NCBI RefSeq assembly: GCF_003019035.1
Contig: NZ_CP027447.1
Direction: 5' to 3' (one strand)
From: Escherichia coli
GTDB taxonomy: Bacteria > Pseudomonadota > Gammaproteobacteria > Enterobacterales > Enterobacteriaceae
Length of the DNA: 64,000 bases
The translations under genes were made by a program, and so were the position numbers. The first letter of the stretch is position 1. Every line of letters begins with the position of its first letter. Below, piece by piece: positions 1-64,000 of this stretch. The notes below the pieces were generated by a model. That model ran no database searches, had not been told where the DNA came from, and was given only the letters and a program-made list of their open reading frames with translations.

Positions 1-1870
<1,870 letters not shown>

Positions 1871-1983
1871 GGCCTGCTCCTCACCTGTTTAATTTTTTCT
1901 TTCTGTTTTGCTTTCGTTAAGCAACTTTTAGCTCACTTATTATTTACTATTTGATAACAAATGTTTGGTCTTTCGTGCCATGT

Positions 1984-2006
1984 AAAAAAACCGCCCCGAA
2001 GGGCGG
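1984..2006 (-). terminator. Hairpin (ccgccc-cgaa-gggcgg) followed by a T-run on the minus strand, immediately downstream of fumA
   Basis: Inverted repeat at 1991-2006 with an A7 run on the plus strand (T7 on minus) at 1984-1990. Confidence 0.5.
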
Positions 2007-2012
2007 CTCTGT

Positions 2013-3659
2013 TTATTTCACACAGCGAGTGCACTGTGTGAGTTGTATCTGCTGGAAGAAGTCATTTCCTTTATCATCCACAAGGATAAACGCCGGGAAA
2101 TCTTCCACTTCAATTTTCCAGATGGCTTCCATTCCCAGTTCCGGATATTCAACACATTCCAGGCTCTTAATACTTCCCTGCGCCAATACAGCGGCCGGAC
2201 CACCGATACTGCCAAGGTAGAAGCCGCCGTGTTTTTTACAGGCATCCGTCACCTGCTGGCTGCGGTTGCCTTTCGCCAGCATGATCATACTTCCGCCCTG
2301 CGCTTGCAGTTGATCGACATAAGAATCCATCCGTCCGGCGGTCGTTGGGCCAAGAGAACCGGAGGCATAACCTTCCGGCGTTTTGGCCGGACCCGCGTAG
2401 TAAATCGGATGATCTTTAATGTACTGCGGCAGCCCTTCACCGTTATCCATCCGCTCTTTCAGTTTGGCGTGAGCAATATCACGACCGACGATAATCGTGC
2501 CGTTAAGCGATAAGCGTGTAGAAACGGGATACTGCGACAACTGTGCGAGGATCTCTTTCATCGGACGGTTAAGGTCAACGCGCACCGCTTCGCCTTCTCC
2601 GGCTTTGCGCAGCTCTTCCGGGATATATTTGCCTGGATTATGTTCCAGTTTTTCGATCCAGATCCCCTGACGGTTGATCTTCGCTTTGATATTACGGTCA
2701 GCAGAACAGGAGACGCCCATACCGACCGGGCAGGATGCGCCGTGACGTGGCAGGCGAATCACGCGGATGTCGTGAGCGAAGTATTTACCACCAAACTGCG
2801 CACCCAGACCGAGATTTTGCGCTTCGATCAGCAATTCTTTTTCCAGTTCCACATCGCGGAATGCCTGACCGTGCTCATTCCCTTCCGTTGGCAGTTCGTC
2901 ATAGTATTTAGCGGAAGCCAGTTTCACTGTTTTAAGGTTAGTTTCTGCAGAAGTTCCACCAATTACGAACGCAATATGATACGGAGGACAGGCCGCCGTA
3001 CCCAGCGTGCGCATCTTCTCAACCAGGTAATTTTTCAGTTTCCCCGGCGTTAGTAACGCTTTGGTTTCCTGATAGAGATACGTCTTGTTTGCCGAACCAC
3101 CACCTTTGGCGATACAGAGGAATTTGTACTCGTCGCCATCAACGGCATAAAGATCGATCTGCGCTGGCAGATTGGTGCCGGTATTCACCTCTTTATACAT
3201 ATCCAGCGGCGCGTTTTGCGAGTAGCGCAAATTATCTTCGATATAAGTGTTATAGACACCGCGCGCCAGCGCCGCTTCATCACCACCACCGGTCCATACA
3301 CGCTGCCCTTTTTTACCAACAATAATCGCGGTGCCGGTATCCTGACAGGTTGGCAGAACGCCTTTCGCCGCGATGTCGGAGTTGCGCAGGAATTGCAGCG
3401 CCACATATTTATCATTTTCGCTGGCCTCCGGGTCACGCAGAATGTCGGCCACCTGTTGTTGGTGAGCCGGACGCAGCATAAACGACGCATCATGAAACGC
3501 CTGACGCGCCAACAGAGTTAACGCTTCGGGTGCGACTTTCAAAATCTCCTGCCCTTCAAATTCAGATACGCTAACGTGTTCGCTGGTTAGCAGGTAATAC
3601 TCAGTATCATCTTTTTTGAGTGGAAAAGGAGCCTGATAATGAAAGGGTTTGTTTGACAT
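2013..3659 (-). CDS. fumA: Fumarate hydratase class I (Fe-S dependent)
   Basis: 548-aa ORF with class I fumarase sequence. Confidence 0.95.
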
Positions 3660-3857
3660 TGTTCTCTCACTTACTGCCTGGTTTGGTTATGCTCTGGGCG
3701 GGTGTTCCGTTGCCCTGTTAAAAGCGAGTAACAATATCCTACACACTTTTTTAACAAAAACTGAGACTAGTACGACTTTTTGCGGCTCCAGGTTACTTCC
3801 CGTAGGATTCTTGCTTTAATAGCGGGATTAATTTCCACATTAAAACAGGGATTGATC

Positions 3858-5033
3858 ATGCAAAAACTCATTAACTCAGTGCAAAACTATGCCTGGGGCA
3901 GCAAAACGGCGTTGACTGAACTTTATGGTATGGAAAATCCGTCCAGCCAGCCGATGGCCGAGCTGTGGATGGGCGCACATCCGAAAAGCAGTTCACGGGT
4001 GCAGAATGCCGCCGGAGATATCGTTTCACTGCGTGATGTGATTGAGAGTGATAAATCGACTCTGCTCGGAGAGGCCGTTGCCAAACGCTTTGGCGAACTG
4101 CCTTTCCTGTTCAAAGTATTATGCGCAGCACAGCCACTCTCCATTCAGGTTCATCCAAACAAACACAATTCTGAAATCGGTTTTGCCAAAGAAAATGCCG
4201 CAGGTATCCCGATGGATGCCGCCGAGCGTAACTATAAAGATCCTAACCACAAGCCGGAGCTGGTTTTTGCGCTGACGCCTTTCCTTGCGATGAACGCGTT
4301 TCGTGAATTTTCCGAGATTGTCTCCCTACTCCAGCCAGTCGCAGGTGCACATCCGGCAATTGCTCACTTTTTACAACAGCCACATGCCGAACGTTTAAGC
4401 GAACTGTTCGCCAGCCTGTTGAATATGCAGGGTGAAGAAAAATCCCGCGCGCTGGCGATTTTAAAATCGGCCCTCGATAGCCAGCAGGGTGAACCGTGGC
4501 AAACGATTCGTTTAATTTCTGAATTTTACCCGGAAGACAGCGGTCTGTTCTCCCCACTATTGCTGAATGTGGTGAAATTGAATCCTGGCGAAGCGATGTT
4601 CCTGTTCGCTGAAACACCGCACGCTTACCTGCAAGGCGTGGCGCTGGAAGTGATGGCGAACTCCGATAACGTGCTGCGTGCGGGTCTGACGCCTAAGTAC
4701 ATTGATATTCCGGAACTGGTTGCCAATGTGAAGTTCGAAGCCAAACCGGCTAACCAGTTGTTGACCCAGCCGGTGAAACAAGGTGCAGAACTGGACTTCC
4801 CGATTCCTGTGGATGATTTTGCCTTCTCGCTGCATGATCTTAGTGATAAAGAAACCACCATTAGCCAGCAAAGTGCCGCCATTTTGTTCTGCGTCGAAGG
4901 CGATGCAACGCTGTGTCAAGGTTCTCAGCAGTTACAGCTTAAACCGGGTGAATCAGCGTTTATTGCCGCCAACGAATCACCGGTGACTGTCAAAGGCCAC
5001 GGCCGTTTAGCGCGTGTTTACAACAAGCTGTAA
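3858..5033 (+). CDS. manA: Mannose-6-phosphate isomerase
   Basis: Track ORF 3780..5033 carries an N-terminal extension; the start is taken at the internal ATG 3858 (MQKLINSVQNYAWGSK), giving 391 aa. Confidence 0.93.
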   Translation: MQKLINSVQNYAWGSKTALTELYGMENPSSQPMAELWMGAHPKSSSRVQNAAGDIVSLRDVIESDKSTLLGEAVAKRFGELPFLFKVLCAAQPLSIQVHPNKHNSEIGFAKENAAGIPMDAAERNYKDPNHKPELVFALTPFLAMNAFREFSEIVSLLQPVAGAHPAIAHFLQQPHAERLSELFASLLNMQGEEKSRALAILKSALDSQQGEPWQTIRLISEFYPEDSGLFSPLLLNVVKLNPGEAMFLFAETPHAYLQGVALEVMANSDNVLRAGLTPKYIDIPELVANVKFEAKPANQLLTQPVKQGAELDFPIPVDDFAFSLHDLSDKETTISQQSAAILFCVEGDATLCQGSQQLQLKPGESAFIAANESPVTVKGHGRLARVYNKL

Positions 5034-5090
5034 GAGCTTACTGAAAAAATTAACATCTCTTGCTAAGCTTATTAAAGGCTTATAACACCT

Positions 5091-5120
5091 TCAGGCGGCC
5101 AGTCCGCCTGATTTCATTTT
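5091..5120 (+). terminator. Rho-independent terminator-like hairpin after manA
   Basis: tcaggcgg-ccagt-ccgcctga perfect 8-bp stem followed by tttcatttt. Confidence 0.5.
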
Positions 5121-5133
5121 ATGGATAATCATT

Positions 5134-6642
5134 ATGAATAAATCGCTGGTAGCGGTAGGCGTCATTGTTGCGCTAGGCGTAGTCTGGACAGGCGGCGCAT
5201 GGTATACAGGCAAGAAGATTGAAACCCATCTCGAAGACATGGTCGCGCAGGCGAACGCGCAACTCAAACTGACAGCTCCTGAATCCAACCTGGAAGTGAG
5301 TTATCAAAACTATCATCGCGGCGTATTCAGCAGCCAGTTGCAACTGTTGGTGAAACCCATTGCCGGGAAAGAAAATCCGTGGATTAAAAGCGGTCAGAGC
5401 GTCATCTTCAACGAATCGGTTGATCATGGTCCCTTCCCCCTTGCCCAGCTTAAAAAACTGAACCTGATCCCGTCGATGGCATCAATTCAAACCACGCTGG
5501 TCAATAACGAAGTAAGCAAGCCACTGTTTGATATGGCAAAAGGTGAAACGCCTTTTGAGATTAACTCGCGCATTGGTTACAGCGGTGATTCCAGTTCCGA
5601 TATTTCGCTCAAGCCGCTGAATTACGAGCAAAAGGATGAAAAAGTCGCCTTTAGCGGCGGCGAGTTCCAGTTAAATGCTGACAGAGACGGCAAAGCTATC
5701 TCCCTTTCCGGGGAGGCGCAAAGTGGTCGGATAGACGCAGTTAACGAATACAACCAGAAAGTGCAGTTGACCTTTAATAATCTGAAAACCGACGGTTCCA
5801 GCACGCTGGCAAGTTTTGGTGAGCGCGTAGGAAACCAAAAACTGTCACTGGAAAAAATGACCATTTCAGTGGAAGGCAAAGAACTGGCACTGCTGGAAGG
5901 CATGGAGATCAGCGGTAAATCGGATCTGGTCAATGACGGTAAAACGATCAATAGCCAACTGGATTACTCGCTAAACAGCCTGAAGGTACAGAATCAGGAT
6001 CTGGGCAGCGGCAAGCTGACTTTAAAAGTCGGCCAAATTGATGGCGAAGCCTGGCATCAGTTTAGCCAGCAATATAACGCGCAAACTCAGGCGCTGCTGA
6101 CACAGCCAGAAATTGCCAACAATCCCGAACTTTATCAGGAGAAAGTGACGGAAGCCTTCTTTAGCGCCCTGCCGCTGATGTTGAAAGGCGATCCGGTGAT
6201 TACTATCGCGCCGCTAAGCTGGAAAAACAGTCAGGGTGAAAGTGCGCTGAATCTGTCGCTGTTCCTGAAAGATCCGGCAACGACTAAAGAAGCGCCGCAA
6301 ACGCTGGCGCAGGAAGTAGATCGTTCGGTTAAATCTCTGGATGCGAAACTGACCATTCCGGTGGATATGGCAACTGAGTTTATGACTCAGGTAGCGAAGC
6401 TGGAAGGTTATCAGGAAGATCAAGCGAAAAAACTGGCGAAACAGCAAGTTGAAGGTGCATCAGCAATGGGGCAGATGTTCCGTCTGACCACCTTGCAGGA
6501 CAATACCATCACCACCAGCCTGCAATATGCTAACGGTCAGATAACGTTAAATGGGCAGAAAATGTCGTTAGAAGATTTTGTTGGCATGTTTGCGATGCCA
6601 GCTCTTAACGTTCCGGCTGTACCGGCAATTCCGCAGCAGTAA
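5134..6642 (+). CDS. ydgA: Uncharacterised membrane-anchored protein YdgA
   Basis: 502-aa ORF with an N-terminal hydrophobic segment; K-12 synteny between manA and uidC. Confidence 0.88.
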   Translation: MNKSLVAVGVIVALGVVWTGGAWYTGKKIETHLEDMVAQANAQLKLTAPESNLEVSYQNYHRGVFSSQLQLLVKPIAGKENPWIKSGQSVIFNESVDHGPFPLAQLKKLNLIPSMASIQTTLVNNEVSKPLFDMAKGETPFEINSRIGYSGDSSSDISLKPLNYEQKDEKVAFSGGEFQLNADRDGKAISLSGEAQSGRIDAVNEYNQKVQLTFNNLKTDGSSTLASFGERVGNQKLSLEKMTISVEGKELALLEGMEISGKSDLVNDGKTINSQLDYSLNSLKVQNQDLGSGKLTLKVGQIDGEAWHQFSQQYNAQTQALLTQPEIANNPELYQEKVTEAFFSALPLMLKGDPVITIAPLSWKNSQGESALNLSLFLKDPATTKEAPQTLAQEVDRSVKSLDAKLTIPVDMATEFMTQVAKLEGYQEDQAKKLAKQQVEGASAMGQMFRLTTLQDNTITTSLQYANGQITLNGQKMSLEDFVGMFAMPALNVPAVPAIPQQ

Positions 6643-6652
6643 TTCACGGCCA

Positions 6653-6686
6653 AAACGCCGGAGAATTTTCACTCCGGCGTTTTCAT
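6653..6686 (+). terminator. Hairpin terminator after ydgA
   Basis: aaacgccggag / ctccggcgttt inverted repeat followed by a T-rich tract. Confidence 0.5.
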
Positions 6687-6697
6687 CTGAAAACAAA

Positions 6698-6808
6698 CCA
6701 GAGATTGCCTGATGCGCTACGCTTATCAGGCCTACCTTTTCCTGCAACACTTTGAATTTATGAGTTTTTGTAGGCTGGATAAGGCGTTTACGCCGCATCC
6801 GGCATAAA
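6698..6808. repeat. REP/BIME-type extragenic palindromic elements (two inverted copies)
   Basis: gcctgatgcgctacgcttatcaggcctac and the inverted copy ggcgtttacgccgcatccggca match the enterobacterial REP consensus as I recall it. Confidence 0.6.
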
Positions 6809-6867
6809 AAACGCGCACTTTGTCAACAATCTGAAACGCCGGAGGTTTTTCTCTCCGGCGTTATTTC

Positions 6868-8133
6868 TTACTTCAGCATAAAGTCATACTGAATACTCAT
6901 TTTCACATCCCAGTAATTCAGGCGATCGCCCAGCGCACTGCCATCGCGCTTTTCCCGCCCTTTGTCGGCAGCAAGAAAGAAATTCATCCCTTGTAACGGC
7001 CCTTCGCTGACCCGATAGTTCATACCACCTAAGATACCCGCGCCTTCAATCCGCACATCTCGTTTACTGGATTCATAGCCGCGGGTCACAATCGGTGCAA
7101 ATGTCAGTGTAAATTGCGGAGTTAAACGATAGTTGACGCCCAATTGCCAGGACTGCATTCCTTCACGGTTACGATCAAGACTTAATGAAAAGGGATAGCC
7201 AATGTCGGTATCCACCACGGCACCATTCATTGCATGGCGCAAATAACCACCACTGCCAAATACGCTTCCCCACGGCGCATTCCAGGTCAATTGTCCACTA
7301 ACCAACGCCGTTTCATTGGGCTGGCTGGTATTACGACTTAAACCTTCGAGCTGCGCGTAAAAGCCGAGCAACTCCCCTTTCAACGTATAATTCGGGTCGA
7401 GCGGTATGCTTTTCTCGAGAATACTTTGTATCTGATTGGAAACATCTTTCTGTACCGATGCCCCCAGAGAATAGCGACTGGTATCATCATGCCAACTGGC
7501 GGCTAAAAAAGAACGTGCGCGATGTTTATCGTATTTTCCCGTCTGGCTGTTATACACCCCTTCATCACGAATACCGGTTGTTGAATCAGTCCATAAAAAT
7601 ACTCGTGAACGCCACATTCCCCACAGATCAATATTTGGCGTTAAAGCCCAATAACCTAATGCTCCTTCAGAAACTGTCGGTAATGTACGTTGCGAACTGC
7701 CAGCCATTAACGGAATACGATAAGGTAAGCTACCATAACTATAATCCGTCCCGAAGCGACCTAATTTAAGCAGGCTATTTTCACTGGGTTTTATTTTTAC
7801 TGCCCCCAGGGCAAAGCCAAAACTTTTATCACCATCAAGATACCACCGGGTACTCATATCAGCACGAGCACCTAATTTATAAACATAATATGCCCCGCCT
7901 TCAACGCCAATAATATTGGAATAATAACCACTATTGAAATCGAGCAATCCTCCCTGTACCCATGCGTAAATATCTCTTCCCGCGCCAGCACTGGGCTTAT
8001 CCGCCCTGCGCAATTCGTTTTTCAGTCTGATGCGTAGTCCCGCTTCATCGTCAGCCAGTTGCGCCGCGTAAGCAGAGGTAAGGCCAGAGGCAGCCGTCAG
8101 GCAAATAACGGCCATGGCCACTATTTTTCTCAT
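6868..8133 (-). CDS. uidC: Outer-membrane porin of the glucuronide utilisation operon
   Basis: 421-aa ORF with a signal peptide and C-terminal aromatic residue; downstream of uidB. Confidence 0.9.
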   Translation of the reverse strand: MRKIVAMAVICLTAASGLTSAYAAQLADDEAGLRIRLKNELRRADKPSAGAGRDIYAWVQGGLLDFNSGYYSNIIGVEGGAYYVYKLGARADMSTRWYLDGDKSFGFALGAVKIKPSENSLLKLGRFGTDYSYGSLPYRIPLMAGSSQRTLPTVSEGALGYWALTPNIDLWGMWRSRVFLWTDSTTGIRDEGVYNSQTGKYDKHRARSFLAASWHDDTSRYSLGASVQKDVSNQIQSILEKSIPLDPNYTLKGELLGFYAQLEGLSRNTSQPNETALVSGQLTWNAPWGSVFGSGGYLRHAMNGAVVDTDIGYPFSLSLDRNREGMQSWQLGVNYRLTPQFTLTFAPIVTRGYESSKRDVRIEGAGILGGMNYRVSEGPLQGMNFFLAADKGREKRDGSALGDRLNYWDVKMSIQYDFMLK

Positions 8134-8171
8134 AGTTGCACCTTTGATGTTCTGATTATTTTTATTGAATA

Positions 8172-11742
<3,571 letters not shown>

Positions 11743-12333
11743 TCAGGATGCGGTTAATATACCGCCAATCATCGCGCGTAATCCTTGAGCAAACGACGCT
11801 TCACGCGCCAGATCTTCCGCTTCGATATCGGCCAGTACACCGTAGGTCAGATCCAGCAGTAAACGTGAAGTCATTGCCGTGTTGATATCTGGGCTTATCT
11901 CGCCTTTTTGCTGGGCATCACGCATCCGCTGGGCAACAAATTCCGTGATCGTCATATGCTTATTTTTAAGCATGGCGGCGACCTGTGGGTTACGCATCCC
12001 TTCCGCCATAATTTCGACCACCAGCGCCCGTTGCCCAAAGGCTTCATGGGTGAGAGAGACAATAGACTCGACCATATAGTCAACGAAATGAATCCCTTCA
12101 ATCGGTTCCCGGAAACGGGCCAGCGCCCTCTCCTGGTCCTGTAAGATAATCGCCTGAATCAGGGCTTCTTTGGAGATGAAATGGTGATAGAGCGTCCCGG
12201 GACTAATGGCGCAAGATTTACAGATGGCTTTCATCGAGGCACTGTGAAATCCATTTTCTGAAAAAATCTCTCTGGCAGCATTGAGGATCCGGGTCCGTGT
12301 CGGTTGTGCTTCAGTCTGCATGTTATCCATCAT
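11743..12333 (-). CDS. uidR: TetR-family repressor of the uid operon
   Basis: 196-aa ORF with an N-terminal TetR-type HTH. Confidence 0.9.
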   Translation of the reverse strand: MMDNMQTEAQPTRTRILNAAREIFSENGFHSASMKAICKSCAISPGTLYHHFISKEALIQAIILQDQERALARFREPIEGIHFVDYMVESIVSLTHEAFGQRALVVEIMAEGMRNPQVAAMLKNKHMTITEFVAQRMRDAQQKGEISPDINTAMTSRLLLDLTYGVLADIEAEDLAREASFAQGLRAMIGGILTAS

Positions 12334-12553
12334 AAAACCATTATAGTTAGCGTGAATAACTAGTTTACCGCGTTGTCAGGTGAGCGCCTATCATTGCTGT
12401 TGAATAGTGCGAAGGCACACTCTATTCGTATACTTTTCACTCGGAAATTGGTTAACCAATAGCCGTAATTTGGCTGCCAGTTATTTAGCTGAGACGTTGA
12501 TGAGTTTATCCCGGTAAACAACACATACGGCTGTTTACCGGTCCGTTAGTGTA

Positions 12554-13321
12554 TTAATTGAGCTCCTGTACCCCACCACCGGAGACCGTGAGAATTTGTC
12601 CGCTTACCCAGCTGGCTGCAGGCGAGCAAAGGAACAGCGCCGCGTTAGCAATATCTTGCGGTTGGCCCAGACGTCTGATCGGCGTGTGTTGTAACATTTT
12701 TTGTTCAATTTCTGGTGTAATAACGGATTTCAGGGCATCGGTTAATATTGCCCCCGGCGCAATGCCATTCACCCGAATATTTTTTTCACCCAGGTCAAAT
12801 GCCATATTTCTGACCAGATGACTGGCCGCAGCTTTAGATGATGCATAAGAAGTCATGTTTATATTTTTATTTTCTGCCGCCATAGAAGTGATGGTCAGAA
12901 TAACGCCACCGCCATTTTTTTCCATTTCTGGCGCAACAAGTTGTGACAGATGGAAAAAAGAAAACACATTCAGTTCATAAGCACGGCGAAAATCTGCCAT
13001 TGGCATATCAAATGGTTTAGGACCACCGCCACCGGCGTTGTTAACCAGAATATCAACTTTACCCAGCTTACTGACGGCAAAATCTGCCAGTGCAGAGAGT
13101 TCCTGTTCGGAAGTAATATCACAACGCCAGGCAAATGCCTGACCACCCAGTTGTTGAATTTCATCTACAACATGATTAGCTGCATCGGCATTAATATCAC
13201 TGACCACCACAGATGCGCCAGCTGTCGCGAATGTAATGGCAATTTCTTTACCAATACCTGCACCCGCACCTGTGATGATGGCGCATTTTCCGTCGAGTCT
13301 CAGGTTGTCAGAATTAAACAC
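12554..13321 (-). CDS. hdhA: 7-alpha-hydroxysteroid dehydrogenase (SDR family)
   Basis: 255-aa ORF with the SDR glycine-rich motif TGAGAGIG. Confidence 0.9.
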   Translation of the reverse strand: MFNSDNLRLDGKCAIITGAGAGIGKEIAITFATAGASVVVSDINADAANHVVDEIQQLGGQAFAWRCDITSEQELSALADFAVSKLGKVDILVNNAGGGGPKPFDMPMADFRRAYELNVFSFFHLSQLVAPEMEKNGGGVILTITSMAAENKNINMTSYASSKAAASHLVRNMAFDLGEKNIRVNGIAPGAILTDALKSVITPEIEQKMLQHTPIRRLGQPQDIANAALFLCSPAASWVSGQILTVSGGGVQELN

Positions 13322-13432
13322 ATAAACCTCCTGTGAACTTCAGTAAAAATAAAAGGCACCGCCTGTGTGCCACATTTTTTATCATTAACCTTGAGGAAAG
13401 GACACTACCAGGTATAGCAGATAAAGAGAGGA

Positions 13433-16228
<2,796 letters not shown>

Positions 16229-16237
16229 GGATAAGAT

Positions 16238-17410
16238 ATGTTCGATTTTTCAAAGGTCGTGGATCGTCATGGCACATGGTGTACGCAGTGGGATTATGTC
16301 GCCGACCGTTTCGGCACTGCTGACCTGTTACCGTTCACGATTTCAGACATGGATTTTGCCACTGCCCCCTGCATTATCGAGGCGCTGAATCAGCGTCTGA
16401 TGCACGGCGTGTTTGGCTACAGCCGCTGGAAAAACGATGAGTTTCTCGCGGCTATTGCCCACTGGTTTTCCACCCAGCATTACACCGCCATCGATCCTCA
16501 GTCGGTGGTGTATGGCCCTTCTGTTATCTATATGGTTTCAGAACTGATTCGTCAGTGGTCTGAAACAGGTGAAGGCGTGGTGATCCACACACCCGCCTAT
16601 GACGCATTTTACAAGGCCATTGAAGGTAACCAGCGCACAGTAATGCCCGTTGCTTTAGAGAAGCAGGCTGACGGCTGGTTTTGCGATATGGGCAAGCTGG
16701 AAGCCGTGCTGGCGAAACCAGAATGTAAAATTATGCTCCTGTGTAGCCCACAGAATCCTACCGGGAAAGTGTGGACGTGCGATGAACTGGAGATCATGGC
16801 TGACCTGTGCGAGCGTCATGGTGTGCGGGTTATTTCCGATGAAATCCATATGGATATGGTTTGGGGCGAGCAGCCGCATATTCCCTGGAGTAATGTGGCG
16901 CGCGGAGACTGGGCATTGCTAACGTCGGGATCGAAAAGTTTCAATATTCCCGCCCTGACCGGTGCTTACGGGATTATAGAAAATAGCAGCAGCCGTGATG
17001 CCTATTTATCGGCACTGAAAGGACGTGATGGCCTTTCTTCCCCTTCAGTACTGGCGTTAACTGCCCATATCGCCGCCTATCAGCAAGGCGCGCCGTGGCT
17101 GGATGCCTTACGCGTCTATCTGAAAGATAACCTGACATATATCGCAGATAAAATGAACGCCGCGTTCCCTGAACTCAACTGGCAGATCCCGCAATCCACT
17201 TATCTGGCCTGGATTGATCTACGTCCGTTGAATATTGACGACAACGCGTTGCAAAAAGCGCTTATCGAGCAAGAGAAGGTCGCGATCATGCCGGGATATA
17301 CCTACGGTGAAGAAGGTCGTGGTTTTGTCCGACTCAATGCCGGGTGCCCGCGTTCGAAACTGGAAAAAGGTGTGGCTGGATTAATTAACGCCATCCGCGC
17401 TGTTCGTTAA
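16238..17410 (+). CDS. malY: PLP-dependent cystathionine beta-lyase / MalT-modulating protein
   Basis: 390-aa aminotransferase class I/II-like ORF immediately downstream of malX. Confidence 0.92.
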   Translation: MFDFSKVVDRHGTWCTQWDYVADRFGTADLLPFTISDMDFATAPCIIEALNQRLMHGVFGYSRWKNDEFLAAIAHWFSTQHYTAIDPQSVVYGPSVIYMVSELIRQWSETGEGVVIHTPAYDAFYKAIEGNQRTVMPVALEKQADGWFCDMGKLEAVLAKPECKIMLLCSPQNPTGKVWTCDELEIMADLCERHGVRVISDEIHMDMVWGEQPHIPWSNVARGDWALLTSGSKSFNIPALTGAYGIIENSSSRDAYLSALKGRDGLSSPSVLALTAHIAAYQQGAPWLDALRVYLKDNLTYIADKMNAAFPELNWQIPQSTYLAWIDLRPLNIDDNALQKALIEQEKVAIMPGYTYGEEGRGFVRLNAGCPRSKLEKGVAGLINAIRAVR

Positions 17411-17416
17411 CCCCAA

Positions 17417-17456
17417 TTGCGCAACGTAAAAAATCGTTGCGCAATCGTGGATTTTT
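17417..17456 (+). terminator. Hairpin terminator after malY
   Basis: ttgcgcaacg / cgttgcgcaa 10-bp perfect stem, then a T-rich tract. Confidence 0.5.
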
Positions 17457-17513
17457 ACCCTGCTTTGTTTTTATAATGGTGCGCACTTTTATATCCAGAA
17501 AAAGAGTGCGACC

Positions 17514-18515
17514 ATGATTGATACCACCCTGCCATTAACTGATATCCATCGCCACCTTGATGGCAACATTCGTCCCCAGACCATTCTTGAACTTGGCCGC
17601 CAGTATAATATCTCGCTTCCTGCACAATCCCTGGAAACACTGATTCCCCACGTTCAGGTCATTGCCAACGAACCCGATCTGGTGAGCTTTCTGACTAAAC
17701 TTGACTGGGGCGTTAAAGTTCTCGCCTCTCTTGATGCTTGCCGCCGCGTGGCATTTGAAAACATTGAAGATGCAGCCCGTAACGGCCTGCACTATGTCGA
17801 GCTGCGTTTTTCACCGGGCTACATGGCAATGGCACATCAGCTGCCTGTAGCGGGTGTTGTCGAAGCGGTGATCGATGGCGTACGTGAAGGTTGCCGCACC
17901 TTTGGTGTGCAGGCGAAGCTTATCGGCATTATGAGCCGGACCTTCGGTGAAGCCGCCTGTCAGCAAGAGCTGGAGGCCTTTTTAGCCCACCGTGACCAGA
18001 TTACCGCACTTGATTTAGCCGGTGATGAACTTGGTTTCCCGGGAAGTCTGTTCCTTTCTCAGTTCAACCGCGCGCGTGATGCGGGCTGGCATATTACCGT
18101 CCATGCAGGCGAAGCTGCCGGGCCGGAAAGCATCTGGCAGGCGATTCGTGAACTGGGGGCGGAACGTATTGGACATGGCGTAAAAGCCATTGAAGATCGG
18201 GCGCTGATGGATTTTCTCGCCGAGCAGCAAATTGGTATTGAATCCTGTCTGACCTCCAATATTCAGACCAGCACCGTGGCAGAGCTGGCGGCACATCCGC
18301 TGAAAACGTTCCTTGAGCATGGCATTCGTGCCAGCATTAACACTGACGATCCCGGCGTACAGGGAGTGGATATCATTCACGAATATACCGTTGCCGCGCC
18401 GGCTGCTGGGTTATCCCGCGAGCAAATCCGCCAGGCGCAGATTAATGGTCTGGAAATGGCTTTCCTCAGCGCAGAGGAAAAACGCGCACTGCGAGAAAAA
18501 GTAGCCGCGAAGTAA
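17514..18515 (+). CDS. add: Adenosine deaminase
   Basis: 333-aa ORF with metal-dependent deaminase motifs (HxH near the N-terminus, SINTDDP). Confidence 0.95.
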
Positions 18516-18522
18516 CAAAAAT

Positions 18523-18551
18523 GGATGGTGCTAATTGCACCATCCTCTTTT
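18523..18551. terminator. Hairpin between convergent add and ydgJ (possible bidirectional terminator)
   Basis: ggatggtgc-taatt-gcaccatcc followed by tcttttc. Confidence 0.5.
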
Positions 18552-19591
18552 CACGCAAGGCACAGCGTCGCGCGATGTTTGGCGGATTCGATGCCCAGCT
18601 CAATCAACTCCATTACCTGGATTGCCTGACTTGCCGGAACCGGATTTTCACCATCGCCATTTAACGCATCACGAATAGCCGCATAGTAAGCCGGATAATT
18701 CCCCGGCACCGTCAACAGCGTTTCTTCGACACGTTCCTCACCTTCCACGCGGGTAAGTACGCCATCACGCATATCGTAGCCCCAGTCTTCCTGCGGCAGA
18801 CGCTCGCCATTTTTCAGACGTTCTTCCTGTGGATCGAGGCCATATTTCACATAACTGCCTCGGGATCCATGCACGATATAACGTGCTGACTCAGCGGCTG
18901 CCAGCATGGTGCCGTGTAAAATGACTCGCCGCTGCGGATAGGACAAGATGGCGTGGAAATAATCAGTCGACTGCGCTCCGGGCCGTAACTGTGCCAAATC
19001 AACCGTCATGCTGACCGGTAAACCAAATAGCGTAATGGCCTGATCAAGAAGATGCGGTGCTAAATCGTACCAGATACCGCTGCCAGGACCGCCCTGTTCA
19101 CGCCAACGATCGCGCACCTGCGGACGGAAGCGGTCAAAATGAGACTCAAAGTAAGCAACTTCATCCAGTACGCCTTCCGCGAGCAAACCTTTTAGCGTCA
19201 GGAAATCGCTATCCCAGCGACGGTTATGGAATACAGACAGCACACGCCCCAGGCTTTTTGCCAGCGCTTCCAGCTCGCGCGCTTGTGACAGTGTCACGGT
19301 AAAGGGTTTATCAACGACCACATGTTTACCCGCCTCAAGCGCCGCTTTGGCTAACGGGAAATGGGTATCGTTGGGTGTAGGAATGACAATCAGGTCTATG
19401 TTGGGATCGTTAAACAGATGCTTCGGCTCAGAGACAACCGTAACCGTTGGCCAGTCGGCTTTTACTTTTGTTTCATCACTGCTGGAGATTACCGCCAGTT
19501 CCAGCCCGGGCGTGCCCGCAATCAGTGGCGCATGGAAGGTTTTGCTCGCATAACCATACCCAATCAACCCAACACGGATGTTGTCGCTCAT
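18551..19591 (-). CDS. ydgJ: Gfo/Idh/MocA-family oxidoreductase
   Basis: Track ORF 18551..19630; start preferred at MSDNIRVGLIGYGYASKTFH (346 aa) by Rossmann-fold position. Confidence 0.85.
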   Translation of the reverse strand: MSDNIRVGLIGYGYASKTFHAPLIAGTPGLELAVISSSDETKVKADWPTVTVVSEPKHLFNDPNIDLIVIPTPNDTHFPLAKAALEAGKHVVVDKPFTVTLSQARELEALAKSLGRVLSVFHNRRWDSDFLTLKGLLAEGVLDEVAYFESHFDRFRPQVRDRWREQGGPGSGIWYDLAPHLLDQAITLFGLPVSMTVDLAQLRPGAQSTDYFHAILSYPQRRVILHGTMLAAAESARYIVHGSRGSYVKYGLDPQEERLKNGERLPQEDWGYDMRDGVLTRVEGEERVEETLLTVPGNYPAYYAAIRDALNGDGENPVPASQAIQVMELIELGIESAKHRATLCLA

Positions 19592-19833
19592 GTCATTGCC
19601 TCTCATTGAAGTATAATGGCTATTTGACACTATCCTTTACCCTCGCTCAACAGTTTAATAACCTGCCAGCAATAAGGGATGTTGTTTAACTTAAGTCAAA
19701 AAAATAGCGAATTTTCCAACGACAAAAGCTAAATATCGCAAAAACCTCAGTAAAAATCTTGCTGGAGCTATTATTGCTAAGTAACATTTACCCCCTGAAG
19801 TTAATGGATCAATCAACAGAGATGTGGGCTGTA

Positions 19834-19959
19834 ATGAATCGTCTTATTGAATTAACAGGTTGGATCGTTCTTGTCGTTTCAGTCATTCTTCTTGGCGTGG
19901 CGAGTCACATTGACAACTATCAGCCACCTGAACAGAGTACTACGGTTCAACACAAGTAA
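19834..19959 (+). CDS. blr: Small membrane protein Blr (41 aa)
   Basis: MNRLIELTGWIVLVVSVILLGVASHIDNYQPPEQSTTVQHK lies inside track ORF 19759..19959; single TM helix. Confidence 0.7.
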   Translation: MNRLIELTGWIVLVVSVILLGVASHIDNYQPPEQSTTVQHK

Positions 19960-20231
19960 GCTCTGCGCTTGTAGAGCGACATGCTGCCCGTCCGGGTGCA
20001 TGTTTTCACTTGTCGGATATTAAACCAGGAATTTATTATCTTGTTCGATGTTGTTGGTGATTGTCAGGGATAGTAAAGCGCGTTACTCTTTTCAGAGCAG
20101 TTTTTCATCTCTGAATATTTGCCATCAGCGCATTCTTATTATTGTAATAACACACGCGTTCACTTTTGGTGAAATTTTATCATCACTAATAATACCTACT
20201 CCTTTGGTATTAATTATTTTATGGACCTTTT

Positions 20232-20447
20232 ATGACTGTTCAGGACTACTTATTAAAATTTCGCAAAATCAGTTCACTCGAAAGTCTGGAAAAACTCTAC
20301 GACCATCTTAATTACACTCTGACGGATGATCAGGAACTGATCAATATGTATCGTGCTGCCGATCACCGTCGCGCAGAGCTGGTTTCTGGCGGGCGTTTGT
20401 TTGACCTCGGCCAGGTACCGAAGTCCGTCTGGCACTATGTCCAATAA
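20232..20447 (+). CDS. cnu: Hha-family H-NS co-regulator Cnu (YdgT)
   Basis: 71-aa ORF in the Hha/YmoA family; preceded by an AT-rich region. Confidence 0.85.
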
Positions 20448-20532
20448 AGAAAGTAGCGATCGGTTATAAAAGCCTTATAATAACGCCCCTAAAATTAGAT
20501 TTGCCTGTTTGCGCCGCTATTCTGGAGAACCT

Positions 20533-20973
20533 ATGACCACCACAACGCCACAACGTATTGGAGGCTGGTTGCTTGGCCCATTGGCCTGGCTTTTAGTCGC
20601 TCTGTTAAGTACGACGCTGGCGTTGTTGCTGTATACCGCTGCGTTATCTTCTCCGCAAACATTTCAAACGCTCGGCGGACAAGCACTGACGACACAAATC
20701 TTATGGGGCGTTTCTTTTATTACCGCTATCGCCATGTGGTATTACACACTGTGGTTGACCATCGCTTTCTTTAAACGTCGGCGTTGTGTTCCTAAACACT
20801 ATATTATCTGGCTGCTTATTTCCGTATTGCTGGCAGTAAAAGCGTTCGCTTTTTCACCCGTAGAAGATGGCATAGCCGTTCGCCAGTTGCTGTTTACTTT
20901 GTTGGCAACCGCATTGATCGTCCCCTATTTTAAACGCTCGTCGCGGGTGAAAGCGACGTTTGTGAATCCGTAA
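20533..20973 (+). CDS. ydgK: Inner-membrane protein YdgK
   Basis: Hydrophobic about-146-aa ORF directly upstream of rsxA; start chosen at MTTTTPQR. Confidence 0.8.
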   Translation: MTTTTPQRIGGWLLGPLAWLLVALLSTTLALLLYTAALSSPQTFQTLGGQALTTQILWGVSFITAIAMWYYTLWLTIAFFKRRRCVPKHYIIWLLISVLLAVKAFAFSPVEDGIAVRQLLFTLLATALIVPYFKRSSRVKATFVNP

Positions 20974-21049
20974 TAACCTTACAGTTAACCTGTTGTCGCC
21001 TGCTCTGGATTAACGGATAATAGGCGGCTTTTTTATTTCAGGCCGAAAA

Positions 21050-21630
21050 ATGACTGACTACCTGTTACTGTTTGTCGGAACTGTACTGGTCAATAACTTT
21101 GTACTGGTCAAGTTTCTCGGTCTCTGTCCGTTTATGGGGGTTTCCAAAAAGCTGGAAACCGCGATGGGCATGGGGCTGGCTACAACGTTTGTGATGACGC
21201 TGGCGTCTATTTGCGCCTGGCTTATCGATACGTGGATTTTGATCCCGCTTAATCTGATTTACCTGCGCACCCTGGCGTTTATTCTGGTGATTGCTGTGGT
21301 TGTGCAGTTCACCGAGATGGTGGTGCGCAAAACCAGCCCGGTACTTTACCGTCTGCTGGGGATTTTTTTGCCGCTTATCACCACCAACTGTGCCGTGCTC
21401 GGCGTGGCGTTGCTGAATATCAATCTCGGGCACAATTTCTTGCAGTCAGCGCTGTACGGTTTTTCCGCCGCAGTCGGTTTCTCGCTGGTGATGGTGCTCT
21501 TCGCCGCCATCCGCGAACGCCTTGCTGTGGCTGATGTCCCGGCACCTTTTCGCGGTAATGCCATTGCGTTAATTACCGCAGGTCTTATGTCTCTGGCCTT
21601 TATGGGCTTTAGTGGTTTGGTGAAGTTGTA

Positions 21631-21631
<1 letters not shown>
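21050..21631 (+). CDS. rsxA: Rsx/Rnf electron-transport complex subunit A
   Basis: 193-aa polytopic membrane protein, first gene of the rsx cluster. Confidence 0.95.
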
Positions 21632-24424
<2,793 letters not shown>

Positions 24425-25483
24425 ATGGTATTCAGAATAGCTAGCTCCCCTTATACCCATAACCAGCGCCAAACATCGCGCATTATGCTGTTGGTGTTGC
24501 TCGCAGCCGTGCCAGGAATCGCAGCGCAACTGTGGTTTTTTGGTTGGGGTACTCTCGTTCAGATCCTGTTGGCGTCGGTCAGTGCTCTGTTAGCCGAAGC
24601 TCTCGTACTCAAACTACGCAAGCAGTCGGTAGCCGCAACGTTGAAAGATAACTCAGCATTGCTGACAGGCTTATTGCTGGCGGTAAGTATTCCCCCCCTC
24701 GCGCCATGGTGGATGGTCGTACTGGGTACGGTGTTTGCGGTGATCATCGCTAAACAGTTGTATGGCGGTCTGGGGCAAAACCCGTTTAATCCGGCAATGA
24801 TTGGTTATGTGGTCTTACTGATCTCCTTCCCGGTGCAGATGACCAGCTGGTTACCGCCGCATGAAATTGCGGTCAACATCCCTGGTTTTATCGACGCCAT
24901 ACAGGTTATTTTCAGCGGTCATACCGCCAGTGGTGGTGATATGAACACGCTACGCTTAGGTATTGATGGCATTAGTCAGGCGACACCGCTGGATACATTT
25001 AAAACCTCTGTCCGTGCCGGTCATTCGGTTGAAGAGATTATGCAATATCCGATCTACAGCGGTATGCTGGCGGGCGCTGGTTGGCAATGGGTAAATCTCG
25101 CCTGGCTGGCTGGCGGCGTGTGGTTGCTATGGCAGAAAGCGATTCGCTGGCATATTCCCCTCAGCTTCTTAGTAACGCTGGCGTTATGCGCAACGTTGGG
25201 CTGGTTGTTCTCACCAGATACTCTGGCAGCACCGCAAATTCATCTGCTGTCTGGTGCGACCATGCTCGGCGCATTCTTTATTTTGACTGACCCGGTTACC
25301 GCTTCTACGACCAATCGTGGTCGTCTTATTTTCGGCGCGCTGGCGGGCTTATTAGTCTGGTTGATCCGCAGTTTCGGCGGCTATCCTGACGGCGTTGCTT
25401 TTGCCGTCCTGCTGGCGAACATCACGGTTCCTCTGATCGATTACTACACGCGTCCGCGCGTCTACGGCCATCGCAAAGGGTAA
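24425..25483 (+). CDS. rsxD: Rsx/Rnf complex subunit D
   Basis: 352-aa polytopic membrane protein. Confidence 0.95.
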
Positions 25484-25486
25484 ACC

Positions 25487-26107
25487 ATGCTGAAAACTAT
25501 CCGAAAACACGGCATTACGTTGGCGCTATTTGCAGCGGGTTCAACAGGGTTAACTGCGGCCATCAACCAGATGACCAAAACGACGATTGCTGAACAGGCC
25601 AGTCTGCAACAAAAGGCGTTATTTGATCAGGTGCTGCCAGCCGAACGCTATAACAATGCGCTGGCACAGAGTTGCTATCTGGTCACTGCGCCAGAGTTAG
25701 GTAAAGGTGAGCATCGGGTTTACATCGCCAAACAGGATGACAAACCGGTAGCCGCCGTTCTGGAAACAACCGCGCCAGATGGCTATTCCGGTGCGATTCA
25801 GCTGCTGGTGGGAGCCGATTTTAACGGCACGGTACTTGGCACGCGCGTGACAGAGCACCACGAAACGCCAGGGCTTGGCGATAAAATCGAACTGCGCCTT
25901 TCTGACTGGATCACCCATTTTGCGGGTAAAAAAATCAGTGGTGCGGATGATGCGCACTGGGCGGTGAAGAAAGATGGTGGTGATTTCGACCAGTTCACCG
26001 GCGCGACGATTACTCCCCGCGCGGTGGTTAATGCGGTAAAACGCGCCGGATTGTACGCTCAGACGTTACCGTCACAACTTTCTCAACTTCCTGCCTGTGG
26101 AGAATAA
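25487..26107 (+). CDS. rsxG: Rsx/Rnf complex subunit G (FMN-binding)
   Basis: 206-aa ORF with an N-terminal anchor. Confidence 0.93.
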
Positions 26108-26110
26108 AGC

Positions 26111-26806
26111 GTGAGCGAAATTAAAGACGTTATTGTTCAGGGGTTGTGGAAAAACAACTCTGCGCTGGTCCAGCTGCTCGGCCTCTGTCCGCTATTGGCG
26201 GTCACGTCCACTGCCACTAACGCTCTGGGTTTAGGACTTGCGACTACGCTGGTACTGACGCTGACCAACTTGACCATTTCGACGCTGCGTCACTGGACGC
26301 CAGCCGAGATCCGCATTCCCATTTACGTGATGATCATCGCCTCGGTGGTCAGCGCTGTACAGATGCTGATCAACGCCTACGCCTTTGGCCTGTATCAATC
26401 ATTAGGGATTTTTATTCCGCTGATTGTCACTAACTGTATCGTTGTGGGCCGCGCTGAAGCCTTCGCCGCCAAAAAAGGTCCGGCGCTTTCGGCACTGGAC
26501 GGCTTTTCAATTGGTATGGGCGCAACCTGCGCCATGTTCGTGCTGGGTTCACTACGCGAAATTATCGGCAATGGCACGTTGTTTGACGGTGCAGATGCGC
26601 TGTTAGGTAGCTGGGCGAAAGTATTACGCGTGGAGATTTTCCACACCGACTCCCCTTTCCTGCTGGCGATGCTGCCACCAGGTGCATTTATTGGCCTGGG
26701 ACTGATGCTGGCAGGAAAATACCTGATTGATGAAAAAATGAAAAAGCGCCGTACTGAAGCAGCTGCCGAACGTGCATTGCCAAACGGTGAAACAGGGAAT
26801 GTCTGA
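26111..26806 (+). CDS. rsxE: Rsx/Rnf complex subunit E
   Basis: 231-aa membrane protein, paralogous to rsxA. Confidence 0.93.
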
Positions 26807-27441
26807 TGAACAAAGCAAAACGCCTGGAGATCCTCACTCGCCTGCGTGAGAACAATCCTCATCCCACCACCGAGCTTAATTTCAGTTCGCCTTTTGAATT
26901 GCTGATTGCCGTGCTGCTTTCCGCTCAGGCGACCGATGTCAGTGTTAATAAGGCGACGGCGAAACTCTACCCGGTGGCGAATACACCTGCAGCGATGCTT
27001 GAACTGGGCGTCGAAGGGGTGAAAACCTATATCAAAACCATTGGGCTTTATAACAGCAAAGCAGAAAATATCATCAAAACCTGCCGTATCTTACTGGAAC
27101 AACATAATGGCGAGGTTCCGGAAGATCGTGCTGCGCTTGAAGCCCTGCCTGGCGTAGGTCGTAAAACAGCCAACGTCGTATTAAACACTGCATTCGGCTG
27201 GCCGACTATTGCTGTCGACACGCACATTTTCCGCGTTTGTAATCGTACTCAATTTGCGCCGGGGAAAAACGTCGAACAGGTAGAAGAAAAGCTACTGAAA
27301 GTGGTTCCTGCAGAGTTTAAAGTCGACTGCCACCATTGGTTGATCCTGCACGGGCGTTATACCTGCATTGCCCGCAAGCCCCGCTGTGGCTCTTGTATTA
27401 TTGAAGATCTTTGTGAATACAAAGAGAAAGTTGACATCTGA
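26806..27441 (+). CDS. nth: Endonuclease III (DNA glycosylase/AP lyase)
   Basis: 211-aa ORF with HhH-GPD and a C-terminal Cx6CxxCx5C cluster. Confidence 0.95.
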   Translation: MNKAKRLEILTRLRENNPHPTTELNFSSPFELLIAVLLSAQATDVSVNKATAKLYPVANTPAAMLELGVEGVKTYIKTIGLYNSKAENIIKTCRILLEQHNGEVPEDRAALEALPGVGRKTANVVLNTAFGWPTIAVDTHIFRVCNRTQFAPGKNVEQVEEKLLKVVPAEFKVDCHHWLILHGRYTCIARKPRCGSCIIEDLCEYKEKVDI

Positions 27442-27447
27442 AGAAAA

Positions 27448-27470
27448 GGGGTAACACCGATTACCCCATT
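27448..27470 (+). terminator. Hairpin after nth
   Basis: ggggtaa-caccgat-tacccc inverted repeat; weak T-tract. Confidence 0.4.
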
Positions 27471-28051
27471 GATAACCTTTCTTTATCCTCTTTTAAAACA
27501 TCTTTTTAACGTCAATGATGCCATTGCTTAGCGTTATCATCAGGTAATCCGTTTGCGGATAACCAAAAATGCAGGTTAATTGTTTTTTTAATAGCGAAAT
27601 TTTCTATTCATTCGTGATCAAGATCACGATGCTGTGGCAATGTAAAAACATTGCAAGAACTAGGTTAAAATCATTTAAATTTACACACGCAACAAATATT
27701 GACCTACAAAACATTACACTGGCTATTTTTCAGAAACTGGACTATCTCACTAGGAAAAACGCTAAATAGCAGAACATATCGCCGTTAAGCCATCATCCCC
27801 CTCTCAGGGTAGTGAAAAAATCTGCCGTTACGTTTTTTGAAAAATTTAACGCTGGATAACATTTCCCGGAATGGTTGAATTCCCCGCCTCAGTTATATGT
27901 AACAGATTATTACAAAGGACTTGTCTGAAAGTGCAAGATAGTGAACATTACCTGCCGTTTCCCCTCCCACTATAACAATTGCGCGTATGTTTTTTAGGCA
28001 TAACGCGAGAAAGCACCCCCGTTAATATGGGATGTAAAAAAAGAGGTAAAA

Positions 28052-29554
28052 GTGTCCACTGCAAACCAAAAACCAACTGAAAGCGTCAGTTTGAACGCTT
28101 TCAAACAACCGAAGGCGTTCTATCTCATCTTCTCGATTGAGTTATGGGAACGTTTTGGTTATTACGGCCTACAAGGAATTATGGCTGTTTACCTGGTTAA
28201 ACAACTGGGTATGTCTGAAGCGGATTCAATCACCCTTTTCTCTTCCTTTAGTGCCCTGGTTTATGGTCTGGTCGCTATCGGCGGCTGGTTAGGTGACAAG
28301 GTACTGGGTACTAAACGCGTAATTATGCTTGGCGCTATTGTGCTGGCGATTGGTTATGCTCTGGTGGCCTGGTCTGGTCACGACGCCGGTATCGTTTATA
28401 TGGGTATGGCGGCTATTGCGGTCGGTAACGGCCTGTTTAAAGCTAACCCGTCTTCTCTGCTTTCTACATGCTATGAGAAAAACGACCCGCGTCTGGACGG
28501 TGCATTCACCATGTACTACATGTCCGTCAACATCGGCTCTTTCTTCTCTATGATCGCCACCCCGTGGCTGGCCGCGAAATACGGCTGGAGTGTTGCGTTT
28601 GCGTTGAGCGTTGTAGGCCTGCTGATCACTATCGTTAACTTCGCCTTCTGCCAACGCTGGGTTAAACAGTACGGTTCAAAACCAGACTTCGAGCCTATCA
28701 ACTACCGTAACCTGCTGCTGACCATTATTGGTGTTGTGGCACTGATCGCTATCGCCACCTGGCTGCTTCACAATCAGGAAGTTGCGCGTATGGCGCTGGG
28801 CGTTGTTGCCTTTGGTATCGTGGTTATCTTCGGTAAAGAAGCCTTCGCGATGAAAGGTGCTGCGCGTCGTAAAATGATCGTTGCCTTCATCCTGATGCTC
28901 GAAGCCATTATCTTCTTCGTGCTGTACAGCCAGATGCCAACGTCACTGAACTTCTTTGCGATTCGTAACGTTGAACACACCATTCTGGGCCTGGCCGTAG
29001 AACCTGAGCAGTATCAGGCACTGAACCCGTTCTGGATCATCATTGGTAGCCCGATTCTGGCCGCTATCTATAACAAGATGGGCGATACCCTGCCGATGCC
29101 AACTAAGTTTGCAATCGGTATGGTGATGTGTTCTGGTGCGTTCCTGATTCTGCCGCTGGGTGCAAAATTCGCGTCTGACGCAGGTATCGTGTCTGTAAGC
29201 TGGCTGGTCGCAAGCTATGGCCTGCAGAGTATCGGGGAACTTATGATCTCTGGTCTGGGTCTGGCAATGGTTGCACAACTCGTTCCGCAGCGTCTGATGG
29301 GCTTCATTATGGGTAGCTGGTTCCTGACCACTGCCGGTGCAAACCTGATTGGTGGTTATGTTGCGGGTATGATGGCTGTGCCGGATAACGTTACCGATCC
29401 ACTGATGTCACTGGAAGTCTATGGTCGCGTATTCTTGCAGATTGGTGTTGCTACTGCCGTTATTGCAGTACTGATGCTGCTGACCGCGCCGAAACTGCAC
29501 CGCATGACGCAGGATGACGCTGCAGACAAAGCGGCGAAAGCTGCTGTAGCGTAA
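28052..29554 (+). CDS. dtpA: Proton-dependent di/tripeptide permease (POT family)
   Basis: 500-aa ORF, GTG start; multi-TM POT transporter. Confidence 0.92.
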
Positions 29555-29577
29555 AATTCAGGGAAACTCTTTTACAA

Positions 29578-29611
29578 GCCGCTAACTTTTCGTTAGCGGC
29601 TTTTTTTTTGT
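29578..29611 (+). terminator. Rho-independent terminator after dtpA
   Basis: agccgctaac-ttttc-gttagcggct followed by T9. Confidence 0.75.
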
Positions 29612-29659
29612 TCAGCAACGCACTACCATACTTTAAACCACAGACAAAAGGAGTTACCG

Positions 29660-30265
29660 ATGAAATTGTTCTACAAACCGGGCGCCTGCTCTCTCGCTTC
29701 CCATATCACCCTGCGTGAGAGCGGAAAGGATTTTACGCTCGTCAGTGTGGATTTAATGAAAAAACGTCTCGAAAACGGTGACGATTACTTTGCCGTTAAC
29801 CCTAAGGGACAAGTGCCTGCATTGCTGCTGGACGATGGTACTTTGCTGACGGAAGGCGTAGCAATTATGCAGTATCTTGCCGACAGCGTCCCCGACCGCC
29901 AGTTGCTGGCACCGGTAAACAGTATTTCCCGCTATAAAACCATCGAATGGCTGAATTACATCGCCACCGAGCTGCATAAAGGCTTCACACCTCTGTTTCG
30001 CCCTGATACACCGGAAGAGTACAAACCAACAGTTCGCGCGCAGCTGGAGAAGAAGCTGCAATATGTGAACGATGCTCTGAAGGATGAGCACTGGATCTGC
30101 GGGCAACGATTTACAATTGCTGATGCCTATCTGTTTACGGTTCTGCGCTGGGCATACGCGGTGAAACTGAATCTGGAAGGGTTAGAGCACATTGCGGCAT
30201 TTATGCAACGTATGGCTGAACGTCCGGAAGTACAAGACGCGCTGTCAGCGGAAGGCTTAAAGTAA
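29660..30265 (+). CDS. gstA: Glutathione S-transferase
   Basis: 201-aa GST-fold ORF. Confidence 0.93.
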
Positions 30266-30271
30266 TAGCCA

Positions 30272-30297
30272 TCGGCCCACAGGTCGTTGTGGGCCGA
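30272..30297. terminator. Hairpin between convergent gstA and pdxY
   Basis: cggcccacag-gtcgt-tgtgggccg. Confidence 0.45.
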
Positions 30298-30308
30298 AAT
30301 GAGATATT

Positions 30309-31172
30309 TCAGAGCTTTGTTGCGCTGAAATAATGTTCTGGTTTGGCAATACGATCCTGAGCAGCAACCACTTGCAACTCATATTCCTGCATTGCTTTGG
30401 TGGTCACCATGATTTCGTATACTGCAGCGGTCACATGTTCCAGGGCCTCCTGCAGCGTTGCCCCCTGAAGCAGTTTCACCAGCAGTAAACCGCTCGTCAC
30501 ATCACCAACACCTACCGGCTGGCGCATACCAAAATCCACCAGCGGACGGCTGATATGCCAGGCTTCATCGGCGGTAACCAGCAGCATTTCAAAACGGTCA
30601 CGGCTGTAGCCAGCCCGCGCCAGGTGTTTAACCAACACAATTTGTGGCCCTTGCGCAATGAGTTCACGCGCTGCCAGAACCGCTTCTTCGACGTTATTTA
30701 CCGGATGCTCACAAAGTATCTCCAGCTCAACCAGATTCGGCGCAATGATATCGCTGGCAGGCAAACCGTGACGCACATGAAACTCTGCGACACCCGGTGC
30801 AACGATACAGCCTTTTTCCGGATGACCCATTACCGGATCGCAAAAATATTTCGCCTGCGGATTCGCGGCTTTCACCTGACGGACGATACCGAGGATATGT
30901 TCACCCTGCTCCGCCGATCCCAGATAGCCACTTAATACGGCATCACAGGTGTGTAATTTATCAATGGCGGCAATGCCTTGCACTATTTCGGTTAAATGGC
31001 TGGGCGGCATCACGCAGCCGGTCCATTTGCCGTATTGGGTGTGATTAGAAAATTGAACGGTGTTCAGCGGCCAGACGTTCGCGCCCAGGCGGCGCATCGG
31101 AAACTCTGCCGCACTGTTACCCGCATGACCATAAACAACGTGAGACTGGATAGCGAGAATATTTTTCATCAT
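30309..31172 (-). CDS. pdxY: Pyridoxal kinase 2
   Basis: 287-aa ribokinase-superfamily ORF downstream of tyrS. Confidence 0.93.
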
Positions 31173-31230
31173 GTTCCCTGTATAAAAACCAGGGGGAGTG
31201 ATTTCTCACTCCCCCTTTCCACTTAATGCA

Positions 31231-32505
31231 TTATTTCCAGCAAATCAGACAGTAATTCTTTTTGCCGCGACGCAGTAAGGTAAAACGACCAAACAGACGA
31301 TCTTCTTCTTTAAAGAAGTATTCAGGATCGGACTGTTTTTCACCGTTAATGGTGATGGCATTAGAGGCGATAGTTTTACGCGCCTGACCACGGGAAGGTT
31401 GCAGTTCAGAATCGACCAGCGCCTGCATCAGGTCTGCGCCCTTTTCCATCTCAACCATCGGTACGCCGTCCTGCGCCAGCTGTTCGAAGTCCGCTTCACT
31501 CAGCGCACTCAAAGAACCGCTGAACAGGCATTCGGTAATACGTTTTGCCGCCTGTAAACCTTCTTCACCGTGAACCAGACGAGTCACCTGCTCCGCCAGT
31601 ACATACTGGGCGCGCGGTGCTTTACCGCTGTTTTTATCTTCTTCTTCCAGGGCGTTGATCTCTTCAATGCTCATAAAGGTGAAGAACTTCAGGAAGCGGT
31701 AAACGTCGGCATCCGCAGTGTTAATCCAGAACTGGTAGAATTTGTACGGGCTGGTTTTCTTCGGATCCAACCAGACTGCGCCGCCTTCAGTTTTACCAAA
31801 TTTGGTGCCGTCTGCTTTGGTGATCAGCGGAACGGTCAAGCCAAACACCTGATTCTGATGCAGACGACGGGTCAGGTCGATACCAGAAGTGATGTTACCC
31901 CACTGGTCAGAACCACCAATTTGCAGCACCACACCGTACTGTTTGTTCAGACAGGCGAAGTCATAACCCTGCAACAGGTTGTAGGAAAACTCAGTGAACG
32001 AAATCCCCTGATCTTCACGGTTGAGACGCTGCTTAACCGCTTCTTTGTTGATCATCTGGTTAACGGAGAAGTGTTTGCCAATATCGCGCAGGAAGGTCAG
32101 CACATTCATATTGCCGAACCAGTCATAGTTGTTCGCCGCGATAGCAGAGTTTTCTCCACAGTCGAAATCGAGGAACGGGGCAACCTGCTTGCGGATTTTG
32201 TCCACCCATTCCTGAACAGTTTCTTCGGTGTTCAGCTTACGCTCAGCAGCTTTGAAGCTCGGGTCGCCAATCAGACCCGTCGCGCCGCCTACCAGCGCAA
32301 CCGGCTTGTGGCCCGCCTGCTGGAAGCGTTTCAGGCATAACAATGGAACAAGATGCCCCAAATGCAAGCTGTCAGCGGTAGGATCGAAGCCGCAATAGAG
32401 CGCGATCGGGCCTTGCGCCAGTCGCTCTGCTAACGCTTCCTCGTCCGTCACCTGGGCTACCAGCCCCCGCTCTTGCAATTGTTTAATCAAGTTACTGCTT
32501 GCCAT
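31231..32505 (-). CDS. tyrS: Tyrosine--tRNA ligase
   Basis: HLGH (HIGH) and KFGKT (KMSKS) class I motifs; start taken at [10 protein letters not shown] (track ORF starts 4 codons upstream). Confidence 0.95.
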
Positions 32506-32633
32506 CAAAATCTCCATGTATATAACGACTGCACCTTTGCCGGTACACGACTTTTCGCCAGATGCGAAAGAGACATAGAATAAAGTGCCAGAATCAGGAG
32601 TACCAGCGATTAAAGCAAGATTTTTGCATCTTT

Positions 32634-33290
32634 TCAGGGGGCAAGACGATCAATCTTCCACGCATCATTTTCACGCTGGTACAAAAAGCGGTCATGCAGG
32701 CGATGCTCACCGCCCTGCCAGAACTCAATCTGTTCAAGGCTGACGCGAAAACCGCCCCAAAAACTCGGCAATGGCACTTCGCCCTGTTGAAACTTCTGCT
32801 TCAGCTCCAGGAATTTACTTTCAAGGATACCGCGGGCAGAAATGCGACTGGACTGCTTCGAAACCCATGCACCAATCTGGCTATCACGGGGGCGACTATG
32901 AAAATATTTCATCACTTCGAGAGTCGAAAGTCGTTCCGCTTTACCGATCACCATCACCTGGCGTTCAAGGGTATGCCACGGGAACAGCAGGCTAACGCGC
33001 GGATTATTTTCAATTTGATGTGCTTTACGGCTGCCGAGGTTGGTGTAAAACACCATGCCTTTTTCGTCGTAATGTTTGAGTAAAACGATGCGCTGATAAG
33101 GCTGACCATGTTCATCCACGGTAGCGACCACCATCGCGGTAGGGTCCGCCAGTTTGGCGTCACAAGCCTGAGAGAGCCAACGTTCAAAAAGGGTTAATGG
33201 CTCGGCAGGAAGATCGCGGCGGCGTAACCCGCCTTTGGTGTATTCACGGCGCAGATGCGCGATTTGCTGCAATTCGTCGTTATCAGACAT
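32634..33290 (-). CDS. pdxH: Pyridoxine/pyridoxamine 5'-phosphate oxidase
   Basis: 218-aa FMN-binding oxidase ORF. Confidence 0.95.
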
Positions 33291-33348
33291 GGTTTTCTTT
33301 ACGGATTGTCAGTGGGTGACGCTATTGTGCGCCGCCCCTGGAAAAATC

Positions 33349-33678
33349 TCAACGCTGTGGATTTTGTAACTGACAGTTATTCAAGACGATGCGGTCGCGT
33401 TTATAGACAGTCGCTTCCTCGCCTTTCGACCAGAAAACATAGATCCCGTCGGTGTAACGTGCACCAGACGCAGAAATGCCCTGTTTGAGATGCAATAGTT
33501 GATTATCATAAACAAAACTGACTTCCTGGCGCGGATTATTCAGTTTGACCGTCAACGGTTTTTCATCACACTGGTATTCCAGCGTATCGGTTTGCATGCG
33601 CTCAACCAGTTGATTGAACGCGCTACAGCCGGTGAGAAGGACCGGCAAACAGATCAGTAACAGTTTTTTCATAGACAT
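33349..33678 (-). CDS. mliC: Membrane-bound lysozyme inhibitor of C-type lysozyme (lipoprotein)
   Basis: 109-aa ORF with lipoprotein signal LLTGC. Confidence 0.88.
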
Positions 33679-33775
33679 ATCCCGAAGACTTTCCTGGTCT
33701 GGAGGGCAATACGCCCTCCCTAACGTTCCAAGTGTAACGGCAGACGCGGTAAGAAAAATTCAGTTAACTCTGATA

Positions 33776-34885
33776 TCACGGGTTAGCGGGGAAAATAGCC
33801 CCCAGTACCGTCTCCTGGCTTGCGCCAGTGACGGAAGGCAGATTTCCTGGTAATCCCGCCAGCGTTCGCCAGGCAAGCCAGGCGAACGCCAATGCTTCCA
33901 TGTCATCGCCACTAATGCCAACGGCATCGGTGGTGGTGACTTCTGTGCCTGGCAGTAATGCCGCCAGACGCGCCATGAGTAGCGGATTACGACTTCCTCC
34001 ACCACATACCATCAATCGTTCGCAGCCACCGCTCAACAAAACTTGTTCAGAAATGGTCACGGCGGTTAGTTCTGCCAGTGTCGCCTGTACATCTCGGGGA
34101 TCAACCCCCGGAAAATGGCGCAAATGGCGCTCCAGCCAGCCGTAGTTAAAGTATTCGCGTCCGGTACTTTTCGGTGCAGGTTGCGAGAAATATGGGTCGC
34201 TGAGCATATTTTGCAGCAGTGGGAGAATGACTTTACCCGCCCGTGCCCACTCGGCATCTTTATCGTAAGGTTTACCGGCCTGACGCCAGATCCAGGCATC
34301 CATCAGCATGTTACCAGGGCCGGTATCGTAGCCCCCTACCGGCTGCCCAGGAATGAGCAGTGACAGATTGGCGATGCCACCAATATTGAGCACCATTCGT
34401 CGCTCGGTTGGGTGAGCCAGCAGCGCATGATGGAACGCAGGTACCAGCGGTGCGCCTTGTCCTCCCAAGGCAATATCGCGACGGCGAAAATCACCGACAA
34501 CCGTAATTCCGGTGCGCGCCACAATTTGATTGTTATCGCCAATCTGTAAAGTGTGTGGTGCCACGCCCGTCGGTTCATGCCAGACGGTTTGACCGTGACA
34601 GCCGATCGCAACGATATCTCTCGCCTGCAGGTTTTGTTCCTTAAGCAAGGCATTGACCGCATCAGCAAAAAGTCGCCCGAGTTGAGTATCAAGTTGTCCA
34701 AACTGCGAAAGTGTAAGCTGCTGGCCCTGGCAAATATCCAGTACAGCCTGTTTCAAAGACACCGGGATCGGCCAGCTCAAACTTGCCAGCTGTGCGACCC
34801 GGTGTTCATCAATTGTCGCCAACACAACATCAACACCATCAAGGCTGGTGCCTGACATAACGCCAATAAAGCGGCCCGATTTCAT
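33776..34885 (-). CDS. anmK: Anhydro-N-acetylmuramic acid kinase
   Basis: 369-aa ORF; last conserved host gene before the prophage. Confidence 0.93.
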
Positions 34886-35000
34886 AGTTCATCCTTTTTC
34901 AATCTGACGTTTGCGCACCACTCAAACATAAACTTTTCGTGAATACTATGCGGAATGACCGATTTTTACCGTTGGTAGTAAAACATTATCTTCAAATCAA

Positions 35001-35060
35001 TGATGCGCCGCGCGATAAACGTACCTATTTCCGTGAGATAAATTACATCGCCGCGGCATT
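35001..35060. repeat. Putative prophage terminal sequence (Mu right-end-like, transposase-binding-like repeats)
   Basis: TGATGCGCCGCGCGATAAACG resembles the Mu R-end TGAAGCGGCGCACGAAAAACG (recalled from memory); repeated CGnGATAAA motifs; lies 78 bp beyond the invertase stop. Confidence 0.45.
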
Positions 35061-35078
35061 TCAATATCAGAAAAAGAA

Positions 35079-35651
35079 TTACAACTCAGCTTGAGTTTGA
35101 AGTTCCTCTACAGGGTGATAACGATAAATCGTCGATATACCGATATCGTAAATAATTGCCAACTGTTTCCTGCTATAGCCATTTTTGATCAGCCTTGCTA
35201 TTTGTTCATGTTGCTCTTTTGTCAGTTTCGGACGACGTCCACCAATACGCCCCTGTGCACGTGCTGCTTCAAGTCCGGCCAGTGTTCGTTCGACTATTAA
35301 TTCACGCTCCATTTCCGCTAAAGCCCCCATGACGTGAAAAAAGAAACGTCCCATGGGTGTTGACGTATCAATGCTGTCTGTAAGACTACGGAAGTTAACC
35401 CCTTTTTCCCGCAGTTCCTCAATAAGAGTGATTAGGTGTTTCATGCTTCTGCCCAGCCTGTCCAGCTTCCAGACAACGAGCGTATCTCCTTCTGATAACG
35501 TTCTGAGCAGCTTTTTCAATCCCGGTCGGGCTGACTTTGTTCCGCTGATTTTATCCTCAAAAATCAGTTCACATCCTGCGCAGTTCAGTGCGTTTCGTTG
35601 TAAATCTGTATTCTGGTCATTTGTTGACACACGAATGTAGCCAATTTGCAT
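35079..35651 (-). CDS. Serine-recombinase DNA invertase (Gin/Pin/Hin family)
   Basis: Start taken at MQIGYIRVSTNDQNTDLQRNAL (190 aa); catalytic-Ser N-terminal motif and C-terminal HTH; closest to Pin/Gin by memory. Track ORF 35079..35846 is over-extended. Confidence 0.92.
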   Translation of the reverse strand: MQIGYIRVSTNDQNTDLQRNALNCAGCELIFEDKISGTKSARPGLKKLLRTLSEGDTLVVWKLDRLGRSMKHLITLIEELREKGVNFRSLTDSIDTSTPMGRFFFHVMGALAEMERELIVERTLAGLEAARAQGRIGGRRPKLTKEQHEQIARLIKNGYSRKQLAIIYDIGISTIYRYHPVEELQTQAEL

Positions 35652-35722
35652 GAAAAATATCCTCTTTGTTTTGTTAAAAATACATAGCTGGTATAGGTGG
35701 GAGTTAAGACGAAAACGTTGGT

Positions 35723-36184
35723 TTGGGGGAAGGCTCTGCACTACCTGTTGGTGTGCCTGTTCCATGGCCGTCAGCCACACCGCCAACAGGGTGGCTGAAA
35801 TGTAACGGTGCAGCATTTTCTTCTGAAATGTACCCCAATCTGGCAAAGGCTTACCCCACGAATAAATTACCGGATTTACGGGGCGAATTTATCCGTGGCT
35901 GGGATGACGGACGAGGTATTGATGCAGGACGAGAGATACTTTCATTTCAGGAAGGCACTATCGTCTCCGGTTTTGATGATAATGATACTGGGGATATCAG
36001 TTCACTTAGCTCAACACAATACGGATTTGGTGACACTCTAACCTCTAATCAATGGGGGGCCATAAATGGCAAAAAGTGGATATTTGATGCATCCAGTAAA
36101 GGTGCACAAAAATATGACTGGTGGGCTTATGTATCAGCTCGTCCGCGTAATATTGCATTTAATTACATCGTAAGAGCGGCATAG
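35723..36184 (+). CDS. Tail-fibre C-terminal alternative cassette A (start-less, inverted relative to the fibre gene)
   Basis: Shares the conserved block GEGSALPVGVPVPWPSATPPTGWLKCNGAAFSSE...RGEFIRGWDDGRGID and the conserved end RPRNIAFNYIVRAA with the expressed fibre; no ATG (the track start is an alternative TTG codon). Confidence 0.7.
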   Translation: MGEGSALPVGVPVPWPSATPPTGWLKCNGAAFSSEMYPNLAKAYPTNKLPDLRGEFIRGWDDGRGIDAGREILSFQEGTIVSGFDDNDTGDISSLSSTQYGFGDTLTSNQWGAINGKKWIFDASSKGAQKYDWWAYVSARPRNIAFNYIVRAA

Positions 36185-36194
36185 AAACGTTGGT

Positions 36195-36671
36195 TTGGGG
36201 GAAGGCTCTGCACTGCCCGTTGGTGTACCTGTTCCGTGGCCCTCAGCCACTCCACCAACGGGCTGGCTGAAATGCAACGGCGCAGCATTTTCTTCTGAAG
36301 ATTACCCCAAACTGGCACAGGCTTACCCCGCGAACAAATTACCGGATCTACGGGGTGAATTTATCCGTGGCTGGGATGACGGGCGAGGGATTGATGCAGG
36401 ACGTGCTTTATTAAGCTTTCAAACTGGGATGCTGGAAAAACACCGCCATATTGTTGTAGCTAACGATGGGTATGACACAAAGGATGAATGGGAGTTGGCC
36501 ACAATTTTCAAAAAAACATATACACAAGGACGGGGACTTGATGCCACAAGTACAGGCGGGAGTCTGATCCCATCACCGACACTTCATTCACGAGGGAGTA
36601 TTGGTAACACTGGTGGTAGTGAAACTCGCCCCCGCAATATCGCATTTAACTATATCGTGAGGGCGGCTTAA
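36195..36671 (+). CDS. Tail-fibre C-terminal alternative cassette B (start-less, inverted)
   Basis: Same conserved 5' block and 3' end as cassette A, with a different central region; immediately follows cassette A. Confidence 0.7.
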   Translation: MGEGSALPVGVPVPWPSATPPTGWLKCNGAAFSSEDYPKLAQAYPANKLPDLRGEFIRGWDDGRGIDAGRALLSFQTGMLEKHRHIVVANDGYDTKDEWELATIFKKTYTQGRGLDATSTGGSLIPSPTLHSRGSIGNTGGSETRPRNIAFNYIVRAA

Positions 36672-36677
36672 TTATAC

Positions 36678-37295
36678 TCAACTGGCTGCTGCCAGAGGCA
36701 TTTCCGGCCAGTTGATATCCGGTGCAGTGCTGATGTCAGTCGCATTAAGCGTATCTATGAAATCAAGCACGGCGTTTAGTTTTTCCGTCTCCTGGGGCGT
36801 CAATCGGCGTCCGGCTCGTAGTTTGAGATTAATAAGCTCAACAGATGCCATTGCCTGTTCCTCAAGTTGCTGACGATGCGCTCCGGCAGCTTCCAGTTCT
36901 GCTGCGTGCTGTCGTCTCGTATCTGTCACCCAAATCTCACCATCCCAGACATCATAGATAGTAGCTGGCTGTTTCACCGTCGTATCAGGAGGGTAATCTC
37001 CCGGTTGTGTGATTTGCACAGCGTTACCATTCTCTGTGCTGTAAACCGTTTCGCCTCTGTGGTCTGGAACATATTTCCAGATGTTCTGGTCGGTATCACG
37101 ACAGACAGCGAAGCCGGGGCGTTTTTCTGGTGGCGCGTCAATGCATGAGTGAGCCGGAATTCCAACACCATAAGCGAGATACTCAACAGTGGCAGAGAGA
37201 TATTCACGGTTTTCAGCATCGTAGTTATAAACGGTAATATCGCCTGCAGTTATAGCGATACCATTCTGATCAAGTACTGCAGCAGCATTATTCAT
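36678..37295 (-). CDS. Tail-fibre assembly protein (Mu U / P2 G-like chaperone)
   Basis: 205-aa ORF of the tail-fibre assembly family; its start overlaps the cassette C stop (TAATG). Confidence 0.8.
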   Translation of the reverse strand: MNNAAAVLDQNGIAITAGDITVYNYDAENREYLSATVEYLAYGVGIPAHSCIDAPPEKRPGFAVCRDTDQNIWKYVPDHRGETVYSTENGNAVQITQPGDYPPDTTVKQPATIYDVWDGEIWVTDTRRQHAAELEAAGAHRQQLEEQAMASVELINLKLRAGRRLTPQETEKLNAVLDFIDTLNATDISTAPDINWPEMPLAAAS

Positions 37296-37819
37296 TAAGT
37301 AGCCCTTACAATATAGTTAAACGCAATATTACGGGGGCGGTTTTCCGTTCCTGTATTCCCTCCGTTGGCACCTAATCTATAAACACCACGAGTGCCAATA
37401 GCACGTAGTGAAGATGGAACTTTTACACCTGACTCATCTGTTTTAACAATCCCGCCATCACCGTATGTAGCCAGTATACCAGGGTTTGTTCCTGCACGGG
37501 TGCTGTTTGCGGCAAGCCCTTCACCAGTCCATAACTCCATATAATGAATATGATCTATAACCGAATGTGATTGTGCATTAAGCAAGGAACGCCCTGAATC
37601 AATTCCCCGCCCGTCATCCCAGCCACGAATAAACTCGCCCCGTAAATCCGGTAATTTATTGGTGGGGTAAGCCTTTGCCAGTTTGGGGTACATTTCAGAA
37701 GAAAATGCTGCACCGTTACATTTCAGCCACCCCGTTGGCGGCGTGGCTGAAGGCCATGGAACGGGCACACCAACGGGCAGCGCCGAGCCTTCCCCTAAAC
37801 CAACGTTTTCATGCGGCTC
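37295..37819 (-). CDS. Tail-fibre C-terminal alternative cassette C (start-less, direct orientation)
   Basis: Frame is open from the stop at 37820-37822; encodes ENVGLGEGSALPVGVPVPW...ENRPRNIAFNYIVRAT; no ATG. Confidence 0.7.
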   Translation of the reverse strand, partial: EPHENVGLGEGSALPVGVPVPWPSATPPTGWLKCNGAAFSSEMYPKLAKAYPTNKLPDLRGEFIRGWDDGRGIDSGRSLLNAQSHSVIDHIHYMELWTGEGLAANSTRAGTNPGILATYGDGGIVKTDESGVKVPSSLRAIGTRGVYRLGANGGNTGTENRPRNIAFNYIVRAT

Positions 37820-38351
37820 TTACGATGTAATTGAATGCAACGTTGCGGGGGCGTGTTTCTGCTGTGCCGACAATACTGGTACTCAGTCCTGTCGCTGTTC
37901 GTTTGTTATTTTTATTCCCTTCGATAAGACAGTTGTAATCGTCATTACCAATTAACGAGTTGGTGGCATCAATACCGTCCGGGGACAAGGCATTAGTTGT
38001 GGAACTTAAAGTCAGCATCTCGTCTGAACTTGGAAGATTTTTTAATGGGGTCTCATTACGTGAAATACCCGCATAAAAAAAGGACTCATGCCTGTGCGCT
38101 TCAAAAGAGTCATCCTGAAGACTTAGCAAGGCACGCCCAGCATCCAAGCCACGTCCATCATCCCAGCCACGGATAAATTCACCCCGTAGATCCGGTAATT
38201 TGTTCGCGGGGTAAGCCTGTGCCAGTTTGGGGTAATCTTCAGAAGAAAATGCTGCGCCGTTGCATTTCAGCCAGCCCGTTGGTGGAGTGGCTGAGGGCCA
38301 CGGAACAGGTACACCAACGGGCAGTGCAGAGCCTTCCCCAAACCAACGTTT
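37809..38351 (-). CDS. Tail-fibre C-terminal alternative cassette D (start-less, direct; G-tract one nt shorter than in the others)
   Basis: Conserved 5' block and RPRNVAFNYIVRAA end; the frame begins directly after the fibre gene's TAG stop; ggtttgggg here versus ggtttggggg in the fibre and cassettes A and B. Confidence 0.65.
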   Translation of the reverse strand, partial: KRWFGEGSALPVGVPVPWPSATPPTGWLKCNGAAFSSEDYPKLAQAYPANKLPDLRGEFIRGWDDGRGLDAGRALLSLQDDSFEAHRHESFFYAGISRNETPLKNLPSSDEMLTLSSTTNALSPDGIDATNSLIGNDDYNCLIEGNKNNKRTATGLSTSIVGTAETRPRNVAFNYIVRAA

Positions 38352-39317
38352 CTATGCTGCTCTCACAATGTAGTTAAAGGCGATGTTGCGTGGACGAGTT
38401 ACATTAAAAAAGGACCCACTTAAAGCAGCTTTGGCACGACCAGCGACGTTACCCAGAATTGCATACCATAAATAATCACTCCTGTAATTCGTTGAAAATG
38501 TTTTATCGCCACCGTAATCAATACTATTTCCGTTACTCATATATGAAATATCAACTGCGGCATCATTGTCATCTCTACCACCAACCAAAGTACCTTTCTG
38601 CCACCCAAGCAACTGGCGACCAGGATCAATCCCGCGCCCGTCATCCCAGCCACGGATAAATTCACCCCGTAAATCCGGTAATTTATTGGTGGGGTAAGCT
38701 TTTGCCAGTTTGGGATACATTTCAGAAGAAAATGCTGCACCGTTACATTTCAGCCAGCCCGTTGGTGGTGTTGCTGAGGGCCACGGAACAGGCACACCAA
38801 CGGGCAGCGCAGAGCCTTCCCCCAAACCAAGGTTTTTGACAAACAGCGCAGGATCAGGAATATCTGCGCCGTTCTGGTCTTTAGCCAGCTTTTCCGCCAG
38901 CTTGTTCAGTACCGTAGTCGCAAAGTTTGGATCATTACCGAGAGCGTCAGCCAGCTCTTTAAGCGTATCCAGTGTCTCAGGGGCGCTGCCTGCAAGCGCC
39001 GCAAGTGCTTTGGCCACAAACTCCGTTGTCGCCAGCTTTTTGCTGTTATCGCCATTTGCAGGTGTAGGTGCTGTTGGTGTGCCGGTGAATGTCGGACTGG
39101 CTTTCTGTGCGTACTGGGTATGCGGGTCTGCTGCCGCGATGTGTTTCGCAAGGTCAGCCCCGCCTTTTTCAACCTGTTGCTTCAGGTACAGCGTGCGGCT
39201 GGCCAGTTGTTTACCCTGACGGTTAGAAATTCCGTCAGGTCCGCCCAGAACGGGGTCAGAGACCTCAATCTGGTAGATGCCGTCTTCCCACTGCGGGGTT
39301 TCGGGTAGATTTGCCAT
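38352..39317 (-). CDS. Tail fibre protein (constant N-terminal part plus the currently fused variable C-terminal part)
   Basis: 321-aa ORF; residues from about 165 onward carry the same conserved block and end as the cassettes. Confidence 0.88.
   Translation of the reverse strand: MANLPETPQWEDGIYQIEVSDPVLGGPDGISNRQGKQLASRTLYLKQQVEKGGADLAKHIAAADPHTQYAQKASPTFTGTPTAPTPANGDNSKKLATTEFVAKALAALAGSAPETLDTLKELADALGNDPNFATTVLNKLAEKLAKDQNGADIPDPALFVKNLGLGEGSALPVGVPVPWPSATPPTGWLKCNGAAFSSEMYPKLAKAYPTNKLPDLRGEFIRGWDDGRGIDPGRQLLGWQKGTLVGGRDDNDAAVDISYMSNGNSIDYGGDKTFSTNYRSDYLWYAILGNVAGRAKAALSGSFFNVTRPRNIAFNYIVRAA
38817..38842. promoter_or_regulatory. Candidate invertase crossover site (hix/gix-like 26-bp imperfect palindrome) at the fibre constant/variable junction
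   Basis: TTCCCCCAAACC-AA-GGTTTTTGACAA; the right half matches the hixL half GGTTTTTGATAA at 11 of 12 positions (consensus recalled from memory); an equivalent GGTTTGGGGGAA half-site starts every cassette. Confidence 0.4.
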
Positions 39318-39319
39318 AA

Positions 39320-39898
39320 TTAACTGCTCCCGTGGTTGTAACTACCGTTATAACGGGTAGTACTGTTGTATCGAATGGCGACAGACTGATATTCCAGACT
39401 TGCCAGATGACAGCGAGCCGGAGCAAAGGCAGCAAGCGTCTGACGTAACAGCGCCGCCTGATCGTTAGTGATGGGTTGTTGAAGGATGACGCGATAGACT
39501 GCCCAGGCTTGTGCATCACCATGGACGAAAAGCCCGTTGTACGTGTGTCTGCCGTCATAGCCAATCTGCCCCGTACCTTCAATCAGATCCACTTCGCCGA
39601 AGCCAAAACGGCGGATAATTTCCCGGATTGACCACGGTGTTCCTTTATAGCGGTGTAGCTCGATAGCGGATTTGATAAGCATGCGGCGCACATCGTCCGA
39701 TTCCGCCAGTTCCCAGCCATCGCCGAACAGCGAGAACTGCTCGCCAAGCCATGGCAGCGCGGAACTGTCGACAATATCGACGAGACCGACCATCAGTACG
39801 CTCAGGTCGATGTTATCCAGCCGTCCGGCCAGTCTTCCCAGCGTTCTGAGACTGATATCACCCTCAAGCGGTGGCGGGAGTTGTAGCACCTCAGCCAT
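39320..39898 (-). CDS. Baseplate/tail protein (P2 gpI-like)
   Basis: 192-aa ORF directly upstream of the fibre gene, in the position and of the size of P2 I / Mu gp48. Confidence 0.65.
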   Translation of the reverse strand: MAEVLQLPPPLEGDISLRTLGRLAGRLDNIDLSVLMVGLVDIVDSSALPWLGEQFSLFGDGWELAESDDVRRMLIKSAIELHRYKGTPWSIREIIRRFGFGEVDLIEGTGQIGYDGRHTYNGLFVHGDAQAWAVYRVILQQPITNDQAALLRQTLAAFAPARCHLASLEYQSVAIRYNSTTRYNGSYNHGSS

Positions 39899-39976
39899 CG
39901 GACACCCCGGTCATGTTAAGAGTGATCGCCGTACAGTTTGCCCATTCGTTTTCTGCCACCACCCTCAGTGCCGGTG

Positions 39977-40993
39977 TCACCAGTTCGACCGGTACACCCC
40001 GGAAACGGACAACACGCTGATAATCTGGCTGGGAACAATATCGCGCCCCAGCGTGGCGGTACGGGATGCCACCCAGTTCTGTATGGCGCTGTTAGCGTTG
40101 TCCTTTACCAACCTTGCATCCTGATCACGATAGATCGTAATCCTGGCTTCAATGGTGTAATCCACCTGAACAGGTGTTTTAGCCCGCACGGTATCAGTGA
40201 GTGGTCTGACTTTTTCGTCAGAACAGAAACTCTCTACCAGAGTGAGGATACTGCTGTCCGGCAGACCAGTGCTGAGCAGCGGATACAGCTCGACAGTGCC
40301 GGGAGCGGGAGAAAGAACAGCAACGTCGACAATGCCGGGATGCGCCCCCATAGCATGAAAACGGTATGCACCACGGCTTCCGGCATTGGTGAATGACTCC
40401 GGGGCCAGCCTGATACGCTCCCGGAGTCGGTCATCGTCTTCCTGCTCTGAACCGCCAGAGCTGGCCGTCAGATTGGTCACCAGCAGGTCAATGTTATCAA
40501 TCTCATCGAGTAACTGACTGACCTGCGCCGGTTGCCAGCCGTTGCCAGCGGTACCCGGCTCGGTACAGGTGGCCGTGACATTGACCAGCAGCAATCCGGC
40601 CTTCAGCACCACATCTGTATCGGTGGCAAAAATAATACTGTCGGAAGCGCTGACGCGGGTGCCTGCCGGGATCAGCACATCAATGGCCAGTGCCTCATCC
40701 ACAGAGAACTGAAGTGTGGTGGTGGCAGGCTGCGCAGCAAGGCGGTATACACCGACCAGTTCACCGAGGTAATCAATCATCGGCTCCCGGGAAAAGGCGA
40801 CCAGATTCAGCTTCGCCGCCTCCTGTACCGCCACCCTGACCAGCATTTCGCGATAGGCCCACAGGTCTATCAGCAGACGTTCTGCCTGTGCCGGGTACAA
40901 CGTTTTGCCGGTATCCGCTTCATACTTCGCAATCATTTCTGCCGTGATTTTATCGGCATCGCGTTCAATAAAATCGGGTTCTGTCAGCGCCAT
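39977..40993 (-). CDS. Baseplate protein J-like (P2 gpJ / Mu gp47)
   Basis: 338-aa ORF; overlaps the W-like gene upstream. Confidence 0.75.
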   Translation of the reverse strand: MALTEPDFIERDADKITAEMIAKYEADTGKTLYPAQAERLLIDLWAYREMLVRVAVQEAAKLNLVAFSREPMIDYLGELVGVYRLAAQPATTTLQFSVDEALAIDVLIPAGTRVSASDSIIFATDTDVVLKAGLLLVNVTATCTEPGTAGNGWQPAQVSQLLDEIDNIDLLVTNLTASSGGSEQEDDDRLRERIRLAPESFTNAGSRGAYRFHAMGAHPGIVDVAVLSPAPGTVELYPLLSTGLPDSSILTLVESFCSDEKVRPLTDTVRAKTPVQVDYTIEARITIYRDQDARLVKDNANSAIQNWVASRTATLGRDIVPSQIISVLSVSGVYRSNW

Positions 40994-41331
40994 AGCAGTT
41001 CCTGAGTACGGGGTTGTCCGTCTGAGCCTTTCCAGCTCACCCGGAGCGTAAGATGTTCGCCGTCGACGGCGGGTTTAACCGACATAAGCTGGCAGCGGGG
41101 TTCCCAGCGCCTGATGGCATCGACGGATTCGCGAACCACATGCGGAATGGCCCGGTCGACAGGCCAGTCGATATAAAGGTGCAGATTGCTGCCGAACTCC
41201 GGGCGATGCGGGTCGCTGCCGCGGGGAGTCCGCAGGATGATCTGGATGGACTGCCGGATATCATCCAGCCCCCGGACGATTTCGCCGGGAGCCTGCAGAG
41301 CTGGTTGCCAGAATACTGAGGTCGTTTTCAT
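40984..41331 (-). CDS. Baseplate wedge protein (P2 gpW / T4 gp25-like)
   Basis: 115-aa ORF with a GPW/gp25-like sequence. Confidence 0.75.
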   Translation of the reverse strand: MKTTSVFWQPALQAPGEIVRGLDDIRQSIQIILRTPRGSDPHRPEFGSNLHLYIDWPVDRAIPHVVRESVDAIRRWEPRCQLMSVKPAVDGEHLTLRVSWKGSDGQPRTQELLWR

Positions 41332-41387
41332 GGAGGCAGTATTGCCCCCGGGAAGTAAGCACCGATATTAAAGGCGTTTAAGAAGGT

Positions 41388-41915
41388 TCAATGGGAATGG
41401 TGATTAGAGTTCTGACCATCTGCAAATATGTTACCCGTTGCATGGGCGCTTCCGTTGATTTCCAGATCACCATTGAGTGTCGCGGGGCCGTTGATCGTGG
41501 TAACTCCCGTGAGGTCGAGGTTTTTCCCTTTGAGAGAGATATCAGCGGCAACCTCCACCACGATACGCTCAATACCTCCTCTGACCGTCAGCGTATGGGT
41601 CGCGCGGTTATAACTGAACTCCGCGCCATCAGCGTATTTCGTACCCCGGACGTTTTTATCTCTGAACGGCGGTTTATCGACGTCTGAGTACACCGCGCCC
41701 AGAATAACACCATCCTCGCCGTTGGCATCGAGCAGCACCTCAACCTGCTCCCCCACGTCAGGGAGCCAGTAATCCTTGTTATCCTGGGTATTGCGCTGCA
41801 GCACGTTAAGCCAGTTTGTGCGCAGATTATCGCATTCAGGCAGACGAACGCGGGCCTGAACCCTGTCGGCATCCACGGCACTGACCGTACCGACCTGACG
41901 GGTGACACCAGTCAT
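41388..41915 (-). CDS. Baseplate spike/assembly protein (P2 gpV-like)
   Basis: 175-aa ORF; N-terminal OB-fold-like region followed by a Gly-rich tip. Confidence 0.7.
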   Translation of the reverse strand: MTGVTRQVGTVSAVDADRVQARVRLPECDNLRTNWLNVLQRNTQDNKDYWLPDVGEQVEVLLDANGEDGVILGAVYSDVDKPPFRDKNVRGTKYADGAEFSYNRATHTLTVRGGIERIVVEVAADISLKGKNLDLTGVTTINGPATLNGDLEINGSAHATGNIFADGQNSNHHSH

Positions 41916-43066
41916 TTTTTCTTCTCCTTAATCACCGTCGATGTACTGCCATCCGGGTGATAAACCGTGAGTTTCTGAGTTTTTTGTTTTTTCCCTCTTG
42001 TGACTGGCCCCCGTGCCACTTCCAGCTCTGTGGTGTAGCCGCTGTTACGCTCAAACGCATGGCGGGCAGTGGTTATGAGCCATGGCCCGGATAACTGCCC
42101 AAAGCCCACCAGTTCAATTTTGTTGCCTGCTGTCAGTTGAGGCGTTCCCGTCAGCGTCAGGGAGCCGTTCTGCTGGTATTCGTTATGTCTGGCCAGTGCT
42201 GAATCCGCTTTAATCCGGGCACTGTCCGGGTCGCTGACGCGACTGTTAACTTTAAGTGAGTCAGCGCTGGTAACCTTACCACCTTTGAGCTTTTTGTCGC
42301 TTTCACGGGTACCACCATCAGCTTCGTAGACGATCAGTTTTTTACTGCTGCTTTTCTGGTGTTTTACCTTTGCAGATTTATAGACCCGGTTGATGGTGTC
42401 ACGCAGGGAAAAGCGGGCCACATCCTGCGGTTTTAACTGCCTGACCGGCTCCTGACTGCGCAGTGTGGCCAGATGAGAAAAAATCAGCTGGTCACTGACC
42501 ACTTTCACTGCATAACCATACTCGCTGGCCAGCCGGCGCAGAAAACCCACGTCGGTTTCAGCATACTGGGTCACCCGGTCGATTCTGATGGACTCAATGC
42601 TGCCCACCAGTTTCAGCCGGTGCTTTCTGGCAATCCGCCCCGCAACAGCTGCCAGCGTGGTGTTCTCAAAACCACGGCTGGATTTAGTCCGCAGAGCACT
42701 GTTAACCGAGGTGGCCACCCCACGGATAGCGACAACGGACGCGGGCGAACTCACTTCGATCTCGTCTATTGAGAATGTACCGCAGGACAGCAGTTTCTCG
42801 CCCTGATAACCCATTTTCAGCGTCAGCGTGTCACCCTTGCCCGGATACCACTTATCCAGCCAGCGGCCATCGGTGTCGTCCAGCTCCACCTCAATGGTAT
42901 CGGACTCATTTTTGATGTTATCGCTCCAGACCACACGGGTGACATAAGGCGCGATATCAGAGGTGATGTTTTTCTGCAGATACCACAGAGTGAATACCGG
43001 CGTCAGCACATCGCTGACGCCGGTTAACGCTGATGTGGCTTGCGCAGTACTGTTTATCTCAGCCAT
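41912..43066 (-). CDS. Tail protein gpD-like (late control D / baseplate hub)
   Basis: 384-aa ORF in the position of P2 D / Mu P. Confidence 0.75.
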   Translation of the reverse strand: MAEINSTAQATSALTGVSDVLTPVFTLWYLQKNITSDIAPYVTRVVWSDNIKNESDTIEVELDDTDGRWLDKWYPGKGDTLTLKMGYQGEKLLSCGTFSIDEIEVSSPASVVAIRGVATSVNSALRTKSSRGFENTTLAAVAGRIARKHRLKLVGSIESIRIDRVTQYAETDVGFLRRLASEYGYAVKVVSDQLIFSHLATLRSQEPVRQLKPQDVARFSLRDTINRVYKSAKVKHQKSSSKKLIVYEADGGTRESDKKLKGGKVTSADSLKVNSRVSDPDSARIKADSALARHNEYQQNGSLTLTGTPQLTAGNKIELVGFGQLSGPWLITTARHAFERNSGYTTELEVARGPVTRGKKQKTQKLTVYHPDGSTSTVIKEKKK

Positions 43067-43269
43067 GGGGCAATATCCTCTTCTGTACGGGCATCTTCAG
43101 CCTCAATAACCGGGATCAGTAACAACAACCCGGAGGGCAGCACCGGCGTAATGGCCACGTGCGGATTGGCTGCAATAATCCGGGGATAGCCCAGCGGGTC
43201 ACCGTAGTACTGCCATGCCAGCGAATCCCAGCGCTCTCCGTCACGGGTAATATGTTCAAGAAACATCAC
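43054..43269 (-). CDS. Tail protein X-like (LysM-like)
   Basis: 71-aa ORF in P2 gpX size and position. Confidence 0.65.
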   Translation of the reverse strand: MMFLEHITRDGERWDSLAWQYYGDPLGYPRIIAANPHVAITPVLPSGLLLLIPVIEAEDARTEEDIAPWLR

Positions 43270-44150
43270 ACACTCCTCGTCAGTATTCTGGCGGCCATTG
43301 CACTTAATCCCGGAGACATGCGGTTGAATGCTGTGCCGGCGGCGTTAAGCTGCCCGGAAACGGTATCCAGAGCACCTGCAATATTTCTTTTGTCCACACC
43401 ACTCAGCGCCGACTGCGCCTGCTGTACATACGTGGCTGCCTCACTGGCTGTTCTGGCCAGACTGATGGCATCGGGCATGGATTCAGAGAGTGCATTAAAC
43501 GCCGGAACACTTTTCCCCAGAGCTCCGGATATATTACCCAGTCCGCTCATCAGTCCCGGCACACGGGTCAGCGCGACAACGGGGTTACCCTTCATTTTCT
43601 GCGCCACCCGAACGGCACTGATAGTGGTCTGGAGTACAGACTGCGCCTGTTTCGCATAGTTGACGCCGTTACGGACGAACTGCGCCACCCCGGAAGGCGA
43701 TGGAACAGCACCAGATACGGCCCCGGCACCGGGAACCTGCCTGCGTATTGCCGGCGGTTGCAGAGGATTTTTCGGGTCACCGGTGTATTCCCGGAGAGAC
43801 ACGGTGGCACTGACAGCCAGCACGTTACCGGTGCTGTCTGTCTGCTCGCTGGTTGCGGTCACATCGGTAATCACGAACCAGCCGCGATAGTCACCGTTGC
43901 CGAAGACCAGCGCCAGTGCCTGATGGGCCTTCATGGCTGTTCGCACTCTCGCCAGCTCCACGTCGGGCACACAATAATGCTGATGGAAGACCAGGCTTAT
44001 CTGGATTTCGTCCAGCCTGTCGCCGACGAACTGCAGGCCGGGTTTACCCTCGATGCGGGCATGCTCCGCATAATCGACGCCAAACGTGGCCTCGAAGCCG
44101 TCCCAGTAGGTAATCAGTTCAAACTCAATATCACCCAGTACGGCAAACAT
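43266..44150 (-). CDS. Tail protein, gpU-like N-terminal domain with Ala/Gly/Ser-rich extension
   Basis: 294-aa ORF immediately downstream of the tape measure gene. Confidence 0.55.
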   Translation of the reverse strand: MFAVLGDIEFELITYWDGFEATFGVDYAEHARIEGKPGLQFVGDRLDEIQISLVFHQHYCVPDVELARVRTAMKAHQALALVFGNGDYRGWFVITDVTATSEQTDSTGNVLAVSATVSLREYTGDPKNPLQPPAIRRQVPGAGAVSGAVPSPSGVAQFVRNGVNYAKQAQSVLQTTISAVRVAQKMKGNPVVALTRVPGLMSGLGNISGALGKSVPAFNALSESMPDAISLARTASEAATYVQQAQSALSGVDKRNIAGALDTVSGQLNAAGTAFNRMSPGLSAMAARILTRSV

Positions 44151-46615
44151 CAGCTGTACTCCTTACGTTGTTTCTGAGCCAGCAGACGCTCCAGCATTTT
44201 TTCCAGCTCATGCAGGCTCATATTCAGGGCACCAGCCAGCCCGGCAGGCGCTGCGGTTTCCTTACCATTGAGGAAAAACTGAGGATTAAAGCTGACCTGG
44301 ATACCGCCAGACGCTCCACCGCCGGTTGCCGTTGCGCCACGGCCTGAATATCCGGCAGCCATGATTTCCGGCGACGGGATACGGGGAACATCCGGTGTCA
44401 TTTCAGCGGCCAGACGCTGCCCGGCCAGTGCAGCAAGCGGAGTGGTCCGTTGCAGGCCAATGGCGGCACCCTGCGCGATATTGTCACCAAAGCCTATAAA
44501 CACGCGACTCGGTGAATGGATGCCCAGCTTTTCGCTGAACCAGTCACTGATGCTGTCACCCATTCCGGTTATGCTGGTTTTCAGTGACTCCCATTTGTTT
44601 CTGATGCCATTTATCAGCCCGTCAATAAGATGACCACCGAAGTCGGTGAATTTCGCCGGCAAATCAACGCCGAGATATTTCAGCGCAGCCGCAAAGGCTT
44701 TATAAAGCAGACCTGCCGGAGACCAGTTAACCAGCAGTTTACCAATTCCCGCGATACCGCCGTTAAAGGCTTCCTGAATGTCAGCCCAGCGCTGTTTAAA
44801 CCAGCTACTGACCGCGCCCCAGTTGCGGTAGATAAGGTAAGCTGCTGCCGCGACGGCGGTGATAGCGAGACCGATGGGATTCATCATCAGCGCCCGGCCA
44901 ATCCAGAGAACGGCACGCCCGGCGCTCATAATTCCGCGAACCAGCCCCCCTGAGAGCACACCCCCCAGTGTTCTGGCTCCTCTGGCGACGGCACCAAAGC
45001 CTGTCACCAGCCAGCGGAGTTTACCGCCTTCCCCCAGTGCGAGCATCAGACGAAGCCAGTTGGCCCGAAGTAAAACAGCATTTTTCCAGACGCTTACAAA
45101 GGGGGAAATAAGGAGATTCAGCCCAAACTTGAGACCGATAGTGGCCATCCTGAAAGCGAGTAATGCGCCCACAACCTTTATGGTGCTGCTGACGAGCTGC
45201 GGATTTGCCGCTATCCATTTGCCGACGCTGTCCATTAAAGGAATAAATGTTTCACCCAACTGGAGCAAAGCCGGACGCAAGGATTGCCCGATGCTGATAG
45301 CAGAATCATTAAAGCCGATCTGCATTCTGCGCCAGCGACCTTCAAGCGTATCATTCTGCTTTGCAGCATCCTTATCCAGGGTAGACATTGCAGCCGGAGC
45401 ATTCATTTCCTGCTTACTGGAAAGGTATTTATCCCAGCCCTGTCGCATTGACAGTAAATGGTTGACAGTCTGAATATCGGTAAAGACCTCAGCCAGACCA
45501 AATGACTCCATGAGTTTCTGCTGACCTTCCTGATCGCCTCTTGCTCCTGCAGCTTTCCATTGCTGCAAAAACGCTTTGCCTTTACTGTCGATAAAACGGT
45601 TGGCAATCATCAGTGAAGCTTCGTACTGCGAAAAACCCTGAGCGACGTAATTCTGCATTGACCCCGGGTAATCCACCCCGGCTTTAGCATATTTCTGGAT
45701 GGTATCTCCGCGGCCCATTGCTGCCAGCCAGTTGGACATATTGGTGACCGCTTCCTCTGCAGAGCCACTACCTTTACCGACCTCCAGACTGGCAACAATC
45801 TGGGTAATCGCATCTTTTCCATAAATACCACGAGCAGCGAAGGCTTTAGCCATACCGGGTAATGCTTTTGCCATATCCTTCAGCTCAAATGACCCAAGTT
45901 TGGCTCCTGTTGCCGCAATACCAAATGCCTGTTCAAGTTCTTTCGCATCAGTGATTCTGAGTGCATCGCTGAAGGCATAAGTCATTTTGGCAAGGTCGGT
46001 CATATCGGCTTTGGTTGCTGTAGCGGTCTTTCCAAGCATCTCTGCAAACGTTGCTGCCCGTTCGGGGGCCATACCATCAGCAACTAATTGTCCGACTCCC
46101 CCTAACAGAGACTCCTGCAGTTGGTTAACCTTCAGCGAGGCCTGTCTGATAGCCAGGCCAATTGCACGTTCCTGTTTTGCATCCAGGTCTCCTGTGACAC
46201 TGATATCCCGTAACTGTGATTCAAACGAGGCATATTGTTTAACCGAGGCCATGACCGGTGCGCCCAGCGTTCTGCCAATAGCATAGGTTTCTGCACCCTG
46301 ACCATAGAGCGCCAGGCGGTTAGCCTTCAACGCATCACCGGTGGCTGATACTGCTGACAGACGGCGCTGCTGACGTTCAATTTGCTCCATGGTGCGGCTT
46401 ACCCGCAGCAACTCGCTGTTGAGATGCTGCATCCGGGAAGAACCCAGTTGACCATAACGTTCTGTTGCCCGGGTTAAGGCATTCTGGCGTTCCTGCAGAC
46501 GGCGGGAGGTATCACCAAGGGAATCAAGGGCGCGTCGGGTGCCACTGACGGCTGAGCGGAAGCTGCTCCCGACAATGCCGCCAATAATGACGCCGACTGA
46601 AAATTCACTGGCCAC
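44150..46615 (-). CDS. Tail tape measure protein
   Basis: 821-aa ORF; long helical/Ala-rich protein with hydrophobic central segments, in the canonical position after the chaperone pair. Confidence 0.88.
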   Translation of the reverse strand: MASEFSVGVIIGGIVGSSFRSAVSGTRRALDSLGDTSRRLQERQNALTRATERYGQLGSSRMQHLNSELLRVSRTMEQIERQQRRLSAVSATGDALKANRLALYGQGAETYAIGRTLGAPVMASVKQYASFESQLRDISVTGDLDAKQERAIGLAIRQASLKVNQLQESLLGGVGQLVADGMAPERAATFAEMLGKTATATKADMTDLAKMTYAFSDALRITDAKELEQAFGIAATGAKLGSFELKDMAKALPGMAKAFAARGIYGKDAITQIVASLEVGKGSGSAEEAVTNMSNWLAAMGRGDTIQKYAKAGVDYPGSMQNYVAQGFSQYEASLMIANRFIDSKGKAFLQQWKAAGARGDQEGQQKLMESFGLAEVFTDIQTVNHLLSMRQGWDKYLSSKQEMNAPAAMSTLDKDAAKQNDTLEGRWRRMQIGFNDSAISIGQSLRPALLQLGETFIPLMDSVGKWIAANPQLVSSTIKVVGALLAFRMATIGLKFGLNLLISPFVSVWKNAVLLRANWLRLMLALGEGGKLRWLVTGFGAVARGARTLGGVLSGGLVRGIMSAGRAVLWIGRALMMNPIGLAITAVAAAAYLIYRNWGAVSSWFKQRWADIQEAFNGGIAGIGKLLVNWSPAGLLYKAFAAALKYLGVDLPAKFTDFGGHLIDGLINGIRNKWESLKTSITGMGDSISDWFSEKLGIHSPSRVFIGFGDNIAQGAAIGLQRTTPLAALAGQRLAAEMTPDVPRIPSPEIMAAGYSGRGATATGGGASGGIQVSFNPQFFLNGKETAAPAGLAGALNMSLHELEKMLERLLAQKQRKEYS

Positions 46616-46707
46616 GGTGGCTATCCTCTGAAAGCAAAAAAACGGAAGGGAAGTGTCTGAACCCCATGCAGAACAGCCGCGACTGGCGGCTGTTAAGTGA
46701 TACGTTG

Positions 46708-46965
46708 TTACTGATTGTCGCCGAACTCGCTTTTGATTTGCTCTTCAGCCTGCTCCAGCCACATCTCCAGATCGTCAGTATCGAGGGCATCAATCTCCCC
46801 CGGCTGAAACCTGAACCATCTCGCCAGCAGGCCCTGCGCCTGCATCAGTGTTTTTGTCGCTCTTGCCCAGCCCAGTGATTTTCTGAAATCGTTTCTGCAG
46901 CTCCATATAGTCGGCAAGATCCATGTTATCGAGGTCTTCCGGGAGGATACCGGTGCTACGGGCAA
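46708..46965 (-). CDS. Overlapping frame of the tail assembly chaperone (frameshift extension product, P2 E+E'-like)
   Basis: 85-aa ORF in the +1 frame, overlapping the 3' end of the 46790..47131 ORF; a GGGGGAG run sits 3 codons before the upstream ORF's stop. Confidence 0.5.
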   Translation of the reverse strand: MPVAPVSSRKTSITWILPTIWSCRNDFRKSLGWARATKTLMQAQGLLARWFRFQPGEIDALDTDDLEMWLEQAEEQIKSEFGDNQ

Positions 46966-47131
46966 TCAGTGGTTCGTCCCAGTCTGCCGGGTCTTTGTTG
47001 ATTTTGCGCACCTGCTTCAGGTCTTTAACTGTCAGGCGTTTCAGTTCAATCTGTTCAATTCTGGTACCTGCAGCAGTGGTGAAAGGATAAGACAGCGTAA
47101 AAGTATCGGACTGGGTCTGTGACATGATCAT
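46790..47131 (-). CDS. Tail assembly chaperone (P2 gpE-like)
   Basis: 113-aa acidic ORF between the tube and tape measure genes. Confidence 0.7.
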   Translation of the reverse strand: MIMSQTQSDTFTLSYPFTTAAGTRIEQIELKRLTVKDLKQVRKINKDPADWDEPLIARSTGILPEDLDNMDLADYMELQKRFQKITGLGKSDKNTDAGAGPAGEMVQVSAGGD

Positions 47132-47222
47132 ACTCCTTTGTAAATTCAGAGCAGTATGTCTGGCGGTGGACGTGACGGATATTAAAGGGGATTAAGAAGA
47201 AGGGGCCGGAGCCCCTGTGATG

Positions 47223-47504
47223 TCAGCAAGTGCGAAAACCCTTGCAGTTACGCAGGAAAGCGATGAGAAGCGCCTTTCCCTCAGATTTGCCGATGCCGGA
47301 GAACCAGTGGTCGGGCGGCTCCCATGCTTCAATCAAATCGGCCAGTTTTCGGGCCTTTGAACGTGTGCAGTCAATCGGGTCATTGGTTTTACGGGTATTA
47401 AAAAGGGTTTCCACCCCCGGAATATCAAGGAGGGTAAACCACGTACCATTTGACATGCCCAGTGACGCACATCGCCCTCCTTTGTCAGTCAGTTCAACAC
47501 TCAC
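47223..47504 (-). CDS. Hypothetical Cys-containing small protein
   Basis: 93-aa ORF between tube and chaperone; no recognisable domain. Confidence 0.35.
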   Translation of the reverse strand: MSVELTDKGGRCASLGMSNGTWFTLLDIPGVETLFNTRKTNDPIDCTRSKARKLADLIEAWEPPDHWFSGIGKSEGKALLIAFLRNCKGFRTC

Positions 47505-47506
47505 CG

Positions 47507-48028
47507 TCAGCCCCCGATATTGATCCGATAGTCAGTCAGTTGATCAACGCCACCGACGCGGAAGATGTTGGCCAGATAGTCCAGTTGCAGCAACTCTTCA
47601 CCATCCAGTACCTGTCTGATATACGTGCAGGTGAAGCTACTGGAGAACTCGGCGTTCTCGTGCTGTTTAAACGTCCCCAGCGGGTTCTTCTTGAACATAA
47701 TTGTCAGGAAGGTGACCAGCGGGATTTCGTCGATCAGCCCCTGCGAGCTGTAGCGCTGGACGCTGGAGCGACACTGCAGCGCCAGCGACCTGTACGGGTT
47801 CGCGGCAGACAGCATCGCATCGCGGTAAAAGCTGTTCCATTTGATTTCGCCTTCCAGTTTGTCAAAACCAGCCGGGAGTTCCACCTTACCCACCATCCCC
47901 AGTGCCTTGTGCTCCTGCATAATCATGGAGACATCGGGGAGTTTAACCTCCTCAGCCCGTCCCAGCAGGTTAGTACCATCCAGATAGATGTTGGCATTCG
48001 TGATTCGGTTTATCTCAATCTTTGACAT
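47507..48028 (-). CDS. Tail tube protein (Mu gpM-like)
   Basis: 173-aa ORF immediately downstream of the sheath gene. Confidence 0.85.
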   Translation of the reverse strand: MSKIEINRITNANIYLDGTNLLGRAEEVKLPDVSMIMQEHKALGMVGKVELPAGFDKLEGEIKWNSFYRDAMLSAANPYRSLALQCRSSVQRYSSQGLIDEIPLVTFLTIMFKKNPLGTFKQHENAEFSSSFTCTYIRQVLDGEELLQLDYLANIFRVGGVDQLTDYRINIGG

Positions 48029-49455
48029 CAGTTGCCCCCTTTCAGGGTTAACAGGTATTCCGAGGTGATCTCAGTCTCAAACGTCAGTCGCTCCAGCGGC
48101 GGTGGTGGCGTATATTTGTAGCTCAGCAACAGGTGCCCGGCGGCCAGCTCCGTTTCCGGATTGCGGGCCGGATCAAACCAGCAACGGAAGCCCAGTACCG
48201 CGCCATCACCAGTCATTTTGCGACCGTAAGCGTTGACCGACTCCGTCAGTGCATCAATCAGCGCCTGAGTAATCGGCATGTCGATGTACTGCTGGCTGAA
48301 GTAACGAATGGACTCATTGATCACATCACCGGTGCGGCGAACGTTCTCAAAGTTACGCATATGGGTGACCGTTGGCCATGCTGCCGTCCGGTTACCCCAC
48401 AGACGAAGGCCGCTGCCGTAACTGCTGAATACCGTGGTGATCCCCTGTTCGTTAAGCAGGTTCACCTCGCTCTGCGGATCGTCAATCATTGCCGACAGCT
48501 GGCGCTCCACGCCGGTGATCCCCAGAATCTCCTGATTGGAGGATGACCACCAGTACCCTTTGTCCAGGTCGACTCTGGCACGCAGGCCCGCCGCACGCTG
48601 GCTCAGTGGCTCCAGACGCTCCGTGTTCGTCACCGGGTCATATACCTTCACATGCGGGTAGCACAGGCGGACACGGTCAGAGCTGGTATTAAAGTTAATG
48701 GTGCCTTCCGGGCCACGTCCCGCCAGAGCCTGCGCAAAAGTGGTACCAACCGGCGCATCAATATAGGTTACTGCTCCCAGTTTCTCAGCCATGGCGATAA
48801 GCTCAACCGAGACGCTGTTCTGGGTGCAGAATACCGGAGCAATCAGGATTTTGGCGAAGTAGCCAAACAGGTTAAAACTGTCGTTAAGCAGCTTCATGCC
48901 GGTACGGTTGCCTGCAGCGTTAACGGTACCGATGATATCAGCCGGGGTGACTTTGGTCGGATCAGCATAGTTATAGCTGGCCTTCACCGTTGCATCTGCA
49001 GCAATGCTTTTACCCAGGTTAGTAATCACCCCGGTCTGTGCATCAAGCGAGTAGTCCTGACCTTCAACATAAGGCTGACCGTCGCTGTCCGGTTTCAGTA
49101 CCAGCTGCGCGACCACCGGATTAGCCAGCCGGGCTCTGCCTGTCGCCTTGTCGAACGACACATTCTCACTGACCACAGCGGTTTTATGCACAGACGGATC
49201 GAGTACGTTAATGACCAGAACGGTGCCTGCACCATGGTCATAAATCGCATCCAGCGCCTGCGGAATGGTAAAGCCGGTGAACTGGCTGCCAAATGCCGCT
49301 GCGTCTTTCTCAGACAGGCACTGTACCAGCGTATTGACATCCCCCATTGGTGCGGTACCAATCAGGCCAATAACGGCAGATTTCACCGTTTTAACCGGGC
49401 GGGCACCGTTTTCCACTTCAATGGTTTCGACGCCATGCAGATAGTTAGCTGCCAT
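48028..49455 (-). CDS. Contractile tail sheath protein (Mu gpL-like)
   Basis: 475-aa ORF in the sheath family. Confidence 0.9.
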   Translation of the reverse strand: MAANYLHGVETIEVENGARPVKTVKSAVIGLIGTAPMGDVNTLVQCLSEKDAAAFGSQFTGFTIPQALDAIYDHGAGTVLVINVLDPSVHKTAVVSENVSFDKATGRARLANPVVAQLVLKPDSDGQPYVEGQDYSLDAQTGVITNLGKSIAADATVKASYNYADPTKVTPADIIGTVNAAGNRTGMKLLNDSFNLFGYFAKILIAPVFCTQNSVSVELIAMAEKLGAVTYIDAPVGTTFAQALAGRGPEGTINFNTSSDRVRLCYPHVKVYDPVTNTERLEPLSQRAAGLRARVDLDKGYWWSSSNQEILGITGVERQLSAMIDDPQSEVNLLNEQGITTVFSSYGSGLRLWGNRTAAWPTVTHMRNFENVRRTGDVINESIRYFSQQYIDMPITQALIDALTESVNAYGRKMTGDGAVLGFRCWFDPARNPETELAAGHLLLSYKYTPPPPLERLTFETEITSEYLLTLKGGN

Positions 49456-49699
49456 GGGAGTCCTCCGTTTTCACTTCGCTGTCACTGCTGCTTCTGCGCT
49501 TTGGTGACTGCACTGCCGGTGTGACGGCGGGTTTAGTATCTTCTGGTACCGGCGTCAGATGCTTCAGCGCCACCAGTACCTTCACGTAGTCATGCTCCTC
49601 CGGCAGGGAAACCGTCTTCCCCGGCCAGAGCAGGATTTCGGTTCCGTCCCACAGCGTGACGCCGCTGGCCGGGCCGGAATAGCGGTATTCTTTCATCAC
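49445..49699 (-). CDS. Hypothetical small protein (Mu gp38 position)
   Basis: 84-aa ORF upstream of the sheath gene. Confidence 0.45.
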   Translation of the reverse strand: MMKEYRYSGPASGVTLWDGTEILLWPGKTVSLPEEHDYVKVLVALKHLTPVPEDTKPAVTPAVQSPKRRSSSDSEVKTEDSHGS

Positions 49700-50160
49700 T
49701 CGCTTTCCTCATAGTTCACTTCGGTTAACAGCGGGCCGGACGGTAAATCGCTGTCTTCGATAAAGACGCTTTCAGTCGCGAAGTCGAGGGCGTATTGCCA
49801 CAGCCCCCTGACTTCACCGATGAACACCTCGCGGGTCAGCCAGATACGGCGGCGGCAGCCGGGCGGGGTGTGGCCGCCGAGAATGCGGCGGACAGCATCC
49901 AGGACATTAATCGCCCCTTTTTTACCGTTGAGCTGGCGGAAGACCACCGTGACGCAGAGCTGGATAGTCTGAGACTGGATCACCGCACCGGTATCATCCG
50001 GCCTGTCAAAGCGCGAACCGGCATAGCTCAGCAGCAACGCGCCAACCGGATGGTTCAGGCGATATTCAGCCGGTTTCTCCGGGAAGTACTCCACCTGCAG
50101 TTGCGGCAGCTTCTCGCGTAACCGGGCCAGTACCGCATCAAGGACGGGCAGAACGTTCAT
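49696..50160 (-). CDS. Putative tail completion protein (Mu gp37-like)
   Basis: 154-aa ORF in the Mu gp37 position. Confidence 0.5.
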   Translation of the reverse strand: MNVLPVLDAVLARLREKLPQLQVEYFPEKPAEYRLNHPVGALLLSYAGSRFDRPDDTGAVIQSQTIQLCVTVVFRQLNGKKGAINVLDAVRRILGGHTPPGCRRRIWLTREVFIGEVRGLWQYALDFATESVFIEDSDLPSGPLLTEVNYEESE

Positions 50161-50606
50161 CAGTATTTCTCCAGTAAACCGTCACGACCGCCGAAAGTGG
50201 CCAGGCGGCTGCGTACACGAAACTCGCCAGGCTCAGGCACATCTTTCTGAGTGGACGGCAGCCCCAGCGTGAGCCTGTTATCACGTAACTCCCTGAGTTG
50301 CCGCAGCGCTTCTTTGTGGTCATCCTTCACCGTATCCGGGAGGTCACCTTCCGGGCGGCGGGCGTAGAGCCGGTAACGGACCAGCGTGATGGCAATGTCC
50401 CGCAGAACAGTCGGTATCTCTGCCAGTGGCAGGATATAGCGTCCGCGCAGATGGGCATCAATCAGCTCGTCGGCATAGCGGATACAGCTGTCCACCACAC
50501 GGGTATTCACTGTTGCAGGCGAGTCGAAGTCCATCTCTTCACTGGTGAGCTCGATCAGCGTTCGTTCCGGCACCTGCGCAAGCAAATCCTCCAGGGTGCA
50601 GTACAT
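50160..50606 (-). CDS. Putative head-tail connector protein (Mu gp36-like)
   Basis: Start chosen at MYCTLEDLLAQV to avoid overlap with the upstream ORF; track ORF runs to 50768. Confidence 0.5.
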   Translation of the reverse strand: MYCTLEDLLAQVPERTLIELTSEEMDFDSPATVNTRVVDSCIRYADELIDAHLRGRYILPLAEIPTVLRDIAITLVRYRLYARRPEGDLPDTVKDDHKEALRQLRELRDNRLTLGLPSTQKDVPEPGEFRVRSRLATFGGRDGLLEKY

Positions 50607-50607
50607 G

Positions 50608-50946
50608 TCACACCCCGCGCAGGATACGAATGACGTCGCCTTCACCCCCGGCTTCATCAAGTGCAATACCACAGGATTTACCGTCGCCGGACTGCGGCAC
50701 GGCTCTGGCCTGAGCATCTGACTGAACAGCCACACCACGGCTGACCGCAGCACCGGCCTCAACAGCAATAATGCCCAGAACGCTCACCGGCGTGCTGTCG
50801 CCGGTAACAGCATCCACATCGGCAACCCCGAGCGCTGCGGCACCGGCTTTACAGGGGGTATTATCTGCCCCGACAAAACGCTGCTGTGCCAGTTCTGCCC
50901 CTGCCGTTACGGTTGTAATCAGAATGACCTGCTGAGTGGTTCCCAT
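50608..50946 (-). CDS. Hypothetical head-associated protein
   Basis: 112-aa Ala/Gly/Val-rich ORF directly downstream of the major head gene. Confidence 0.45.
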   Translation of the reverse strand: MGTTQQVILITTVTAGAELAQQRFVGADNTPCKAGAAALGVADVDAVTGDSTPVSVLGIIAVEAGAAVSRGVAVQSDAQARAVPQSGDGKSCGIALDEAGGEGDVIRILRGV

Positions 50947-50955
50947 AACGCCTCC

Positions 50956-51909
50956 TTATTTACTGATACCGGTGATGAGATACCCGGCATCGCCACCAAC
51001 CACGGCGACTTTGTAGATATCGGTATAACGGCAGTACTTCACCTTGCCACCGGCTCCGTCGTATTTGTCAGCAACAGGCATCCCCTTACGACGCAGAGTG
51101 TAGCCGAAGGACGGCTCGTTCTCGTCCGCGCTGTCCGCCCCGGGCTGCGGTTTGCCGACATAGTGCAGCATCAGGTTGTCTCCCCAGATATCCGCCGGCA
51201 CGCTGTTTTTATCCATTGCCGCTTTCATGGATGGCAGGGAAACAGGAGCACCGATGACGATCTCTTCGATCTGAAAGAGGTCCTGCAGGATCTCCGTGGT
51301 GATGCGCTTACGCTCGTTGGCTCCGATGGCTGCCTGAAGTGCTGGATGGAACTTCAGCAGCGCCATCACGCCGGCACCCATGGTCATCAGGTTAGGACGC
51401 AGCCCTGTGGCCGTACGGACCGCTTCCATACCGGCTTCAATCACCCCGATGGGGTCACCCTTACCACCGGCCCAGCGGTCGCCGGACGTCAGTTTTTTGA
51501 CGTGTCCGGTACGGTAGACCTTTTCATCCTGAGCCAGACGGGCAGCGATAAGTTCACGGCGCAGGTTCACGCCATTCGTGGCGCGACGGATGGCCTTGCT
51601 CTCCTCGTTAAACATGGACTCCGCCTGTTCGCGGTAATCCACCGGCGCTGCCAGATCGTGTTCACCCAGCACCAGATCAAGCGTGTCGGTTTTCTCACGG
51701 ACCAGAACATTGCTGTCCGCCCCGACGGCGCGCTCGGTGTCATATTCCACAAAGGCGGTTTTCCCGAAGGTCGGTACACGCACGCCTTCCTTGTCCGTCA
51801 GCACGACGGGGAAAATACGTTCGCCGATGAATGCGGCATTTTTATAGCCACGGGCGATACTGGTCAGTACCGGATCAACGACACGTTTACCTTTTAAGTA
51901 ATCAGACAT
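50956..51909 (-). CDS. Major head subunit (Mu gpT-like)
   Basis: 317-aa ORF downstream of the protease/scaffold gene. Confidence 0.85.
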   Translation of the reverse strand: MSDYLKGKRVVDPVLTSIARGYKNAAFIGERIFPVVLTDKEGVRVPTFGKTAFVEYDTERAVGADSNVLVREKTDTLDLVLGEHDLAAPVDYREQAESMFNEESKAIRRATNGVNLRRELIAARLAQDEKVYRTGHVKKLTSGDRWAGGKGDPIGVIEAGMEAVRTATGLRPNLMTMGAGVMALLKFHPALQAAIGANERKRITTEILQDLFQIEEIVIGAPVSLPSMKAAMDKNSVPADIWGDNLMLHYVGKPQPGADSADENEPSFGYTLRRKGMPVADKYDGAGGKVKYCRYTDIYKVAVVGGDAGYLITGISK

Positions 51910-51923
51910 GATTTCTCCTTAAA

Positions 51924-53039
51924 TTACAGGCAGCGTGCGACAGCAGCCTCATAGCTGATGCCTTCTTTTTTGGACAGGGCCACTGCTTTCTGATGCAGGG
52001 CCAGACGCTCAGGATCGGCTTCCGCAAACTCCGCCACATCCACCTTCACCGTGTCGCCGACACGCTCTTTTGTGGCCTGTTCGGCGAAATTCATCACCGG
52101 CTCCCCGTCGGAGAGCAATGAACGAAAGGCGGTGGCCAGCGGTGTGCGGCTTTCCCCCTCAGCAAACTCCACCGGCTTGTCGCCACCGGCGACGGCATCC
52201 AGCAGGGCAACCACCACGGAGGAGGCGCGGGGAGCCAGACGGCCCTCTGCGACAAGTTTTTCTGCAAAGGCCACATTGTCCTTATGCAGTTGCTCCTGTC
52301 TGACCTGTGCATCACGCGCATCGCGATCAGCAGCCTGCTGCTTCAGGCGGCGGTTCTCCTCCTGAAGGGCTTCAATCTCTTCTTTTGTCATCGATGATTC
52401 CTCGTTACTTGCGGAAGACGGCCCCGGGCCTGTCTCACTGAATTGGGCACCTGCTGCATCCTGCGACAGTGTGTCGCGGTACGCCTCTTCGCGCAGACTG
52501 TTGAGCTGCCATTCCGGCAGGACTTTTTCTGCCTCGTCCAGACTGAAGCGGGCGATCAGAAAATCGCGCAGCTTTCCCCACAGGGAGGCATTCGTGATGG
52601 CCTGCCAGTCGGCGAACTCCACCACACCTTCTTCCTGCTCACTGAAGGACACCTGTTTCAGCCCCTTGACGGAAGGTGGCTGTGCCCCGAGAAAGCCCAC
52701 ATGGCGCAGGTAGAGCACGCCGGGCTTCGGATTGGACGGTGAATCCGGGAGGTAGAAAGAGGCGGACACTTTTTTGAATCGTCCGTCGGTGACCATCTCA
52801 GCAAACTGCGGGTCCAGCTGGGCAGGCTCTGCCATCAGATCGACGCCGCTGAGCGACAGGGCTTTCACCCAGCCCCACGCCGGGTCTTCCGTTCTGGGAT
52901 GACCAATCACGAGTGGTGCTTCATGGACGGACGGGTCATAGGCTTTCACGCAGGCGGCAAGATCGTCTGGCGTGAACGGCAGTTTTTTGCCGTGCATATC
53001 GGTATGAGTACCGGCTTTAAAAATGTGAATGGCTGACAT
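51924..53039 (-). CDS. Head maturation protease / scaffold (Mu gpI-like)
   Basis: 371-aa ORF; N-terminal protease-like domain and C-terminal coiled, charged scaffold-like region. Confidence 0.85.
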   Translation of the reverse strand: MSAIHIFKAGTHTDMHGKKLPFTPDDLAACVKAYDPSVHEAPLVIGHPRTEDPAWGWVKALSLSGVDLMAEPAQLDPQFAEMVTDGRFKKVSASFYLPDSPSNPKPGVLYLRHVGFLGAQPPSVKGLKQVSFSEQEEGVVEFADWQAITNASLWGKLRDFLIARFSLDEAEKVLPEWQLNSLREEAYRDTLSQDAAGAQFSETGPGPSSASNEESSMTKEEIEALQEENRRLKQQAADRDARDAQVRQEQLHKDNVAFAEKLVAEGRLAPRASSVVVALLDAVAGGDKPVEFAEGESRTPLATAFRSLLSDGEPVMNFAEQATKERVGDTVKVDVAEFAEADPERLALHQKAVALSKKEGISYEAAVARCL

Positions 53040-53253
53040 TTTGCTGTCCCGCGTTATGTTGTCGGAGACAGTTTGTGAGAAATGCAGGCCCGGCGATTTT
53101 AATCTGCTTTAGAAAACATCAGGGGAGAAGGACAGGGAAAGCAATGCGGTGAACCGGAAGCGGTTATAAAACAGAGGCTGTAAAGCCTTTATAAAGGTAA
53201 TACAGCCCCTCATTCGCTGGCAATGATAAATCACCCGCCTGAAGAGAGAAAAC

Positions 53254-53712
53254 TCAGCGACGGGCCGCTGATTCAAGATGGCGGACAATGGTATCGAGGA
53301 TGGGGATTACCACTTCAGGCTGTAGTTCTCCATCCCCCGTCACCGGCAGGAACGGGCGGGCCGGAAGTTCAACAGACTCATTACGCCCCGTTTTACCCCC
53401 GAACTGGTGAATGGCACCGTAAACAACGTTGGTCCCCACAACAGCCTGCCGGGCGTCATGGTCGGTTGATACTGACCCCATCAGACGCCCGGTATCCTGC
53501 AGTGTCTGCCCGTCACGTTCTTCCGCTGCCAGCGAGGGCATCCACCCCGGACGCCCCTCATCAAGAAAGTTAAACTGTGTTTCCGCCAGCAGGGTTCCGG
53601 CGATTTTGCGCATCGCGGGCTCCAGGTCTGTGGCAGCAAGATCCAGCGCACGGAGGCTCCGGCGCAGGGATTTATCGTTAATGGTGATACTGACCAGGTT
53701 ATCGGAAGCCAT
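53254..53712 (-). CDS. Virion morphogenesis protein (Mu gpG-like)
   Basis: 152-aa ORF between the F-like and I-like genes. Confidence 0.7.
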   Translation of the reverse strand: MASDNLVSITINDKSLRRSLRALDLAATDLEPAMRKIAGTLLAETQFNFLDEGRPGWMPSLAAEERDGQTLQDTGRLMGSVSTDHDARQAVVGTNVVYGAIHQFGGKTGRNESVELPARPFLPVTGDGELQPEVVIPILDTIVRHLESAARR

Positions 53713-53714
53713 TG

Positions 53715-54536
53715 TTATCCTCTCAGTTCCTGTTGTGCCAGTGGCTGAAGCGTACCCTGATAGCGGGCCAGGTCGGGACGGTATGCTGCCCCCGGTGCAT
53801 AAGACCAGCCGACGTCGGTGGTCACCTTCGTGGTGCCGGTATTAAAGGTGGCCACGTTCCGCATTTCGCCGGTTTTCTCTGAGACCAGTTTCAGTTCCTG
53901 GCCCATGGCAGAGCCGGAGCTGATAACCTTCAGGCCCCGGGCACGTACATCCGCCGCACTCAGGGCAATCACACTACAGCGGCAGCGCCAGCCGTTCGGC
54001 GGGTAAAATGCCTGCCAGAACGGGTCATCCCAGCGCAGCACCAGACCATGCAGCGCCAGATGGCTCCTGCGGGTATGGCTGTCGTTGATGCCGGTATACA
54101 TCCAGTACGGCCTGTCGTCGACGTTTTCCATCTGCTCCGCCCAACGACCGGCGCTGTAGAGTACGGACATATTGGTGCGAAAGATGGTGTCGAGCCGCCA
54201 CGGGCTGCCCTGCTGAATGGTGACCGGCTCACCCGTTACCGGGTCAGTCGTGTCACGTGGTCCCCACCATCCCTTACGCTTCAGCACCGGCTCCAGCTCC
54301 TGCCGGAACCAGCGATCGGTTTTTCCTTCATCGACAGCCTGCTGCAGTGCCCCGCGAATATCTTCCAGAATATCCAGGCGGGTCACTTTAGCGACGGTAA
54401 AGGCGCGGGCATGGGCTTCCTGCCACATTTCTTCCCAGTCCCAGGTAATCTGATACCCTTTGGACTTCAGGTAACTGACTGCCCGCTTCGGGGGAAGCGT
54501 CATGCAGTACGCCAGTTCAGCCGTTGTCACGCTCAT
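53715..54536 (-). CDS. Minor head protein (Mu F-like head morphogenesis)
   Basis: Start chosen at MSVTTAELAY; overlaps the portal gene's 3' end. Confidence 0.8.
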   Translation of the reverse strand: MSVTTAELAYCMTLPPKRAVSYLKSKGYQITWDWEEMWQEAHARAFTVAKVTRLDILEDIRGALQQAVDEGKTDRWFRQELEPVLKRKGWWGPRDTTDPVTGEPVTIQQGSPWRLDTIFRTNMSVLYSAGRWAEQMENVDDRPYWMYTGINDSHTRRSHLALHGLVLRWDDPFWQAFYPPNGWRCRCSVIALSAADVRARGLKVISSGSAMGQELKLVSEKTGEMRNVATFNTGTTKVTTDVGWSYAPGAAYRPDLARYQGTLQPLAQQELRG

Positions 54537-56013
54537 GCAGACGCCCCCGGATATTTGCCACAAAGAGAATGCGGGCCAGCCGCTCCTGCAGATCGTCCGT
54601 GTTCATCTGAGGGTAGAGCTCCGCCAGTTCGCCCAGCAGCTCAGACGGGTTAACCCCGTTTTCGACCCGCTTAAACAGAGGTGCCAGGACGGGTTCCAGC
54701 GTGCCATTTAACACACCTCCGTTCATCAGAATGTCCAGTGCGTCGTCAAGCTGCTGTTGAGCCTGAATATCGGCATCAATCGCCTCGGCAAATGACAGCG
54801 GCAGCATGTTCTTCTCGCGTTCTGACGGTGGTGTCTCGTCAATATCGCCGTCCTGCAGCTGGTACTCACGCTTGAAGTATTGCGGGGTCAGACGCAGACC
54901 CGCCCGGGTGAGTTTTTCGTCGCGGGTGGCACGGGTGTCATCAATGGCCTCCTGTTCCCACATGGCCCAGACCGGACACGGCACATCGCCGAAGTTCAGG
55001 GTGACCACCGTTCTTATGACCTGATTCACTGCCGCCTGAATGATGTCCGCATCCGCATCGCGGATATCAGCCGTCACCTCCAGCCCGGCCTGTGCAGAGG
55101 CCTTGTTACTGTTCGCTTCCGTGGTCTGATTCTGACCGAGTAATGCAATGGAGATCTCACTGCGTGACAGTGTGATCAGCTCGCGGAATACCTCGCTGCT
55201 GTCCGCCTTGCCATCCGCTGCTTTGAGTTCGATACTGCTGTCATCGGGGATGGCGGCCACCGCGTCCTCCACCATCTGCTCCATGGAGTCCAGCAGTTTT
55301 TCAATCTCTGCATCATTTGCACCCCTCGGGTGCTTACCGATCACCCACGGGGAGCCAAACTTTTCGGCAAAGCGGAGCCAGAATTTCATCCCGCCTTTCT
55401 TGAAGGCGACCGGCCAGAAGCACATGGACAGGTCCGGGAAACCGTAAGGATTGTCATAGGATGCATCCTGTGCCGGCACCACGAATTTTGACGGTGACAG
55501 CAGCTCACCCTCCACACCCGCATCACGCGCCCGGAAGCGCAGGCAGTTGTCCGTATCAAACTGGAACCACTCAGGTGGTTTGCCGACAATATCCGTCACC
55601 GCCCACGCCCTGACCGAACGGCCCCACATGATTTCACAGGGCTGATACCCGTAGAGCACGGCATCGCTCATCTCACCGATGATGCGGGACAGATCCAGAT
55701 CGTCGAGCATGTCGCGGATGAAACGGAAGACCCGGGCAGAAGCGTGACCGCGCTCCAGTCCACGCTCCAGCGATTTGAGCGCTGCTTTACGTCTGCGGAT
55801 ACAGCCCCCGACCAGCGGGTCGGTGCGCAGTTCGCGGTAGATACGGATATCCCGTCCCTGAGCCTTGAGAATGGGATCAGGATTGGGCAGATACATGCCC
55901 AGTCCGTAAAAGTCGATCGCGCGGCTGCGGGAGGCAATCTGCGCGGTCAGTGATTTCTGAGGCTCAGAAAAAGCAACAAATTCATCGGGTGAAACCCAGA
56001 TACCCCTCGCCAT
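54517..56013 (-). CDS. Portal protein (Mu gp29-like, DUF935-type)
   Basis: 498-aa ORF immediately after the large terminase gene. Confidence 0.85.
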   Translation of the reverse strand: MARGIWVSPDEFVAFSEPQKSLTAQIASRSRAIDFYGLGMYLPNPDPILKAQGRDIRIYRELRTDPLVGGCIRRRKAALKSLERGLERGHASARVFRFIRDMLDDLDLSRIIGEMSDAVLYGYQPCEIMWGRSVRAWAVTDIVGKPPEWFQFDTDNCLRFRARDAGVEGELLSPSKFVVPAQDASYDNPYGFPDLSMCFWPVAFKKGGMKFWLRFAEKFGSPWVIGKHPRGANDAEIEKLLDSMEQMVEDAVAAIPDDSSIELKAADGKADSSEVFRELITLSRSEISIALLGQNQTTEANSNKASAQAGLEVTADIRDADADIIQAAVNQVIRTVVTLNFGDVPCPVWAMWEQEAIDDTRATRDEKLTRAGLRLTPQYFKREYQLQDGDIDETPPSEREKNMLPLSFAEAIDADIQAQQQLDDALDILMNGGVLNGTLEPVLAPLFKRVENGVNPSELLGELAELYPQMNTDDLQERLARILFVANIRGRLHERDNG

Positions 56014-57329
56014 CAGAATCCCTCCAGTATATGACCAGCCTCACGGCGGTGACGCGAACGGGCCATCACCGGCCCTGACGGTCCGTCAGTGGCGTTTATT
56101 GCCAGAAAACAGGCCCATGTGCGGTCGGCGTGACCTGCTGCATCACTTTCGGCCACAAAGCGGGGAGTTCCGGTAGGCCCGGTAACCTTGCGAAGTTTAT
56201 GCAGATCACTGCGCAGGACCACATCTCCCGCCGGAATACGCAGGCGGCGGTCCTCAAACATCTCCCTGCCACGGGTCGCGAGGGTGAGCTTGTTCGGGCT
56301 GTTAAATATCACCCCCTCCACACGGCTTCTGCCATGGCGACCCTGTGCATCCTCCACCGGCTTTTCTCCCATCCCGGTCTGATCCATACAGCAGCGCAGC
56401 ACGCGGTAACGGAAAAATACGTCATCCAGCAAAGCATCCTGCTCAGCAAAGGTGGCCCGTTTACGGGTGATGATTTCCCGGGTCCAGTAGACATCCCCCA
56501 CCTGTTCAAGCACCCAGATGACAAACAGGTCATTACGAACAGCAATATCCACCCCCACAAAGCAGGGGCCACCCGTATAGTGCACCGGCAGCCCGGCAGC
56601 ATCGTGCTCCACGCCGTCAATCAGTTCAAACGTCAGCCAGGCCGATGCCTCATCCAGCCACTTCAGTTCAAACTCCTGTGCCCAGGCGTCATCATCGTTG
56701 AGCGCCTGTCGCATCTGTGCAATATCCCGCGGCAGACCATCACGCACGGCACGGTAAATATCCACGATGTGACGTGACCAGACATTTTCAAGGGCGTTGC
56801 TGGTCATCAGTTCATAAAACTTGTTTCCCTTGCCGTTCGGTGTCGATGTCACACGCAGTCTGTAGCCGTTGGAAATGACCGGAAACAGAGCGGTCCAGAT
56901 TTTGCGACTGTCGGCATGGAAGGCGAACTCATCCAGAAAGACGTTAGCCGCAAACCCACGAGCCGTGTCGGGATTCGCCGGCAGGGCCGTGATACGGGAG
57001 CCGCCGGGTAACTCCACCTCAAGCATGGTGTAGCGTTCGCCGCTTTCAGCACGGTAATAACTTTCCACCTCACGGGCCGCCATCCGGTAGGCGCTGCAGT
57101 GTTTTTTCACCCCCTCCACCATGGCTTCTTTTGCCTGACGCTCCCCGCGCGAGAGGATCACCCAGCGTGTACGTCCCCCTGAGGCCTCCGTTTCAAAACA
57201 GTCATCAACCAGTTCCAGCGTGGTGGTGAACGTCTTGCCCGTCTGACGGGCAAACATACCAATCTTGAAACGGGCACGATCCAGAAACCACGACTGCTGA
57301 TAGGGATACAGCTGAATGGCCGCTGTCAT
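56013..57329 (-). CDS. Terminase large subunit
   Basis: 438-aa ORF with Walker A-like ARQTGKT near the N-terminus and a C-terminal nuclease-like domain. Confidence 0.88.
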   Translation of the reverse strand: MTAAIQLYPYQQSWFLDRARFKIGMFARQTGKTFTTTLELVDDCFETEASGGRTRWVILSRGERQAKEAMVEGVKKHCSAYRMAAREVESYYRAESGERYTMLEVELPGGSRITALPANPDTARGFAANVFLDEFAFHADSRKIWTALFPVISNGYRLRVTSTPNGKGNKFYELMTSNALENVWSRHIVDIYRAVRDGLPRDIAQMRQALNDDDAWAQEFELKWLDEASAWLTFELIDGVEHDAAGLPVHYTGGPCFVGVDIAVRNDLFVIWVLEQVGDVYWTREIITRKRATFAEQDALLDDVFFRYRVLRCCMDQTGMGEKPVEDAQGRHGRSRVEGVIFNSPNKLTLATRGREMFEDRRLRIPAGDVVLRSDLHKLRKVTGPTGTPRFVAESDAAGHADRTWACFLAINATDGPSGPVMARSRHRREAGHILEGF

Positions 57330-57880
57330 GAGATCACCCCGTAAATCTGTTCCCGCACCATCTTCAGGGTTTCCAGACTCAGGCGGGTGTCGCCGGACTT
57401 CGCCTGTTTTTCCAGAGCATTCATCCGCGCCTCAATTTTTGCCAGCACCTCGGCCCGGAATCGCTTGTGGGTCACCGAAGCCCGTACCAGTGTGGCTATA
57501 CTTTCCGAAGCAGTGGCCAGCAGTTTTGCGCGTTTTGCAGGATCATCACTTTCCCCGATTTCCTGCAGACGCATCAGAACATCCAGCATCTCGGTCTGAA
57601 TCAGTGCCATCATCCCGGCAGAACGATCGTCCGCCTCGTCACCGGCTTCCTGCGCCATCAGACGCGCGGCCTCGGTGGCGGCGCGGATGCGGGCCAGTTG
57701 TCGCTCCATTTTGTAGCCAAACCGCTGCAGGGAAGAGCGGGTGATGACGTATCCCTTCTCCTTCAGCAGGGCTTCCAGCCGGGCATATCCACTGAAGTTA
57801 TTCTCCGTCAGTGCCCGCTCCAGCCAGCGGCGGACCTCCGTCGGCAGAGAATCAATGCTGCTGCGACGTCCCATAATCAC
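57326..57880 (-). CDS. Putative terminase small subunit (Mu gp27-like)
   Basis: 184-aa ORF whose stop overlaps the large terminase start. Confidence 0.65.
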   Translation of the reverse strand: MIMGRRSSIDSLPTEVRRWLERALTENNFSGYARLEALLKEKGYVITRSSLQRFGYKMERQLARIRAATEAARLMAQEAGDEADDRSAGMMALIQTEMLDVLMRLQEIGESDDPAKRAKLLATASESIATLVRASVTHKRFRAEVLAKIEARMNALEKQAKSGDTRLSLETLKMVREQIYGVIS

Positions 57881-58188
57881 TCACTCCAGTATTTTTCCGG
57901 GCGGGCAATACCCGGGCCGCATTCCACGGTGTATTCCACAATATCCACACCAAGGCGACTCAGATCGGCAAACCAGTCACCGGACGGTCTCTTCTCCAGC
58001 TCCACCATTTTGCGATCTGCCAGATAATCAAGCTCCCGGCGCAGCTCCAGTTGCGTGGTGTCCGGGTAGATGGCACGGGACACGTCCAGCAGCAACGTTT
58101 CGCTGGCGGTGTAAGGGCGGGTTTTGTTCAGGGCAACCAGCAGACTCCAGCGCAGGGATTCGCGGCGTACCCGGGTAATATCGACCAT
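57877..58188 (-). CDS. Hypothetical protein (Mu gp26 position)
   Basis: 103-aa ORF. Confidence 0.4.
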   Translation of the reverse strand: MVDITRVRRESLRWSLLVALNKTRPYTASETLLLDVSRAIYPDTTQLELRRELDYLADRKMVELEKRPSGDWFADLSRLGVDIVEYTVECGPGIARPEKYWSE

Positions 58189-58514
58189 TATTGACCTCCG
58201 GTATTGCGGTACTGCTGTACCACTTCCAGTTTGTTGTAAAGTGCGTCCAGTTTGGCCTCGATGACTGTCTGGCCACGGATATAATCCTCGCGACGGACAT
58301 AATTCAGCGGTAAATCCGCTTTAAATCGCATAAATTCCTTTTCCAGCTCGCCCCAGTTGGAGGCGGACTGTTGCAGGGCCTGTTCAAGGGAGGCGAATCG
58401 TGCCGCCTGGCGTTCTTCTGTTTTACTGAACAACCATTTGGCGAGCCCTCCAACAAACCCCATGAAGGTGAGCAGAAAACTCACCACCGTCCAGAATTCA
58501 ACCTGCAGTGTCAT
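58188..58514 (-). CDS. Hypothetical membrane protein (Mu gp25 position)
   Basis: 108-aa ORF with one N-terminal TM helix. Confidence 0.4.
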   Translation of the reverse strand: MTLQVEFWTVVSFLLTFMGFVGGLAKWLFSKTEERQAARFASLEQALQQSASNWGELEKEFMRFKADLPLNYVRREDYIRGQTVIEAKLDALYNKLEVVQQYRNTGGQ

Positions 58515-59164
58515 TTCTGTAATCCTTCCCGTTCATCCAGCAGCGCGTTTATCTGGTTTCGCCAGCGACGACATTGCCCTGCGTTGTCGATGATGTTGGC
58601 GAGGACGTCACGCTGGGAGACACCCGAATTGCGTAACCGGGCGTCAGCGGTTTCAGGTTGCCCGGTCGCTGCGCCAGTGCCGGTGCCAGCGGCGGCAGTT
58701 GCGTCTGAATGACCGGTGTCGACGGATGCGTTGTCATACCCGAGTGCGGCGTTGTACTGGCGCACGAAACCGCGAGTAAACACGCACTCAATGGGATGGC
58801 TCTTACCTTTTTCATCAATCCAGCGCTGTGTGACATCGTTAATTTGCCCCTGTAGTTGTTTGTTCAGGCTCTCCAGTTGAGCAATCTGCTCAAGATAACC
58901 GGCTTCAGCCCGCTGCCCGGCGGCCACCTGCTCCTGATACCGTTTTGCCCATGCTCGCAACGCAGCGTTCTCAAGCATTGCCTGCTCCGTTTTGTATGTG
59001 TCGAATGCTGACTGCAACTCACTGATCGCCTTATCGCCGTCGCGCGTGGCGTTTTCATGCCCGCTTTTGTAGCCCAGGTAATAAAGTCCAATCAGAAAAG
59101 CATTTATGAGCACAGCCAGCAGCAGACTGCGCCACGGCAGATTTTTTAGCAGGTTAGTCCACAC
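58511..59164 (-). CDS. Rz-like inner-membrane spanin
   Basis: 217-aa ORF with an N-terminal TM helix and coiled-coil periplasmic region; contains an embedded +1-frame lipoprotein ORF. Confidence 0.65.
   Translation of the reverse strand: MWTNLLKNLPWRSLLLAVLINAFLIGLYYLGYKSGHENATRDGDKAISELQSAFDTYKTEQAMLENAALRAWAKRYQEQVAAGQRAEAGYLEQIAQLESLNKQLQGQINDVTQRWIDEKGKSHPIECVFTRGFVRQYNAALGYDNASVDTGHSDATAAAGTGTGAATGQPETADARLRNSGVSQRDVLANIIDNAGQCRRWRNQINALLDEREGLQK
58549..58815 (-). CDS. Rz1-like outer-membrane lipoprotein spanin, embedded in the Rz-like gene
   Basis: MKKVRAIPLSACLLAVSC signal/lipobox followed by a Pro-rich sequence; ATG at 58813-58815 checked by hand. Confidence 0.6.
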   Translation of the reverse strand: MKKVRAIPLSACLLAVSCASTTPHSGMTTHPSTPVIQTQLPPLAPALAQRPGNLKPLTPGYAIRVSPSVTSSPTSSTTQGNVVAGETR

Positions 59165-59882
59165 AGCTGCCGCCCCCCCATGTCAGATAACGGGGGGCCA
59201 GTTCGTGCAGGATGCGCTGCGGATAATGGCGGTTCTCCCGCCAGCTGGCAGCATTGCGTCCGGCATTCACCGTGGCGACATGCCCGAACCAGCGGGTACT
59301 GTCCAGGCCTTTCTGTGATGCTAGCTGCCTGTCCCGTTGTACCCAGCCCAGACCACCGTTATAGCCCGACAGTGTCATGGCCATACGTTCGCAGTCACTG
59401 GCGGCGCTGACGCGCTGCCACAGCCAGCGGTCATAGCTGACCAGCGCCCGGATGGCCCATGCCGGATTAAACGGCTCACGGCTGTTAAGCCCCGGCATCA
59501 GCTGACTTATCCAGTCAGCAGTGGCGGGCATGAACTGCGCCAGTCCCTGAGCGCCAGCCGGCGAGACCGCATCAGGTCGCCAGCCGCTTTCCTGATGCAG
59601 TTGCGCAGCGAAATCGGCCACCGGCGCAGACAGTCCCCATTCAAGCCGGGCATTACGGATCACATCATCGCGATACTGCAGCGCAGCCTGCGGAGGCTGC
59701 GCTGCGCGGGCCTGACTGAAGAAGCCGCCACACCAGAGCAGCCAGACAATCACCAGGTTGCCAGCAAGCTGCCACCAGAAGCTGTATTTATCGTTACGTG
59801 GTTCTCCGTGTCTGATGGCGGTTACGCCCAGACCAAAGGCGAACAGAATAATGAGGGTGATTTGAGGCCAGTTCATGGTCAC
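59154..59882 (-). CDS. Lytic transglycosylase (SLT-domain) endolysin with N-terminal hydrophobic segments
   Basis: 242-aa ORF; SLT catalytic region LHQESGW...GLAQFMPAT; two N-terminal hydrophobic stretches. Confidence 0.8.
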   Translation of the reverse strand: MTMNWPQITLIILFAFGLGVTAIRHGEPRNDKYSFWWQLAGNLVIVWLLWCGGFFSQARAAQPPQAALQYRDDVIRNARLEWGLSAPVADFAAQLHQESGWRPDAVSPAGAQGLAQFMPATADWISQLMPGLNSREPFNPAWAIRALVSYDRWLWQRVSAASDCERMAMTLSGYNGGLGWVQRDRQLASQKGLDSTRWFGHVATVNAGRNAASWRENRHYPQRILHELAPRYLTWGGGSCVD

Positions 59883-60262
59883 AGTCCTGTTGCCACAGCC
59901 AGACAGACCGCTGCAACAATCAGTGCACGGCGGATTAACGCAGCAGAAAATACAAGGTGAAGGCCGGTCTGCACAGGGAAACGCCCTTCAGCCATCAGCC
60001 TGTCTTCATGTTTCAGGTACTGACCGGGACGGGCTTTGGGGAAGAGTGAACGGTCAAGCCAGTAACCCAGCACTGCTGCCAGCGTGATGAGTGCCAGCTT
60101 GTAGATCACAACAGGCAGCTGCTGTGGCGAGACCAGAGCGATGGTGCCCAGCAACAGCACTGAGGTCAGCAGCCAGCCGCTGAGGCGAGGTTTTTTAACA
60201 GGGGGAATGAATTTTTTCAGGTTTTTCATGTGTGTCTCCTTGTCTGGTGGAGACAGCATCAC
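59879..60262 (-). CDS. Putative holin / lysis-associated membrane protein
   Basis: 127-aa ORF with about 3 predicted TM helices, first gene of the lysis cluster. Confidence 0.45.
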   Translation of the reverse strand: MMLSPPDKETHMKNLKKFIPPVKKPRLSGWLLTSVLLLGTIALVSPQQLPVVIYKLALITLAAVLGYWLDRSLFPKARPGQYLKHEDRLMAEGRFPVQTGLHLVFSAALIRRALIVAAVCLAVATGL

Positions 60263-60359
60263 AAATACAGGGCGCGAAGGATTTTAAAGCGCGTTAAGAG
60301 AGCCGGGGATACGGGATGTGCAGGATAAACGATGAATTATTCACAGAGGAGAATACGAT

Positions 60360-60785
60360 ATGACGCAGACACTGAATCCGGTCATCACTGTCACCGTGTC
60401 CGGTCCTGTGGGCAGCGGTAAAAGTTACGTACTGGCGCGGATAGAAGAGATGGTGAAACAGGAACCCGGAAACAGCGTCATTGTCGATGCTGCTGACGTG
60501 GAGAATGAGCGCCGTATGAGTGGGGATGATCTGAGCACATGGCAGAAACCACAGGCAGGTACAATTATCCGACTGGAAGAATACACTGAGCGGGTAACTC
60601 TATCATATAGTGAGGAGCGCATTTGCCTGACGAATGCACTGCTGGAAGTTATATGTCCCGAAGGCAAGAGCCCCTGGATACTACCCGATGCTGTACATGC
60701 CGCAATTGCTGCATTGTTCGTATTATACGATCAGGAGCTGGTTTTAATGGAGTTATGTAAGGTTATTAAAGCTACAGAAAAGTAA
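60360..60785 (+). CDS. Small P-loop (Walker A GPVGSGKS) protein, hypothetical
   Basis: 141-aa plus-strand ORF with a good Shine-Dalgarno (gaggag); oriented opposite to the late operon. Confidence 0.5.
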   Translation: MTQTLNPVITVTVSGPVGSGKSYVLARIEEMVKQEPGNSVIVDAADVENERRMSGDDLSTWQKPQAGTIIRLEEYTERVTLSYSEERICLTNALLEVICPEGKSPWILPDAVHAAIAALFVLYDQELVLMELCKVIKATEK

Positions 60786-60860
60786 AAATATTATCGGTAT
60801 CCTGTGGATGATAAAAACACGCTACCCACAGGATTACTTGTATAAAACCGTGGATAACAA

Positions 60861-61355
60861 CTAGATAAAACCATCATAGAAGTCATCCCTCTTACGAGAC
60901 CTGATACGAACTGGATTTGGCTCTCCTTTCAACCATACAGCACTGTTTTGACCACAAACCGGACACATGCAAAAACTGTCTTTTCGTATATGCAGGATAC
61001 TTTTCAGGTTTTTGGAATCAAAACAAGTCTGGCAAATATAATGTTCAGTTTCATCGTTTCCCGTATAACGATAAGCATAGAAGCCTTTTTCTTCACTCAG
61101 TAACGTCAGTTTATAATTACCGCGAAAGTTAAGAAGGTCTTCCAGAGAGCGAATTTTCTCTTCCAGATTGGTAATGGTTTTTTGCTGTTCTCCTAGCTTG
61201 CTCGTTACCTCAAAGAACTGCCCCTGTGCTTCAATAATTTTACTCTGTAATTCACTGGTCAAAGCGGCCTGTTTTATTTGATCACGCTCTTTTATTATTT
61301 TCTGAGCAGTACTGCTGATATAGCCAAGAGCTGTTAATAAAGCGTTTGTATCCAT
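60861..61355 (-). CDS. Hypothetical coiled-coil protein with C-terminal Cys4 zinc-ribbon-like motif
   Basis: Start chosen at MDTNALLTALGY; ends CQTCF...CMCPVCG; sits in a visibly AT-rich stretch (about 60800-61400). Confidence 0.5.
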   Translation of the reverse strand: MDTNALLTALGYISSTAQKIIKERDQIKQAALTSELQSKIIEAQGQFFEVTSKLGEQQKTITNLEEKIRSLEDLLNFRGNYKLTLLSEEKGFYAYRYTGNDETEHYICQTCFDSKNLKSILHIRKDSFCMCPVCGQNSAVWLKGEPNPVRIRSRKRDDFYDGFI

Positions 61356-61557
61356 AGCACCCCGATATCCTCTAAACCACATTAACAGAAATCACTTCAT
61401 CCCTGCCGCATCATGAAAGAACGACCAGCCCGGCACCCGAAAGCCGGGCTGGTCATCGTCCCACAGGAATGCACTGTGAGCCGACCGAGGTTCAGTCAGT
61501 CTCGCGAGACCAGACTAGCCTGCCATATTTTTAATAATTGTAAAAGGCTTACAGATT

Positions 61558-62322
61558 ATGAAAATGCAGTCATTACCCATCGTTCCATGGATTGGTGGCA
61601 AACGCCGCCTTGCAAAACACATTCTGCCGCTGTTTCCGGCGCATGAATGTTATGTGGAGCCGTTTTGTGGGGCAGCAGCGCTCTATTTTCTTAAGACACC
61701 CGGCAAGATCGAAGTCATTAATGATATCAACGGTGAACTGGTGAATCTGTACCGGGTGGTAAAGCATCACCTGGAAGAATTTGTCCACCAGTTCAAATGG
61801 GCGCTGGTCAGCCGTCAGATCTACAAGTGGCTGCAGATCACCCCGGAAGAAACACTGACGGATATCCAGCGTGCAGCACGGTTCTACTACCTCCAGAAGC
61901 AGGCGTTTGGCGGCAAGGTAGCAGAACACAGCTTCGGTACCTCCACCACATCCCCGCCACGCTTCAACCTGCTGCGTATTGAAGAAGAACTGTCAGCGGC
62001 ACACCTGCGACTTTCCAGAACAGTCATAGAACACATGGACTGGCAACAGTGCATTGAGCGCTATGATCGTCCGCACACGCTGTTCTACTGTGATCCGCCG
62101 TATCTGGGTACGGAAGGCTATGGTGTGGATTTTCCTGAAGGGAACTACTCGCGGCTGGCAGAGCTGGCCCGGTGCATCAGAGGAAAAATGATAATTTCGG
62201 TGAACGACATCCCGCAGATGCGCGAGGTGTTCACTGGACTGAACATACAGACAGTGAATATCAACTACAGTCTGGCGGGGAAACCCACGCCGCGCCGTGA
62301 ACTGATAATCTGCAACTTCTGA
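61558..62322 (+). CDS. DNA adenine methyltransferase (Dam / D12 class N6-adenine MTase)
   Basis: 254-aa ORF with an N-terminal AdoMet-binding region and the DPPY catalytic motif (YCDPPYLGTEGYG). Confidence 0.85.
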   Translation: MKMQSLPIVPWIGGKRRLAKHILPLFPAHECYVEPFCGAAALYFLKTPGKIEVINDINGELVNLYRVVKHHLEEFVHQFKWALVSRQIYKWLQITPEETLTDIQRAARFYYLQKQAFGGKVAEHSFGTSTTSPPRFNLLRIEEELSAAHLRLSRTVIEHMDWQQCIERYDRPHTLFYCDPPYLGTEGYGVDFPEGNYSRLAELARCIRGKMIISVNDIPQMREVFTGLNIQTVNINYSLAGKPTPRRELIICNF

Positions 62323-62329
62323 AACAGAA

Positions 62330-62352
62330 CCGGAAAGCACAATGCTTTCCGG
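62330..62352. terminator. Perfect 10-bp stem hairpin between the convergent methylase and repressor genes
   Basis: ccggaaagca-caa-tgctttccgg; no strong T-tract. Confidence 0.4.
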
Positions 62353-62438
62353 TAAATCAGCCCATTCCTGCCATGCTACTGACGGCGCTTTCTGAAAGCG
62401 TCCAGATCAACCACCTGTCCTTTGTGTCCGGGTCAGAA

Positions 62439-62786
62439 TCAGCCTGTAAATTTACTTGGTTTGGGTTGAGTATAGAATCGCCCAACCTCAAGAAATGAGC
62501 GTCGTTGTTCCGGAGTCATTTCATCAAATGCGTCCATTAATTTTTGTTTTTCTGGTGACATTTTTGGGACAACATTGGTCATTACATCCCCTCTCTGTCC
62601 TGTAACAACGTAAAGCACGTCAAGCCCTAAAGTAGCCCAAATTGCCAAAGCATCTGCTCCGGGAGCGGATTCATCCTTTTCCCACCGCAATTGGCTTTTA
62701 TAGGATGCCCCCACCAATTCAGCAAACTCAGACTGACTAAATCCTAGGCGGTTTCGTTCTTCTTTTAATCGTGAGCCAAGTGACAT
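62439..62786 (-). CDS. HTH (XRE-family) phage repressor-like protein
   Basis: Start preferred at MSLGSRLKEERNRLGFSQSEFAELVGASYKSQLRWE; divergent from a Cro/Ner-like gene. Confidence 0.7.
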   Translation of the reverse strand: MSLGSRLKEERNRLGFSQSEFAELVGASYKSQLRWEKDESAPGADALAIWATLGLDVLYVVTGQRGDVMTNVVPKMSPEKQKLMDAFDEMTPEQRRSFLEVGRFYTQPKPSKFTG

Positions 62787-62878
62787 TTTTGTCCAATACC
62801 TATTTACATGTCCCATTTTTGGGATAATAATCTAACATATATAGAGCAAACATCATTGCGTTAATAAAGGAGGCAACA
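62787..62878. promoter_or_regulatory. Divergent promoter/operator region of the putative lysogeny switch
   Basis: 92-bp AT-rich gap between the divergent HTH genes, with a strong Shine-Dalgarno (aaggagg) for the plus-strand gene. Confidence 0.4.
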
Positions 62879-63067
62879 ATGACTGCAGAGCAGGTCAAAG
62901 CCCATTTCCGCCGCAACGGAATCACCTTTACCCAGTGGGCAAAACAGAACAACTACACCCGAGCAGAGGTTTACCGCGTACTGAATGGACAGGTAAAAGC
63001 GAACTATGGCAAAGCCCATGAAATCGCCGTCAAGCTGGGATTAAAAACCATCACTGACGCCGCTTAA
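62879..63067 (+). CDS. Small DNA-binding protein, Ner/Cro-like
   Basis: 62-aa basic ORF with an HTH-like segment, divergent from the repressor. Confidence 0.55.
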   Translation: MTAEQVKAHFRRNGITFTQWAKQNNYTRAEVYRVLNGQVKANYGKAHEIAVKLGLKTITDAA

Positions 63068-63113
63068 AAAGATACAGCATGCGAAAAAGATTATCACATA
63101 TTGAAAAAGAGGT

Positions 63114-63428
63114 ATGCAGATGAGTAAGACGAATGTTTCAAGCTCCGGCAGTCGTATCCTCCGGGTACTCAAAGCGCTGCGCGGTCATGCCCTGAACGGT
63201 ATTTCCAACGGTGAACTGGCAGCAGCACTGCACGAGTCACCGGCAAACATCAACCGGGCACTCAACACCCTCATTGAAGAAGGGCTGGCCCTGAAACTGG
63301 AGAATGGACGTTTTGCTCCTGGCATCCAGTTACTGCAGATCGCCATGGCTCACAGTAACGAGATGGCACGAGCGCAGGATCGTATTAACGAAATCAACCA
63401 ACGTGTCATTTCAGGTAGTCGTTTGTAA
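63114..63428 (+). CDS. Hypothetical early protein with N-terminal winged-HTH-like segment
   Basis: 104-aa ORF (SRILRVLKALRGHALNGISNGELAAAL). Confidence 0.4.
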   Translation: MQMSKTNVSSSGSRILRVLKALRGHALNGISNGELAAALHESPANINRALNTLIEEGLALKLENGRFAPGIQLLQIAMAHSNEMARAQDRINEINQRVISGSRL

Positions 63429-63438
63429 GGAGTAATCA

Positions 63439-64000
63439 ATGGGACGCACTAAATCACCAATGACCACAGATCTGAATGCTGAGGTGCCGCTTTCTGATGA
63501 TCTCAACGTCAGCCTGAATACCATGACACAGCATCGTATGGAGATCATGCAGCAGTTCGGCGACGGCCTGCCCTATGAACGTAATCGCATCGTTCACGAA
63601 GCTCGGTTTTATATGGACCAGAGTGCGGAGGCTATGCTGGAGGCAGGTAAACGTTTGGTTATCCTGAAGGAAAATGAACCTCATGGAGAATACGTACAAA
63701 TCGTCAAAGAACAGTTGAACCTTGAGCCACGCATAGCCCAAAAAATGGCCCAAGCTGCTCTGAAGTTTTTATCTCCAGAGCTGACATCAAAAGCGAAAAC
63801 GTTTTCGCATTTGGGAAGATCAAAACTGTACGAATTGATGTTAGAGGATGATGAAGACCTTGCCGAACTGGCCGACGGTGGCACAGTTGCCGGCCTGACG
63901 CTTGACGACGTTGATCGCATGTCAGTACGTGAATTGCGTCAGTCTCTTCGCGAAGCCCGCGAAACCAACGCAGCACAACAGCGCGTACTCGCCGACAAAA
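63439..64000 (+). CDS. Hypothetical early protein (3' end lies outside the window)
   Basis: ATG at 63439 preceded by aaggag; frame open to the window end; absent from the ORF track because there is no stop. Confidence 0.4.
   Translation, partial: MGRTKSPMTTDLNAEVPLSDDLNVSLNTMTQHRMEIMQQFGDGLPYERNRIVHEARFYMDQSAEAMLEAGKRLVILKENEPHGEYVQIVKEQLNLEPRIAQKMAQAALKFLSPELTSKAKTFSHLGRSKLYELMLEDDEDLAELADGGTVAGLTLDDVDRMSVRELRQSLREARETNAAQQRVLADK

Follow-up and report, generated by a model that had tools for sequence, protein, structure and literature searches.

The 64,000-nt stretch of the Escherichia coli chromosome analysed here, hereafter the window, carries the genes rsxD-rsxG-rsxE-nth, an intergenic gap, and then dtpA-gstA, with pdxY on the opposite strand. 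The first gene beyond the gap, dtpA (synonyms tppB and ydgR), encodes the principal proton-driven importer of di- and tripeptides in E. coli. As nth ends at 27441 and the GTG start codon of dtpA lies at 28052, the gap spans exactly 27442-28051, and the 610-bp AT-rich intergenic region that a sequence-only reading had placed upstream of dtpA proves correct to the base. The GC fraction across the gap is 0.33-0.41, against 0.47-0.55 in the flanking genes, and homopolymer runs of seven residues occur at 27583-27589 (T7) and 28036-28042 (A7). In K-12 MG1655 the gap is also 610 bp long (1712159-1712768) and is devoid of any annotated feature. Within a 50-kb portion of the K-12 chromosome it ranks as the largest of 46 intergenic gaps (median 82.5 bp; the next largest are 390 and 333 bp), and it attains this size despite the fact that nth and dtpA lie on the same strand, an arrangement that creates no need for divergent promoters.

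The gap is also widely retained. It was found, at an identity of at least 95%, in 5423 of 5426 complete E. coli genomes, and for a broader comparison we assembled the dtpA locus from 80 Enterobacteriaceae species representing more than 20 genera, from which an alignment of 72 sequences was built. In 70 of the 80 species the distance between nth and dtpA is 570-638 bp. The long AT-rich gap is thus a real feature of the locus and not a product of chance. Nine positions distinguish the gap of this strain from that of K-12, and eight of the nine sit in weakly conserved columns of the alignment. The features that we recognize in the gap and at the start of dtpA are compiled in Table 1.

Table 1. 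Features of the nth-dtpA gap and of the beginning of dtpA, in window coordinates
Feature	Position	Strand	Description	Source
Fast-evolving spacer adjoining nth	27442-27574		Holds a hairpin after the nth stop codon (27445-27470)	
Distal regulatory DNA	27575-27940		Conserved blocks and unconserved spacers; fixed length	
Block A	27572-27631			
CRP site	27611-27631 (centre 27620.5)		ttCGTGAtcaagaTCACGatg; inside block A	Footprint-seq
Block B	27706-27784		Consensus ...ACATTA.aCcag..aTTTTtcagA..atgG.CtaTatcACTg...aaatAGCAGAAcATATcGcc	
GadX ChIP-exo peak	27793-27813		Repressing; in unconserved spacer	PMC4918353 supplement
Block C	27810-27822		cAGTGaAAAAAaC	
Block D	27842-27865		AAATTTAACgCT..ATAACATTT	
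OmpR ChIP-exo peak	27880-27939		Activating; abuts -35 TTGTCT	PMC5438342 supplement
Block E	27893-27917			
Block F	27920-27952		Core promoter	
Core sigma-70 promoter	27921-27957	+	-35 TTGTCT (27921-27926), 17-bp spacer, -10 AACATT (27944-27949), start ~27955-27957	
dtpA 5' leader	27955-28051	+	~96 nt; C-rich invariant tract, ATAAC.AT, hairpin 1, hairpin 2, A-rich tract, SD	
Conserved first part of leader	27955-27979			
Leader hairpin 1	27982-28007	+	Pairing kept, sequence not	
Leader hairpin 2	28013-28035	+	Invariant core CCCCG-UUAAUA-UGGG	
Conserved hairpin 2 and SD region	28013-28051			
SD	28041-28046	+	AAGAGG	
Beginning of dtpA	28052-28103	+	GTG start; C/A-rich codons 3-9 (28059-28078), candidate GcvB R1 site; hairpin 28078-28103	

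The position of the dtpA promoter can be deduced from mutational and protein-binding data that are already published. A recurrent A-to-T SNP, designated 'nth/dtpA intergenic (+503/-108)' and placed adjacent to the -10 element, was recovered in three of four long-term stationary-phase populations, where it was accompanied by a ~23-fold increase in dtpA mRNA (PMC7858067). This SNP corresponds to window position 27944 and converts AACATT to TACATT, supplying a better first base to the -10 hexamer. The ChIP-exo peaks discussed below were mapped with a 1976-bp coordinate shift, which we take to be the offset between the K-12 sequence versions. With this assumed shift, the tabulated position of the OmpR peak (-46.5) implies a transcription start at 27956 and that of the GadX peak (-151) a start at 27954, and the implied starts lie 6-8 nt 3' of AACATT. 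Collectively, the promoter-up SNP and the two ChIP-exo tables imply a start site near 27956, and therefore a dtpA leader of ~96 nt and not of 610 nt. The term 'leader', which the sequence-only reading had applied to the entire gap, is consequently not supported for most of it, since a start at ~27955-27957 would leave only ~96 of the 610 bp as 5' UTR.

The core promoter so defined includes the sequence GATAGTGAACATTAC, which is invariant across the aligned species. It is weak and activator-requiring, as judged from its -10 hexamer AACATT and from the 23-fold effect of a single-base change. A consensus scan of 27300-28200 returned no sigma-70 site with at least 9 of 12 matches (0, where 2.0 were expected), and the lack of a consensus-grade promoter is what one would expect of a promoter that depends on an activator. 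We also considered TATAAC (27971-27976) as the main -10 element, an assignment that looks appealing from the sequence by itself and under which the mRNA would begin with hairpin 1; the promoter-up SNP (27944) and the offsets given in the two ChIP-exo tables favour AACATT, and TATAAC is kept as a possible minor start.

The activator is OmpR. The published OmpR table lists a single ChIP-exo peak for dtpA, at 1710621-1710680 in old K-12 coordinates, and classes it as activating (PMC5438342). Under this peak lies the invariant sequence TATATGTAACAGAtTATTACAAA, which corresponds to block E and is constant across genera. A lacZ fusion carrying the dtpA region from -201 to +15 was strongly reduced in an ompR deletion strain, and the same fusion was repressed when OmpR was overproduced (PMC5175337). 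OmpR is thus positioned directly upstream of the -35 element, as in the class of OmpR-activated sigma-70 promoters exemplified by ompF, ompC and tppB. Two other regulators have been reported at the gap: GadX, whose table entry (1710534-1710554, old coordinates) is classed as repressing (PMC4918353), and YdcI, for which a ChIP peak has been published in the intergenic region upstream of dtpA. Whether OmpR occupies additional sites in the distal part of the gap is a matter of conjecture. Block D looks like a direct-repeat box of the OmpR family and scores 7.5 bits (27845-27864) with a PWM that we built from six canonical OmpR boxes, a value indistinguishable from chance; the number of PWM matches in the gap does not exceed that in shuffled sequences, and the conserved blocks reach only 6.7-7.5 bits. 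The pentamer AACAT is enriched in the E. coli gap (seven copies vs 2.2 expected, P = 0.008), and strong conservation is confined to two of the copies, one being the -10 element. With a PWM that shows no enrichment and AACAT copies that are mostly unconserved, we do not propose multiple OmpR boxes.

The leader that follows the promoter bears the only structured RNA signal in the gap. In sliding-window RNAalifold analyses with column-shuffle controls, consensus structure was seen only within 27941-28088 and only in the plus-strand orientation (z -3.6 and -2.8), whereas the consensus energy for 27442-27940 was zero on both strands. The sequence-only reading had seen no structured RNA by eye, a statement that stands for 27442-27940 and gives way over the last ~70 nt, where the dtpA leader carries a conserved pair of hairpins. 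RNAalifold applied to the MAFFT alignment of the leader is blind to hairpin 1, whose stems are aligned out of register, and this element was instead evaluated by folding each species separately. Hairpin 1 forms in all 59 distinct sequences (dG -7.9 to -16.5 kcal/mol, median -10.9 kcal/mol; median z -2.4), and these comprise 42 distinct stems with four to six pair types at each helix position. The maintenance of pairing through so many different stems points to selection on RNA pairing in hairpin 1; two of the differences from K-12, at 27997 and 27998, are located at the top of this hairpin. The pairs of hairpin 2 are unchanged or show one-sided changes, for example, G-U to G-C or A-U, and this near invariance makes hairpin 2 uninformative with respect to compensatory change.

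Several known forms of leader-based control were compared with these structures. No U-tract follows hairpin 1 on its 3' side, and hairpin 1 is thus not an attenuator. In the predicted fold of the E. coli leader, the C-rich tract and the SD are joined by a helix of only 4 bp, between CCUC and GAGG, respectively. More generally, with respect to riboswitches, attenuators and thermosensors, the leader yielded neither a match to an RNA family nor an expression platform, and compensatory support was obtained for hairpin 1 only. Post-transcriptional control by the small RNA GcvB is established from other work: tppB is a verified target of the GcvB R1 region in Salmonella, and RIL-seq chimeras have been recovered in E. 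coli (PMC9299463). In duplex predictions with GcvB R1, codons 3-9 of dtpA represent the best window of the mRNA at -20.2 kcal/mol, a value that is not significant when compared with shuffled sequences (P ~0.09).

Upstream of the core promoter, we found no sign of a gene encoding a protein or an RNA. The E. coli gap does contain a plus-strand ORF of 66 aa at 27569-27769 and a minus-strand ORF of 36 aa at 27604-27714, and a locus tag, KPN_01971, has been assigned between nth and dtpA in Klebsiella pneumoniae MGH78578. Intact homologs of the two E. coli ORFs were, however, present in none of the 67 other species. Since the distal segment is free of indels, its reading frames can be compared directly among species, and every frame contains 2.6-5.4 stops per species with no 3-nt periodicity; a measure based on stop-free stretches gave no discrimination, and the conclusions are drawn from ORF homology and from these frame-wise tests of stops and periodicity. 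An in-frame ORF conserved across genera, as expected of a small-protein gene, was therefore not detected, and the earlier statement that the gap holds no ORF is borne out to the extent that none upstream of the core promoter is conserved beyond Escherichia. At the RNA level, a covariance-model scan with Rfam 15 at permissive thresholds recovered no credible RNA family in the gap (best E-value 1.3, all bit scores far below the gathering thresholds).

A search for conserved intrinsic terminators inside the gap was likewise negative. The hairpin that follows nth (GGGGTAA...TTACCCC) has a T-run on the minus strand only, and this T-run is not conserved and is already degraded in Escherichia albertii. 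The one 'terminator' that is widely shared, detected on the minus strand in 84% of species, is leader hairpin 1 read in the opposite direction. These observations bear on the proposal that an independent small RNA or small protein is encoded on either strand of the gap, for example, a minus-strand transcript ending at 27448-27467. On the minus strand the nth hairpin is indeed followed by TTTTCTTC, and the ORFs and the K. pneumoniae locus tag could be enlisted in favour of the same proposal, but the minus-strand terminator occurs in only ~15% of species and no promoter or consensus structure accompanies it. A small-RNA gene would be recognized by a promoter of its own together with a conserved intrinsic terminator, and neither was found. 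We consider an independent gene in the gap highly improbable. Given that the ORF, RNA-structure, terminator and Rfam tests were all negative, the upstream 500 bp most likely acts as DNA.

What sets this upstream DNA apart is its length. The gap is divided by its evolutionary behaviour into a first part of ~130 bp after nth that is unconserved, with inter-genus identities of 0.2-0.5, and a distal segment, 27575-27940 (365 bp), that measures 363-365 bp in all 68 non-Escherichia species and exactly 364 bp in 63 of them. Adjacent sequences in the same species serve as controls and behave very differently: the 133 bp adjoining nth takes 28 distinct lengths ranging from 97 to 265 bp across the 68 species, the 105-bp gap between dtpA and gstA takes 19 distinct lengths from 98 to 166 bp, and the promoter-proximal 112 bp takes eight. 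Within the distal segment, conservation over more than 20 genera reaches 90% or more in 111 of 366 columns, and these columns are gathered into near-invariant blocks separated by spacers whose identity falls to ~0.3. The blocks are anchored at distances of 42, 42, 38, 50 and 40 bp with a standard deviation of 0.00. Conservation recurs with a period of ~42 bp. Block B displays no ORF, RNA structure or promoter signal. We examined a CACTG...CAGTG inverted repeat that flanks block B2 as a candidate RNA stem and set it aside, as roughly half of the genera lack it; what resembles a compensatory change at this repeat in the present strain is apparent only and is not found in K-12. A search for internal duplications or tandem repeats in the gap recovered none.

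A second regularity is seen in base composition. When A/T content is averaged across species, the dominant period is 10.25 bp (P = 0.003 for the 10-11 bp band and P = 0.02 for any period, by column permutation). The phasing is weaker in the unconserved columns alone (P = 0.01), derives mostly from the conserved columns, and is not visible in the E. coli sequence taken by itself. Fixed spacing and A/T phasing are both compatible with looping of the DNA, and neither identifies a protein.

The location of the conserved blocks immediately 3' of nth raises the question of which gene they serve. Because the gap follows nth on the same strand, and because the nth hairpin lacks a plus-strand U-tract and read-through is therefore plausible, the blocks could in principle constitute a 3' UTR, a terminator or a processing site of the rsx-nth operon. 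The genus Kosakonia provides a natural experiment on this point. Its members have acquired an opposite-strand gene for a 163-aa membrane protein directly after nth, and the positions of blocks B, C, D and F relative to the start of dtpA are nevertheless maintained (-284, -241, -211 and -115); since the insertion leaves the distances to dtpA intact, the blocks belong to dtpA and not to nth. The part of the gap adjoining nth is moreover the least conserved and the most variable in length, and it shows no consensus RNA structure. An assignment of the blocks to the rsx-nth operon is the least probable of the alternatives considered here, and to us scarcely credible.

Block A contains a site for a known protein. 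A 2026 Footprint-seq preprint reports, in a table of novel CRP sites with Kd values below 10 nM, a site at K-12 position 1712342 that binds CRP with a Kd of 2.1 nM and is assigned to dtpA (PMC12871828). Window positions 27611-27631 are identical to this site letter for letter. At the homologous position, the CRP core is kept in 52 of 68 species, counted as at least eight of ten matches to TGTGA-N6-TCACA, and most other genera read TGTGATCnnGATCAC, which is nearer to the ideal than the E. coli version. The centre of the site lies ~335 bp upstream of the inferred start and thus at none of the class I or II positions (-41.5, -61.5, -71.5, -82.5, -92.5). A search for a -10 element at a conserved offset from the CRP site was negative on both strands, with the best offset common to only 38% of species. 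This distance, together with the lack of a -10 element at class I or II spacing, indicates that no classical CRP-dependent promoter is present. As a separate observation, a location at -335 is far beyond the classical range of CRP activation, and the affinity of the site is known from in vitro work.

A conserved CRP site of nanomolar affinity to which no promoter has been assigned nonetheless invites the proposal that, under some conditions, for example, carbon limitation, dtpA is also transcribed from a second promoter, far upstream near block A and dependent on CRP, with a leader of ~300-400 nt as the outcome. E. coli has a TAAAAT at 27666-27671, 3' of the CRP site, which might act as a -10 element. 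The absence of any -10 element at a fixed distance from CRP argues against this proposal, as does the fact that 27632-27705, just 3' of the CRP site, is the least conserved stretch of the distal part and displays no consensus RNA structure and, in E. coli, no promoter-like site. In addition, the proximal promoter already explains both the OmpR dependence and the 23-fold up-mutation. We therefore regard a long-leader transcript as unlikely.

At the opposite extreme, the upstream part might be no more than AT-rich filler, or a supercoiling-sensitive spacer coated by H-NS, in which nothing beyond the OmpR site is sequence-specific. The low GC content of the gap is in line with such a proposal, and no harm has been reported from the use of the gap as a 'neutral' landing pad. 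Older Salmonella work is also said to have tied tppB expression to DNA supercoiling. Filler should nevertheless not hold 111 of its 366 columns at 90% identity or more over more than 20 genera, nor preserve exact spacing while nearby spacers drift, and it should not contain a specific CRP site with nanomolar affinity. This alternative, too, has very little probability in our estimation. The description of the gap as a large regulatory region, by contrast, is well founded: published OmpR, GadX and CRP sites all map inside it, and a large share of its sequence is conserved between genera.

Taken together, the evidence makes it very probable that the gap is a region for transcriptional and post-transcriptional control of dtpA and not a 610-nt leader. 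As we envision it, 27442-27574 would be a neutral, indel-prone spacer that carries the hairpin at the nth 3' end, and 27575-27940 would be non-transcribed regulatory DNA in which putative protein-binding blocks are held at fixed distances. In this DNA, CRP would sit farthest upstream, at about -335; conserved blocks would span about -250 to -90, with a GadX site specific to Escherichia near -150, and OmpR would lie next to the -35 element. A sigma-70 promoter of apparently deliberate weakness, TTGTCT-17-AACATT, would then start transcription at ~27956 and yield a ~96-nt leader with two hairpins, an A-rich SD and a GTG start, with GcvB acting on the mRNA. Some of these steps have been shown in published work: the weak promoter is activated by OmpR bound at about -75 to -17 and is repressed by GadX and by an excess of OmpR, and the A-to-T change at 27944 in its -10 element increases mRNA 23-fold. 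Other steps we infer from conservation: the distal blocks and CRP may act as DNA, by forming a protein-DNA assembly, bent or wrapped, for which the rotational setting of the sites is critical in addition to their distance, and hairpin 1 may act as RNA, through an effect on stability or translation. A bent or wrapped assembly would account for the exact spacing of the blocks and for the 10.25-bp A/T phasing.

A more specific and distinctly more tentative version of this model, in which we place only limited confidence, envisages 27575-27940 as a fixed-geometry, enhanceosome-like assembly upstream of an otherwise ordinary sigma-70 promoter. CRP at -335 and at least four blocks would then need exact rotational as well as linear spacing, a requirement that would account for the lack of tolerated net indels in more than 20 genera despite spacers whose sequence has been randomised.

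Comparisons with well-studied control regions help to place these proposals. The closest analogue of the dtpA region is the control region of ompF, in which OmpR binds sites F1-F3 next to the -35 element and a distal site, F4, at about -380 to -350, with looping assisted by IHF and with the small RNA MicF acting on the leader. Both ompF and dtpA combine a weak sigma-70 promoter with OmpR just upstream of the -35 element, activation at low and repression at high levels of OmpR, ~400 bp of conserved control DNA, and a small RNA that acts on the mRNA, GcvB in the case of dtpA. The two regions differ in that the distal landmark of dtpA is a CRP site instead of an OmpR site, and in that dtpA has one OmpR peak and no distal enrichment of canonical boxes. 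Furthermore, dtpA is reported to depart from the osmoregulation pattern of ompF and ompC (PMC5175337).

For CRP in an architectural role, the nearest precedent is the malEp-malKp region, where CRP and MalT form a higher-order complex to which CRP contributes as an architectural component. Both regions have a CRP site that is too distant for contact with RNA polymerase and that lies among position-sensitive conserved sites. The malEp-malKp promoters are divergent, whereas the dtpA region serves a single promoter, and at dtpA the CRP distance, ~335 bp, is larger and the effect of CRP putative. With the class I and II promoters of lac and gal, dtpA shares a consensus-quality 22-bp CRP site with nanomolar affinity; it differs from them in having this site centred near -335 with no -10 element at class I or II distance in most species. 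At the RNA level, the ompA leader, with its stabilising stem-loop at the 5' end, offers a further comparison. Both the ompA and dtpA leaders belong to mRNAs of envelope proteins and have a hairpin kept by selection on pairing; hairpin 1 of dtpA, however, begins ~27 nt after the inferred start, whereas the ompA element lies almost at the 5' terminus. At that distance, hairpin 1 is not a terminal stabiliser of the ompA type, unless transcripts arise from a minor start at ~27982.

The literature already covers the OmpR-dependent promoter, the sites for GadX and CRP, and the control by GcvB, and the feature as a whole must therefore be counted as known. In the literature that we located, we found no description of the near-invariant 365-bp length or of the conservation of the CRP site and of blocks A-D across more than 20 genera. 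Our overall assessment is that the gap is a known, OmpR-dependent, multi-factor promoter region with a distal part of fixed length. The sequence-only reading was right to single out a real and unusually long regulatory gap, which consists mostly of promoter and upstream control DNA and not of leader.

These findings have practical as well as biological consequences. Synthetic constructs and genome-integrated promoter libraries are widely placed in the 'nth-ydgR intergenic locus', which is treated as a neutral landing pad. With its CRP, OmpR and GadX sites and its deeply conserved blocks, the gap is not neutral DNA, and insertions may consequently disturb the control of dtpA or place reporters beside strong protein-binding sites. 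Adaptive mutations have, in addition, repeatedly hit the dtpA promoter in cultures under long-term starvation (PMC7858067). If the enhanceosome-like model is correct, dtpA would join signals of carbon supply (CRP) and of envelope state and pH (OmpR, GadX), and possibly of amino acids or oxygen, by means of DNA geometry, and would do so over an acting distance that is unusual for activation of sigma-70 promoters in bacteria. The near-invariant 365 bp upstream of dtpA offers a clean natural test case for the limits that spacing and helical phase impose on a bacterial promoter region.

The beginning of the dtpA leader is more strongly conserved than a transcription start region would be expected to require, and its CCUC pairs with the Shine-Dalgarno sequence across 4 bp only. 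This tract could serve as a protein-binding site, an sRNA site or, by way of TATAAC, a second -10 element. Further downstream, within the coding start of dtpA, lies a hairpin that is a candidate for a role in translation initiation or in the action of GcvB; read on the minus strand, the same element receives a terminator score, as it does in ~40% of species.

Features in and around the nth-dtpA gap (window positions unless stated)
Feature	Position	Strand	Sequence	Remark
Start of dtpA leader, ~25 nt	27955-27979		CCGTTTCCCCTCCCA.TATAAC.AT	Near-invariant across genera
Hairpin in dtpA, 26 nt	28078-28103		GAAAGCGUCAGUUUGAACGCUUUC	Codons 9-18; directly 3' of C/A-rich tract
Hairpin 3' of nth	27445-27470		T-run TTTTCTTC (minus strand)	Plus-strand tail weak
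Palindrome 3' of CRP site	27641-27656		CAATGTAAAAACATTG	Diverged in E. coli
gstA	29660-30265
nth-dtpA gap	27442-28051			K-12 1712159-1712768
163-aa predicted membrane protein gene	1832-2323 of the Kosakonia oryziphila dtpA locus (L054)	minus		Between nth and dtpA control region

In several genera (Trabulsiella, Yokenella, Franconibacter), TGTTAATTTTATGTTG stands immediately 3' of the CRP site, at positions homologous to those occupied in E. coli by a diverged palindrome. The TGTTAATTTTATGTTG sequence resembles the ArcA direct-repeat consensus.

At the nth end of the gap, read-through of rsx-nth transcripts into the gap appears possible, since the hairpin that follows nth has its T-run on the minus strand and no more than a weak plus-strand tail. 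The gap itself is enlarged in some relatives: to ~1175 bp in Kosakonia, where the predicted membrane protein gene is inserted, to 1061 bp in Phytobacter and to 735 bp in Intestinirhabdus. In K. pneumoniae MGH78578, the tags KPN_01970 (nth) and KPN_01972 (dtpA) imply an annotated ORF, KPN_01971, within the homologous gap; because no conserved ORF is present there, this is probably a spurious call.

A long-term stationary-phase dataset lists gstA V46F beside the dtpA promoter SNP, and within one population many clones are scored for both changes (PMC7858067). The gstA change may represent hitch-hiking.

Finally, the 'nth-ydgR intergenic locus', which corresponds to the entire gap, is employed as a landing pad for chromosomal insertions that are taken to be neutral (Kuhlman and Cox 2010), including for genome-integrated promoter MPRAs. 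This supposedly neutral locus holds CRP, GadX and OmpR sites, together with blocks of deep conservation.

Follow-up and report, generated by a model that had tools for sequence, protein, structure and literature searches.

Position 35001 as the invertase-side terminus of a BcepMu/B3-group transposable prophage in the anmK-slyB spacer of Escherichia coli

The anmK-slyB locus and the prophage that interrupts it

We examined a 64,000-nucleotide stretch of Escherichia coli DNA (the window) that carries the host gene anmK. The sequence upstream of anmK, which in E. coli SCU-301 forms an uninterrupted spacer to slyB, runs here into a prophage. The features of the locus, in window coordinates, are as follows.

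33776-34885, minus strand: host gene anmK, an open reading frame equal in length to the annotated anmK of SCU-301
34995-35000: predicted target hexamer AATCAA, host DNA, single in the empty site and expected to recur just outside the far end of the prophage
35001-35078, plus strand: non-coding prophage terminal segment, equivalent of the BcepMu right end; begins with TG and has 100%-identical copies elsewhere
35012-35020, plus strand: subterminal repeat 1, GCGATAAAC, positions 12-20 from the tip; candidate transposase-binding site
35035-35043, plus strand: subterminal repeat 2, GAGATAAAT, positions 35-43 from the tip; candidate transposase-binding site
35079-35651, minus strand: Gin/Pin/Hin-type serine DNA invertase (190 aa), reading toward the tip and anmK
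35652-39317: invertible multi-cassette tail-fibre region with five repeat copies of ~220-230 nt each
36678-37295: tail-fibre assembly gene, among the cassettes
38352-39317, minus strand: currently expressed tail fibre
39320-60300, minus strand: late genes, with P2-like tail/baseplate, Mu-like head, large terminase, a Mu gp27-like protein and a lysis cassette
61558-62322, plus strand: Dam-like D12-class DNA adenine methyltransferase (phrog_56, E=2e-99; PF02086 in an identical locus)
62439-63428: immunity/early-control region, laid out as BcepMu genes 12-17
62439-62816, minus strand: repressor-like HTH gene, facing the early regulators
62879-63067 and 63114-63428, plus strand: early regulators, reading away from the late genes and toward the far end
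63439-64000, plus strand: start of a DUF3102-like early gene that precedes the transposase, mapped from a 100%-identical locus in GCA_013069285.1

For comparison we took the intact anmK-slyB spacer of SCU-301; its flank and the window are 100% identical over 401 bp. In the alignment the two sequences agree up to ...CTTCAAATCAA, with the last common base of this stretch at 35000; past this point SCU-301 reads TAATCATCATG, whereas the window reads TGATGCGCCGCGCGATAAACG. Prophage sequence starts TGATGCGCC at 35001, with TG at 35001-35002, and its tip lies 115 bp from the anmK start codon. Since the T at 35001 is common to the window and SCU-301, the window by itself does not place the junction to the base. 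The base is fixed by relatives of the prophage, whose differing flanks all switch to the common sequence exactly at the TG. A preliminary description of the window, made from the sequence alone, had ended host similarity about 115 bp upstream of anmK and read TG as the first two bases of the element, and the comparison with SCU-301 and the relatives agrees with it on both points. That description had also counted 78 bp between the tip and the invertase stop and noted the lack of a com/mom-like module. These coordinates hold: the invertase stop codon begins at 35079 on the minus-strand frame, so that 35001-35078 comprises 78 bp without an ORF of com or mom size. A search for promoter-like or terminator-like sites within 35001-35078 returned none.

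The gene closest to the tip, the invertase, is annotated as a recombinase family protein in relatives, where the equivalent 190-aa gene has Resolvase and HTH_7 domains. Its DNA shares 78-89% identity with phage Hin/DNA invertase genes, and its matches to NCBIfam models fall below cut-off. In the adjoining tail-fibre region, two of the repeat copies lie on one strand and three on the other, each heading an alternative fibre C-terminus, and the cassettes occur in other orders and numbers in relatives. The invertase switches the C-termini of the tail fibre and has no part in integration. Inversion of a tail-fibre segment has been described for EC958 prophage Phi2, which adjoins ycaL in ST131 (PMC4134206).

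The Mu-like head genes of the late region comprise Mu F, Mu G and a Mu-type portal. The sequence between 38625 and 56031 is 98% identical to the annotated prophage of A31; Pfam detects Portal_Mu, Phage_Mu_F, Phage_P2_GpU, GPD and Baseplate_J in identical or near-identical loci, and PHROGs matches in the late region include the portal and the terminase. Between the lysis genes and the methylase lies a variable slot (60360-61382) with ORFs of 141 aa (plus strand) and 164 aa (minus strand) that fall into PHROGs families without assigned function; part of this slot, 60760-61358, has no match in A31, M-17 or A20 and is present in many other assemblies. The Dam-like methyltransferase (61558-62322) belongs to the immunity/early region, in a prophage without com/mom; other Mom-less Mu-like prophages are reported to carry non-specific adenine methyltransferases (PMC3299994).

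The visible 29 kb of the prophage is colinear with intact relatives, whose complete copies are 37-38 kb long. In these relatives the genes past DUF3102 code for an rve transposase of 589-593 aa, an ATPase of the AAA_22/ExeA type, Gam, GemA and Mor; the far end comes next, and no integrase is annotated in the complete copies. Cargo and immunity region are mosaic among E. coli relatives. The early operon diverges from the late genes and has the reverse orientation of that in Mu, which places Mor at the far end and the transposase ~6-8 kb inside that end. We observed two architectures of the Mor-side end: in one (loci L003 and L010), Mor is followed directly by the tip, ...AAGTCTAATCA, and in the other (L004, L012 and L041), Mor is followed by a 210-aa protein, a 53-aa ORF and then the tip, ...ATGTCTGATCA. 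This 210-aa protein has index entries in over 10,000 blocks of a public protein collection.

Terminal repeats, target duplications and insertion sites

Identical copies of the 78-bp terminal segment (100%) occur at 10 places in nine other complete E. coli genomes, with different host DNA beside them each time, including otsA, rlmI, fepE, ygjJ, an ail/lom gene and the malZ-proY spacer. The two subterminal repeats within the segment are in equal orientation and 23 bp apart. We compared eight ends read inward, namely the window end, the invertase-side end of A20, four far ends, and the left and right ends of BcepMu. In all eight, both BcepMu ends included, TGA comes first and GNGATAWWY stands at positions 12 and 35. 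By itself this 9-mer is not significant in the window (22 matches against 12.1 expected); the significance of the repeats comes from their fixed position at both ends and their conservation as far as Burkholderia, not from the frequency of the motif. The repeats had been written as CGnGATAAA in the preliminary description; they are real, but the literal motif fits the first copy only, the second reading TGAGATAAA. On the strength of their conserved position, the repeats at 12-20 and 35-43 are good candidates for two transposase-binding sites per end, which would be analogous to R1/R2 of Mu, and the tip-proximal repeat (35012-35020) would be bound by the transposase subunit that acts at the tip.

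The resemblance to Mu-type ends that had been noted earlier is present at the very tip, which agrees with Mu attR in register at 17 of 24 bases; only 1 of 127,910 window positions scores as high. It fades inward: over both sites the match drops to 20 of 46, with a spacing of 23 bp as against 22 bp in Mu, and the Mu ends are without the GNGATAWWY motif of the group. The right end of BcepMu has TGAAGCG..GC.CGA in common with Mu.

For a survey of target duplications, we fetched both ends of the element in several genomes with the identical end and in A20, which has variant ends. Termini of the form 5'-TG...CA-3' together with an exact 6-bp direct repeat are found in 6 of 6 simple insertions among the relatives in which both ends are readable:

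A31: insertion in rlmI, repeat AAAAGC
M-17: insertion in otsA, repeat GCTGGA
CFS3292: insertion in the malZ-proY spacer, repeat ATGCAT
MS20655: insertion in a 4Fe-4S binding-protein gene adjoining torS, repeat GGTCGT
JNEC-KY180: insertion in fepE, repeat ACAGGA
A20: insertion in the dcuC-dpiA spacer, repeat TGCCGG

Every relative examined has the terminal CA at its far end. In A31 and M-17 a repeat of 5 bp is excluded because the terminal base of the element would then have to vary between copies, and one of 7 bp is excluded because the seventh base disagrees. When the empty sites of otsA and rlmI are rebuilt with the hexamer present once, the resulting sequences are found in other genomes, ungapped and with 100% identity over 294 bp. 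The 5-bp duplication predicted in the preliminary description, ATCAA, is therefore replaced by a 6-bp one, and AATCAA is the expected repeat for the window copy.

In E. coli strain 97.3 the flanks, CTCAGT and CATCGG, do not match and come from different genes, and for this reason we left it out of the duplication count. Its copy (NZ_CP061758.1, ends at 2433414/2469592) has a fragment of an IS4321 transposase at one end and a fragment of an arylamine N-acetyltransferase at the other, and is best read as rearranged after insertion.

All fetched loci together show 10 different flanks on the invertase side and 28 on the far side, a diversity that rules out site-specific integration. These many flanks, the TG...CA ends and the short target duplications in relatives bear out the earlier proposal of a prophage boundary made by transposition. 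An integrase with an att-type repeat, which the preliminary description had named as the contrary outcome for the far end, is absent in relatives, and a DDE (rve) transposase with an AAA+ partner is present instead. An A occupies position -7, just outside the 6-bp target, in 5 of the 10 distinct invertase-side flanks. No mirror-image bias appears at the other side; either chance or a weak preference in the choice of target may account for the A.

Transposase and family relationships

The transposase was studied in relatives, including the copy identical to window 50861-64000. In the TnpA of that copy, Pfam detects the rve core domain only and no Mu-specific domain. With a relative's TnpA as query, phmmer returned no MuA chain among its matches to PDB sequences, and hhalign of a TnpA profile built from 7 sequences against MuA gave a probability of 0.4%. 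In tblastn searches TnpA matches PhiKM at 98% identity, KP12 at 93%, BcepMu and phiE255 at 68-69%, and B3 at 57%; Mu and D108 are not among these matches. The nearest curated NCBIfam models are IS481 and IS21, both below cut-off. An AlphaFold model of TnpA, computed from a shallow 7-sequence alignment, has a mean pLDDT of 59.8 with a catalytic core below 50. Queried with this poor model, Foldseek places TnsB of Tn7-like/CAST elements first (E to 4e-10, TM-scores ~0.14-0.29) and retroviral integrases next, with MuA not in the top 50, which hints that TnpA might be a multidomain DDE transposase of the TnsB/MuA kind.

The genome of BcepMu is syntenic gene for gene with the element, and its transposase is annotated in GenBank as a Tn552/IS1604 rve enzyme. 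BcepMu TnpA has been described as unrelated to MuA and as belonging to the Tn552/IS1604 family, in a phage with a bottom-strand early cluster and a P2-like tail (PMC2771037). The order shared with BcepMu and phiE255 runs Mor, GemA, ATPase, rve transposase, DUF3102-like gene, divergent repressor, lysis genes, Mu-like head and P2-like tail, and the ends of BcepMu are likewise TG...CA, each with GNGATAWWY at 12 and 35. BcepMu (genus Bcepmuvirus) differs in having a single tail-fibre gene and an acyltransferase at the equivalent end and no inversion system (PMC2771037), whereas in the E. coli element the fibre region is invertible and made up of several cassettes, with an invertase 78 bp from the tip. 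The two have no similarity at the nucleotide level, and their hosts differ.

Pseudomonas phage B3 (Beetrevirus) also has its transposase beside a DUF3102 gene and an ATPase; in B3-like genomes the early operon is inverted and the transposition proteins are different when compared with Mu (PMC5977238). B3 differs from the E. coli element in being a siphovirus with other late genes and a Pseudomonas host. A 6-bp target duplication and TG-CA ends are reported for B3, and ends of this kind beside a 6-bp repeat have been described as the footprint left by a transposase of the B3/Tn552 family (PMC8705779). Tn552 itself, in whose rve family (Tn552/IS1604) the literature and the BcepMu GenBank annotation place the BcepMu/B3 TnpA, encodes a p480 transposase and a p271 ATP-binding protein and makes 6-bp repeats (PMC3276174); it is a 6.5-kb staphylococcal resistance transposon and not a phage.

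Mu shares with the element a temperate, transposable myovirus lifestyle, TG...CA ends, two adjacent right-end subterminal repeats, an invertible tail-fibre segment with a Gin-type invertase near the right end, and Gam, Mor, portal, F and G. It differs in the sequence of MuA, in its 5-bp as against 6-bp duplication and 22-bp as against 23-bp repeat spacing, and in having c-ner-A-B at the left end, read in the direction of the late genes, with com and mom between gin and the right end, whereas the window element has a P2-like tail and no com/mom. The "Mu-type" label of the preliminary description does not hold in the strict sense, since the TnpA of relatives is BcepMu/B3-like without detectable similarity to MuA and the early operon is inverted.

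Known members of this lineage are EC958 prophage Phi2, Escherichia phage PhiKM and Klebsiella phage KP12, with 86-94% nucleotide identity over most of the window prophage and transposases that are 93-98% identical. Of 5,426 complete E. coli genomes, 533 have the Mor-side end, in most cases beside ycaL, and ST131 prophages have previously been assigned to Bcepmuvirus. The window copy differs from the rest of the lineage in its insertion site and in its exact invertase-side end, a rarer variant found in nine genomes. The ends, repeats, 6-bp duplication, rve transposase with ATPase, layout and many insertion sites of the BcepMu/B3 group are all found, partly in relatives, and the element is an ordinary member of this well-described, very common group and of an already known kind.

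Together, these results show that 35001 is the true end of a transposition-inserted prophage of the BcepMu/B3 group. In all probability, 35001-35078 is the tail-fibre/invertase-side terminus of a ~37-38 kb prophage that transposed into the anmK-slyB spacer. In the mechanism we propose, TnpA, an rve-type DDE enzyme that would be encoded ~29.4 kb from the tip, binds two sites per end, pairs both ends and nicks at the terminal 5'-TG...CA-3'. TnpA and the adjacent AAA+ ATPase would then join the 3' ends to the target with a 6-bp stagger, and gap repair or replication would leave a 6-bp duplication of the kind seen in six relatives. During lytic growth, as expected from the family, the same ends would serve replicative transposition, with a Mu-type terminase and headful packaging.

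The far end of this copy and consequences of the insertion

For the window copy the transposase, the terminal CA and the duplication lie beyond the stop of the window, and we infer them from relatives. One of these, on contig AATQUL010000004.1 of GCA_013069285.1, is 100% identical to window 50861-64000 over 13,140 bp. It is the only copy found with 100% identity to the window over its overlap, and its contig stops before the invertase-side end. Assuming colinearity with this copy for coordinates past the window end, the transposase gene would start ~354 bp past the window and the far tip would be at window-equivalent position 72,271, ~8.3 kb past 64000, which gives an element of ~37.3 kb. The hexamer AATCAA (34995-35000) should recur there, right after the terminal ...GATCA, so that the far junction is expected to read ...GATCA, then AATCAA, then TAATCATC. 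A simple insertion thus predicts ...GATCA followed by AATCAATAATCATCATG ~8.3 kb beyond the window or, more fully, ...CATTTATCTCA(T/A)GTCT(G/A)ATCA, AATCAA and then TAATCATCATGAATG running into slyB.

We searched for this junction in other sequences. None of 5,426 complete E. coli genomes has the observed anmK junction, and scans for the observed junction and for far-junction patterns with duplications of 3-8 bp gave no match in genome or metagenome contig collections. Look-ups of identical proteins, made with the junction-spanning ORF, window-specific cargo, the fusion protein of the expressed tail fibre, the 210-aa protein near the end and the transposase of 593 aa, led to insertions at many other sites, none of them adjoining anmK or slyB. 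In GCA_013069285.1 the far end of the prophage abuts glcC (flank CGTACA) and not slyB, which reflects either a second transposition of the phage or a rearrangement of the window copy.

The second of these options is part of a broader reading in which the end at 35001 is real but the copy has been rearranged, for instance by recombination between two copies of the prophage, or truncated, so that its far end is not at slyB and no duplication flanks it. The strain 97.3 copy is a precedent, some genomes hold two copies of the prophage, and the glcC-side location of the 100%-identical far end would fit. Yet simple insertions with intact duplications make up 6 of the 7 relatives in which both ends were read, the visible 29 kb is colinear with intact relatives, and transposition of the phage would itself give an identical copy elsewhere; we regard such a rearrangement as unlikely. 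A genuine Mu-family (Muvirus) end, with MuA acting at R1/R2-like sites and a 5-bp ATCAA duplication, would account for the TG start, for the 17/24 match of the tip to Mu attR and for the invertible tail-fibre segment with its Gin-like invertase near the end, as in Mu. It is contradicted by the transposase of relatives, in which Pfam, phmmer, hhalign and tblastn find no similarity to MuA, and by the six measured duplications, all of 6 bp, with A31 and M-17 excluding 5 or 7 if the tip is constant. The inverted early operon and the absence of com/mom also speak against Mu, and the reading is very improbable.

The recombinase gene 78 bp from the boundary could in principle point to a site-specific prophage or genomic island whose serine recombinase serves as the integrase at an att boundary. 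That gene, however, encodes a 190-aa recombinase of the invertase type beside inverted repeats in tail-fibre genes, the identical end abuts 10 unrelated flanks without a common att sequence, the flanking repeats are 6-bp copies of whichever target was hit, and complete relatives have no annotated integrase. We give this explanation practically no weight.

The insertion splits the divergent control region of anmK and slyB, and the expression of either gene could change. In the empty site a PhoP-box-like sequence, TGTTTA-N5-GGTTGA, occurs toward slyB, 19-35 bp past the insertion point; if it is such a box, the slyB promoter has probably been left whole beyond the prophage. The invertase gene is oriented like anmK and no terminator-like site separates the two, which makes read-through across the 78-bp end into anmK possible; the insertion may have brought anmK under transcription from the prophage and severed it from the half of the spacer that adjoins slyB. 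A further reading concerns the ends themselves: the likeness of the tip to Mu attR and the R1/R2-like arrangement, in spite of a transposase with no detectable sequence similarity to MuA, could reflect conserved end recognition, in which case Mu and the common BcepMu-type prophages of E. coli could interfere with or mobilise each other's ends. Taken jointly, cross-recognition of Mu- and BcepMu-type ends and transcription of anmK from the prophage are decidedly speculative readings.

For the group as a whole, the label "Mu-type" gives the wrong boundary rule: the features to seek are TG...CA ends with a 6-bp duplication rather than a 5-bp one, and the transposase is to be sought ~6-8 kb inside the Mor end and not at the tip. 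Prophages of this group are common: ~10% of complete E. coli genomes, the ST131 lineage included, have the Mor-side end. Its members insert in genes such as otsA, rlmI and fepE, and precise boundaries are therefore needed to spot gene disruptions and prophage-mediated rearrangements.

Follow-up and report, generated by a model that had tools for sequence, protein, structure and literature searches.

Here we describe a tail-fibre array in a Mu-like prophage of Escherichia coli, in which a Gin/Pin-type invertase very probably shuffles, through DNA inversion, a single tail-fibre gene with its four spare tips. The array was analysed within a window of 64,000 nucleotides (contig NZ_CP027447.1), in which positions 35079-39317 hold a 190-aa serine invertase gene, a 321-aa tail-fibre gene, four start-less C-terminal cassettes and one tail-fibre assembly gene. 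We hold with high confidence that the locus serves a transposable Mu/BcepMu-like myovirus prophage as its host-range switch and is a counterpart of the Mu G segment, with five crossover sites in place of two. Judged from sequence comparison, it is a clear and apparently working example of an inversion switch. Inversion of tail-fibre DNA has been known since the 1980s and 1990s, and the mechanism itself is not new; the array is an additional multiple-inversion system of the Min (p15B) kind. The five-cassette architecture is neither rare nor maximal, relatives having 7 sites and a P1-like plasmid carrying ten fibre tips.

Read from the constant part of the fibre gene (Hc) toward the invertase, the module order in the window is E, D, the two-faced C-tfa/B module (M) and A, written E+D+M+A- (Table 1). 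An earlier note on this DNA had described one expressed fibre gene and four start-less cassettes, C and D direct and A and B inverted, each opening with a shared block of about 200 bp and ending in a conserved RPRN(I/V)AFNYIVRA(A/T) tail, together with a single Pin/Gin-type invertase. This layout was recovered in full, with one invertase gene, of the Din family. The opening block is present in five copies of ~220-275 nt (219-275) that are 83-94% alike, three on the minus and two on the plus strand. The tail, the last ~14 residues, is found in all five cassettes, which also have an invariant N-terminal ~79 aa in common. The variable middle, put at 80-120 codons in the earlier note, measures ~63-87 codons, and the claim that the middles differ completely was too strong: A and E have 71% overall identity, and an H-x-H motif is common to B, C and D. 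The fibre protein has a Collar domain, and the T4 gp37 tip (2XGF) can be aligned with its N-block as well as with its C-terminal NIAFNYIVR. From this homology, each tip is probably a phage tail-collar domain in which the conserved first ~79 and last ~14 residues form one fold, and the variable 63-87 residues are presumably the receptor-binding part.

Table 1. Features of the tail-fibre array and the adjoining prophage end, with positions in the window
Feature	Position	Strand	Description
Right end of transposable prophage	35001..35078	-	...TTTATCGCGCGGCGCATCA; homology among copies ends exactly here
Serine DNA invertase (Din family), 190 aa	35079..35651	-	catalytic serine in YIRVSTNDQ; C-terminal HTH
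Putative recombinational enhancer (Fis-binding region)	35542..35651	-	inferred; first ~110 nt of invertase gene
Crossover site 5	35706..35731	+	AAGACGAAAACG-TT-GGTTTGGGGGAA
Cassette A	35719..36184	+	silent, inverted; adjoins invertase gene
Crossover site 4	36178..36203	+	GGCATAGAAACG-TT-GGTTTGGGGGAA
Cassette B	36191..36671	+	silent, inverted
tfa, tail-fibre assembly (chaperone) gene, 205 aa	36678..37295	-	Pfam Caudo_TAP, 1.3e-25
Cassette C	37295..37802	-	silent, direct orientation; stop overlaps tfa start (TAATG)
Crossover site 3	37790..37815	-	CGCATGAAAACG-TT-GGTTTAGGGGAA
Cassette D	37809..38345	-	silent, direct orientation; -1 frame relative to Hc here
Crossover site 2	38333..38358	-	AGCATAGAAACG-TT-GGTTTGGGGAAG; right half one G short of G5 run
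Tail-fibre ORF	38352-39317	-	321 aa; Hc plus module E
Module E, tip joined to Hc in the window	38352..38829	-	160 codons plus stop
Crossover site 1	38817..38842	-	TTGTCAAAAACC-TT-GGTTTGGGGGAA; within expressed gene; encodes VKNLGLGE
Hc, constant 5' part, ~162 codons	38830..39317	-	ORF; ends ...ADIPDPALFVKN at crossover site

Each cassette is headed by a 26-bp Gin/Cin/Pin-type site of the pattern xxxxxxxAAACS-TT-GGTTTGGGGGAA, three of them on the minus and two on the plus strand. The core AAACSTTGGTTTRGGG occurs exactly 5 times in the 64 kb, against 0.01 expected from shuffles, and stands once at the head of each block. All five sites consist of two imperfect 12-bp half-sites flanking a 2-bp core, with the Din consensus ...AAACC NN GGTTT..., and agree with the published consensus quoted in PMC4134206. 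Direct comparison with gix (Mu), cix including cixL (P1) and pix (e14) revealed a common AAACS-NN-GGTTT core with common flanks; Mu gix, TTATCCAAAACC-TC-GGTTTACAGGAA, has the central dinucleotide TC where the sites here have TT, and the e14 pix sites, CTCTCGAAAACC-TT-GGTTTGGGAGAA and TTTTCATAAACG-TT-GGTTTGGGAGAA, are near-identical to those of the array. In EC958, a matching Phi2 site, ...AAACGTT GGTTTGGGGGAA, lies inside a 227-bp repeat that encodes a Collar domain, and PacBio reads showed inversion there (PMC4134206). The 26-bp site encodes the Hc end peptide F-V-K-N-L-G-L, and residues 143-167 of the fibre protein align with Mu S residues 150-174, across the boundary of the Mu G segment. 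At the other end of the array, the AAGACGAAAACG half of site 5 remains beside pin in every isomer and is fixed next to the invertase gene.

Joined to Hc in silico at the central TT, as they would be after inversion, the 3' segments A, B, C and E continue the fixed 5' part in frame, and D does so once a missing G is restored. As sequenced, the Hc-D fusion terminates after 188 aa, because site 2 reads GGTTTGGGGAAGG, not GGTTTGGGGGAAGG, which puts cassette D in the -1 frame relative to Hc. This 1-nt deletion is private to the window and damages site 2 as well; GGGGG stands at the position in all relatives examined. Only four tips are therefore usable as sequenced, and the earlier count of five holds for the phage but not for the window.

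The 190-aa protein has the size and organization of a Din invertase, a serine recombinase of ~185-195 aa whose catalytic domain (Ser9/10) is N-terminal and whose HTH is C-terminal, and its ORF is intact. A 255-aa ORF with a TTG start was rejected as the invertase in favor of the ATG at 35651. The protein matches the Pfam families Resolvase (2.6e-51) and HTH_7 (2.8e-13) and aligns over 183 residues with the Gin structures 4m6f/3uj3 (E about 1e-90; 6e-91), the serine of VSTNDQ being conserved. The closest protein compared is e14 PinE (81.5% amino acid identity), followed by P1 Cin (73.7%) and Mu Gin (71.1%). The beginning of the gene may hold a recombinational enhancer: in the P1 record the Cin enhancer spans cin nt 19-90, and synonymous-codon identity among pin, gin, cin and pinE, four genes only, is raised to 0.57 (0.52-0.70) in the first ~110 nt vs 0.40 elsewhere. 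A Fis motif scan gave a single Fis-like 15-mer in common with gin, at nt 94-108. A search for a sigma-70-like promoter for the invertase found none.

To follow the predicted junctions, Hc was spliced to each cassette at the central TT and the fusions were sought in public E. coli assemblies. All five (D repaired) were found residue for residue in assemblies other than the one analysed here; Hc-A (317 aa) was exact in five contigs, Hc-B (322 aa) as WP_077888948.1, Hc-C (331 aa) in three contigs and the repaired Hc-D (341 aa) in two assemblies. The contigs with matching fusions carry the same prophage, at different chromosomal sites. The alternative junctions foreseen in the earlier note are thus found across isolates, as eight other orders of modules that are 99.8-100% identical: D+M-A-E-, D+M+E-A-, M+A-E-D-, M-E-A-D-, A+D+E+M+, A+E+M-D-, A+D+E+M- and A+E+D+.... 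Under the inversion model five sites give 48 possible isomers, and the window order and these eight therefore represent 9 of the 48, with all five tips covered. At the DNA level, modules E, M and A are 100.00% identical across the isomers (M 99.81% in locus L022) and D is 99.82% identical (one extra G); module E, with 100.00% identity, is silent and inverted in L017, L018, L019 and L021. The 3 kb upstream of site 1, Hc included, are 99.4-99.97% identical in all isomers, and the pin side is 100% identical. In all orders the one-faced modules lying left of M are + and those lying right of it are -, a rule which, in the inversion model, arises only from inversion between opposed sites. Furthermore, complete genomes from mouse E. 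coli (3-72, DEF2, FEA3 and 8178) contain a 4-site relative in four orders, across which its three modules and both flanks are 100% identical and its breakpoints are bracketed at -2..-9 / +22..+40 nt around the central TT. All nine orders, as well as the four of the relative, are signed permutations reachable by inversion.

The same repeats could in principle rearrange by RecA-dependent homologous recombination between the ~220-nt inverted blocks, with the invertase incidental, and blocks of 219-275 nt and 83-94% identity would be long enough for it. We consider this very improbable, for the exchanges in the 4-site relative all fall within a 24-49-nt interval holding the 26-bp site, with none in the other ~180 nt, and, in eight isolates, the modules delimited by the central TT keep 100.00% identity in the contexts to which they have moved. 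Homologous recombination should also produce direct-repeat deletions, yet 8 of the 9 prophage copies keep all modules (L022 lacks A, D and E, through either deletion or assembly collapse), and the Din invertase is intact and its sites are canonical. That the isomers are assembly artefacts is likewise very improbable. Loci L017-L026 are draft contigs, and most isomers come from short-read drafts with ~220-nt repeats of 83-94% identity, where mis-joins might arise; random mis-joins, however, would not be expected to yield eight orders that all follow the inversion orientation rule, the four orders of the 4-site relative come from closed genomes, and PacBio and PCR work on other E. coli prophages has demonstrated inversion at such sites (PMC4134206, PMC4272514).

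Switching in this particular lysogen is predicted from the isomers in other isolates, and the array might instead be frozen here as a silent relic with a defunct invertase, enhancer or set of sites, the diversity seen elsewhere having been made in other hosts or in lytic growth. The private deletion in site 2 and cassette D represents some decay, and the promoter search for the invertase came up empty. Against this, the invertase ORF and the pin-side DNA, as far as the prophage end, match their copies in the other isomers at 100% identity, sites 1, 3, 4 and 5 are the same as in relatives, and the prophage seems complete as far as the window extends, with head, tail and lysis genes present; a frozen array is accordingly an improbable reading.

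For an array shuffled by its own invertase, the late operon would transcribe a single fibre gene whose first ~162 codons are constant. By analogy with its relatives, the Gin/Pin-type invertase would act together with host Fis and with an enhancer in the 5' region of the invertase gene itself. It would pair two oppositely oriented sites, cut at the central TT and rotate the strands, so that the DNA between the sites would be inverted. Since every cassette begins in the same frame at its site, the cassette beside the constant part would be the expressed tip, which in the window state would be E, with cassette D disabled by its 1-nt deletion. Since five sites permit 48 isomers with five tips, the phage released by a lysogen population would be mixed in host range. 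We infer the dependence on Fis and the enhancer, the timing of switching and the change in receptor specificity.

The tfa gene at 36678-37295, which the earlier note did not mention, is the sole chaperone gene of the system. Flanked by C and B, it forms part of the central two-faced module (1612 nt), which is 100% identical in seven other isolates, 99.81% identical in L022, and found in both orientations. Because of this position, half of the 48 isomers carry tfa on the strand opposite to the fibre operon; this antisense state is the assembled order in L017, L021, L024 and L025, as well as in the relatives 8178, A31 and A33. Co-transcription of tip B with tfa is impossible in any arrangement. 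Mu has one chaperone per tip, and a simple Mu model leaves unexplained a single tfa that is antisense in half of the isomers. As a tentative suggestion, which we think possible rather than probable, collar-type tips may fold without a dedicated Tfa or tfa may act independently of orientation, or else the antisense isomers may be built-in "fibre-less" OFF states. If these isomers make infective particles, tips would fold free of Tfa or tfa would be expressed whatever its orientation; if they are non-infective, the OFF states would add a further level of phase variation to that of tip choice. We found neither outcome documented for Din systems in the literature looked at.

The phage itself belongs with the transposable phages. 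All prophage copies terminate in ...GCGCGGCGCATCA, followed by host sequence that is different in every strain, and the right end of Mu reads ...TTTTTCGTGCGCCGCTTCA. A relative interrupts yehQ, and its genes include those for a DDE transposase, an ExeA-type ATPase, Gam and Mor; the transposase set was read in this relative, the transposase end of the present copy lying outside the window.

As in the Mu G/Gin system, the array occupies the right-hand end of the genome of a transposable phage, in the order fibre constant part, invertible DNA and invertase, and its crossover site falls in the same conserved peptide (LFIQNLGL in Mu, LFVKNLGL here). The site core is that of Mu and P1, and the invertase is 71-74% identical to Gin and Cin. 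In Mu and P1, however, two sites serve two tips, each with its own chaperone (U and U'), whereas here five sites serve five collar-type tips with a single chaperone; unlike Mu, the array also has no com/mom genes between the invertase and the prophage end. Experiments have confirmed inversion in e14, a defective lambdoid element of E. coli K-12 (PMC4272514); its P segment has two sites and two tips, and there are two tfa genes (tfaP and tfaE). Cassettes of the same type as those described here invert in culture in two other systems: an EPEC P2-like prophage, where a tail-fibre "shufflon" with three inverted repeats gives four variants with three C-termini, as confirmed by PCR (PMC4272514), and EC958 Phi1, where about half of the PacBio reads were inverted (PMC4134206). 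These have 3 and 2 sites, respectively, and belong to P2-like phages, in contrast to five sites on a transposable phage.

The R64/IncI shufflon follows the same logic, in that C-terminal cassettes are shuffled by multiple inversions to alter a surface-recognition protein. It uses the Rci tyrosine recombinase, 19-bp sfx repeats and the pilV pilus adhesin, whereas the array has a serine invertase, 26-bp Din sites and a phage fibre; the resemblance is an analogy only, with no family membership. The term shufflon, as applied to the array in the earlier note, is thus acceptable loosely but not in the strict R64 sense, because there is no Rci-type recombinase and the target is a Collar-domain fibre.

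The earlier note had judged the array more complex than the Mu G and P1 C segments and had likened it to Min of p15B, a plasmid prophage of E. coli 15T-, and the comparison is borne out. In both, a single Din-family invertase acts on more than two sites, oriented both ways, and every 3' tail-fibre segment of the set starts at such a site. The array has one site fewer, five compared with six, and the inversion model gives 240 isomers for six sites compared with 48 for five; the figure of 240 for p15B Min reportedly goes back to Sandmeier and co-workers in 1990. The constant fibre part here is short (162 codons), differing from that of Min, and the array is carried by a chromosomal transposable prophage rather than a P1-like plasmid. 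P1/p15B-like plasmids with the same type of site and cassette are present in present-day E. coli (L012).

The switch region (35079-39317) consists of a constant 5' part of the tail-fibre gene (Hc) fused to one tip, E, followed by four silent C-terminal cassettes, A to D, and an invertase gene. A repeat finder returned a 219-275-nt block in three direct and two inverted copies (83-94% identity), which bears out the layout proposed in an earlier note from the sequence alone, a five-module array with a single invertase in which C and D are direct and A and B are true inverted partners, not direct-only duplications. At the protein level the first ~79 residues are invariant across all five cassettes and the last 14, RPRN(I/V)AFNYIVRA(A/T), are common to all, so the shared block and conserved end described in that note also stand. 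Its central part of 80-120 codons was too long, since 63-87 variable residues lie between head and tail, its statement that these parts differ completely does not hold for A and E, which are related (71%), and its gene inventory overlooked the tail-fibre assembly gene, tfa. Upstream, the baseplate J gene (39977-41080, minus strand) gives 338 aa from the first ATG; the product called in all relatives is 367 aa, its start overlapping the W gene, and translation probably begins at a GTG or TTG further upstream.

Features of the tail-fibre switch region, in the order fibre gene to invertase gene
Feature	Coordinates	Strand	Remark
Tail-fibre gene, 321 aa	39317-38352	minus	baseplate genes precede in fibre-gene direction
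Cassette D	38345-37809	minus	fibre-gene direction
Cassette C	37802-37295	minus	fibre-gene direction
tfa, 205 aa	37295-36678	minus	ATG overlaps C stop
Cassette B	36191-36671	opposite to fibre gene	
Cassette A	35719-36184	opposite to fibre gene	
Invertase gene, 190 aa	35651-35079	minus	

Each of the five blocks is headed by the 12-mer AAACSTTGGTTT, and the 16-mer AAACSTTGGTTTRGGG occurs there five times and nowhere else in the 64-kb window (0.01 expected), which places a crossover site at the head of each block. The extended 26-bp sites have the form xxxxxxxAAACS-TT-GGTTTGGGGGAA, with site 1, within the expressed gene, reading TTGTCAAAAACC-TT-GGTTTGGGGGAA; sites 2 to 5 head D, C, B and A. For comparison, the reference genomes read TTATCCAAAACC-TC-GGTTTACAGGAA for Mu gix, CTCTCGAAAACC-TT-GGTTTGGGAGAA and TTTTCATAAACG-TT-GGTTTGGGAGAA for e14 pix, and CAATCCTAAACC-TT-GGTTTAAGAGAA for P1 cixL. 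The site encodes V-K-N-L-G-L-G-E, the counterpart of LFIQNLGL in Mu S at its own G-segment boundary. Prophages of E. coli EC958 carry the same site type within a 227-bp Collar-encoding repeat, and inversion was seen there in PacBio reads (PMC4134206).

Because megablast of the whole locus against complete E. coli genomes gave no record with a single stretch spanning 80% or more of it, the same prophage was sought by exact protein look-up of the fusion proteins in a 15-billion-protein collection. E. coli assemblies contained exact, full-length matches to Hc-E, Hc-A, Hc-B, Hc-C and a repaired Hc-D; for the truncated Hc-D encoded in the window that collection had no exact match. Draft assemblies with such junctions include GCA_011802205.1, GCA_040344195.1, GCA_040146385.1, GCA_001749455.1, GCA_025065395.1, GCA_032904985.1 and GCA_048143545.1. 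When the matching contigs were cut at the central TT of each site, modules E, A and the two-faced central module C-tfa/B (M, 1612 nt) were 100.00% identical in DNA to the window, and module D 99.82%, the difference being one extra G. The invertase side was 100% identical and the upstream 3 kb 99.4-99.97%, and the host DNA past the prophage end was different in every isolate. The alternative junctions anticipated in the earlier note are thus found across public assemblies, as nine module orders in which all five tips are represented at the expressed position.

Module orders of the same prophage, read from Hc toward the invertase (+ and -, orientation; L-numbers, loci in public assemblies)
Locus	Order
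Window	E+ D+ M+ A-
L017	D+ M- A- E-
L018	D+ M+ E- A-
L019	M+ A- E- D-
L021	M- E- A- D-
L023	A+ D+ E+ M+
L024	A+ E+ M- D-
L025	A+ D+ E+ M-
L026	A+ E+ D+ ..., contig ends there

In a formal model whose only moves are inversions between opposed sites, five sites can reach 48 isomers and six sites 240, the number given for p15B Min. The model also requires one-faced modules to be + on the Hc side of the two-faced module and - on its invertase side, a rule kept in all nine observed orders, which represent 9 of the 48 possible isomers. From the present window order six single inversions are possible, two of them tip-changing: site 1 with site 4 yields tip B, and site 1 with site 5 tip A. One further copy of the same prophage, L022 (GCA_008917035.1, SKEK01000375.1, 7001-9740), has only two sites, and C-tfa/B (99.81%) is the sole module separating the constant part from the invertase; it resembles a minimal, G-segment-style version without A, D and E, and could have arisen by deletion between direct sites or blocks, or by assembly collapse.

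Assembly artefact and general homologous recombination through the repeats were both weighed as sources of the isomers and rejected. Independent support, and an argument against homologous recombination, comes from a four-site relative in closed genomes, 95-98% identical and lying within yehQ of the mouse E. coli strains 3-72, DEF2, FEA3 and 8178. Across these strains its three modules (472, 1612 and 439 nt), together with 1.5 kb on either side, show 100% identity, yet they appear in four orders. Because its cassette head blocks differ from one another, exchange points could be bracketed, from 2-9 nt upstream to 22-40 nt downstream of the central TT; the exchanges lay at the site and at no other place in the 220-nt homology. 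Also rejected was the idea that the cassettes are expressed on their own from the TTG or GTG starts given by automatic annotation: the TTG is the Leu codon of G-L-G in the crossover site, cassette A is preceded by an in-frame stop three codons upstream, and the starts lack a Shine-Dalgarno sequence. Promoter and terminator scans returned nothing beyond shuffle expectation, and none upstream of the invertase gene or tfa.

Joined in silico to Hc at the central TT, four cassettes stay in frame, the fusion being 317 aa long with A, 322 aa with B, 331 aa with C and 321 aa with E. The Hc-D fusion stops after 188 aa because site 2 has GGGG where all other sites have GGGGG, a change that also shifts the outer part of its right half-site. 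Every relative examined has five Gs at this position, and the 1-nt deletion (G-run 38336-38339) is therefore private to the window sequence; it is either a real mutation or a homopolymer error. If it is real, E and D would be predicted to move as one unit, which would leave 12 isomers. The suggestion of up to five tips consequently holds for the assemblies, where all five are seen in the expressed position, and fails in the window, where D is out of frame. Frameshifted silent cassettes recur, with one in A33 (L013, 6077-6570) and D in the window, as expected if unexpressed tips escape selection.

The invertase has Resolvase and HTH_7 domains, aligns over 183 residues with Gin crystal structures (E ~1e-90) with the catalytic serine conserved, and is 81.5% identical to e14 PinE, 73.7% to P1 Cin and 71.1% to Mu Gin. 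By analogy with its family, we infer that it would bind the five sites and, aided by Fis and by an enhancer located in the 5' part of the invertase gene itself, synapse one minus-strand and one plus-strand site, cut at the central TT and invert the intervening DNA. When this gene is compared with gin, cin and pinE, synonymous-codon identity reaches 0.52-0.70 over the first ~110 nt (35542-35651) versus 0.40 in the rest, which fits a conserved cis element such as the enhancer overlapping the coding sequence. The same 5' part holds one Fis-like motif shared with gin; a simple Fis motif scan gave no convincing site pair. Switching in lysogens would lead to induced bursts of mixed-tip particles and a more diverse host range, the change in receptor specificity being proposed from Mu, P1 and related systems.

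The fibre carries a Phage Tail Collar domain, and its N-block and terminal NIAFNYIVR align to the T4 gp37 tip (2XGF) and to short-tail-fibre collars. In the gp37 structure we take both stretches to form one collar fold, with the variable part an insertion bearing the receptor-binding surface; the collar match of both ends probably accounts for the same head and tail in every cassette. An NCBIfam scan of eight proteins gave only sub-threshold or generic matches. Right after the collar block the tips (36191-38829) fall into two classes, with H-x-H in B, C and D (EKHRH, DHIHY, EAHRH), reminiscent of the metal-binding motifs of T4 gp12 and gp37, and G-x-DDND in its place in A and E. C- and A-type cassettes share clusters of at least 90% identity with 'phage tail protein' fragments of Salmonella enterica serovar Typhi, and one cluster member occurs on 1000 contigs or more; Salmonella prophages therefore carry these tip families too.

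The tfa product is a Caudo_TAP chaperone. Mu, P1 and e14 have one chaperone gene per tip, whereas here there is a single tfa for five tips, and it inverts along with the central module. Of the eight same-phage orders with a resolved central module, four have tfa antisense to the fibre gene, as do the relatives 8178, A31 and A33, and it can never lie downstream of tip B. Collar-type tips may have no need of Tfa, tfa may be expressed independently, or these isomers may be non-infective.

The host element is a transposable, Mu/BcepMu-like prophage. All copies (the window, L001, L002, L008, L009 and L017-L025) end exactly at ...TTTATCGCGCGGCGCATCA (window 35001) and pass into unrelated host DNA; for comparison, the Mu right end reads ...TTTTTCGTGCGCCGCTTCA. 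In every copy the ...GCGCGGCGCATCA end (window 35001-35078) adjoins different host DNA, often inside a disrupted gene, and com/mom genes are absent after the invertase. Up to ~35004 the chromosome matches E. coli SCU-301 at 100% identity. Genes for tail, head, packaging and lysis are all present in the window, with the transposase end past 64000; the 3-72 relative, which splits yehQ, encodes a DDE transposase, an ExeA-type ATPase, Gam and Mor. A prophage DNA methyltransferase ORF (61558-62322, plus strand; phrog_56, E=2e-99) lies upstream of the lysis genes. Between baseplate V and W, mouse-strain loci L002-L007 have an extra 876-nt ORF (WP_001371051.1, annotated as PD-(D/E)XK nuclease domain or hypothetical), perhaps a moron or a defence gene; at the same place the window has no more than ~56 nt (41332-41387). 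Escherichia phage PhiKM is the nearest isolated phage (94.5% over structural genes), and the phage database gave only partial matches to the switch region. Near-identical copies at at least eight insertion sites indicate that the phage is circulating now, a transposable coliphage with a five-tip receptor-binding repertoire.

These findings should be of use in annotation, where each cassette, though start-less, is routinely mistaken for a 'phage tail protein' gene of its own, in assembly quality control, and in host-range engineering with modular collar-domain tips and fixed junctions. The mechanism was already known from Mu G, P1 C and p15B Min, and the understanding of it is unchanged. Multiple-inversion fibre systems are already established: p15B Min is cited as one in PMC6906374, an EPEC 'shufflon' has three repeats and four PCR-verified variants (PMC4272514), and in systematic surveys the main targets of programmed inversion include phage tail genes (PMC9881135). 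Five cassettes are not exceptional either, as A31 has five sites, A33 seven, and the P1-like plasmid pEH09-18-41_2 at least nine in the stretch examined, with nine silent cassettes and the expressed gene making ten tips for one tfa; among 5426 complete E. coli genomes, 1933 have the conserved block or the invertase gene. What is particular here is an unusually complete public record of isomers and the Mu/BcepMu-like transposable host element, in which the counterpart of the G segment has grown to five sites.

Follow-up and report, generated by a model that had tools for sequence, protein, structure and literature searches.

Tail fibre tips that are exchanged by DNA inversion are known in several arrangements. 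The G segment of Mu (S-U / S'-U') and the C segment of P1 each hold two tips, and each of these tips has its own tail fibre assembly gene (tfa). The Min system of p15B consists of a Din-family serine invertase adjoining overlapping invertible segments, with six crossover sites located in the tail fibre ORF and many alternative 3' ends. The Stf-Tfa pairs of lambda and HK97 and the gp37-gp38 pair of T4 are single tip-chaperone pairs that do not invert. Finally, Enterobacter phage FRphi has a three-tip "shufflon" of fibre C-termini, run by a Gin homologue and yielding isoforms at 50:25:25 (PMC13418256). Here, we describe a locus in which five tip cassettes share a single tfa gene. It lies in the window, by which we mean the whole stretch of 64,000 nucleotides of Escherichia coli DNA that was analysed, and we compare it with these systems and with related loci.

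The prophage and its tip cassettes

The window carries E. coli chromosomal genes (gstA ... anmK) that end at about 34885, followed by one end of a prophage. The prophage is contractile-tailed, as seen from its tail sheath (48028-49455; phrog_23, 1.8e-141), tape measure (44150-46615) and baseplate genes. The latter, which are gpI-, gpJ-, gpW-, gpV- and gpD-like (39320-43066, minus strand), form a contractile-tail module upstream of the fibre gene and set the direction of late transcription into it. As it is now assembled, the tail fibre gene (38352-39317, minus strand) encodes 321 amino acids and is made of a constant part (38829-39317) fused to the tip of cassette E (38352-38828, minus strand). 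The last prophage gene has the same orientation as the fibre gene and encodes a Gin/Min-type serine DNA invertase (35079-35651, minus strand). This protein matches Pfam Resolvase (1.7e-51) plus HTH_7, its residues 1-183 match the Mu Gin structures 3UJ3/4M6F (E=3e-90), and it is 96% identical to the invertase of a multi-cassette locus on a P1-like plasmid, pEH09-18-41_2 (L004).

The present order of the locus is E>D>C>tfa>B<A<. The silent tips are cassette A (35720-36184, plus strand), cassette B (36192-36671, plus strand), cassette C (37295-37801, minus strand) and cassette D (37809-38344, minus strand). All five cassettes have the same build, with a near-invariant collar of about 73 amino acids (PF07484, E~1e-14), a variable middle of 70-95 amino acids and an invariant end, RPRN[IV]AFNYIVRA[AT]; the RPRNIAFNYIVRA end is common to all tips. 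Cassettes B and D each have the HxH motif HRH and cassette C has HIH; A and E have none. Cassette C is homologous to the T4 gp37 tip (2XGF, E=1.9e-19), in a match that spans the collar, the HxH region and the C-terminal NIAFNYIVR. The window tips resemble those of the lambda/HK97 Stf-Tfa and T4 gp37-gp38 pairs in the gp37-type collar and the C-terminal ...NIAFNYIVR; in B, C and D, the HxH motifs, which bind metal in the needle of such tips, point to a putative needle. They differ from them in being invertible and in that A and E are without HxH. The Stf of HK97 has RPRNIAFNYIVRAV at its C-terminal end, and the Tfa to which it is coupled (gp29) shares 60% identity with the Tfa of the window.

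A first, sequence-only reading of the locus counted five fibre tips. Five cassettes are indeed present, but D is out of frame, which leaves four in-frame tips. A 1-nt deletion in the half-site of D, either a real mutation or a homopolymer error in the sequence, has left GGGG in place of GGGGG, so that a fusion of the constant part to D is frameshifted and stops at 188 amino acids. This is the sole G4 among 132 sites with a recognisable motif, and the relatives L009 and L010 have G5.

Crossover sites, isomers and their natural counterparts

Every cassette starts within a crossover site. The five 26-bp sites have a 12-2-12 layout, share the core AA/TT, take the form TTCCCCCAAACC-AA-SGTTT... and sit in the fibre reading frame; three have one orientation and two the other. 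Site 1 lies inside the fibre ORF (38817-38842, plus strand; TTCCCCCAAACC AA GGTTTTTGACAA), site 2 joins the tail of E to the start of D (38333-38358, plus strand; its D-side half-site is shifted by the deletion) and site 3 joins the tail of D to the start of C (37790-37815, plus strand). On the other side of tfa, site 4 joins the tail of A to the start of B (36178-36203, minus strand; core 36190-36191) and site 5 joins the outer flank to the start of A (35706-35731, minus strand; core TT at 35718-35719). The sequence of site 5, AAGACGAAAACG TT GGTTTGGGGGAA, resembles hixL/gix.

By the criteria that we tested, the locus is a Gin/Min-type multiple-inversion system of the Din family (Gin/Cin/Pin/Hin/Min). 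A Gin-type serine invertase adjoins the invertible DNA, the 26-bp sites share one core dinucleotide, number more than two and occur in both orientations, and alternative isomers are found in nature. Furthermore, when fused in silico, the alternative 3' ends of E, A, B and C join the constant 5' part in frame, whereas D is frameshifted. The likeness to p15B, and to the P1-like phage-plasmids that also have the Min system, lies in the invertase, the overlapping segments, the location of the sites in the fibre ORF and the many alternative 3' ends. In contrast to p15B, the system of the window resides in a chromosomal prophage, has a short fibre of 321 amino acids and a Mu/P2-like baseplate, and counts five sites rather than six.

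Inversion was modelled in silico with cuts at the core dinucleotide, by a breadth-first search over inversions between inverted sites. There are four invertible segments: the cassettes E, D and A, which are "start-tail" segments, and the "start-start" hinge C-tfa-B'. A valid arrangement has k ordinary cassettes forward, the hinge in either orientation and the remainder reversed, which gives 48 isomers, all of them reachable in at most four inversions. The tips E (321 amino acids), A (317 amino acids) and D (frameshifted, 188 amino acids) are each expressed in 12 isomers, which for D is 25% of the total, and for each of them tfa is sense in six isomers and antisense in six. Tip C (331 amino acids) is expressed in six isomers, always with tfa sense and overlapping, and tip B (322 amino acids) in six others, always with tfa antisense and convergent at 6 bp. 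Overall, the 48 isomers divide equally into 24 with tfa antisense to the fibre gene and 24 with tfa sense. The initial expectation had been that an inversion placing A or B behind the constant part would leave tfa on the opposite strand. This is true of a single inversion from the present isomer, but A can have tfa in sense after two inversions; the only obligately antisense tip is B, and E, A and D are half sense, half antisense. The same start-tail/hinge combinatorics, with one ordinary cassette and one hinge, predicts the 50:25:25 ratio of the FRphi isoforms. FRphi has three tips, and PMC13418256 mentions no chaperone.

Related loci bear out these rearrangements. One prophage located at yehQ occurs in three arrangements, in strains DEF2, FEA3 and 8178. 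The predicted isomer A>D>C>tfa>B<E< has a natural counterpart in an IMG/VR contig (L010), with which it is colinear at 96%; this contig thus has the five cassettes of the window in another order. The tfa gene is antisense to the fibre gene in A33, in 8178 and in L009, and strain CFIAFB20190167 (L006) carries a natural 322-amino-acid fusion of the constant part to B, with tfa convergent at 6 bp. In the 19 fetched multi-cassette loci, sense and antisense states of tfa stand at about 11 : 8, as expected if inversion in lysogens is unbiased. The exact junction of the constant part with C had no match at 80% cover or more in E. coli genomes, because constant parts differ between prophages.

The variable regions of B-type tips have a median dN/dS of 0.10. 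Where the cassette occupies the convergent position, the value is 0.108, with dS reaching 0.5, and these substitution ratios indicate that B-type tips are under purifying selection. For E, dN/dS was unusable, as there were too few pairs and one of them was saturated. The idea that B is a decaying cassette was considered and rejected: B is intact in every relative, with a dN/dS of about 0.1, and the natural fusion of B to the constant part and the tfa-coupled B-type tips of other prophages also speak against it. We likewise see no sign that the A and B tips are non-functional, a circumstance that the sequence-only reading had put forward as one that would overturn it; for B, the low dN/dS and the natural fusion point the other way.

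One assembly gene for many tips

The tfa gene (36678-37295, minus strand) occupies the hinge between C and B and encodes a lambda/HK97-type tail fibre assembly protein of 205 amino acids. Residues 80-200 match Pfam Caudo_TAP (PF02413, E=8.7e-26; 91.1 bits against a cutoff of 22.1), and the full length matches PHROG 105, "tail fiber assembly" (5.5e-83). In an AF2 model (pLDDT 89), residues 1-124 are rich in beta structure and are followed by two helices; a search with this model found no significant neighbour in the PDB. According to North 2019 (summarised in PMC9608196), Tfa proteins are modular, with a beta domain at the N-terminus that binds the fibre and a conserved helical domain at the C-terminus.

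The junctions of tfa are as they had initially been read, to the base. On the C side, the stop of the cassette and the start of tfa overlap in TAATG (37293-37297, minus strand); this reads CATTA on the plus strand, so that the stop of C and the ATG of tfa have one base in common and the two genes are translationally coupled. A Shine-Dalgarno sequence, AAGGG (37303-37307, minus strand), lies 7 nt upstream of the ATG. On the B side, the cassette stop at 36671 and the tfa stop at 36678 converge on a 6-bp gap (36672-36677) that contains no tfa remnant. A family-specific HMM run on the six-frame translation of the 64 kb returned no second Tfa (the sole match has E=7e-111 and the next E>1); a chaperone of an unrelated family elsewhere in the prophage would escape such a search. 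When the stop-to-stop frames of all 48 isomers were scanned, no new Tfa-like ORF was found in the 47 isomers other than the present one; a second chaperone gene in an alternative isomer, against which the first reading had staked its claim, is thus absent as far as Tfa-like ORFs go.

Since the pairing of each tip with its own tfa is absent, the locus is not a segment of the Mu G or P1 C type. It shares with these segments, and with that of the P2-like phage pro483, a Gin-type invertase, 26-bp sites in the fibre ORF and an overlap between tip stop and tfa start. It differs in having five tips and one tfa, and in that the hinge partner of C, which is B, has no tfa. The classical two-tfa design also exists in the family, for example in L065 and in pro483, where the layout is inv< [collar tip> tfa>] [tfa'< fibre<]. 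The contrast with Mu and P1 noted at the outset is thus real, but the one-tfa hinge is not peculiar to the window. For comparison we assembled 97 related loci, drawn from phage records and IMG/VR as well as from the genomes of E. coli. All 22 fetched loci with at least three collar cassettes have exactly one tfa, which lies between convergent cassettes wherever both flanks are present. The P1-like plasmid pEH09-18-41_2, whose invertase is so close to that of the window, also has the one-tfa hinge, with about ten tips in total (four cassettes, one tfa and six cassette matches). Of 27 hinges, 22 have a convergent gap of 6 nt. Among the junction types listed for coupled pairs, the stop and start codons overlap by one base (TAATG/TGATG). 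We conclude that a single shared chaperone is a general design and not an anomaly of this locus, and that this design is probably functional. Some loci retain a tfa fragment opposite the intact tfa.

How specific such a Tfa is for its tip can be approached through the tips with which it is found. The N-domains of Mu-type Tfa proteins bind the tip and have been described as fibre-specific (PMC9608196). In our comparison set, 174 tips fell into 33 clusters of variable regions, whereas the Tfa N-domains (residues 1-80) are well conserved across the family and do not track the tip type. A single cluster of N-domains (50 members at 90% identity or more) has coupled partners in 15 tip clusters, 28 pairs of loci combine N-domains that are at least 95% identical with tips from different clusters, and HxH tips as well as non-HxH tips are found with three identical N-domains. 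The C-terminal 14 amino acids are 96% conserved over the 174 tips. These comparisons suggest that Tfa is probably a generalist, recognising those parts of the tip that are conserved. The N-domain clusters and the 28 pairs fit the earlier suggestion that one chaperone may serve all tips through the conserved end that they share. An experimental precedent for such cross-service is the ability of lambda Tfa to substitute for T4 gp38 in the folding of gp37 (Montag 1989, as cited in PMC9659904).

These data also bear on the opposite reading, in which Tfa serves only the cassette to which it is coupled, and the other tips, especially A and E with no HxH motif, fold without a dedicated chaperone. The layout of the window lends itself to this reading, as tfa is coupled to C alone. 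Neither in 5,426 E. coli genomes nor among the 97 fetched loci does a tfa directly follow a tip of the A or E type. The genome matches with at least 80% cover were all broken into pieces and had the order A>C>tfa or E>C>tfa, and in the one close match in a phage record A is in the convergent hinge position. These two types may therefore not require a tfa. In addition, B is always expressed with tfa antisense and is nevertheless conserved, and antisense isomers are common in nature, at about 8 of the 19 multi-cassette loci. On the other hand, tips of many unrelated types are coupled to Tfa proteins whose N-domains are nearly identical, and B-type and D-type tips are directly coupled, in other prophages, to a Tfa of the same family. 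Cassettes also shift position between loci: in pEH09-18-41_2, both C-type and B-type tips are ordinary uncoupled cassettes, which is not what a Tfa devoted to C would lead one to expect. Taken as a whole, we consider a C-only Tfa unlikely.

Chaperone supply and the orientation of the hinge

If Tfa does serve all tips, its orientation becomes a problem. A consensus scan, which is blind to activator-dependent late promoters, found no sigma-70-like promoter before tfa, including on the tfa strand within C. With tfa antisense to the only evident transcript in every second isomer, a chaperone that all tips required would be lacking in half of the cases, and for B in all of them. The explanation that we favour, and to which we give a somewhat better than even chance, is that the locus is a Gin/Min tip-exchange system of a single tail fibre, for which one generalist Tfa suffices and is expressed by read-through. 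Inversion would exchange the receptor-binding tip of the single tail fibre of this contractile-tailed prophage. Tfa would not be tip-specific, and it most likely docks on the invariant collar and the C-terminal RPRNIAFNYIVRA strand, which are expected to lie close together, as they do in the T4 gp37 tip. Recognition of parts that are common to all tips is the reason why one copy could suffice. As to the place of this copy, the geometry of the sites requires exactly one hinge, and tfa, the sole non-cassette gene, sits there.

When the hinge is co-oriented with the fibre gene, as in the present state and in 24 of the 48 isomers, late transcription of the fibre gene would read through into tfa, and translation would start from the AAGGG Shine-Dalgarno sequence of tfa itself; with C as the expressed tip, tfa would be translated by coupling to C. 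In the present state, tfa is in sense at 1,056 nt downstream of the fibre stop, and a consensus scan, a weak test for such signals, found no terminator-like site on the minus strand from the fibre stop to tfa. For the 24 antisense isomers, among them every B fusion, we predict one of three outcomes, namely that the tips fold without a cis-encoded Tfa, that they borrow the Tfa of another prophage, or that they give defective fibres. A counterpoint to the generalist model is that B is always antisense to tfa, yet B-type tips have a dN/dS of 0.10-0.11, which suggests selection on a tip that its own locus would leave without chaperone.

The last of these outcomes can be taken as the whole explanation. 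All tips would then need Tfa, and the antisense isomers would yield fibreless or misfolded, non-infectious particles, a waste tolerated as the price of compactness. The scans of the window revealed neither a promoter-like site before tfa nor a second Tfa, and the prophage already bears a dead state in its frameshifted D fusions, which make up a quarter of the isomers. When the tips of phage FRphi were locked in each of three states, only one state gave infection of the host that was tested (PMC13418256), although this may merely reflect receptor specificity. The dN/dS of 0.108 for B-type tips in the convergent position, with dS up to 0.5, is hard to square with a tip that is never functional, with the limit that B-type cassettes hold other positions in other loci too. 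We regard tolerated waste as quite unlikely.

A different possibility is that the orientation of the hinge is itself of use, as a second and independent switch that gates the supply of chaperone, such that E and A would be made with or without Tfa and B always without. We find this improbable. If it held, the HxH needle tip B might fold without a dedicated chaperone, unlike T4 gp37. Alternatively, Tfa may stay on the mature fibre, as it reportedly does in Mu and Ur-lambda. A given tip could then have two adsorption phenotypes, one with Tfa and one without, and two phenotypes per tip would enlarge the repertoire beyond the number of cassettes.

There would be no orientation problem at all if tfa were expressed independently of orientation, from a promoter in the hinge (e.g. 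a late-activator-dependent one inside C), or if Tfa came in trans from other resident prophages. In favour of this, tfa has its own Shine-Dalgarno sequence, genes of its family are widespread in E. coli (the region was matched in about 1,900 of 5,426 genomes) and the conserved N-domains make cross-complementation plausible. The sigma-70 consensus scan of the tfa strand in C, blind as it is to activator-dependent promoters, came back empty. We regard this reading, too, as quite unlikely.

The antisense half of the isomers bears on whether tips of the gp37/Stf type strictly need a chaperone, and on how much "waste" a bet-hedging inversion system tolerates. Should a single Tfa indeed fold every tip of the collar type, such fibres could be given new tips with no need to transfer a chaperone along with them. 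Tip-swapping systems are attractive for host-range engineering, and they are very common in E. coli prophages and P1-like plasmids. The region of the window was matched in about a third of the complete genomes searched (about 1,900 of 5,426); the number of matching places in a genome has a median of 2 and a maximum of 23.

Tip type and coupling to the chaperone gene

The tips of cassettes A (35720-36184) and E (38352-38828) are related to each other, lack the HxH needle motif and carry instead the motif ...G.DDND.... When we searched 5,426 E. coli genomes, no A- or E-type tip was found immediately 5' of a tail fibre assembly (tfa) gene; in the E. coli genome searches, the only settings in which these tips were seen were an ordinary invertible cassette and the convergent side of the hinge, the segment that holds tfa between two cassettes. 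Examples coupled to tfa exist for tips of the B, C and D types.

Three fetched loci, as assembled, are apparent exceptions to the rule of a single tfa, although mis-assembly of mixed isomer populations could have produced them. In L017 (IMG/VR 2747843146_000001), the assembled order is tfa> E< tfa< x8< inv> (inv, invertase; > and <, gene direction), and therefore an ordinary cassette would carry its own tfa. L065, as assembled, contains two convergent tfa genes, as does Mu, and L038, also as assembled, a tandem pair of tip-tfa-invertase units.

All Tfa homologues have PF28596 as a second Pfam family besides PF02413 in precomputed annotations, and PF28596 did not come up in our Pfam scan of the window's proteins. 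Presumably, this family represents the conserved N-terminal domain.

A frameshift at the cassette D crossover site

Cassette D (37809-38344) is out of frame with the fibre constant part because the D-side half-site of site 2 (38333-38358), the crossover site between the E tail and the D start, has four G where five are expected, that is, a 1-nt deletion. As a consequence, about one quarter of all isomers would yield a truncated fibre of 188 aa. The four-G half-site is unique to site 2 among the 132 related sites that we compared and, since no other such site was seen there, either the base was truly lost by mutation or the homopolymer may have been misread in sequencing.

Repeated DNA also generated spurious reading frames. 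On both strands of 35800-38800, antisense ORFs arising from the conserved collar DNA (the same ones five times, e.g. MPVWGNLQKKMLRRCISASPL...) were rejected as repeat artefacts, as was an apparent upstream extension of the invertase ORF to a TTG at 35846.

Isomers and related records

L002, L003, L007 and L008 represent one prophage with four cassettes, located at yehQ in the mouse-derived strains DEF2, FEA3 and 8178, and its isomer differs between these closely related isolates. The contig of L010 begins exactly at a crossover site. Taken together, these observations indicate that, where the population is mixed, an assembly either fixes a single isomer or is interrupted there.

In the record of the P1-like phage vB_EcoM-813R1 (L093), the invertase is annotated in two fragments (Hin1 and Hin2) and the fibre gene in four, and the tip and its tfa are encoded on the strand opposite to the fibre gene, with an unannotated gap of 375 nt; this record may contain sequence errors.

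Elsewhere in the prophage, a DNA methyltransferase gene of the early region (61558-62322, + strand; phrog_56, 2e-99) has no connection to the tip and chaperone finding. The relatives L002, L003 and L006 possess an additional 876-nt gene for a PD-(D/E)XK nuclease-domain protein, flanked by the baseplate genes of gpV-like and gpW-like type, while the equivalent position in the window (41331-41388) holds only about 56 nt. The additional gene is possibly an insertion into the tail operon, either a moron or a defence gene.

Follow-up and report, generated by a model that had tools for sequence, protein, structure and literature searches.

The Min system of plasmid p15B was described by Sandmeier, Iida, Arber and colleagues between 1990 and 1992 (cited in PMC5903667 and PMC6906374). 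There, one Din-family serine invertase is reported to act on crossover sites that number more than two and lie in both orientations, and successive, overlapping inversions join a constant 5' fibre part to one of several start-less 3' cassettes; the locus that we describe here has the same design. The likeness is drawn from descriptions of Min; as differences, the present locus resides in a Mu-like prophage instead of a P1-like plasmid and has a single tfa gene and one frameshifted cassette. Comparison with the G segment of phage Mu extends to the sequences themselves: over 180 aa the invertase shares 75% identity with Mu Gin, homologous codons of the fibre gene hold the crossover site, whose 12+2+12 architecture is the same, and the gene order gp47-gp48-fibre-cassettes-invertase (baseplate-fibre-invertase) is followed by a Mu-type genome end. 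In Mu, however, there are two gix sites, and either of the two S/U pairs comes with an assembly gene of its own; the present locus has five sites (p15B Min is said to have six) and five short collar-domain cassettes, with a single assembly gene. The core dinucleotide is TT here and TC in Mu, and, unlike in Mu, no com/mom follows the invertase before the genome end is reached.

Cin of phage P1, Pin of e14 and Hin of Salmonella belong to the same invertase family and also act on 26-bp sites, but each works as a binary switch with two sites, and what Hin flips is a promoter and not the end of a gene. The recombinational enhancer of Mu and Salmonella is a cis element within the 5' portion of the invertase gene. 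Hin and Gin both depend on Fis and an enhancer (PMC3798978, PMC3575834), and high identity to gin makes a putative Fis-dependent enhancer likely in the present locus too. The R64 shufflon offers an analogy only: there, too, a surface-recognition protein receives alternative C-terminal segments through multiple inversions, but the recombinase (Rci) is a tyrosine enzyme, the sites are different and it is a pilus adhesin that varies.

In the 64,000-nucleotide stretch that we analysed (the window), the region of interest is the variable end of a tail-fibre gene in a Mu-like E. coli prophage, and its driver is a Gin/Min-type serine invertase. The locus as a whole is a multiple-inversion system of that type: one invertase, one tail-fibre assembly gene, five 26-bp sites and five 3' cassettes that lack start codons (Table 1). 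The best solved homologues of the invertase among PDB matches are the Gin structures 4m6f and 3uj3 (E about 1e-90); its catalytic motif, GYIRVSTNDQ, conforms to the Din-family pattern YxRVSTxxQ, which contains the Ser of the N-terminal catalytic domain, and a helix-turn-helix occupies the C-terminus. With five cassettes and sites in both orientations (three on the minus strand, two on the plus strand), the locus has the multi-site layout of the Min type; we computed that 48 cassette arrangements are reachable. The ATG of the assembly gene overlaps the stop codon of cassette E (TAATG).

Table 1. Coordinates of the fibre-switching locus and of a damaged baseplate gene in the window
Feature	Position	Strand	Remarks
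Serine DNA invertase gene, Gin/Min type	35079..35651	-	190 aa; Pfam Resolvase 1.7e-51 and HTH_7
Crossover site A, adjoining the invertase	35706..35731	+	AAGACGAAAACG TT GGTTTGGGGGAA
Silent cassette A	35720..36184	+	151 aa after GE; tail-collar domain and tip
Crossover site B	36178..36203	+	Aligns with Mu gix
Silent cassette B	36192..36671	+	156 aa
Tail fibre assembly (chaperone) gene	36678..37295	-	Pfam Caudo_TAP 8.7e-26; the only such gene in the locus
Silent cassette E	37295..37801	-	165 aa; tract AGGGG
Crossover site E	37790..37815	-	Aligns with Mu gix
Cassette D	37809..38344	-	175 aa after GE; Pfam Collar domain; body intact, out of frame relative to the crossover core
Crossover site D	38333..38358	-	Right half-site GGTTTGGGGAAG in place of GGTTTGGGGGAA
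Four-base G tract of D, one base short	38336..38339	-	cccc on the plus strand
Stop codon (TAG) of cassette C and of the fibre expressed at present	38352..38354	-	
Cassette C, at present fused to the fibre	38352..38828	-	
Crossover site F, within the fibre gene	38817..38842	-	TTGTCAAAAACC TT GGTTTGGGGGAA
Tail fibre gene, constant 5' part	38829..39317	-	Homologous to Mu Sc
Baseplate J/gp47-like gene, truncated	39977..40993	-	Single-base deletion at 39990/39991; 338 aa, not 367 aa

A junction search of the window returned five matches, against 0.02 expected by chance. On the coding strand these read AAACCTTGGTTTGGGGGAAGG in the fibre, AAACGTTGGTTTGGGGGAAGG at both A and B, AAACGTTGGTTTAGGGGAAGG at E and, one base shorter, AAACGTTGGTTTGGGGAAGG at D. 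Each is built of imperfect, inverted 12-bp half-sites around a 2-bp core, and all five align with Mu gix; site F and gix (TTATCCAAAACC TC GGTTTACAGGAA) align at an equivalent position of the S protein (KNLGLGE against QNLGLQE). In the mechanism that we propose, one site in the fibre gene and one heading each silent cassette would permit successive inversions to join the constant 5' fibre part to any of the five alternative 3' cassettes (A to E). Strand exchange would take place at the central TT dinucleotide; the downstream GGTTT(G)5 half-site would then belong to the cassette and encode G-L-G-E in the fibre frame.

Natural isomers in related prophages bear upon where the strands are exchanged. 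An identical 321-aa fibre is present in five other assemblies, in which the DNA is 99.5-99.75% identical and cassettes A to E occur in four different orders and orientations; these cassette orders are indirect evidence that inversion is active in the lineage. Strains JB2 and M114 carry cassette A joined to the fibre. The flanks in sister prophages swap exactly at the core: the left flank GGGAGTTAAGACGA continues to adjoin the invertase in all relatives, whatever cassette comes after it, and the C of AAACC always remains with the fibre, while the A of the AGGGG tract of cassette E always moves with the cassette, as do the A's of the AGGAG tracts in relatives L001 and L003. Since the tract A accompanies E behind three different upstream neighbours, the crossover must lie to the left of that A. 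Our alignment to Mu puts the annotated boundary of the G segment on the core. Together, the isomers and this alignment place the crossover at the TT core, upstream of the G tract, and a tract so placed moves with its cassette. A search of the phage collection found no close relative of the locus.

It is in this tract that cassette D stands apart. D begins ggtttGGGG, with four bases where five stand in cassettes A, B and E and in the fibre now expressed; the first-pass annotation had described the D tract as one nucleotide shorter than those of the fibre, A and B, and a comparison of all five junctions bears this out. The tract of cassette E, which that annotation did not mention, is AGGGG, the same length as G5. 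Among about 384 homologous junctions, some 383 retain a five-base tract (GGGGG, AGGGG, AGGAG or GGGAG, always encoding GLGE), including all of the 16 D-type cassettes that we found in relatives; synonymous A's break the tract in about 20% of the sites. The single other G4 junction (L088) heads a decayed cassette that also bears a nonsense mutation. Sister prophage L154 has the same C-TAG-D junction with G5, and over 7,726 bp just two indels separate it from the present prophage, one in the D tract and one, a deletion, in the J gene. At the nucleotide level D is 99.8% identical to the G5 allele of L118 (1 difference in 528 nt), and its protein is 99.4% identical to D-type cassettes in P2-like prophages; cassettes of this type are found, too, in P1/p15B-like plasmids of E. 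coli. Of 581 E. coli records, none aligned to the G4 junction without a gap, and in metagenome contigs the G4 pattern had 0 matches while the G5 pattern matched 82 stretches. A look-up of the 112-aa open reading frame that a gene caller would be expected to predict from a G4-type D gave no match and so pointed to no second G4 carrier; a protein-pattern scan for D, with one genome per species, returned distant relatives only (at most 39% identity) and is uninformative on the tract. These comparisons indicate that the deletion is derived, rare, recent and specific to this strain.

Because the tract moves with its cassette, and D lacks one G, a fibre-D fusion would be out of frame: it is predicted to read ...KNLGLGKALHCPLV... 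and to stop after 188 aa, and so judged from its sequence it would carry neither the collar domain nor the receptor-binding tip. This agrees with an earlier proposal that D would fuse out of frame if the exchange occurred upstream of the tract, which the isomers and the Mu boundary now support. D is two inversions away from the expression site, which it occupies in 12 of the 48 reachable arrangements. We consider it probable that cassette D was killed recently, within a prophage undergoing decay, when this Gin/Min-type fibre switch lost a G from the D tract. The suggestion that D is a decayed pseudo-cassette thus fits, with the reservation that the decay is minimal: the body is intact and differs from the G5 allele at the one position given above. 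The term decay here refers to a single base, and there is no other damage in the body.

The main rival to a killed cassette is that the lesion does not exist: the true tract would be G5, the missing G a homopolymer error of base calling or polishing, and D an ordinary, functional silent cassette. G5-to-G4 is the typical and commonest homopolymer deletion error, the G4 state is near-unique among the junctions compared, and a cassette one base from a perfect allele is what such an error would leave. Moreover, the one further unpaired indel of the prophage, that in J, sits in a CCWGG (Dcm) motif, a known context for long-read errors. However, the flanking chromosome has 0 indels in 32,002 bp compared with SCU-301 (99.994% identical), even though it includes 25 G/C runs of at least five and 83 CCWGG sites, and the J deletion is reproduced exactly on an independent Logan J-gene contig (run SRR27538754); recurrence in an independent assembly argues that the suspicious J indel is real. 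We therefore regard an artefact as unlikely, if not negligible. Cross-mapping of reads between the repeated cassettes was also considered as the source of the deletion and rejected: every paralogous copy has five nucleotides, so cross-mapping cannot yield a four-base tract. A different reading, complementary to that of a frame-killed cassette, holds that the main effect is on the site and not on the frame: the deletion would disable site D and link C and D permanently, so that D would never be expressed. The deletion falls in the 12-bp right half-site and changes its outer bases (positions 9-12) from GGAA, which is common to gix GGTTTACAGGAA, to GAAG, and this one-bp shift may weaken binding of the invertase. 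By hand count the internal left half-sites match gix at just 4-6 of 12 positions, and binding would on that account probably depend on the right half; we computed that the loss of site D would reduce the reachable arrangements from 48 to 12. Set against this, binding by invertase dimers is cooperative and accommodates imperfect half-sites, and the invariance of GAA is equally well explained by the Glu codon. We consider a disabled site possible, though the less expected outcome.

We think it very improbable that the deletion is functional, with D kept as a low-level or conditional tip through TAG readthrough, -1 frameshifting at U_UUG_GGG in a fibre-D fusion, or slippage in the G run, whether as an on/off switch or by reversion. 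The idea draws on an observation that is itself correct: minus-strand translation from the fibre ATG gives ...NYIVRAA*KRWFGEGSALPVG..., such that the D frame is exactly continuous with the fibre frame through the TAG. The link that the first-pass annotation saw in this is a matter of arithmetic. Cassettes at normal junctions are invariably offset by +1 from the stop that precedes them; D is in frame because this offset minus a one-base deletion is frame 0. The short tract and the TAG frame are consequently not independent, as any single-base deletion in the tract would put D in frame. We conclude from the sequence comparisons that the in-frame position of D behind the TAG is a by-product without function. 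Nor is there significance in D having no ATG of its own, to which attention had been drawn: A, B and E have none either, and D lacks a start codon because all of these are 3' cassettes.

Two further features could be cited for recoding: the fusion sequence GGT TTG GGG AAG contains a formal X_XXY_YYZ heptamer, created by the G4 allele, at which, in a by-hand reading, a -1 shift restores ...GFGEGSALPVG..., and an 11-bp inverted repeat lies 14 nt downstream. A 14-nt spacer and a G-rich A-site codon are, however, poor for -1 frameshifting, and the predicted hairpin does not exceed shuffled sequence in stability (z = -0.76) and shows weak covariation. As a conserved RNA structure or frameshift stimulator after every site, the repeat was rejected on this same z value and on pairing of 83% against about 78% expected. 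Programmed recoding was likewise discarded, its hairpin being non-significant and its configuration occurring in 0 of the ~383 homologous junctions and in 0 of the 16 other D-type cassettes; these, and the C-TAG-D junction of L154, retain the five-base tract and the +1 offset. With the in-frame TAG arrangement missing from every relative, slippage and readthrough are unsupported. The suggested reliance of D on slippage also sits poorly with a tract of only 4-5 nt, which is too short for a contingency locus and is constant in length outside D and L088; that class was rejected on these grounds and on the A-interruptions in about a fifth of the sites. Were recoding nevertheless to operate, bet-hedging by DNA inversion would gain a second layer, at translation; the readthrough route would, in the present arrangement, place two tandem tips on one fibre.

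Returning to the killed cassette, the G4 of D is most plausibly a first step of decay in a prophage that was probably already defective: the frameshifted baseplate gene and the lesion in D suggest that the prophage is probably non-infective, its early region lying outside the window. A real lesion would mean fibreless particles from as many as a quarter of the arrangements that can be reached. G4 is then an ordinary, strain-specific lesion in a well-known kind of DNA-inversion system, and has little importance beyond annotation, in which D would be entered as a frameshifted silent cassette (pseudogene) and the locus as a Gin/Min-type multiple-inversion fibre switch of a Mu-like prophage. It does illustrate that an apparent in-frame readthrough can be pure arithmetic, and that silent cassettes, being unexpressed and unprotected by selection, can die by one base change within a recombination site.

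Five matches to AAAC(C/G)TTGGTTT(G/A)GGG were returned by a pattern search of the 64-kb window, compared to 0.02 expected by chance. When they are aligned, the G tract that follows GGTTT in silent tail-fibre cassette D proves one nucleotide shorter than in the expressed fibre gene and cassettes A and B, just as the first-pass annotation had described. The other parts of that description also hold: translated on the minus strand from its ATG at 39317, the fibre reads ...NYIVRAA*KRWFGEGSALPVGVPVPWPSATPPTGWLKCNG..., in which D's conserved frame continues that of the fibre through the TAG at 38352–38354, and D has no start codon, a property shared by every other cassette. The accompanying interpretation survives only in part: an upstream crossover and a disabled cassette stand, whereas slippage and a functional link to the TAG do not. 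The fibre-switching system is of an already known kind, and D is one of its silent cassettes, put out of action by the loss of a single base, specific to this strain, within its own crossover half-site; a new mechanism is not called for.

Features of the invertase locus, with crossover sites from the alignment of the five matches
Feature	Position	Strand	Remark
Invertase gene	35079–35651
Silent cassette A	35720–36184	opposite to C/D/E
Silent cassette B	36192–36671	opposite to C/D/E
Tail-fibre assembly gene (tfa)	36678–37295		only one in locus; start overlaps E stop (TAATG)
Silent cassette E	37295–37801	as C
Silent cassette D	37809–38344	as C
Expressed cassette C	38352–38828	minus
Constant fibre part	38829–39317	minus	homologous to Mu Sc
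Sites in expressed fibre gene and heading A, B			GGTTTGGGGGAAGG
Site of E			GGTTTAGGGGAAGG; same length as fibre/A/B sites
Site of D	38336–38339 (tract)		GGTTTGGGGAAGG; one base shorter

The locus belongs to a Mu-like prophage. The E. coli chromosome in the window, positions 3000–35001, extends from the rsx operon to anmK and differs from strain SCU-301 by two mismatches and no indels over 32 kb (99.994% identity). At 35001/35002, between anmK and slyB, the prophage opens with a Mu-type end, TGATGCGCCGCGCG; in SCU-301 this site is empty. The order of its structural genes (terminase, portal, sheath, tube, tape measure, gp44-48-like baseplate genes, fibre) is shared with Mu-like prophages in other strains of the species, at ~97.5% identity. 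The serine recombinase (190 aa) carries the Pfam domains Resolvase and HTH_7 and shares 75% identity with Mu Gin, and its best solved homologues are Gin crystal structures; it adjoins the prophage end with no intervening com/mom genes, which Mu has at that place. The fibre site, TTGTCAAAAACC-TT-GGTTTGGGGGAA (KNLGLGE), occupies the same codons as gix, the Gin crossover site of Mu, TTATCCAAAACC-TC-GGTTTACAGGAA (QNLGLQE), and the boundary of the invertible G segment annotated in the Mu record coincides with the two-base core. The layout is that of the Gin/Cin/Pin/Hin family, whose systems use 26-bp sites together with Fis and an enhancer (PMC3798978, PMC3575834), here in the multi-site form that PMC5903667 and PMC6906374 cite as first described for Min of plasmid p15B.

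Natural isomers show that the system is active and where it exchanges. An identical 321-aa fibre is encoded in five other assemblies, in prophage DNA 99.5–99.75% identical to the window, and these sisters display four cassette arrangements that differ in order and orientation: C,E-tfa,B',A',D'; C,A,D,B...; C,D,A,E-tfa; and C,E-tfa,B'. In the last (L152) only three sites remain and A and D are missing, presumably deleted between directly oriented sites or between the repeated collar regions. In the sisters and in more distant relatives, two elements stay in place throughout, the C of the fibre's AAACC and the flank GGGAGTTAAGACGA next to the invertase, while the A of E's AGGGG tract always travels with its cassette behind different upstream neighbours, as does the A of AGGAG tracts in two P2-like prophages (L001, L003). 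This places exchange within TTGGTTT, in keeping with a TT core, and the G tract to the cassette side of it; the crossover is not downstream of the G-run, so one of the two outcomes that would have refuted the first-pass annotation is excluded. P2-like and Mu-like prophages, as well as a P1/p15B-like plasmid of 92 kb that carries about 12 cassettes, have near-identical D-type and other cassettes with the same sites; cassette and site travel together as a module among phage backbones that are unrelated.

When D is joined in silico to the constant part, with the core as the junction, the product is ...FVKNLGLGKALHCPLVYLFRGPQPLHQRAG*, 188 aa without collar domain or tip, so the predicted out-of-frame fusion is upheld. 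The deletion falls inside the right half-site of D, where GGAA at positions 9–12 (as in gix) becomes GAAG, and the left half-sites of the internal sites match gix poorly, at 4–6 of 12 positions by hand count on the alignment; for these reasons site D may also be weakened for the invertase. Breadth-first enumeration, allowing inversions only between oppositely oriented sites, reaches 48 arrangements, with D at the expression site in 12, the nearest two inversions away; if site D were dead, 12 arrangements would remain and D would never be expressed. For five cassettes there is one tfa, translationally coupled to E; half of the 48 arrangements place it and the fibre gene on opposite strands.

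Elsewhere the tract has five bases: at 34/34 junctions in the six E. coli loci fetched first, all 20 in the five sisters, 156/156 on metagenome contigs and 173 on viral contigs (against one with four). The 16 other D-type cassettes included here all have five. A G5 D-type cassette (L118) differs from the window's D at one of 528 nt, and sister L154 has an identical C-TAG-D junction with G5. The G4 pattern matched nothing in the metagenome contigs, where the G5 pattern matched 82 stretches; the 63-nt G4 junction was found at ≥99% in none of 581 records of complete E. coli genomes, and among the alignments listed for it, all span one extra subject base and hence are G5. The only other G4 junction found (L088, 1200–1450, minus strand) stands at the head of a cassette in another invertase locus; a TAC-to-TAA nonsense change and further damage mark that cassette as decayed independently. 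G4 is neither typical, conserved nor recurrent. Leu-Gly-Glu is encoded by each of the tract variants (GGGGG, AGGGG, AGGAG, GGGAG), which shows selection on the frame that runs on from the fibre. The synonymous A breaks the G run at ~20% of about 383 junctions; such tracts are, incidentally, less prone to slippage.

D's relation to the TAG is a by-product of the deletion. A normal junction reads TAG/TGA-AAA-CGT-TGG-TTT-GGG-GGA in the upstream frame and A-AAC-GTT-GGT-TTG-GGG-GAA in the cassette frame, which is offset by +1 from the stop before it; loss of one base must bring the cassette into frame 0, so the link is not a second, independent observation. The in-frame arrangement occurs in no relative, which argues against programmed readthrough. 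Slippage in the G-run, or a contingency tract, is rejected on the grounds that the tract has 4–5 nt, is length-invariant across hundreds of junctions and is often interrupted. Translational recoding of a fibre-D fusion has some formal appeal: G4 creates U_UUG_GGG, an X_XXY_YYZ heptamer at which a -1 shift would restore ...GFGEGSALPVG..., and an 11-bp inverted repeat, GCCCGTTGGTG...CACCAACGGGC, begins 14 nt downstream. However, its hairpin does not exceed shuffled sequence in stability (z = -0.76), covariation at its one variable pair is weak, and we find recoding scarcely credible. The repeat lies in collar-domain coding region (38275–38323 in D), is kept in all cassettes and is probably a by-product of conserved PVG...PTG codons.

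Could G4 be a sequencing artefact? Homopolymers and Dcm motifs are classic long-read error contexts, and the window differs from L154 by two indels in 7,726 bp, one in each: the G-tract deletion and a single-base deletion at 39990/39991, which turns the Dcm site CCAGG of all relatives into CC-GG. Yet the 32-kb chromosomal flank, for all its 25 G/C runs of at least five and its 83 CCWGG sites, shows no indels against the near-identical SCU-301, and a 4-nt tract cannot be created by read cross-mapping among cassette repeats. Moreover, the exact truncated protein produced by the second deletion recurs on an independent Logan contig (run SRR27538754; 99.94% identical, no gaps), replicating that deletion. 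A look-up of the 112-aa ORF expected from a G4-type D gave no match. An artefact thus seems unlikely, and G4, read from one assembly, is probably a real deletion. The prophage carrying the disabled D also has a frameshifted baseplate gene: the 39990/39991 deletion shortens the J/gp47-like protein (gene 39977–40993) from 367 to 338 aa, and uncouples its gene from the downstream gp48/I-like gene.

Follow-up and report, generated by a model that had tools for sequence, protein, structure and literature searches.

The window, i.e. the whole stretch of 64,000 nucleotides of Escherichia coli DNA that was analysed, carries a Mu-like (Bcepmuvirus-type) transposable prophage of E. coli with a tail-fibre switch at its right end. 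The prophage genes extend from 35079 to at least about 62300, and the module of tail and head genes consists of long open ORFs. An NCBIfam scan of the head and tail proteins gave little yield; the phage type was settled by tblastn with a 498-aa ORF (54517-56013), which matched the equivalent region of Escherichia phage PhiKM (Bcepmuvirus) at 98.8% identity and the portal genes of BcepMu and phiE255 at about 58-59%. A sharp end, TGATGCGCCGCGCGATAAACG, is common to the related prophages; in the window it is placed at 35001, and in each genome examined unrelated host DNA follows beyond it. We take this end to resemble the right end of Mu, and the invertible region described below occupies the place that the G segment and gin have in Mu. 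The end lies about 115 bp from anmK, in a flank of E. coli DNA (anmK, 99.8% identity). It should be added that in relatives a host gene is often truncated at TGATGCGCCGCGCGATAAACG.

The expressed fibre gene (38352..39317, minus strand, 321 aa) was assigned to the tail fibre family phrog_3100 of PHROG (E = 2.6e-129) and has a Pfam Collar domain at residues 174-221. Its constant part corresponds to nt 1-487 of the gene, and the variable cassette presently attached to it, W, runs from 38830 down to 38352. Next to the cassettes, 54 bp beyond the outermost crossover site S1, a serine DNA invertase of 190 aa with catalytic Ser9 is encoded (35079..35651, minus strand; PHROG DNA invertase, E = 1.5e-98). 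The five fibre ends have a single tail-fibre assembly (chaperone) gene between them (36678..37295, minus strand; phrog_105, E = 5.5e-83). It is located downstream of C3, between C3 and C2, within the invertible segment, and its orientation relative to the fibre gene therefore changes with inversion.

Two further genes of the prophage family were noted. A Dam-family adenine methyltransferase is encoded at 61558-62322 of the window (plus strand), on the strand opposite to the structural genes (TIGR00571, E = 1.4e-33). An extra gene with a PD-(D/E)XK nuclease domain, situated between the baseplate V and W genes, is present in related loci of the mouse lineage and of CFIAFB20190167 (L002, L003, L007 and L009-L011) and is absent from the corresponding place, 41331-41388, of the window prophage.

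Crossover sites, cassettes and reading frames

A 26-bp sequence, TTCCCCCAAACC-AA-GGTTTTTGACAA, occurs on the plus strand at 38817-38842, with the core AA at 38829-38830, as an exact and single-copy match; 100 shuffled sequences contained no match to it with three or fewer mismatches. Read in the sense of the fibre gene it is TTGTCAAAAACC-TT-GGTTTGGGGGAA. We designate this sequence S5, the fibre-proximal crossover site, placed on the minus strand with the fibre gene; its assignment rests on the exact sequence, on the likeness to hixL and on the boundaries of the surrounding repeats. Its half-sites agree as an inverted repeat at 8 of 12 positions, so that the imperfect palindrome around a 2-bp core that the sequence-only reading had proposed was recovered exactly in place. 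S5 spans codons F159-E167 of the fibre (FVKNLGLGE), with the core inside codon L163. The same reading had put the site at the junction between the constant part of the fibre and a block shared with the silent cassettes, and the direct as well as the inverted repeats of that block do terminate at 38835/38836, that is, in S5.

Compared with the published hixL (TTCTTGAAAACC AA GGTTTTTGATAA; PMC3241671 Table 3), S5 is identical at 21 of 26 positions, and the constant-side (right) half at 11 of 12. Diversity at third codon positions among 12 distinct fibre genes was 0.059 inside the site vs 0.187 upstream and 0.388 downstream; the set comprised fibre genes with a common constant half-site and included six more distant two-site systems from viral contigs. 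This low value suggests selection on the DNA sequence at the site in addition to selection on the protein.

A relaxed motif, CCNNAAACCNNSGTTT, was found six times against 0.68 expected occurrences, and its matches define five sites, S1-S5, all with the core TT in the sense of the cassette. S1 (AAGACGAAAACG-TT-GGTTTGGGGGAA; 35706..35731, plus strand) adjoins the invertase gene and heads cassette C1 (35718-36184), and S2 (GGCATAGAAACG-TT-GGTTTGGGGGAA; 36178..36203, plus strand) heads cassette C2 (36190-36671). S3 (CGCATGAAAACG-TT-GGTTTAGGGGAA; 37790..37815, minus strand) heads cassette C3 (37803 down to 37295), after which tfa follows. S4 (38333..38358, minus strand), whose G run is short by 1 bp, heads C4 (38346 down to 37809), a fourth silent cassette that begins directly after the stop codon of the fibre gene. 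Relative to S5, sites S1 and S2 are inverted and S3 and S4 direct. The half-sites recognised earlier are as described, with GGTTTGGGGGAA heading the cassettes of S1 and S2 and the one-base variant GGTTTAGGGGAA that of S3. The outer half-sites of the cassette sites are poor, with 5-7 of 12 positions matching the constant half of the fibre site.

Every cassette opens with the shared tail-collar block and closes with ...RPRNIAFNYIVRAA/T followed by a stop codon. The repeat finder returned five copies of the block, of about 219-275 nt and 83-94% identical, three on one strand and two on the other.

When the constant fibre part was fused in silico with the cassettes at the core, open frames of 317 aa for S1, 322 aa for S2 and 331 aa for S3 resulted. 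The earlier expectation that exchange at the core would keep the reading frame thus holds for these three cassettes and fails for the overlooked S4, the fusion of which is frame-shifted and stops after 188 aa. The half-site of S4 has four G (GGTTTGGGGAA), and this change from G5 to G4 is the only indel that separates the cassette from its intact counterpart in strain 12089. A true frameshift, a tract prone to slippage and an error in sequencing a homopolymer could each explain it.

Invertase, candidate enhancer and related inversion systems

The invertase aligned with the structures of Mu Gin, 4m6f/3uj3, over residues 1-183 (phmmer, E = 6e-91). Its helix-B basic residues K46, K47 and R50 are equivalent to K47, R48 and K51 of Hin, and this basic patch has been described as specific to the Fis/enhancer-dependent invertases (PMC3798978). 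In the GenBank record of P1 (NC_005856) the Cin enhancer is annotated at 31678-31749, i.e. nt +19 to +90 of cin. The positional homologue in the window, 35562..35633 on the minus strand (nt +19 to +90 of the invertase ORF), is our candidate for a recombinational (Fis) enhancer. This interval is 81% identical to that of cin, vs 71% for nt 91-420 of the invertase gene. In the comparison with the invertase gene of EC958 Phi2, third codon positions were identical in 17 of 24 cases within the interval and in 45 of 110 within nt 91-420. Furthermore, the interval contains two conserved 15-mers with G...C ends, TGTCAACAAATGACC and GCGCAGGATGTGAAC, 48 bp apart and centred at +30 and +78. The conservation of this interval at the 5' end of the invertase gene is consistent with a recombinational enhancer. 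A simple scan of the invertase gene with the Fis consensus produced many weak hits, hence no evidence on its own, and was substituted by the comparison with the enhancer annotated in P1.

The likeness to hixL, the common core, the intact Gin-like invertase and the homologue of the P1 enhancer all bear out the assignment of the site to the Hin/Gin family. The family was thus correctly named; the closest relative, however, is the multi-site Min system of p15B and not the two-site Hin or Gin. The Min multiple-inversion system of p15B, associated with the names of Sandmeier, Iida and Arber, reportedly has six mix sites. Both it and the window system have more than two 26-bp sites in both orientations and one serine invertase, and in both the cassettes are promoterless 3' ends of a tail-fibre gene; the two have the cassette-side half-site TTCCCC(C/T)AAACC in common, as well as the core AA. 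Unlike Min, with its six sites on a P1-type plasmid prophage, the window system has five sites on a chromosomal Mu-like transposable prophage; its constant-side half-site is the hix-like GGTTTTTGACAA instead of GGTAATCAAGAA, and the constant part of its fibre is different and much shorter.

The likeness extends to individual sites. On its other strand S1 reads TTCCCCCAAACC AA CGTTTTCGTCTT, which is one mismatch away from mixMI''L' of p15B (TTCCCCCAAACC AA CGTTTTAGTCTT; PMC3241671 Table 3). S2 and S3 differ by two mismatches each from other p15B mix sites. The sites published for p15B include TTCCCCTAAACC AA CGTTTTTATGCC for mixMr''N', mixO''P' and mixP''Q' and TTCCCCCAAACC AA GGTAATCAAGAA for mixQ''R' (PMC3241671 Table 3). 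The variant half-site TTCCCCTAAACC of the third cassette is itself a standard mix half-site of p15B (PMC3241671). Taken by what defines the Min type, the window holds five sites in both orientations, one invertase and four silent cassettes beside one that is expressed, and its relatives hold from three to six sites.

With the G segment of Mu (Gin/gix), and likewise with Cin/cix of P1 and Hin/hix of Salmonella, the window system shares the location at the end of the late operon, near the right end of the phage, with the invertase just outside the segment; in these systems, too, the site marks the transition from the constant to the variable part of the fibre gene, and their enhancer lies within the invertase gene, where the candidate enhancer of the window is also placed. 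They differ in having two sites and two alternatives, with a chaperone gene for each, as against five sites, five alternatives and one chaperone gene here. The core of gix is GA, whereas the window has TT/AA, like hix, cix, pix and mix. The P segment of the K-12 element e14 (Pin/pix) resembles the window system in that pixR (TTCTCCCAAACC AA CGTTTATGAAAA; PMC3241671 Table 3) shares the CCAAACC-AA-CGTTT centre of the cassette sites (PMC3241671), and is unlike it in being a two-site system of a defective lambdoid element.

Phi2 of the E. coli ST131 strain EC958 has baseplate genes, tail protein I, fibre, cassettes, chaperone and invertase in the same order as the window, together with the same cassette half-site GGTTTGGGGGAA and the same shared block. 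It has three sites, a constant-side half-site TCCTCAATTACC and an invertase 84% identical to that of the window. One of its crossover sites, nearly identical to S5, was published as GAGAGATAAACG-TT-GGTTTGGGGGAA followed by a 197-bp repeat, and PacBio reads showed the segment in either orientation (PMC4134206 Table 3). In the EPEC strain E2348/69 a prophage switch with three repeats and four variants has been described, and the coexistence of the variants was confirmed by PCR (PMC4272514); from this description, it is a switch of the same kind. The closest phage record to the region of the invertase and S1 was a 95-kb E. coli phage at 89.7% identity. The mechanism is hence already known, and the same sites and the same prophage family were described previously. 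A shufflon of the R64 type, in which the tyrosine recombinase Rci acts on 19-bp sfx repeats in pilV, was considered and dismissed on account of the serine invertase, the 26-bp hix-like sites and the phage fibre gene.

Natural isomers and the position of strand exchange

Parts of the 4.4-kb region matched 1,933 of 5,426 complete E. coli genomes, about a third. A single prophage, inserted beside yehR at a common chromosomal position, was found in seven mouse-derived genomes (DEF2, FEA3, 3-72, DEF10 and strain 8178, the last represented by three isolates). Its constant-side site does not differ from that of the window, the DEF2 invertase is identical to the window enzyme at 189 of 190 aa, and one accession for the invertase protein is annotated in all seven genomes. 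Throughout the lineage the four cassettes show no nucleotide difference between core and stop codon, and they occur in four arrangements and 11 combinations of left flank and cassette; one or two inversions between sites of opposite orientation separate the arrangements. The base immediately left of the core was always linked to the flank (C in the fibre, G elsewhere), and the first distinguishing bases on the right (+21, +24 or +39) were always linked to the cassette, which places the point of exchange within the 22-40 bp abutting the core (-1 to +20/+38).

The ST131 genomes narrow this interval. EC958 and strain 4/4 are one reciprocal inversion apart, with identical flanks and cassettes, and their half-sites differ at +6 (GGTTTAGGAGAA vs GGTTTGGGGGAA), so the junction must lie within the 7 bp TTGGTTT. 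A query made of the predicted core recombinant matched 167 E. coli records at an identity of at least 99%, and all nine of the sampled records were exact. The sampled full-length ST131 matches took four identity values only (100, 95.2, 94.0 and 92.9%), without intermediates; attachment of one or another of three distinct cassettes would give just these values.

In sister loci of the mouse lineage and of ST131, that is, in genomes other than that of the window, the exchange points thereby map to the site rather than to other parts of the 200-bp block; junctions in those other parts were what the sequence-only reading had named as refuting it. The comparison resolves the position of cleavage to 7 bp at best, and a cut at the central dinucleotide is taken from the biochemistry of the family. 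An isomer of this exact insertion beside anmK was not found in the 5,426 complete E. coli genomes, where matches covered either the host half or the prophage half; similarly, the exact recombinant of the constant part with the S3 cassette was not found in E. coli genomes (chimeric query, best match 96.4%). The constant half-site combined with the 'A' variant of S3 was also tried as a means to narrow the junction. Its six viral-contig hits turned out to be more distant systems with two sites, which normally carry the A variant, and they show conservation of the site and leave the junction as it stands.

Model of the switch and its longer-term history

We consider it very probable, with a likelihood of around 0.9, that a five-site, Min-like multiple DNA inversion system of the Hin/Gin/Cin/Pin/Min ('Din') family has its fixed, fibre-proximal site in the 26-bp sequence. 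By analogy with that family, a dimer of the adjacent serine invertase would bind each site, and two inverted sites would pair at the Fis-bound enhancer in the 5' part of the invertase gene. Each duplex would then be cleaved at the central TT/AA with a 2-nt stagger and a phosphoserine link, and rotation of the subunits would exchange the half-sites before re-ligation. The same analogy leads us to expect the system to cut at the central dinucleotide, to depend on Fis, on the enhancer and on negative supercoiling, and to be active in this strain. The intervening DNA would thus invert and fuse another promoterless 3' cassette in frame after codon 163 of the fibre, replacing its receptor-binding tail-collar end.

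Since S1 and S2 are inverted relative to S5, one inversion suffices to fuse either of their cassettes to the fibre, whereas the direct S3 and S4 need a prior flip with S1 or S2. When all inversions between sites of opposite orientation were explored breadth-first, 48 arrangements proved reachable, with each of the five cassettes brought onto the fibre in at most two inversions.

General homologous recombination of the RecA type between inverted block copies of 200-275 bp could also swap cassettes and would render the 26-bp palindrome incidental. The substrate for it exists, in the form of long inverted repeats of 83-94% identity, and a mosaic of the block between lineages, including a CFIAFB20190167 cassette with the whole block of another class and differences concentrated at positions 8-190, speaks in its favour. 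However, the junctions of the nearly isogenic isomers are all found within the 7-40 bp next to the core, none of them further into the block, the identities of the sampled ST131 junctions are discrete, and the homology stops at a site that is accompanied by a dedicated invertase and an enhancer homologue. We therefore regard such recombination as a most improbable basis of the switch. It is less improbable, but still unlikely, that the site is a genuine member of the family and yet a relic, the system being frozen by a defective prophage or an unexpressed invertase and the fibre fixed in its present form. The missing isomer of this insertion among the 5,426 complete genomes, the frameshifted S4 cassette and the decay seen in relatives (the scrambled expressed cassette of JB2 and the collapsed locus of LC-1302-2020) would all agree with a frozen system. 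Against it stand the intact invertase ORF, which differs by 1-2 residues from those of JB2 and DEF2, the core TT kept at all five sites, the three cassettes that are intact and in frame, and the open tail and head module.

The preferred five-site inversion system might be elaborated further, into a Min-type switch of 48 arrangements with two extra controls, namely the length of the G run in S4 and the co-orientation of the chaperone gene; this we hold to be a rather remote prospect. Under it, changes in the length of the G run within the half-site of S4 itself would silence or activate the cassette. With the only chaperone gene placed in the invertible segment, its co-orientation with the fibre gene would be switched as well.

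Such switches determine the host range of the temperate phage or tailocin that carries them, and they make a clone heterogeneous. They are also a source of errors in assembly and annotation, such as 'partial' tail protein genes and spurious contigs. With the five sites marked, the silent cassettes can be annotated correctly and the arrangements become predictable.

Over longer timescales, the shared block (taken as the first ~190 nt of each cassette, e.g. 35720-35910, 36192-36380, 37610-37801 and 38640-38828 in the window) has a history of its own. Between lineages, homologous cassettes differ almost only inside the block, at positions 8-190, where divergence amounts to about 10%, and their variable parts are nearly identical; in one homologous pair all 21 differences lie at positions 20-176. 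Moreover, one cassette of CFIAFB20190167 carries the entire block of another cassette class. These sequence patterns suggest that gene conversion or homologous exchange among block copies operates on an evolutionary timescale in addition to site-specific switching.

Several relatives show altered loci. In JB2, the closest relative at 97.7% identity, short internal duplications and deletions have scrambled the fibre-attached cassette (L001, 6271-6975), which terminates early, and the fibre has 261 aa. LC-1302-2020 has a collapsed locus (L014, 4040-4115) with two facing sites about 60 bp apart, no silent cassettes and a fibre of 640 aa. In the viral contig IMGVR_UViG_3300039355_000035 (L019, 3196), a distant two-site relative, the cassette of the second site is devoid of the tail-collar block (GGTTTGAAAGAAGCGGC...), and the same site thus swaps unrelated fibre ends.
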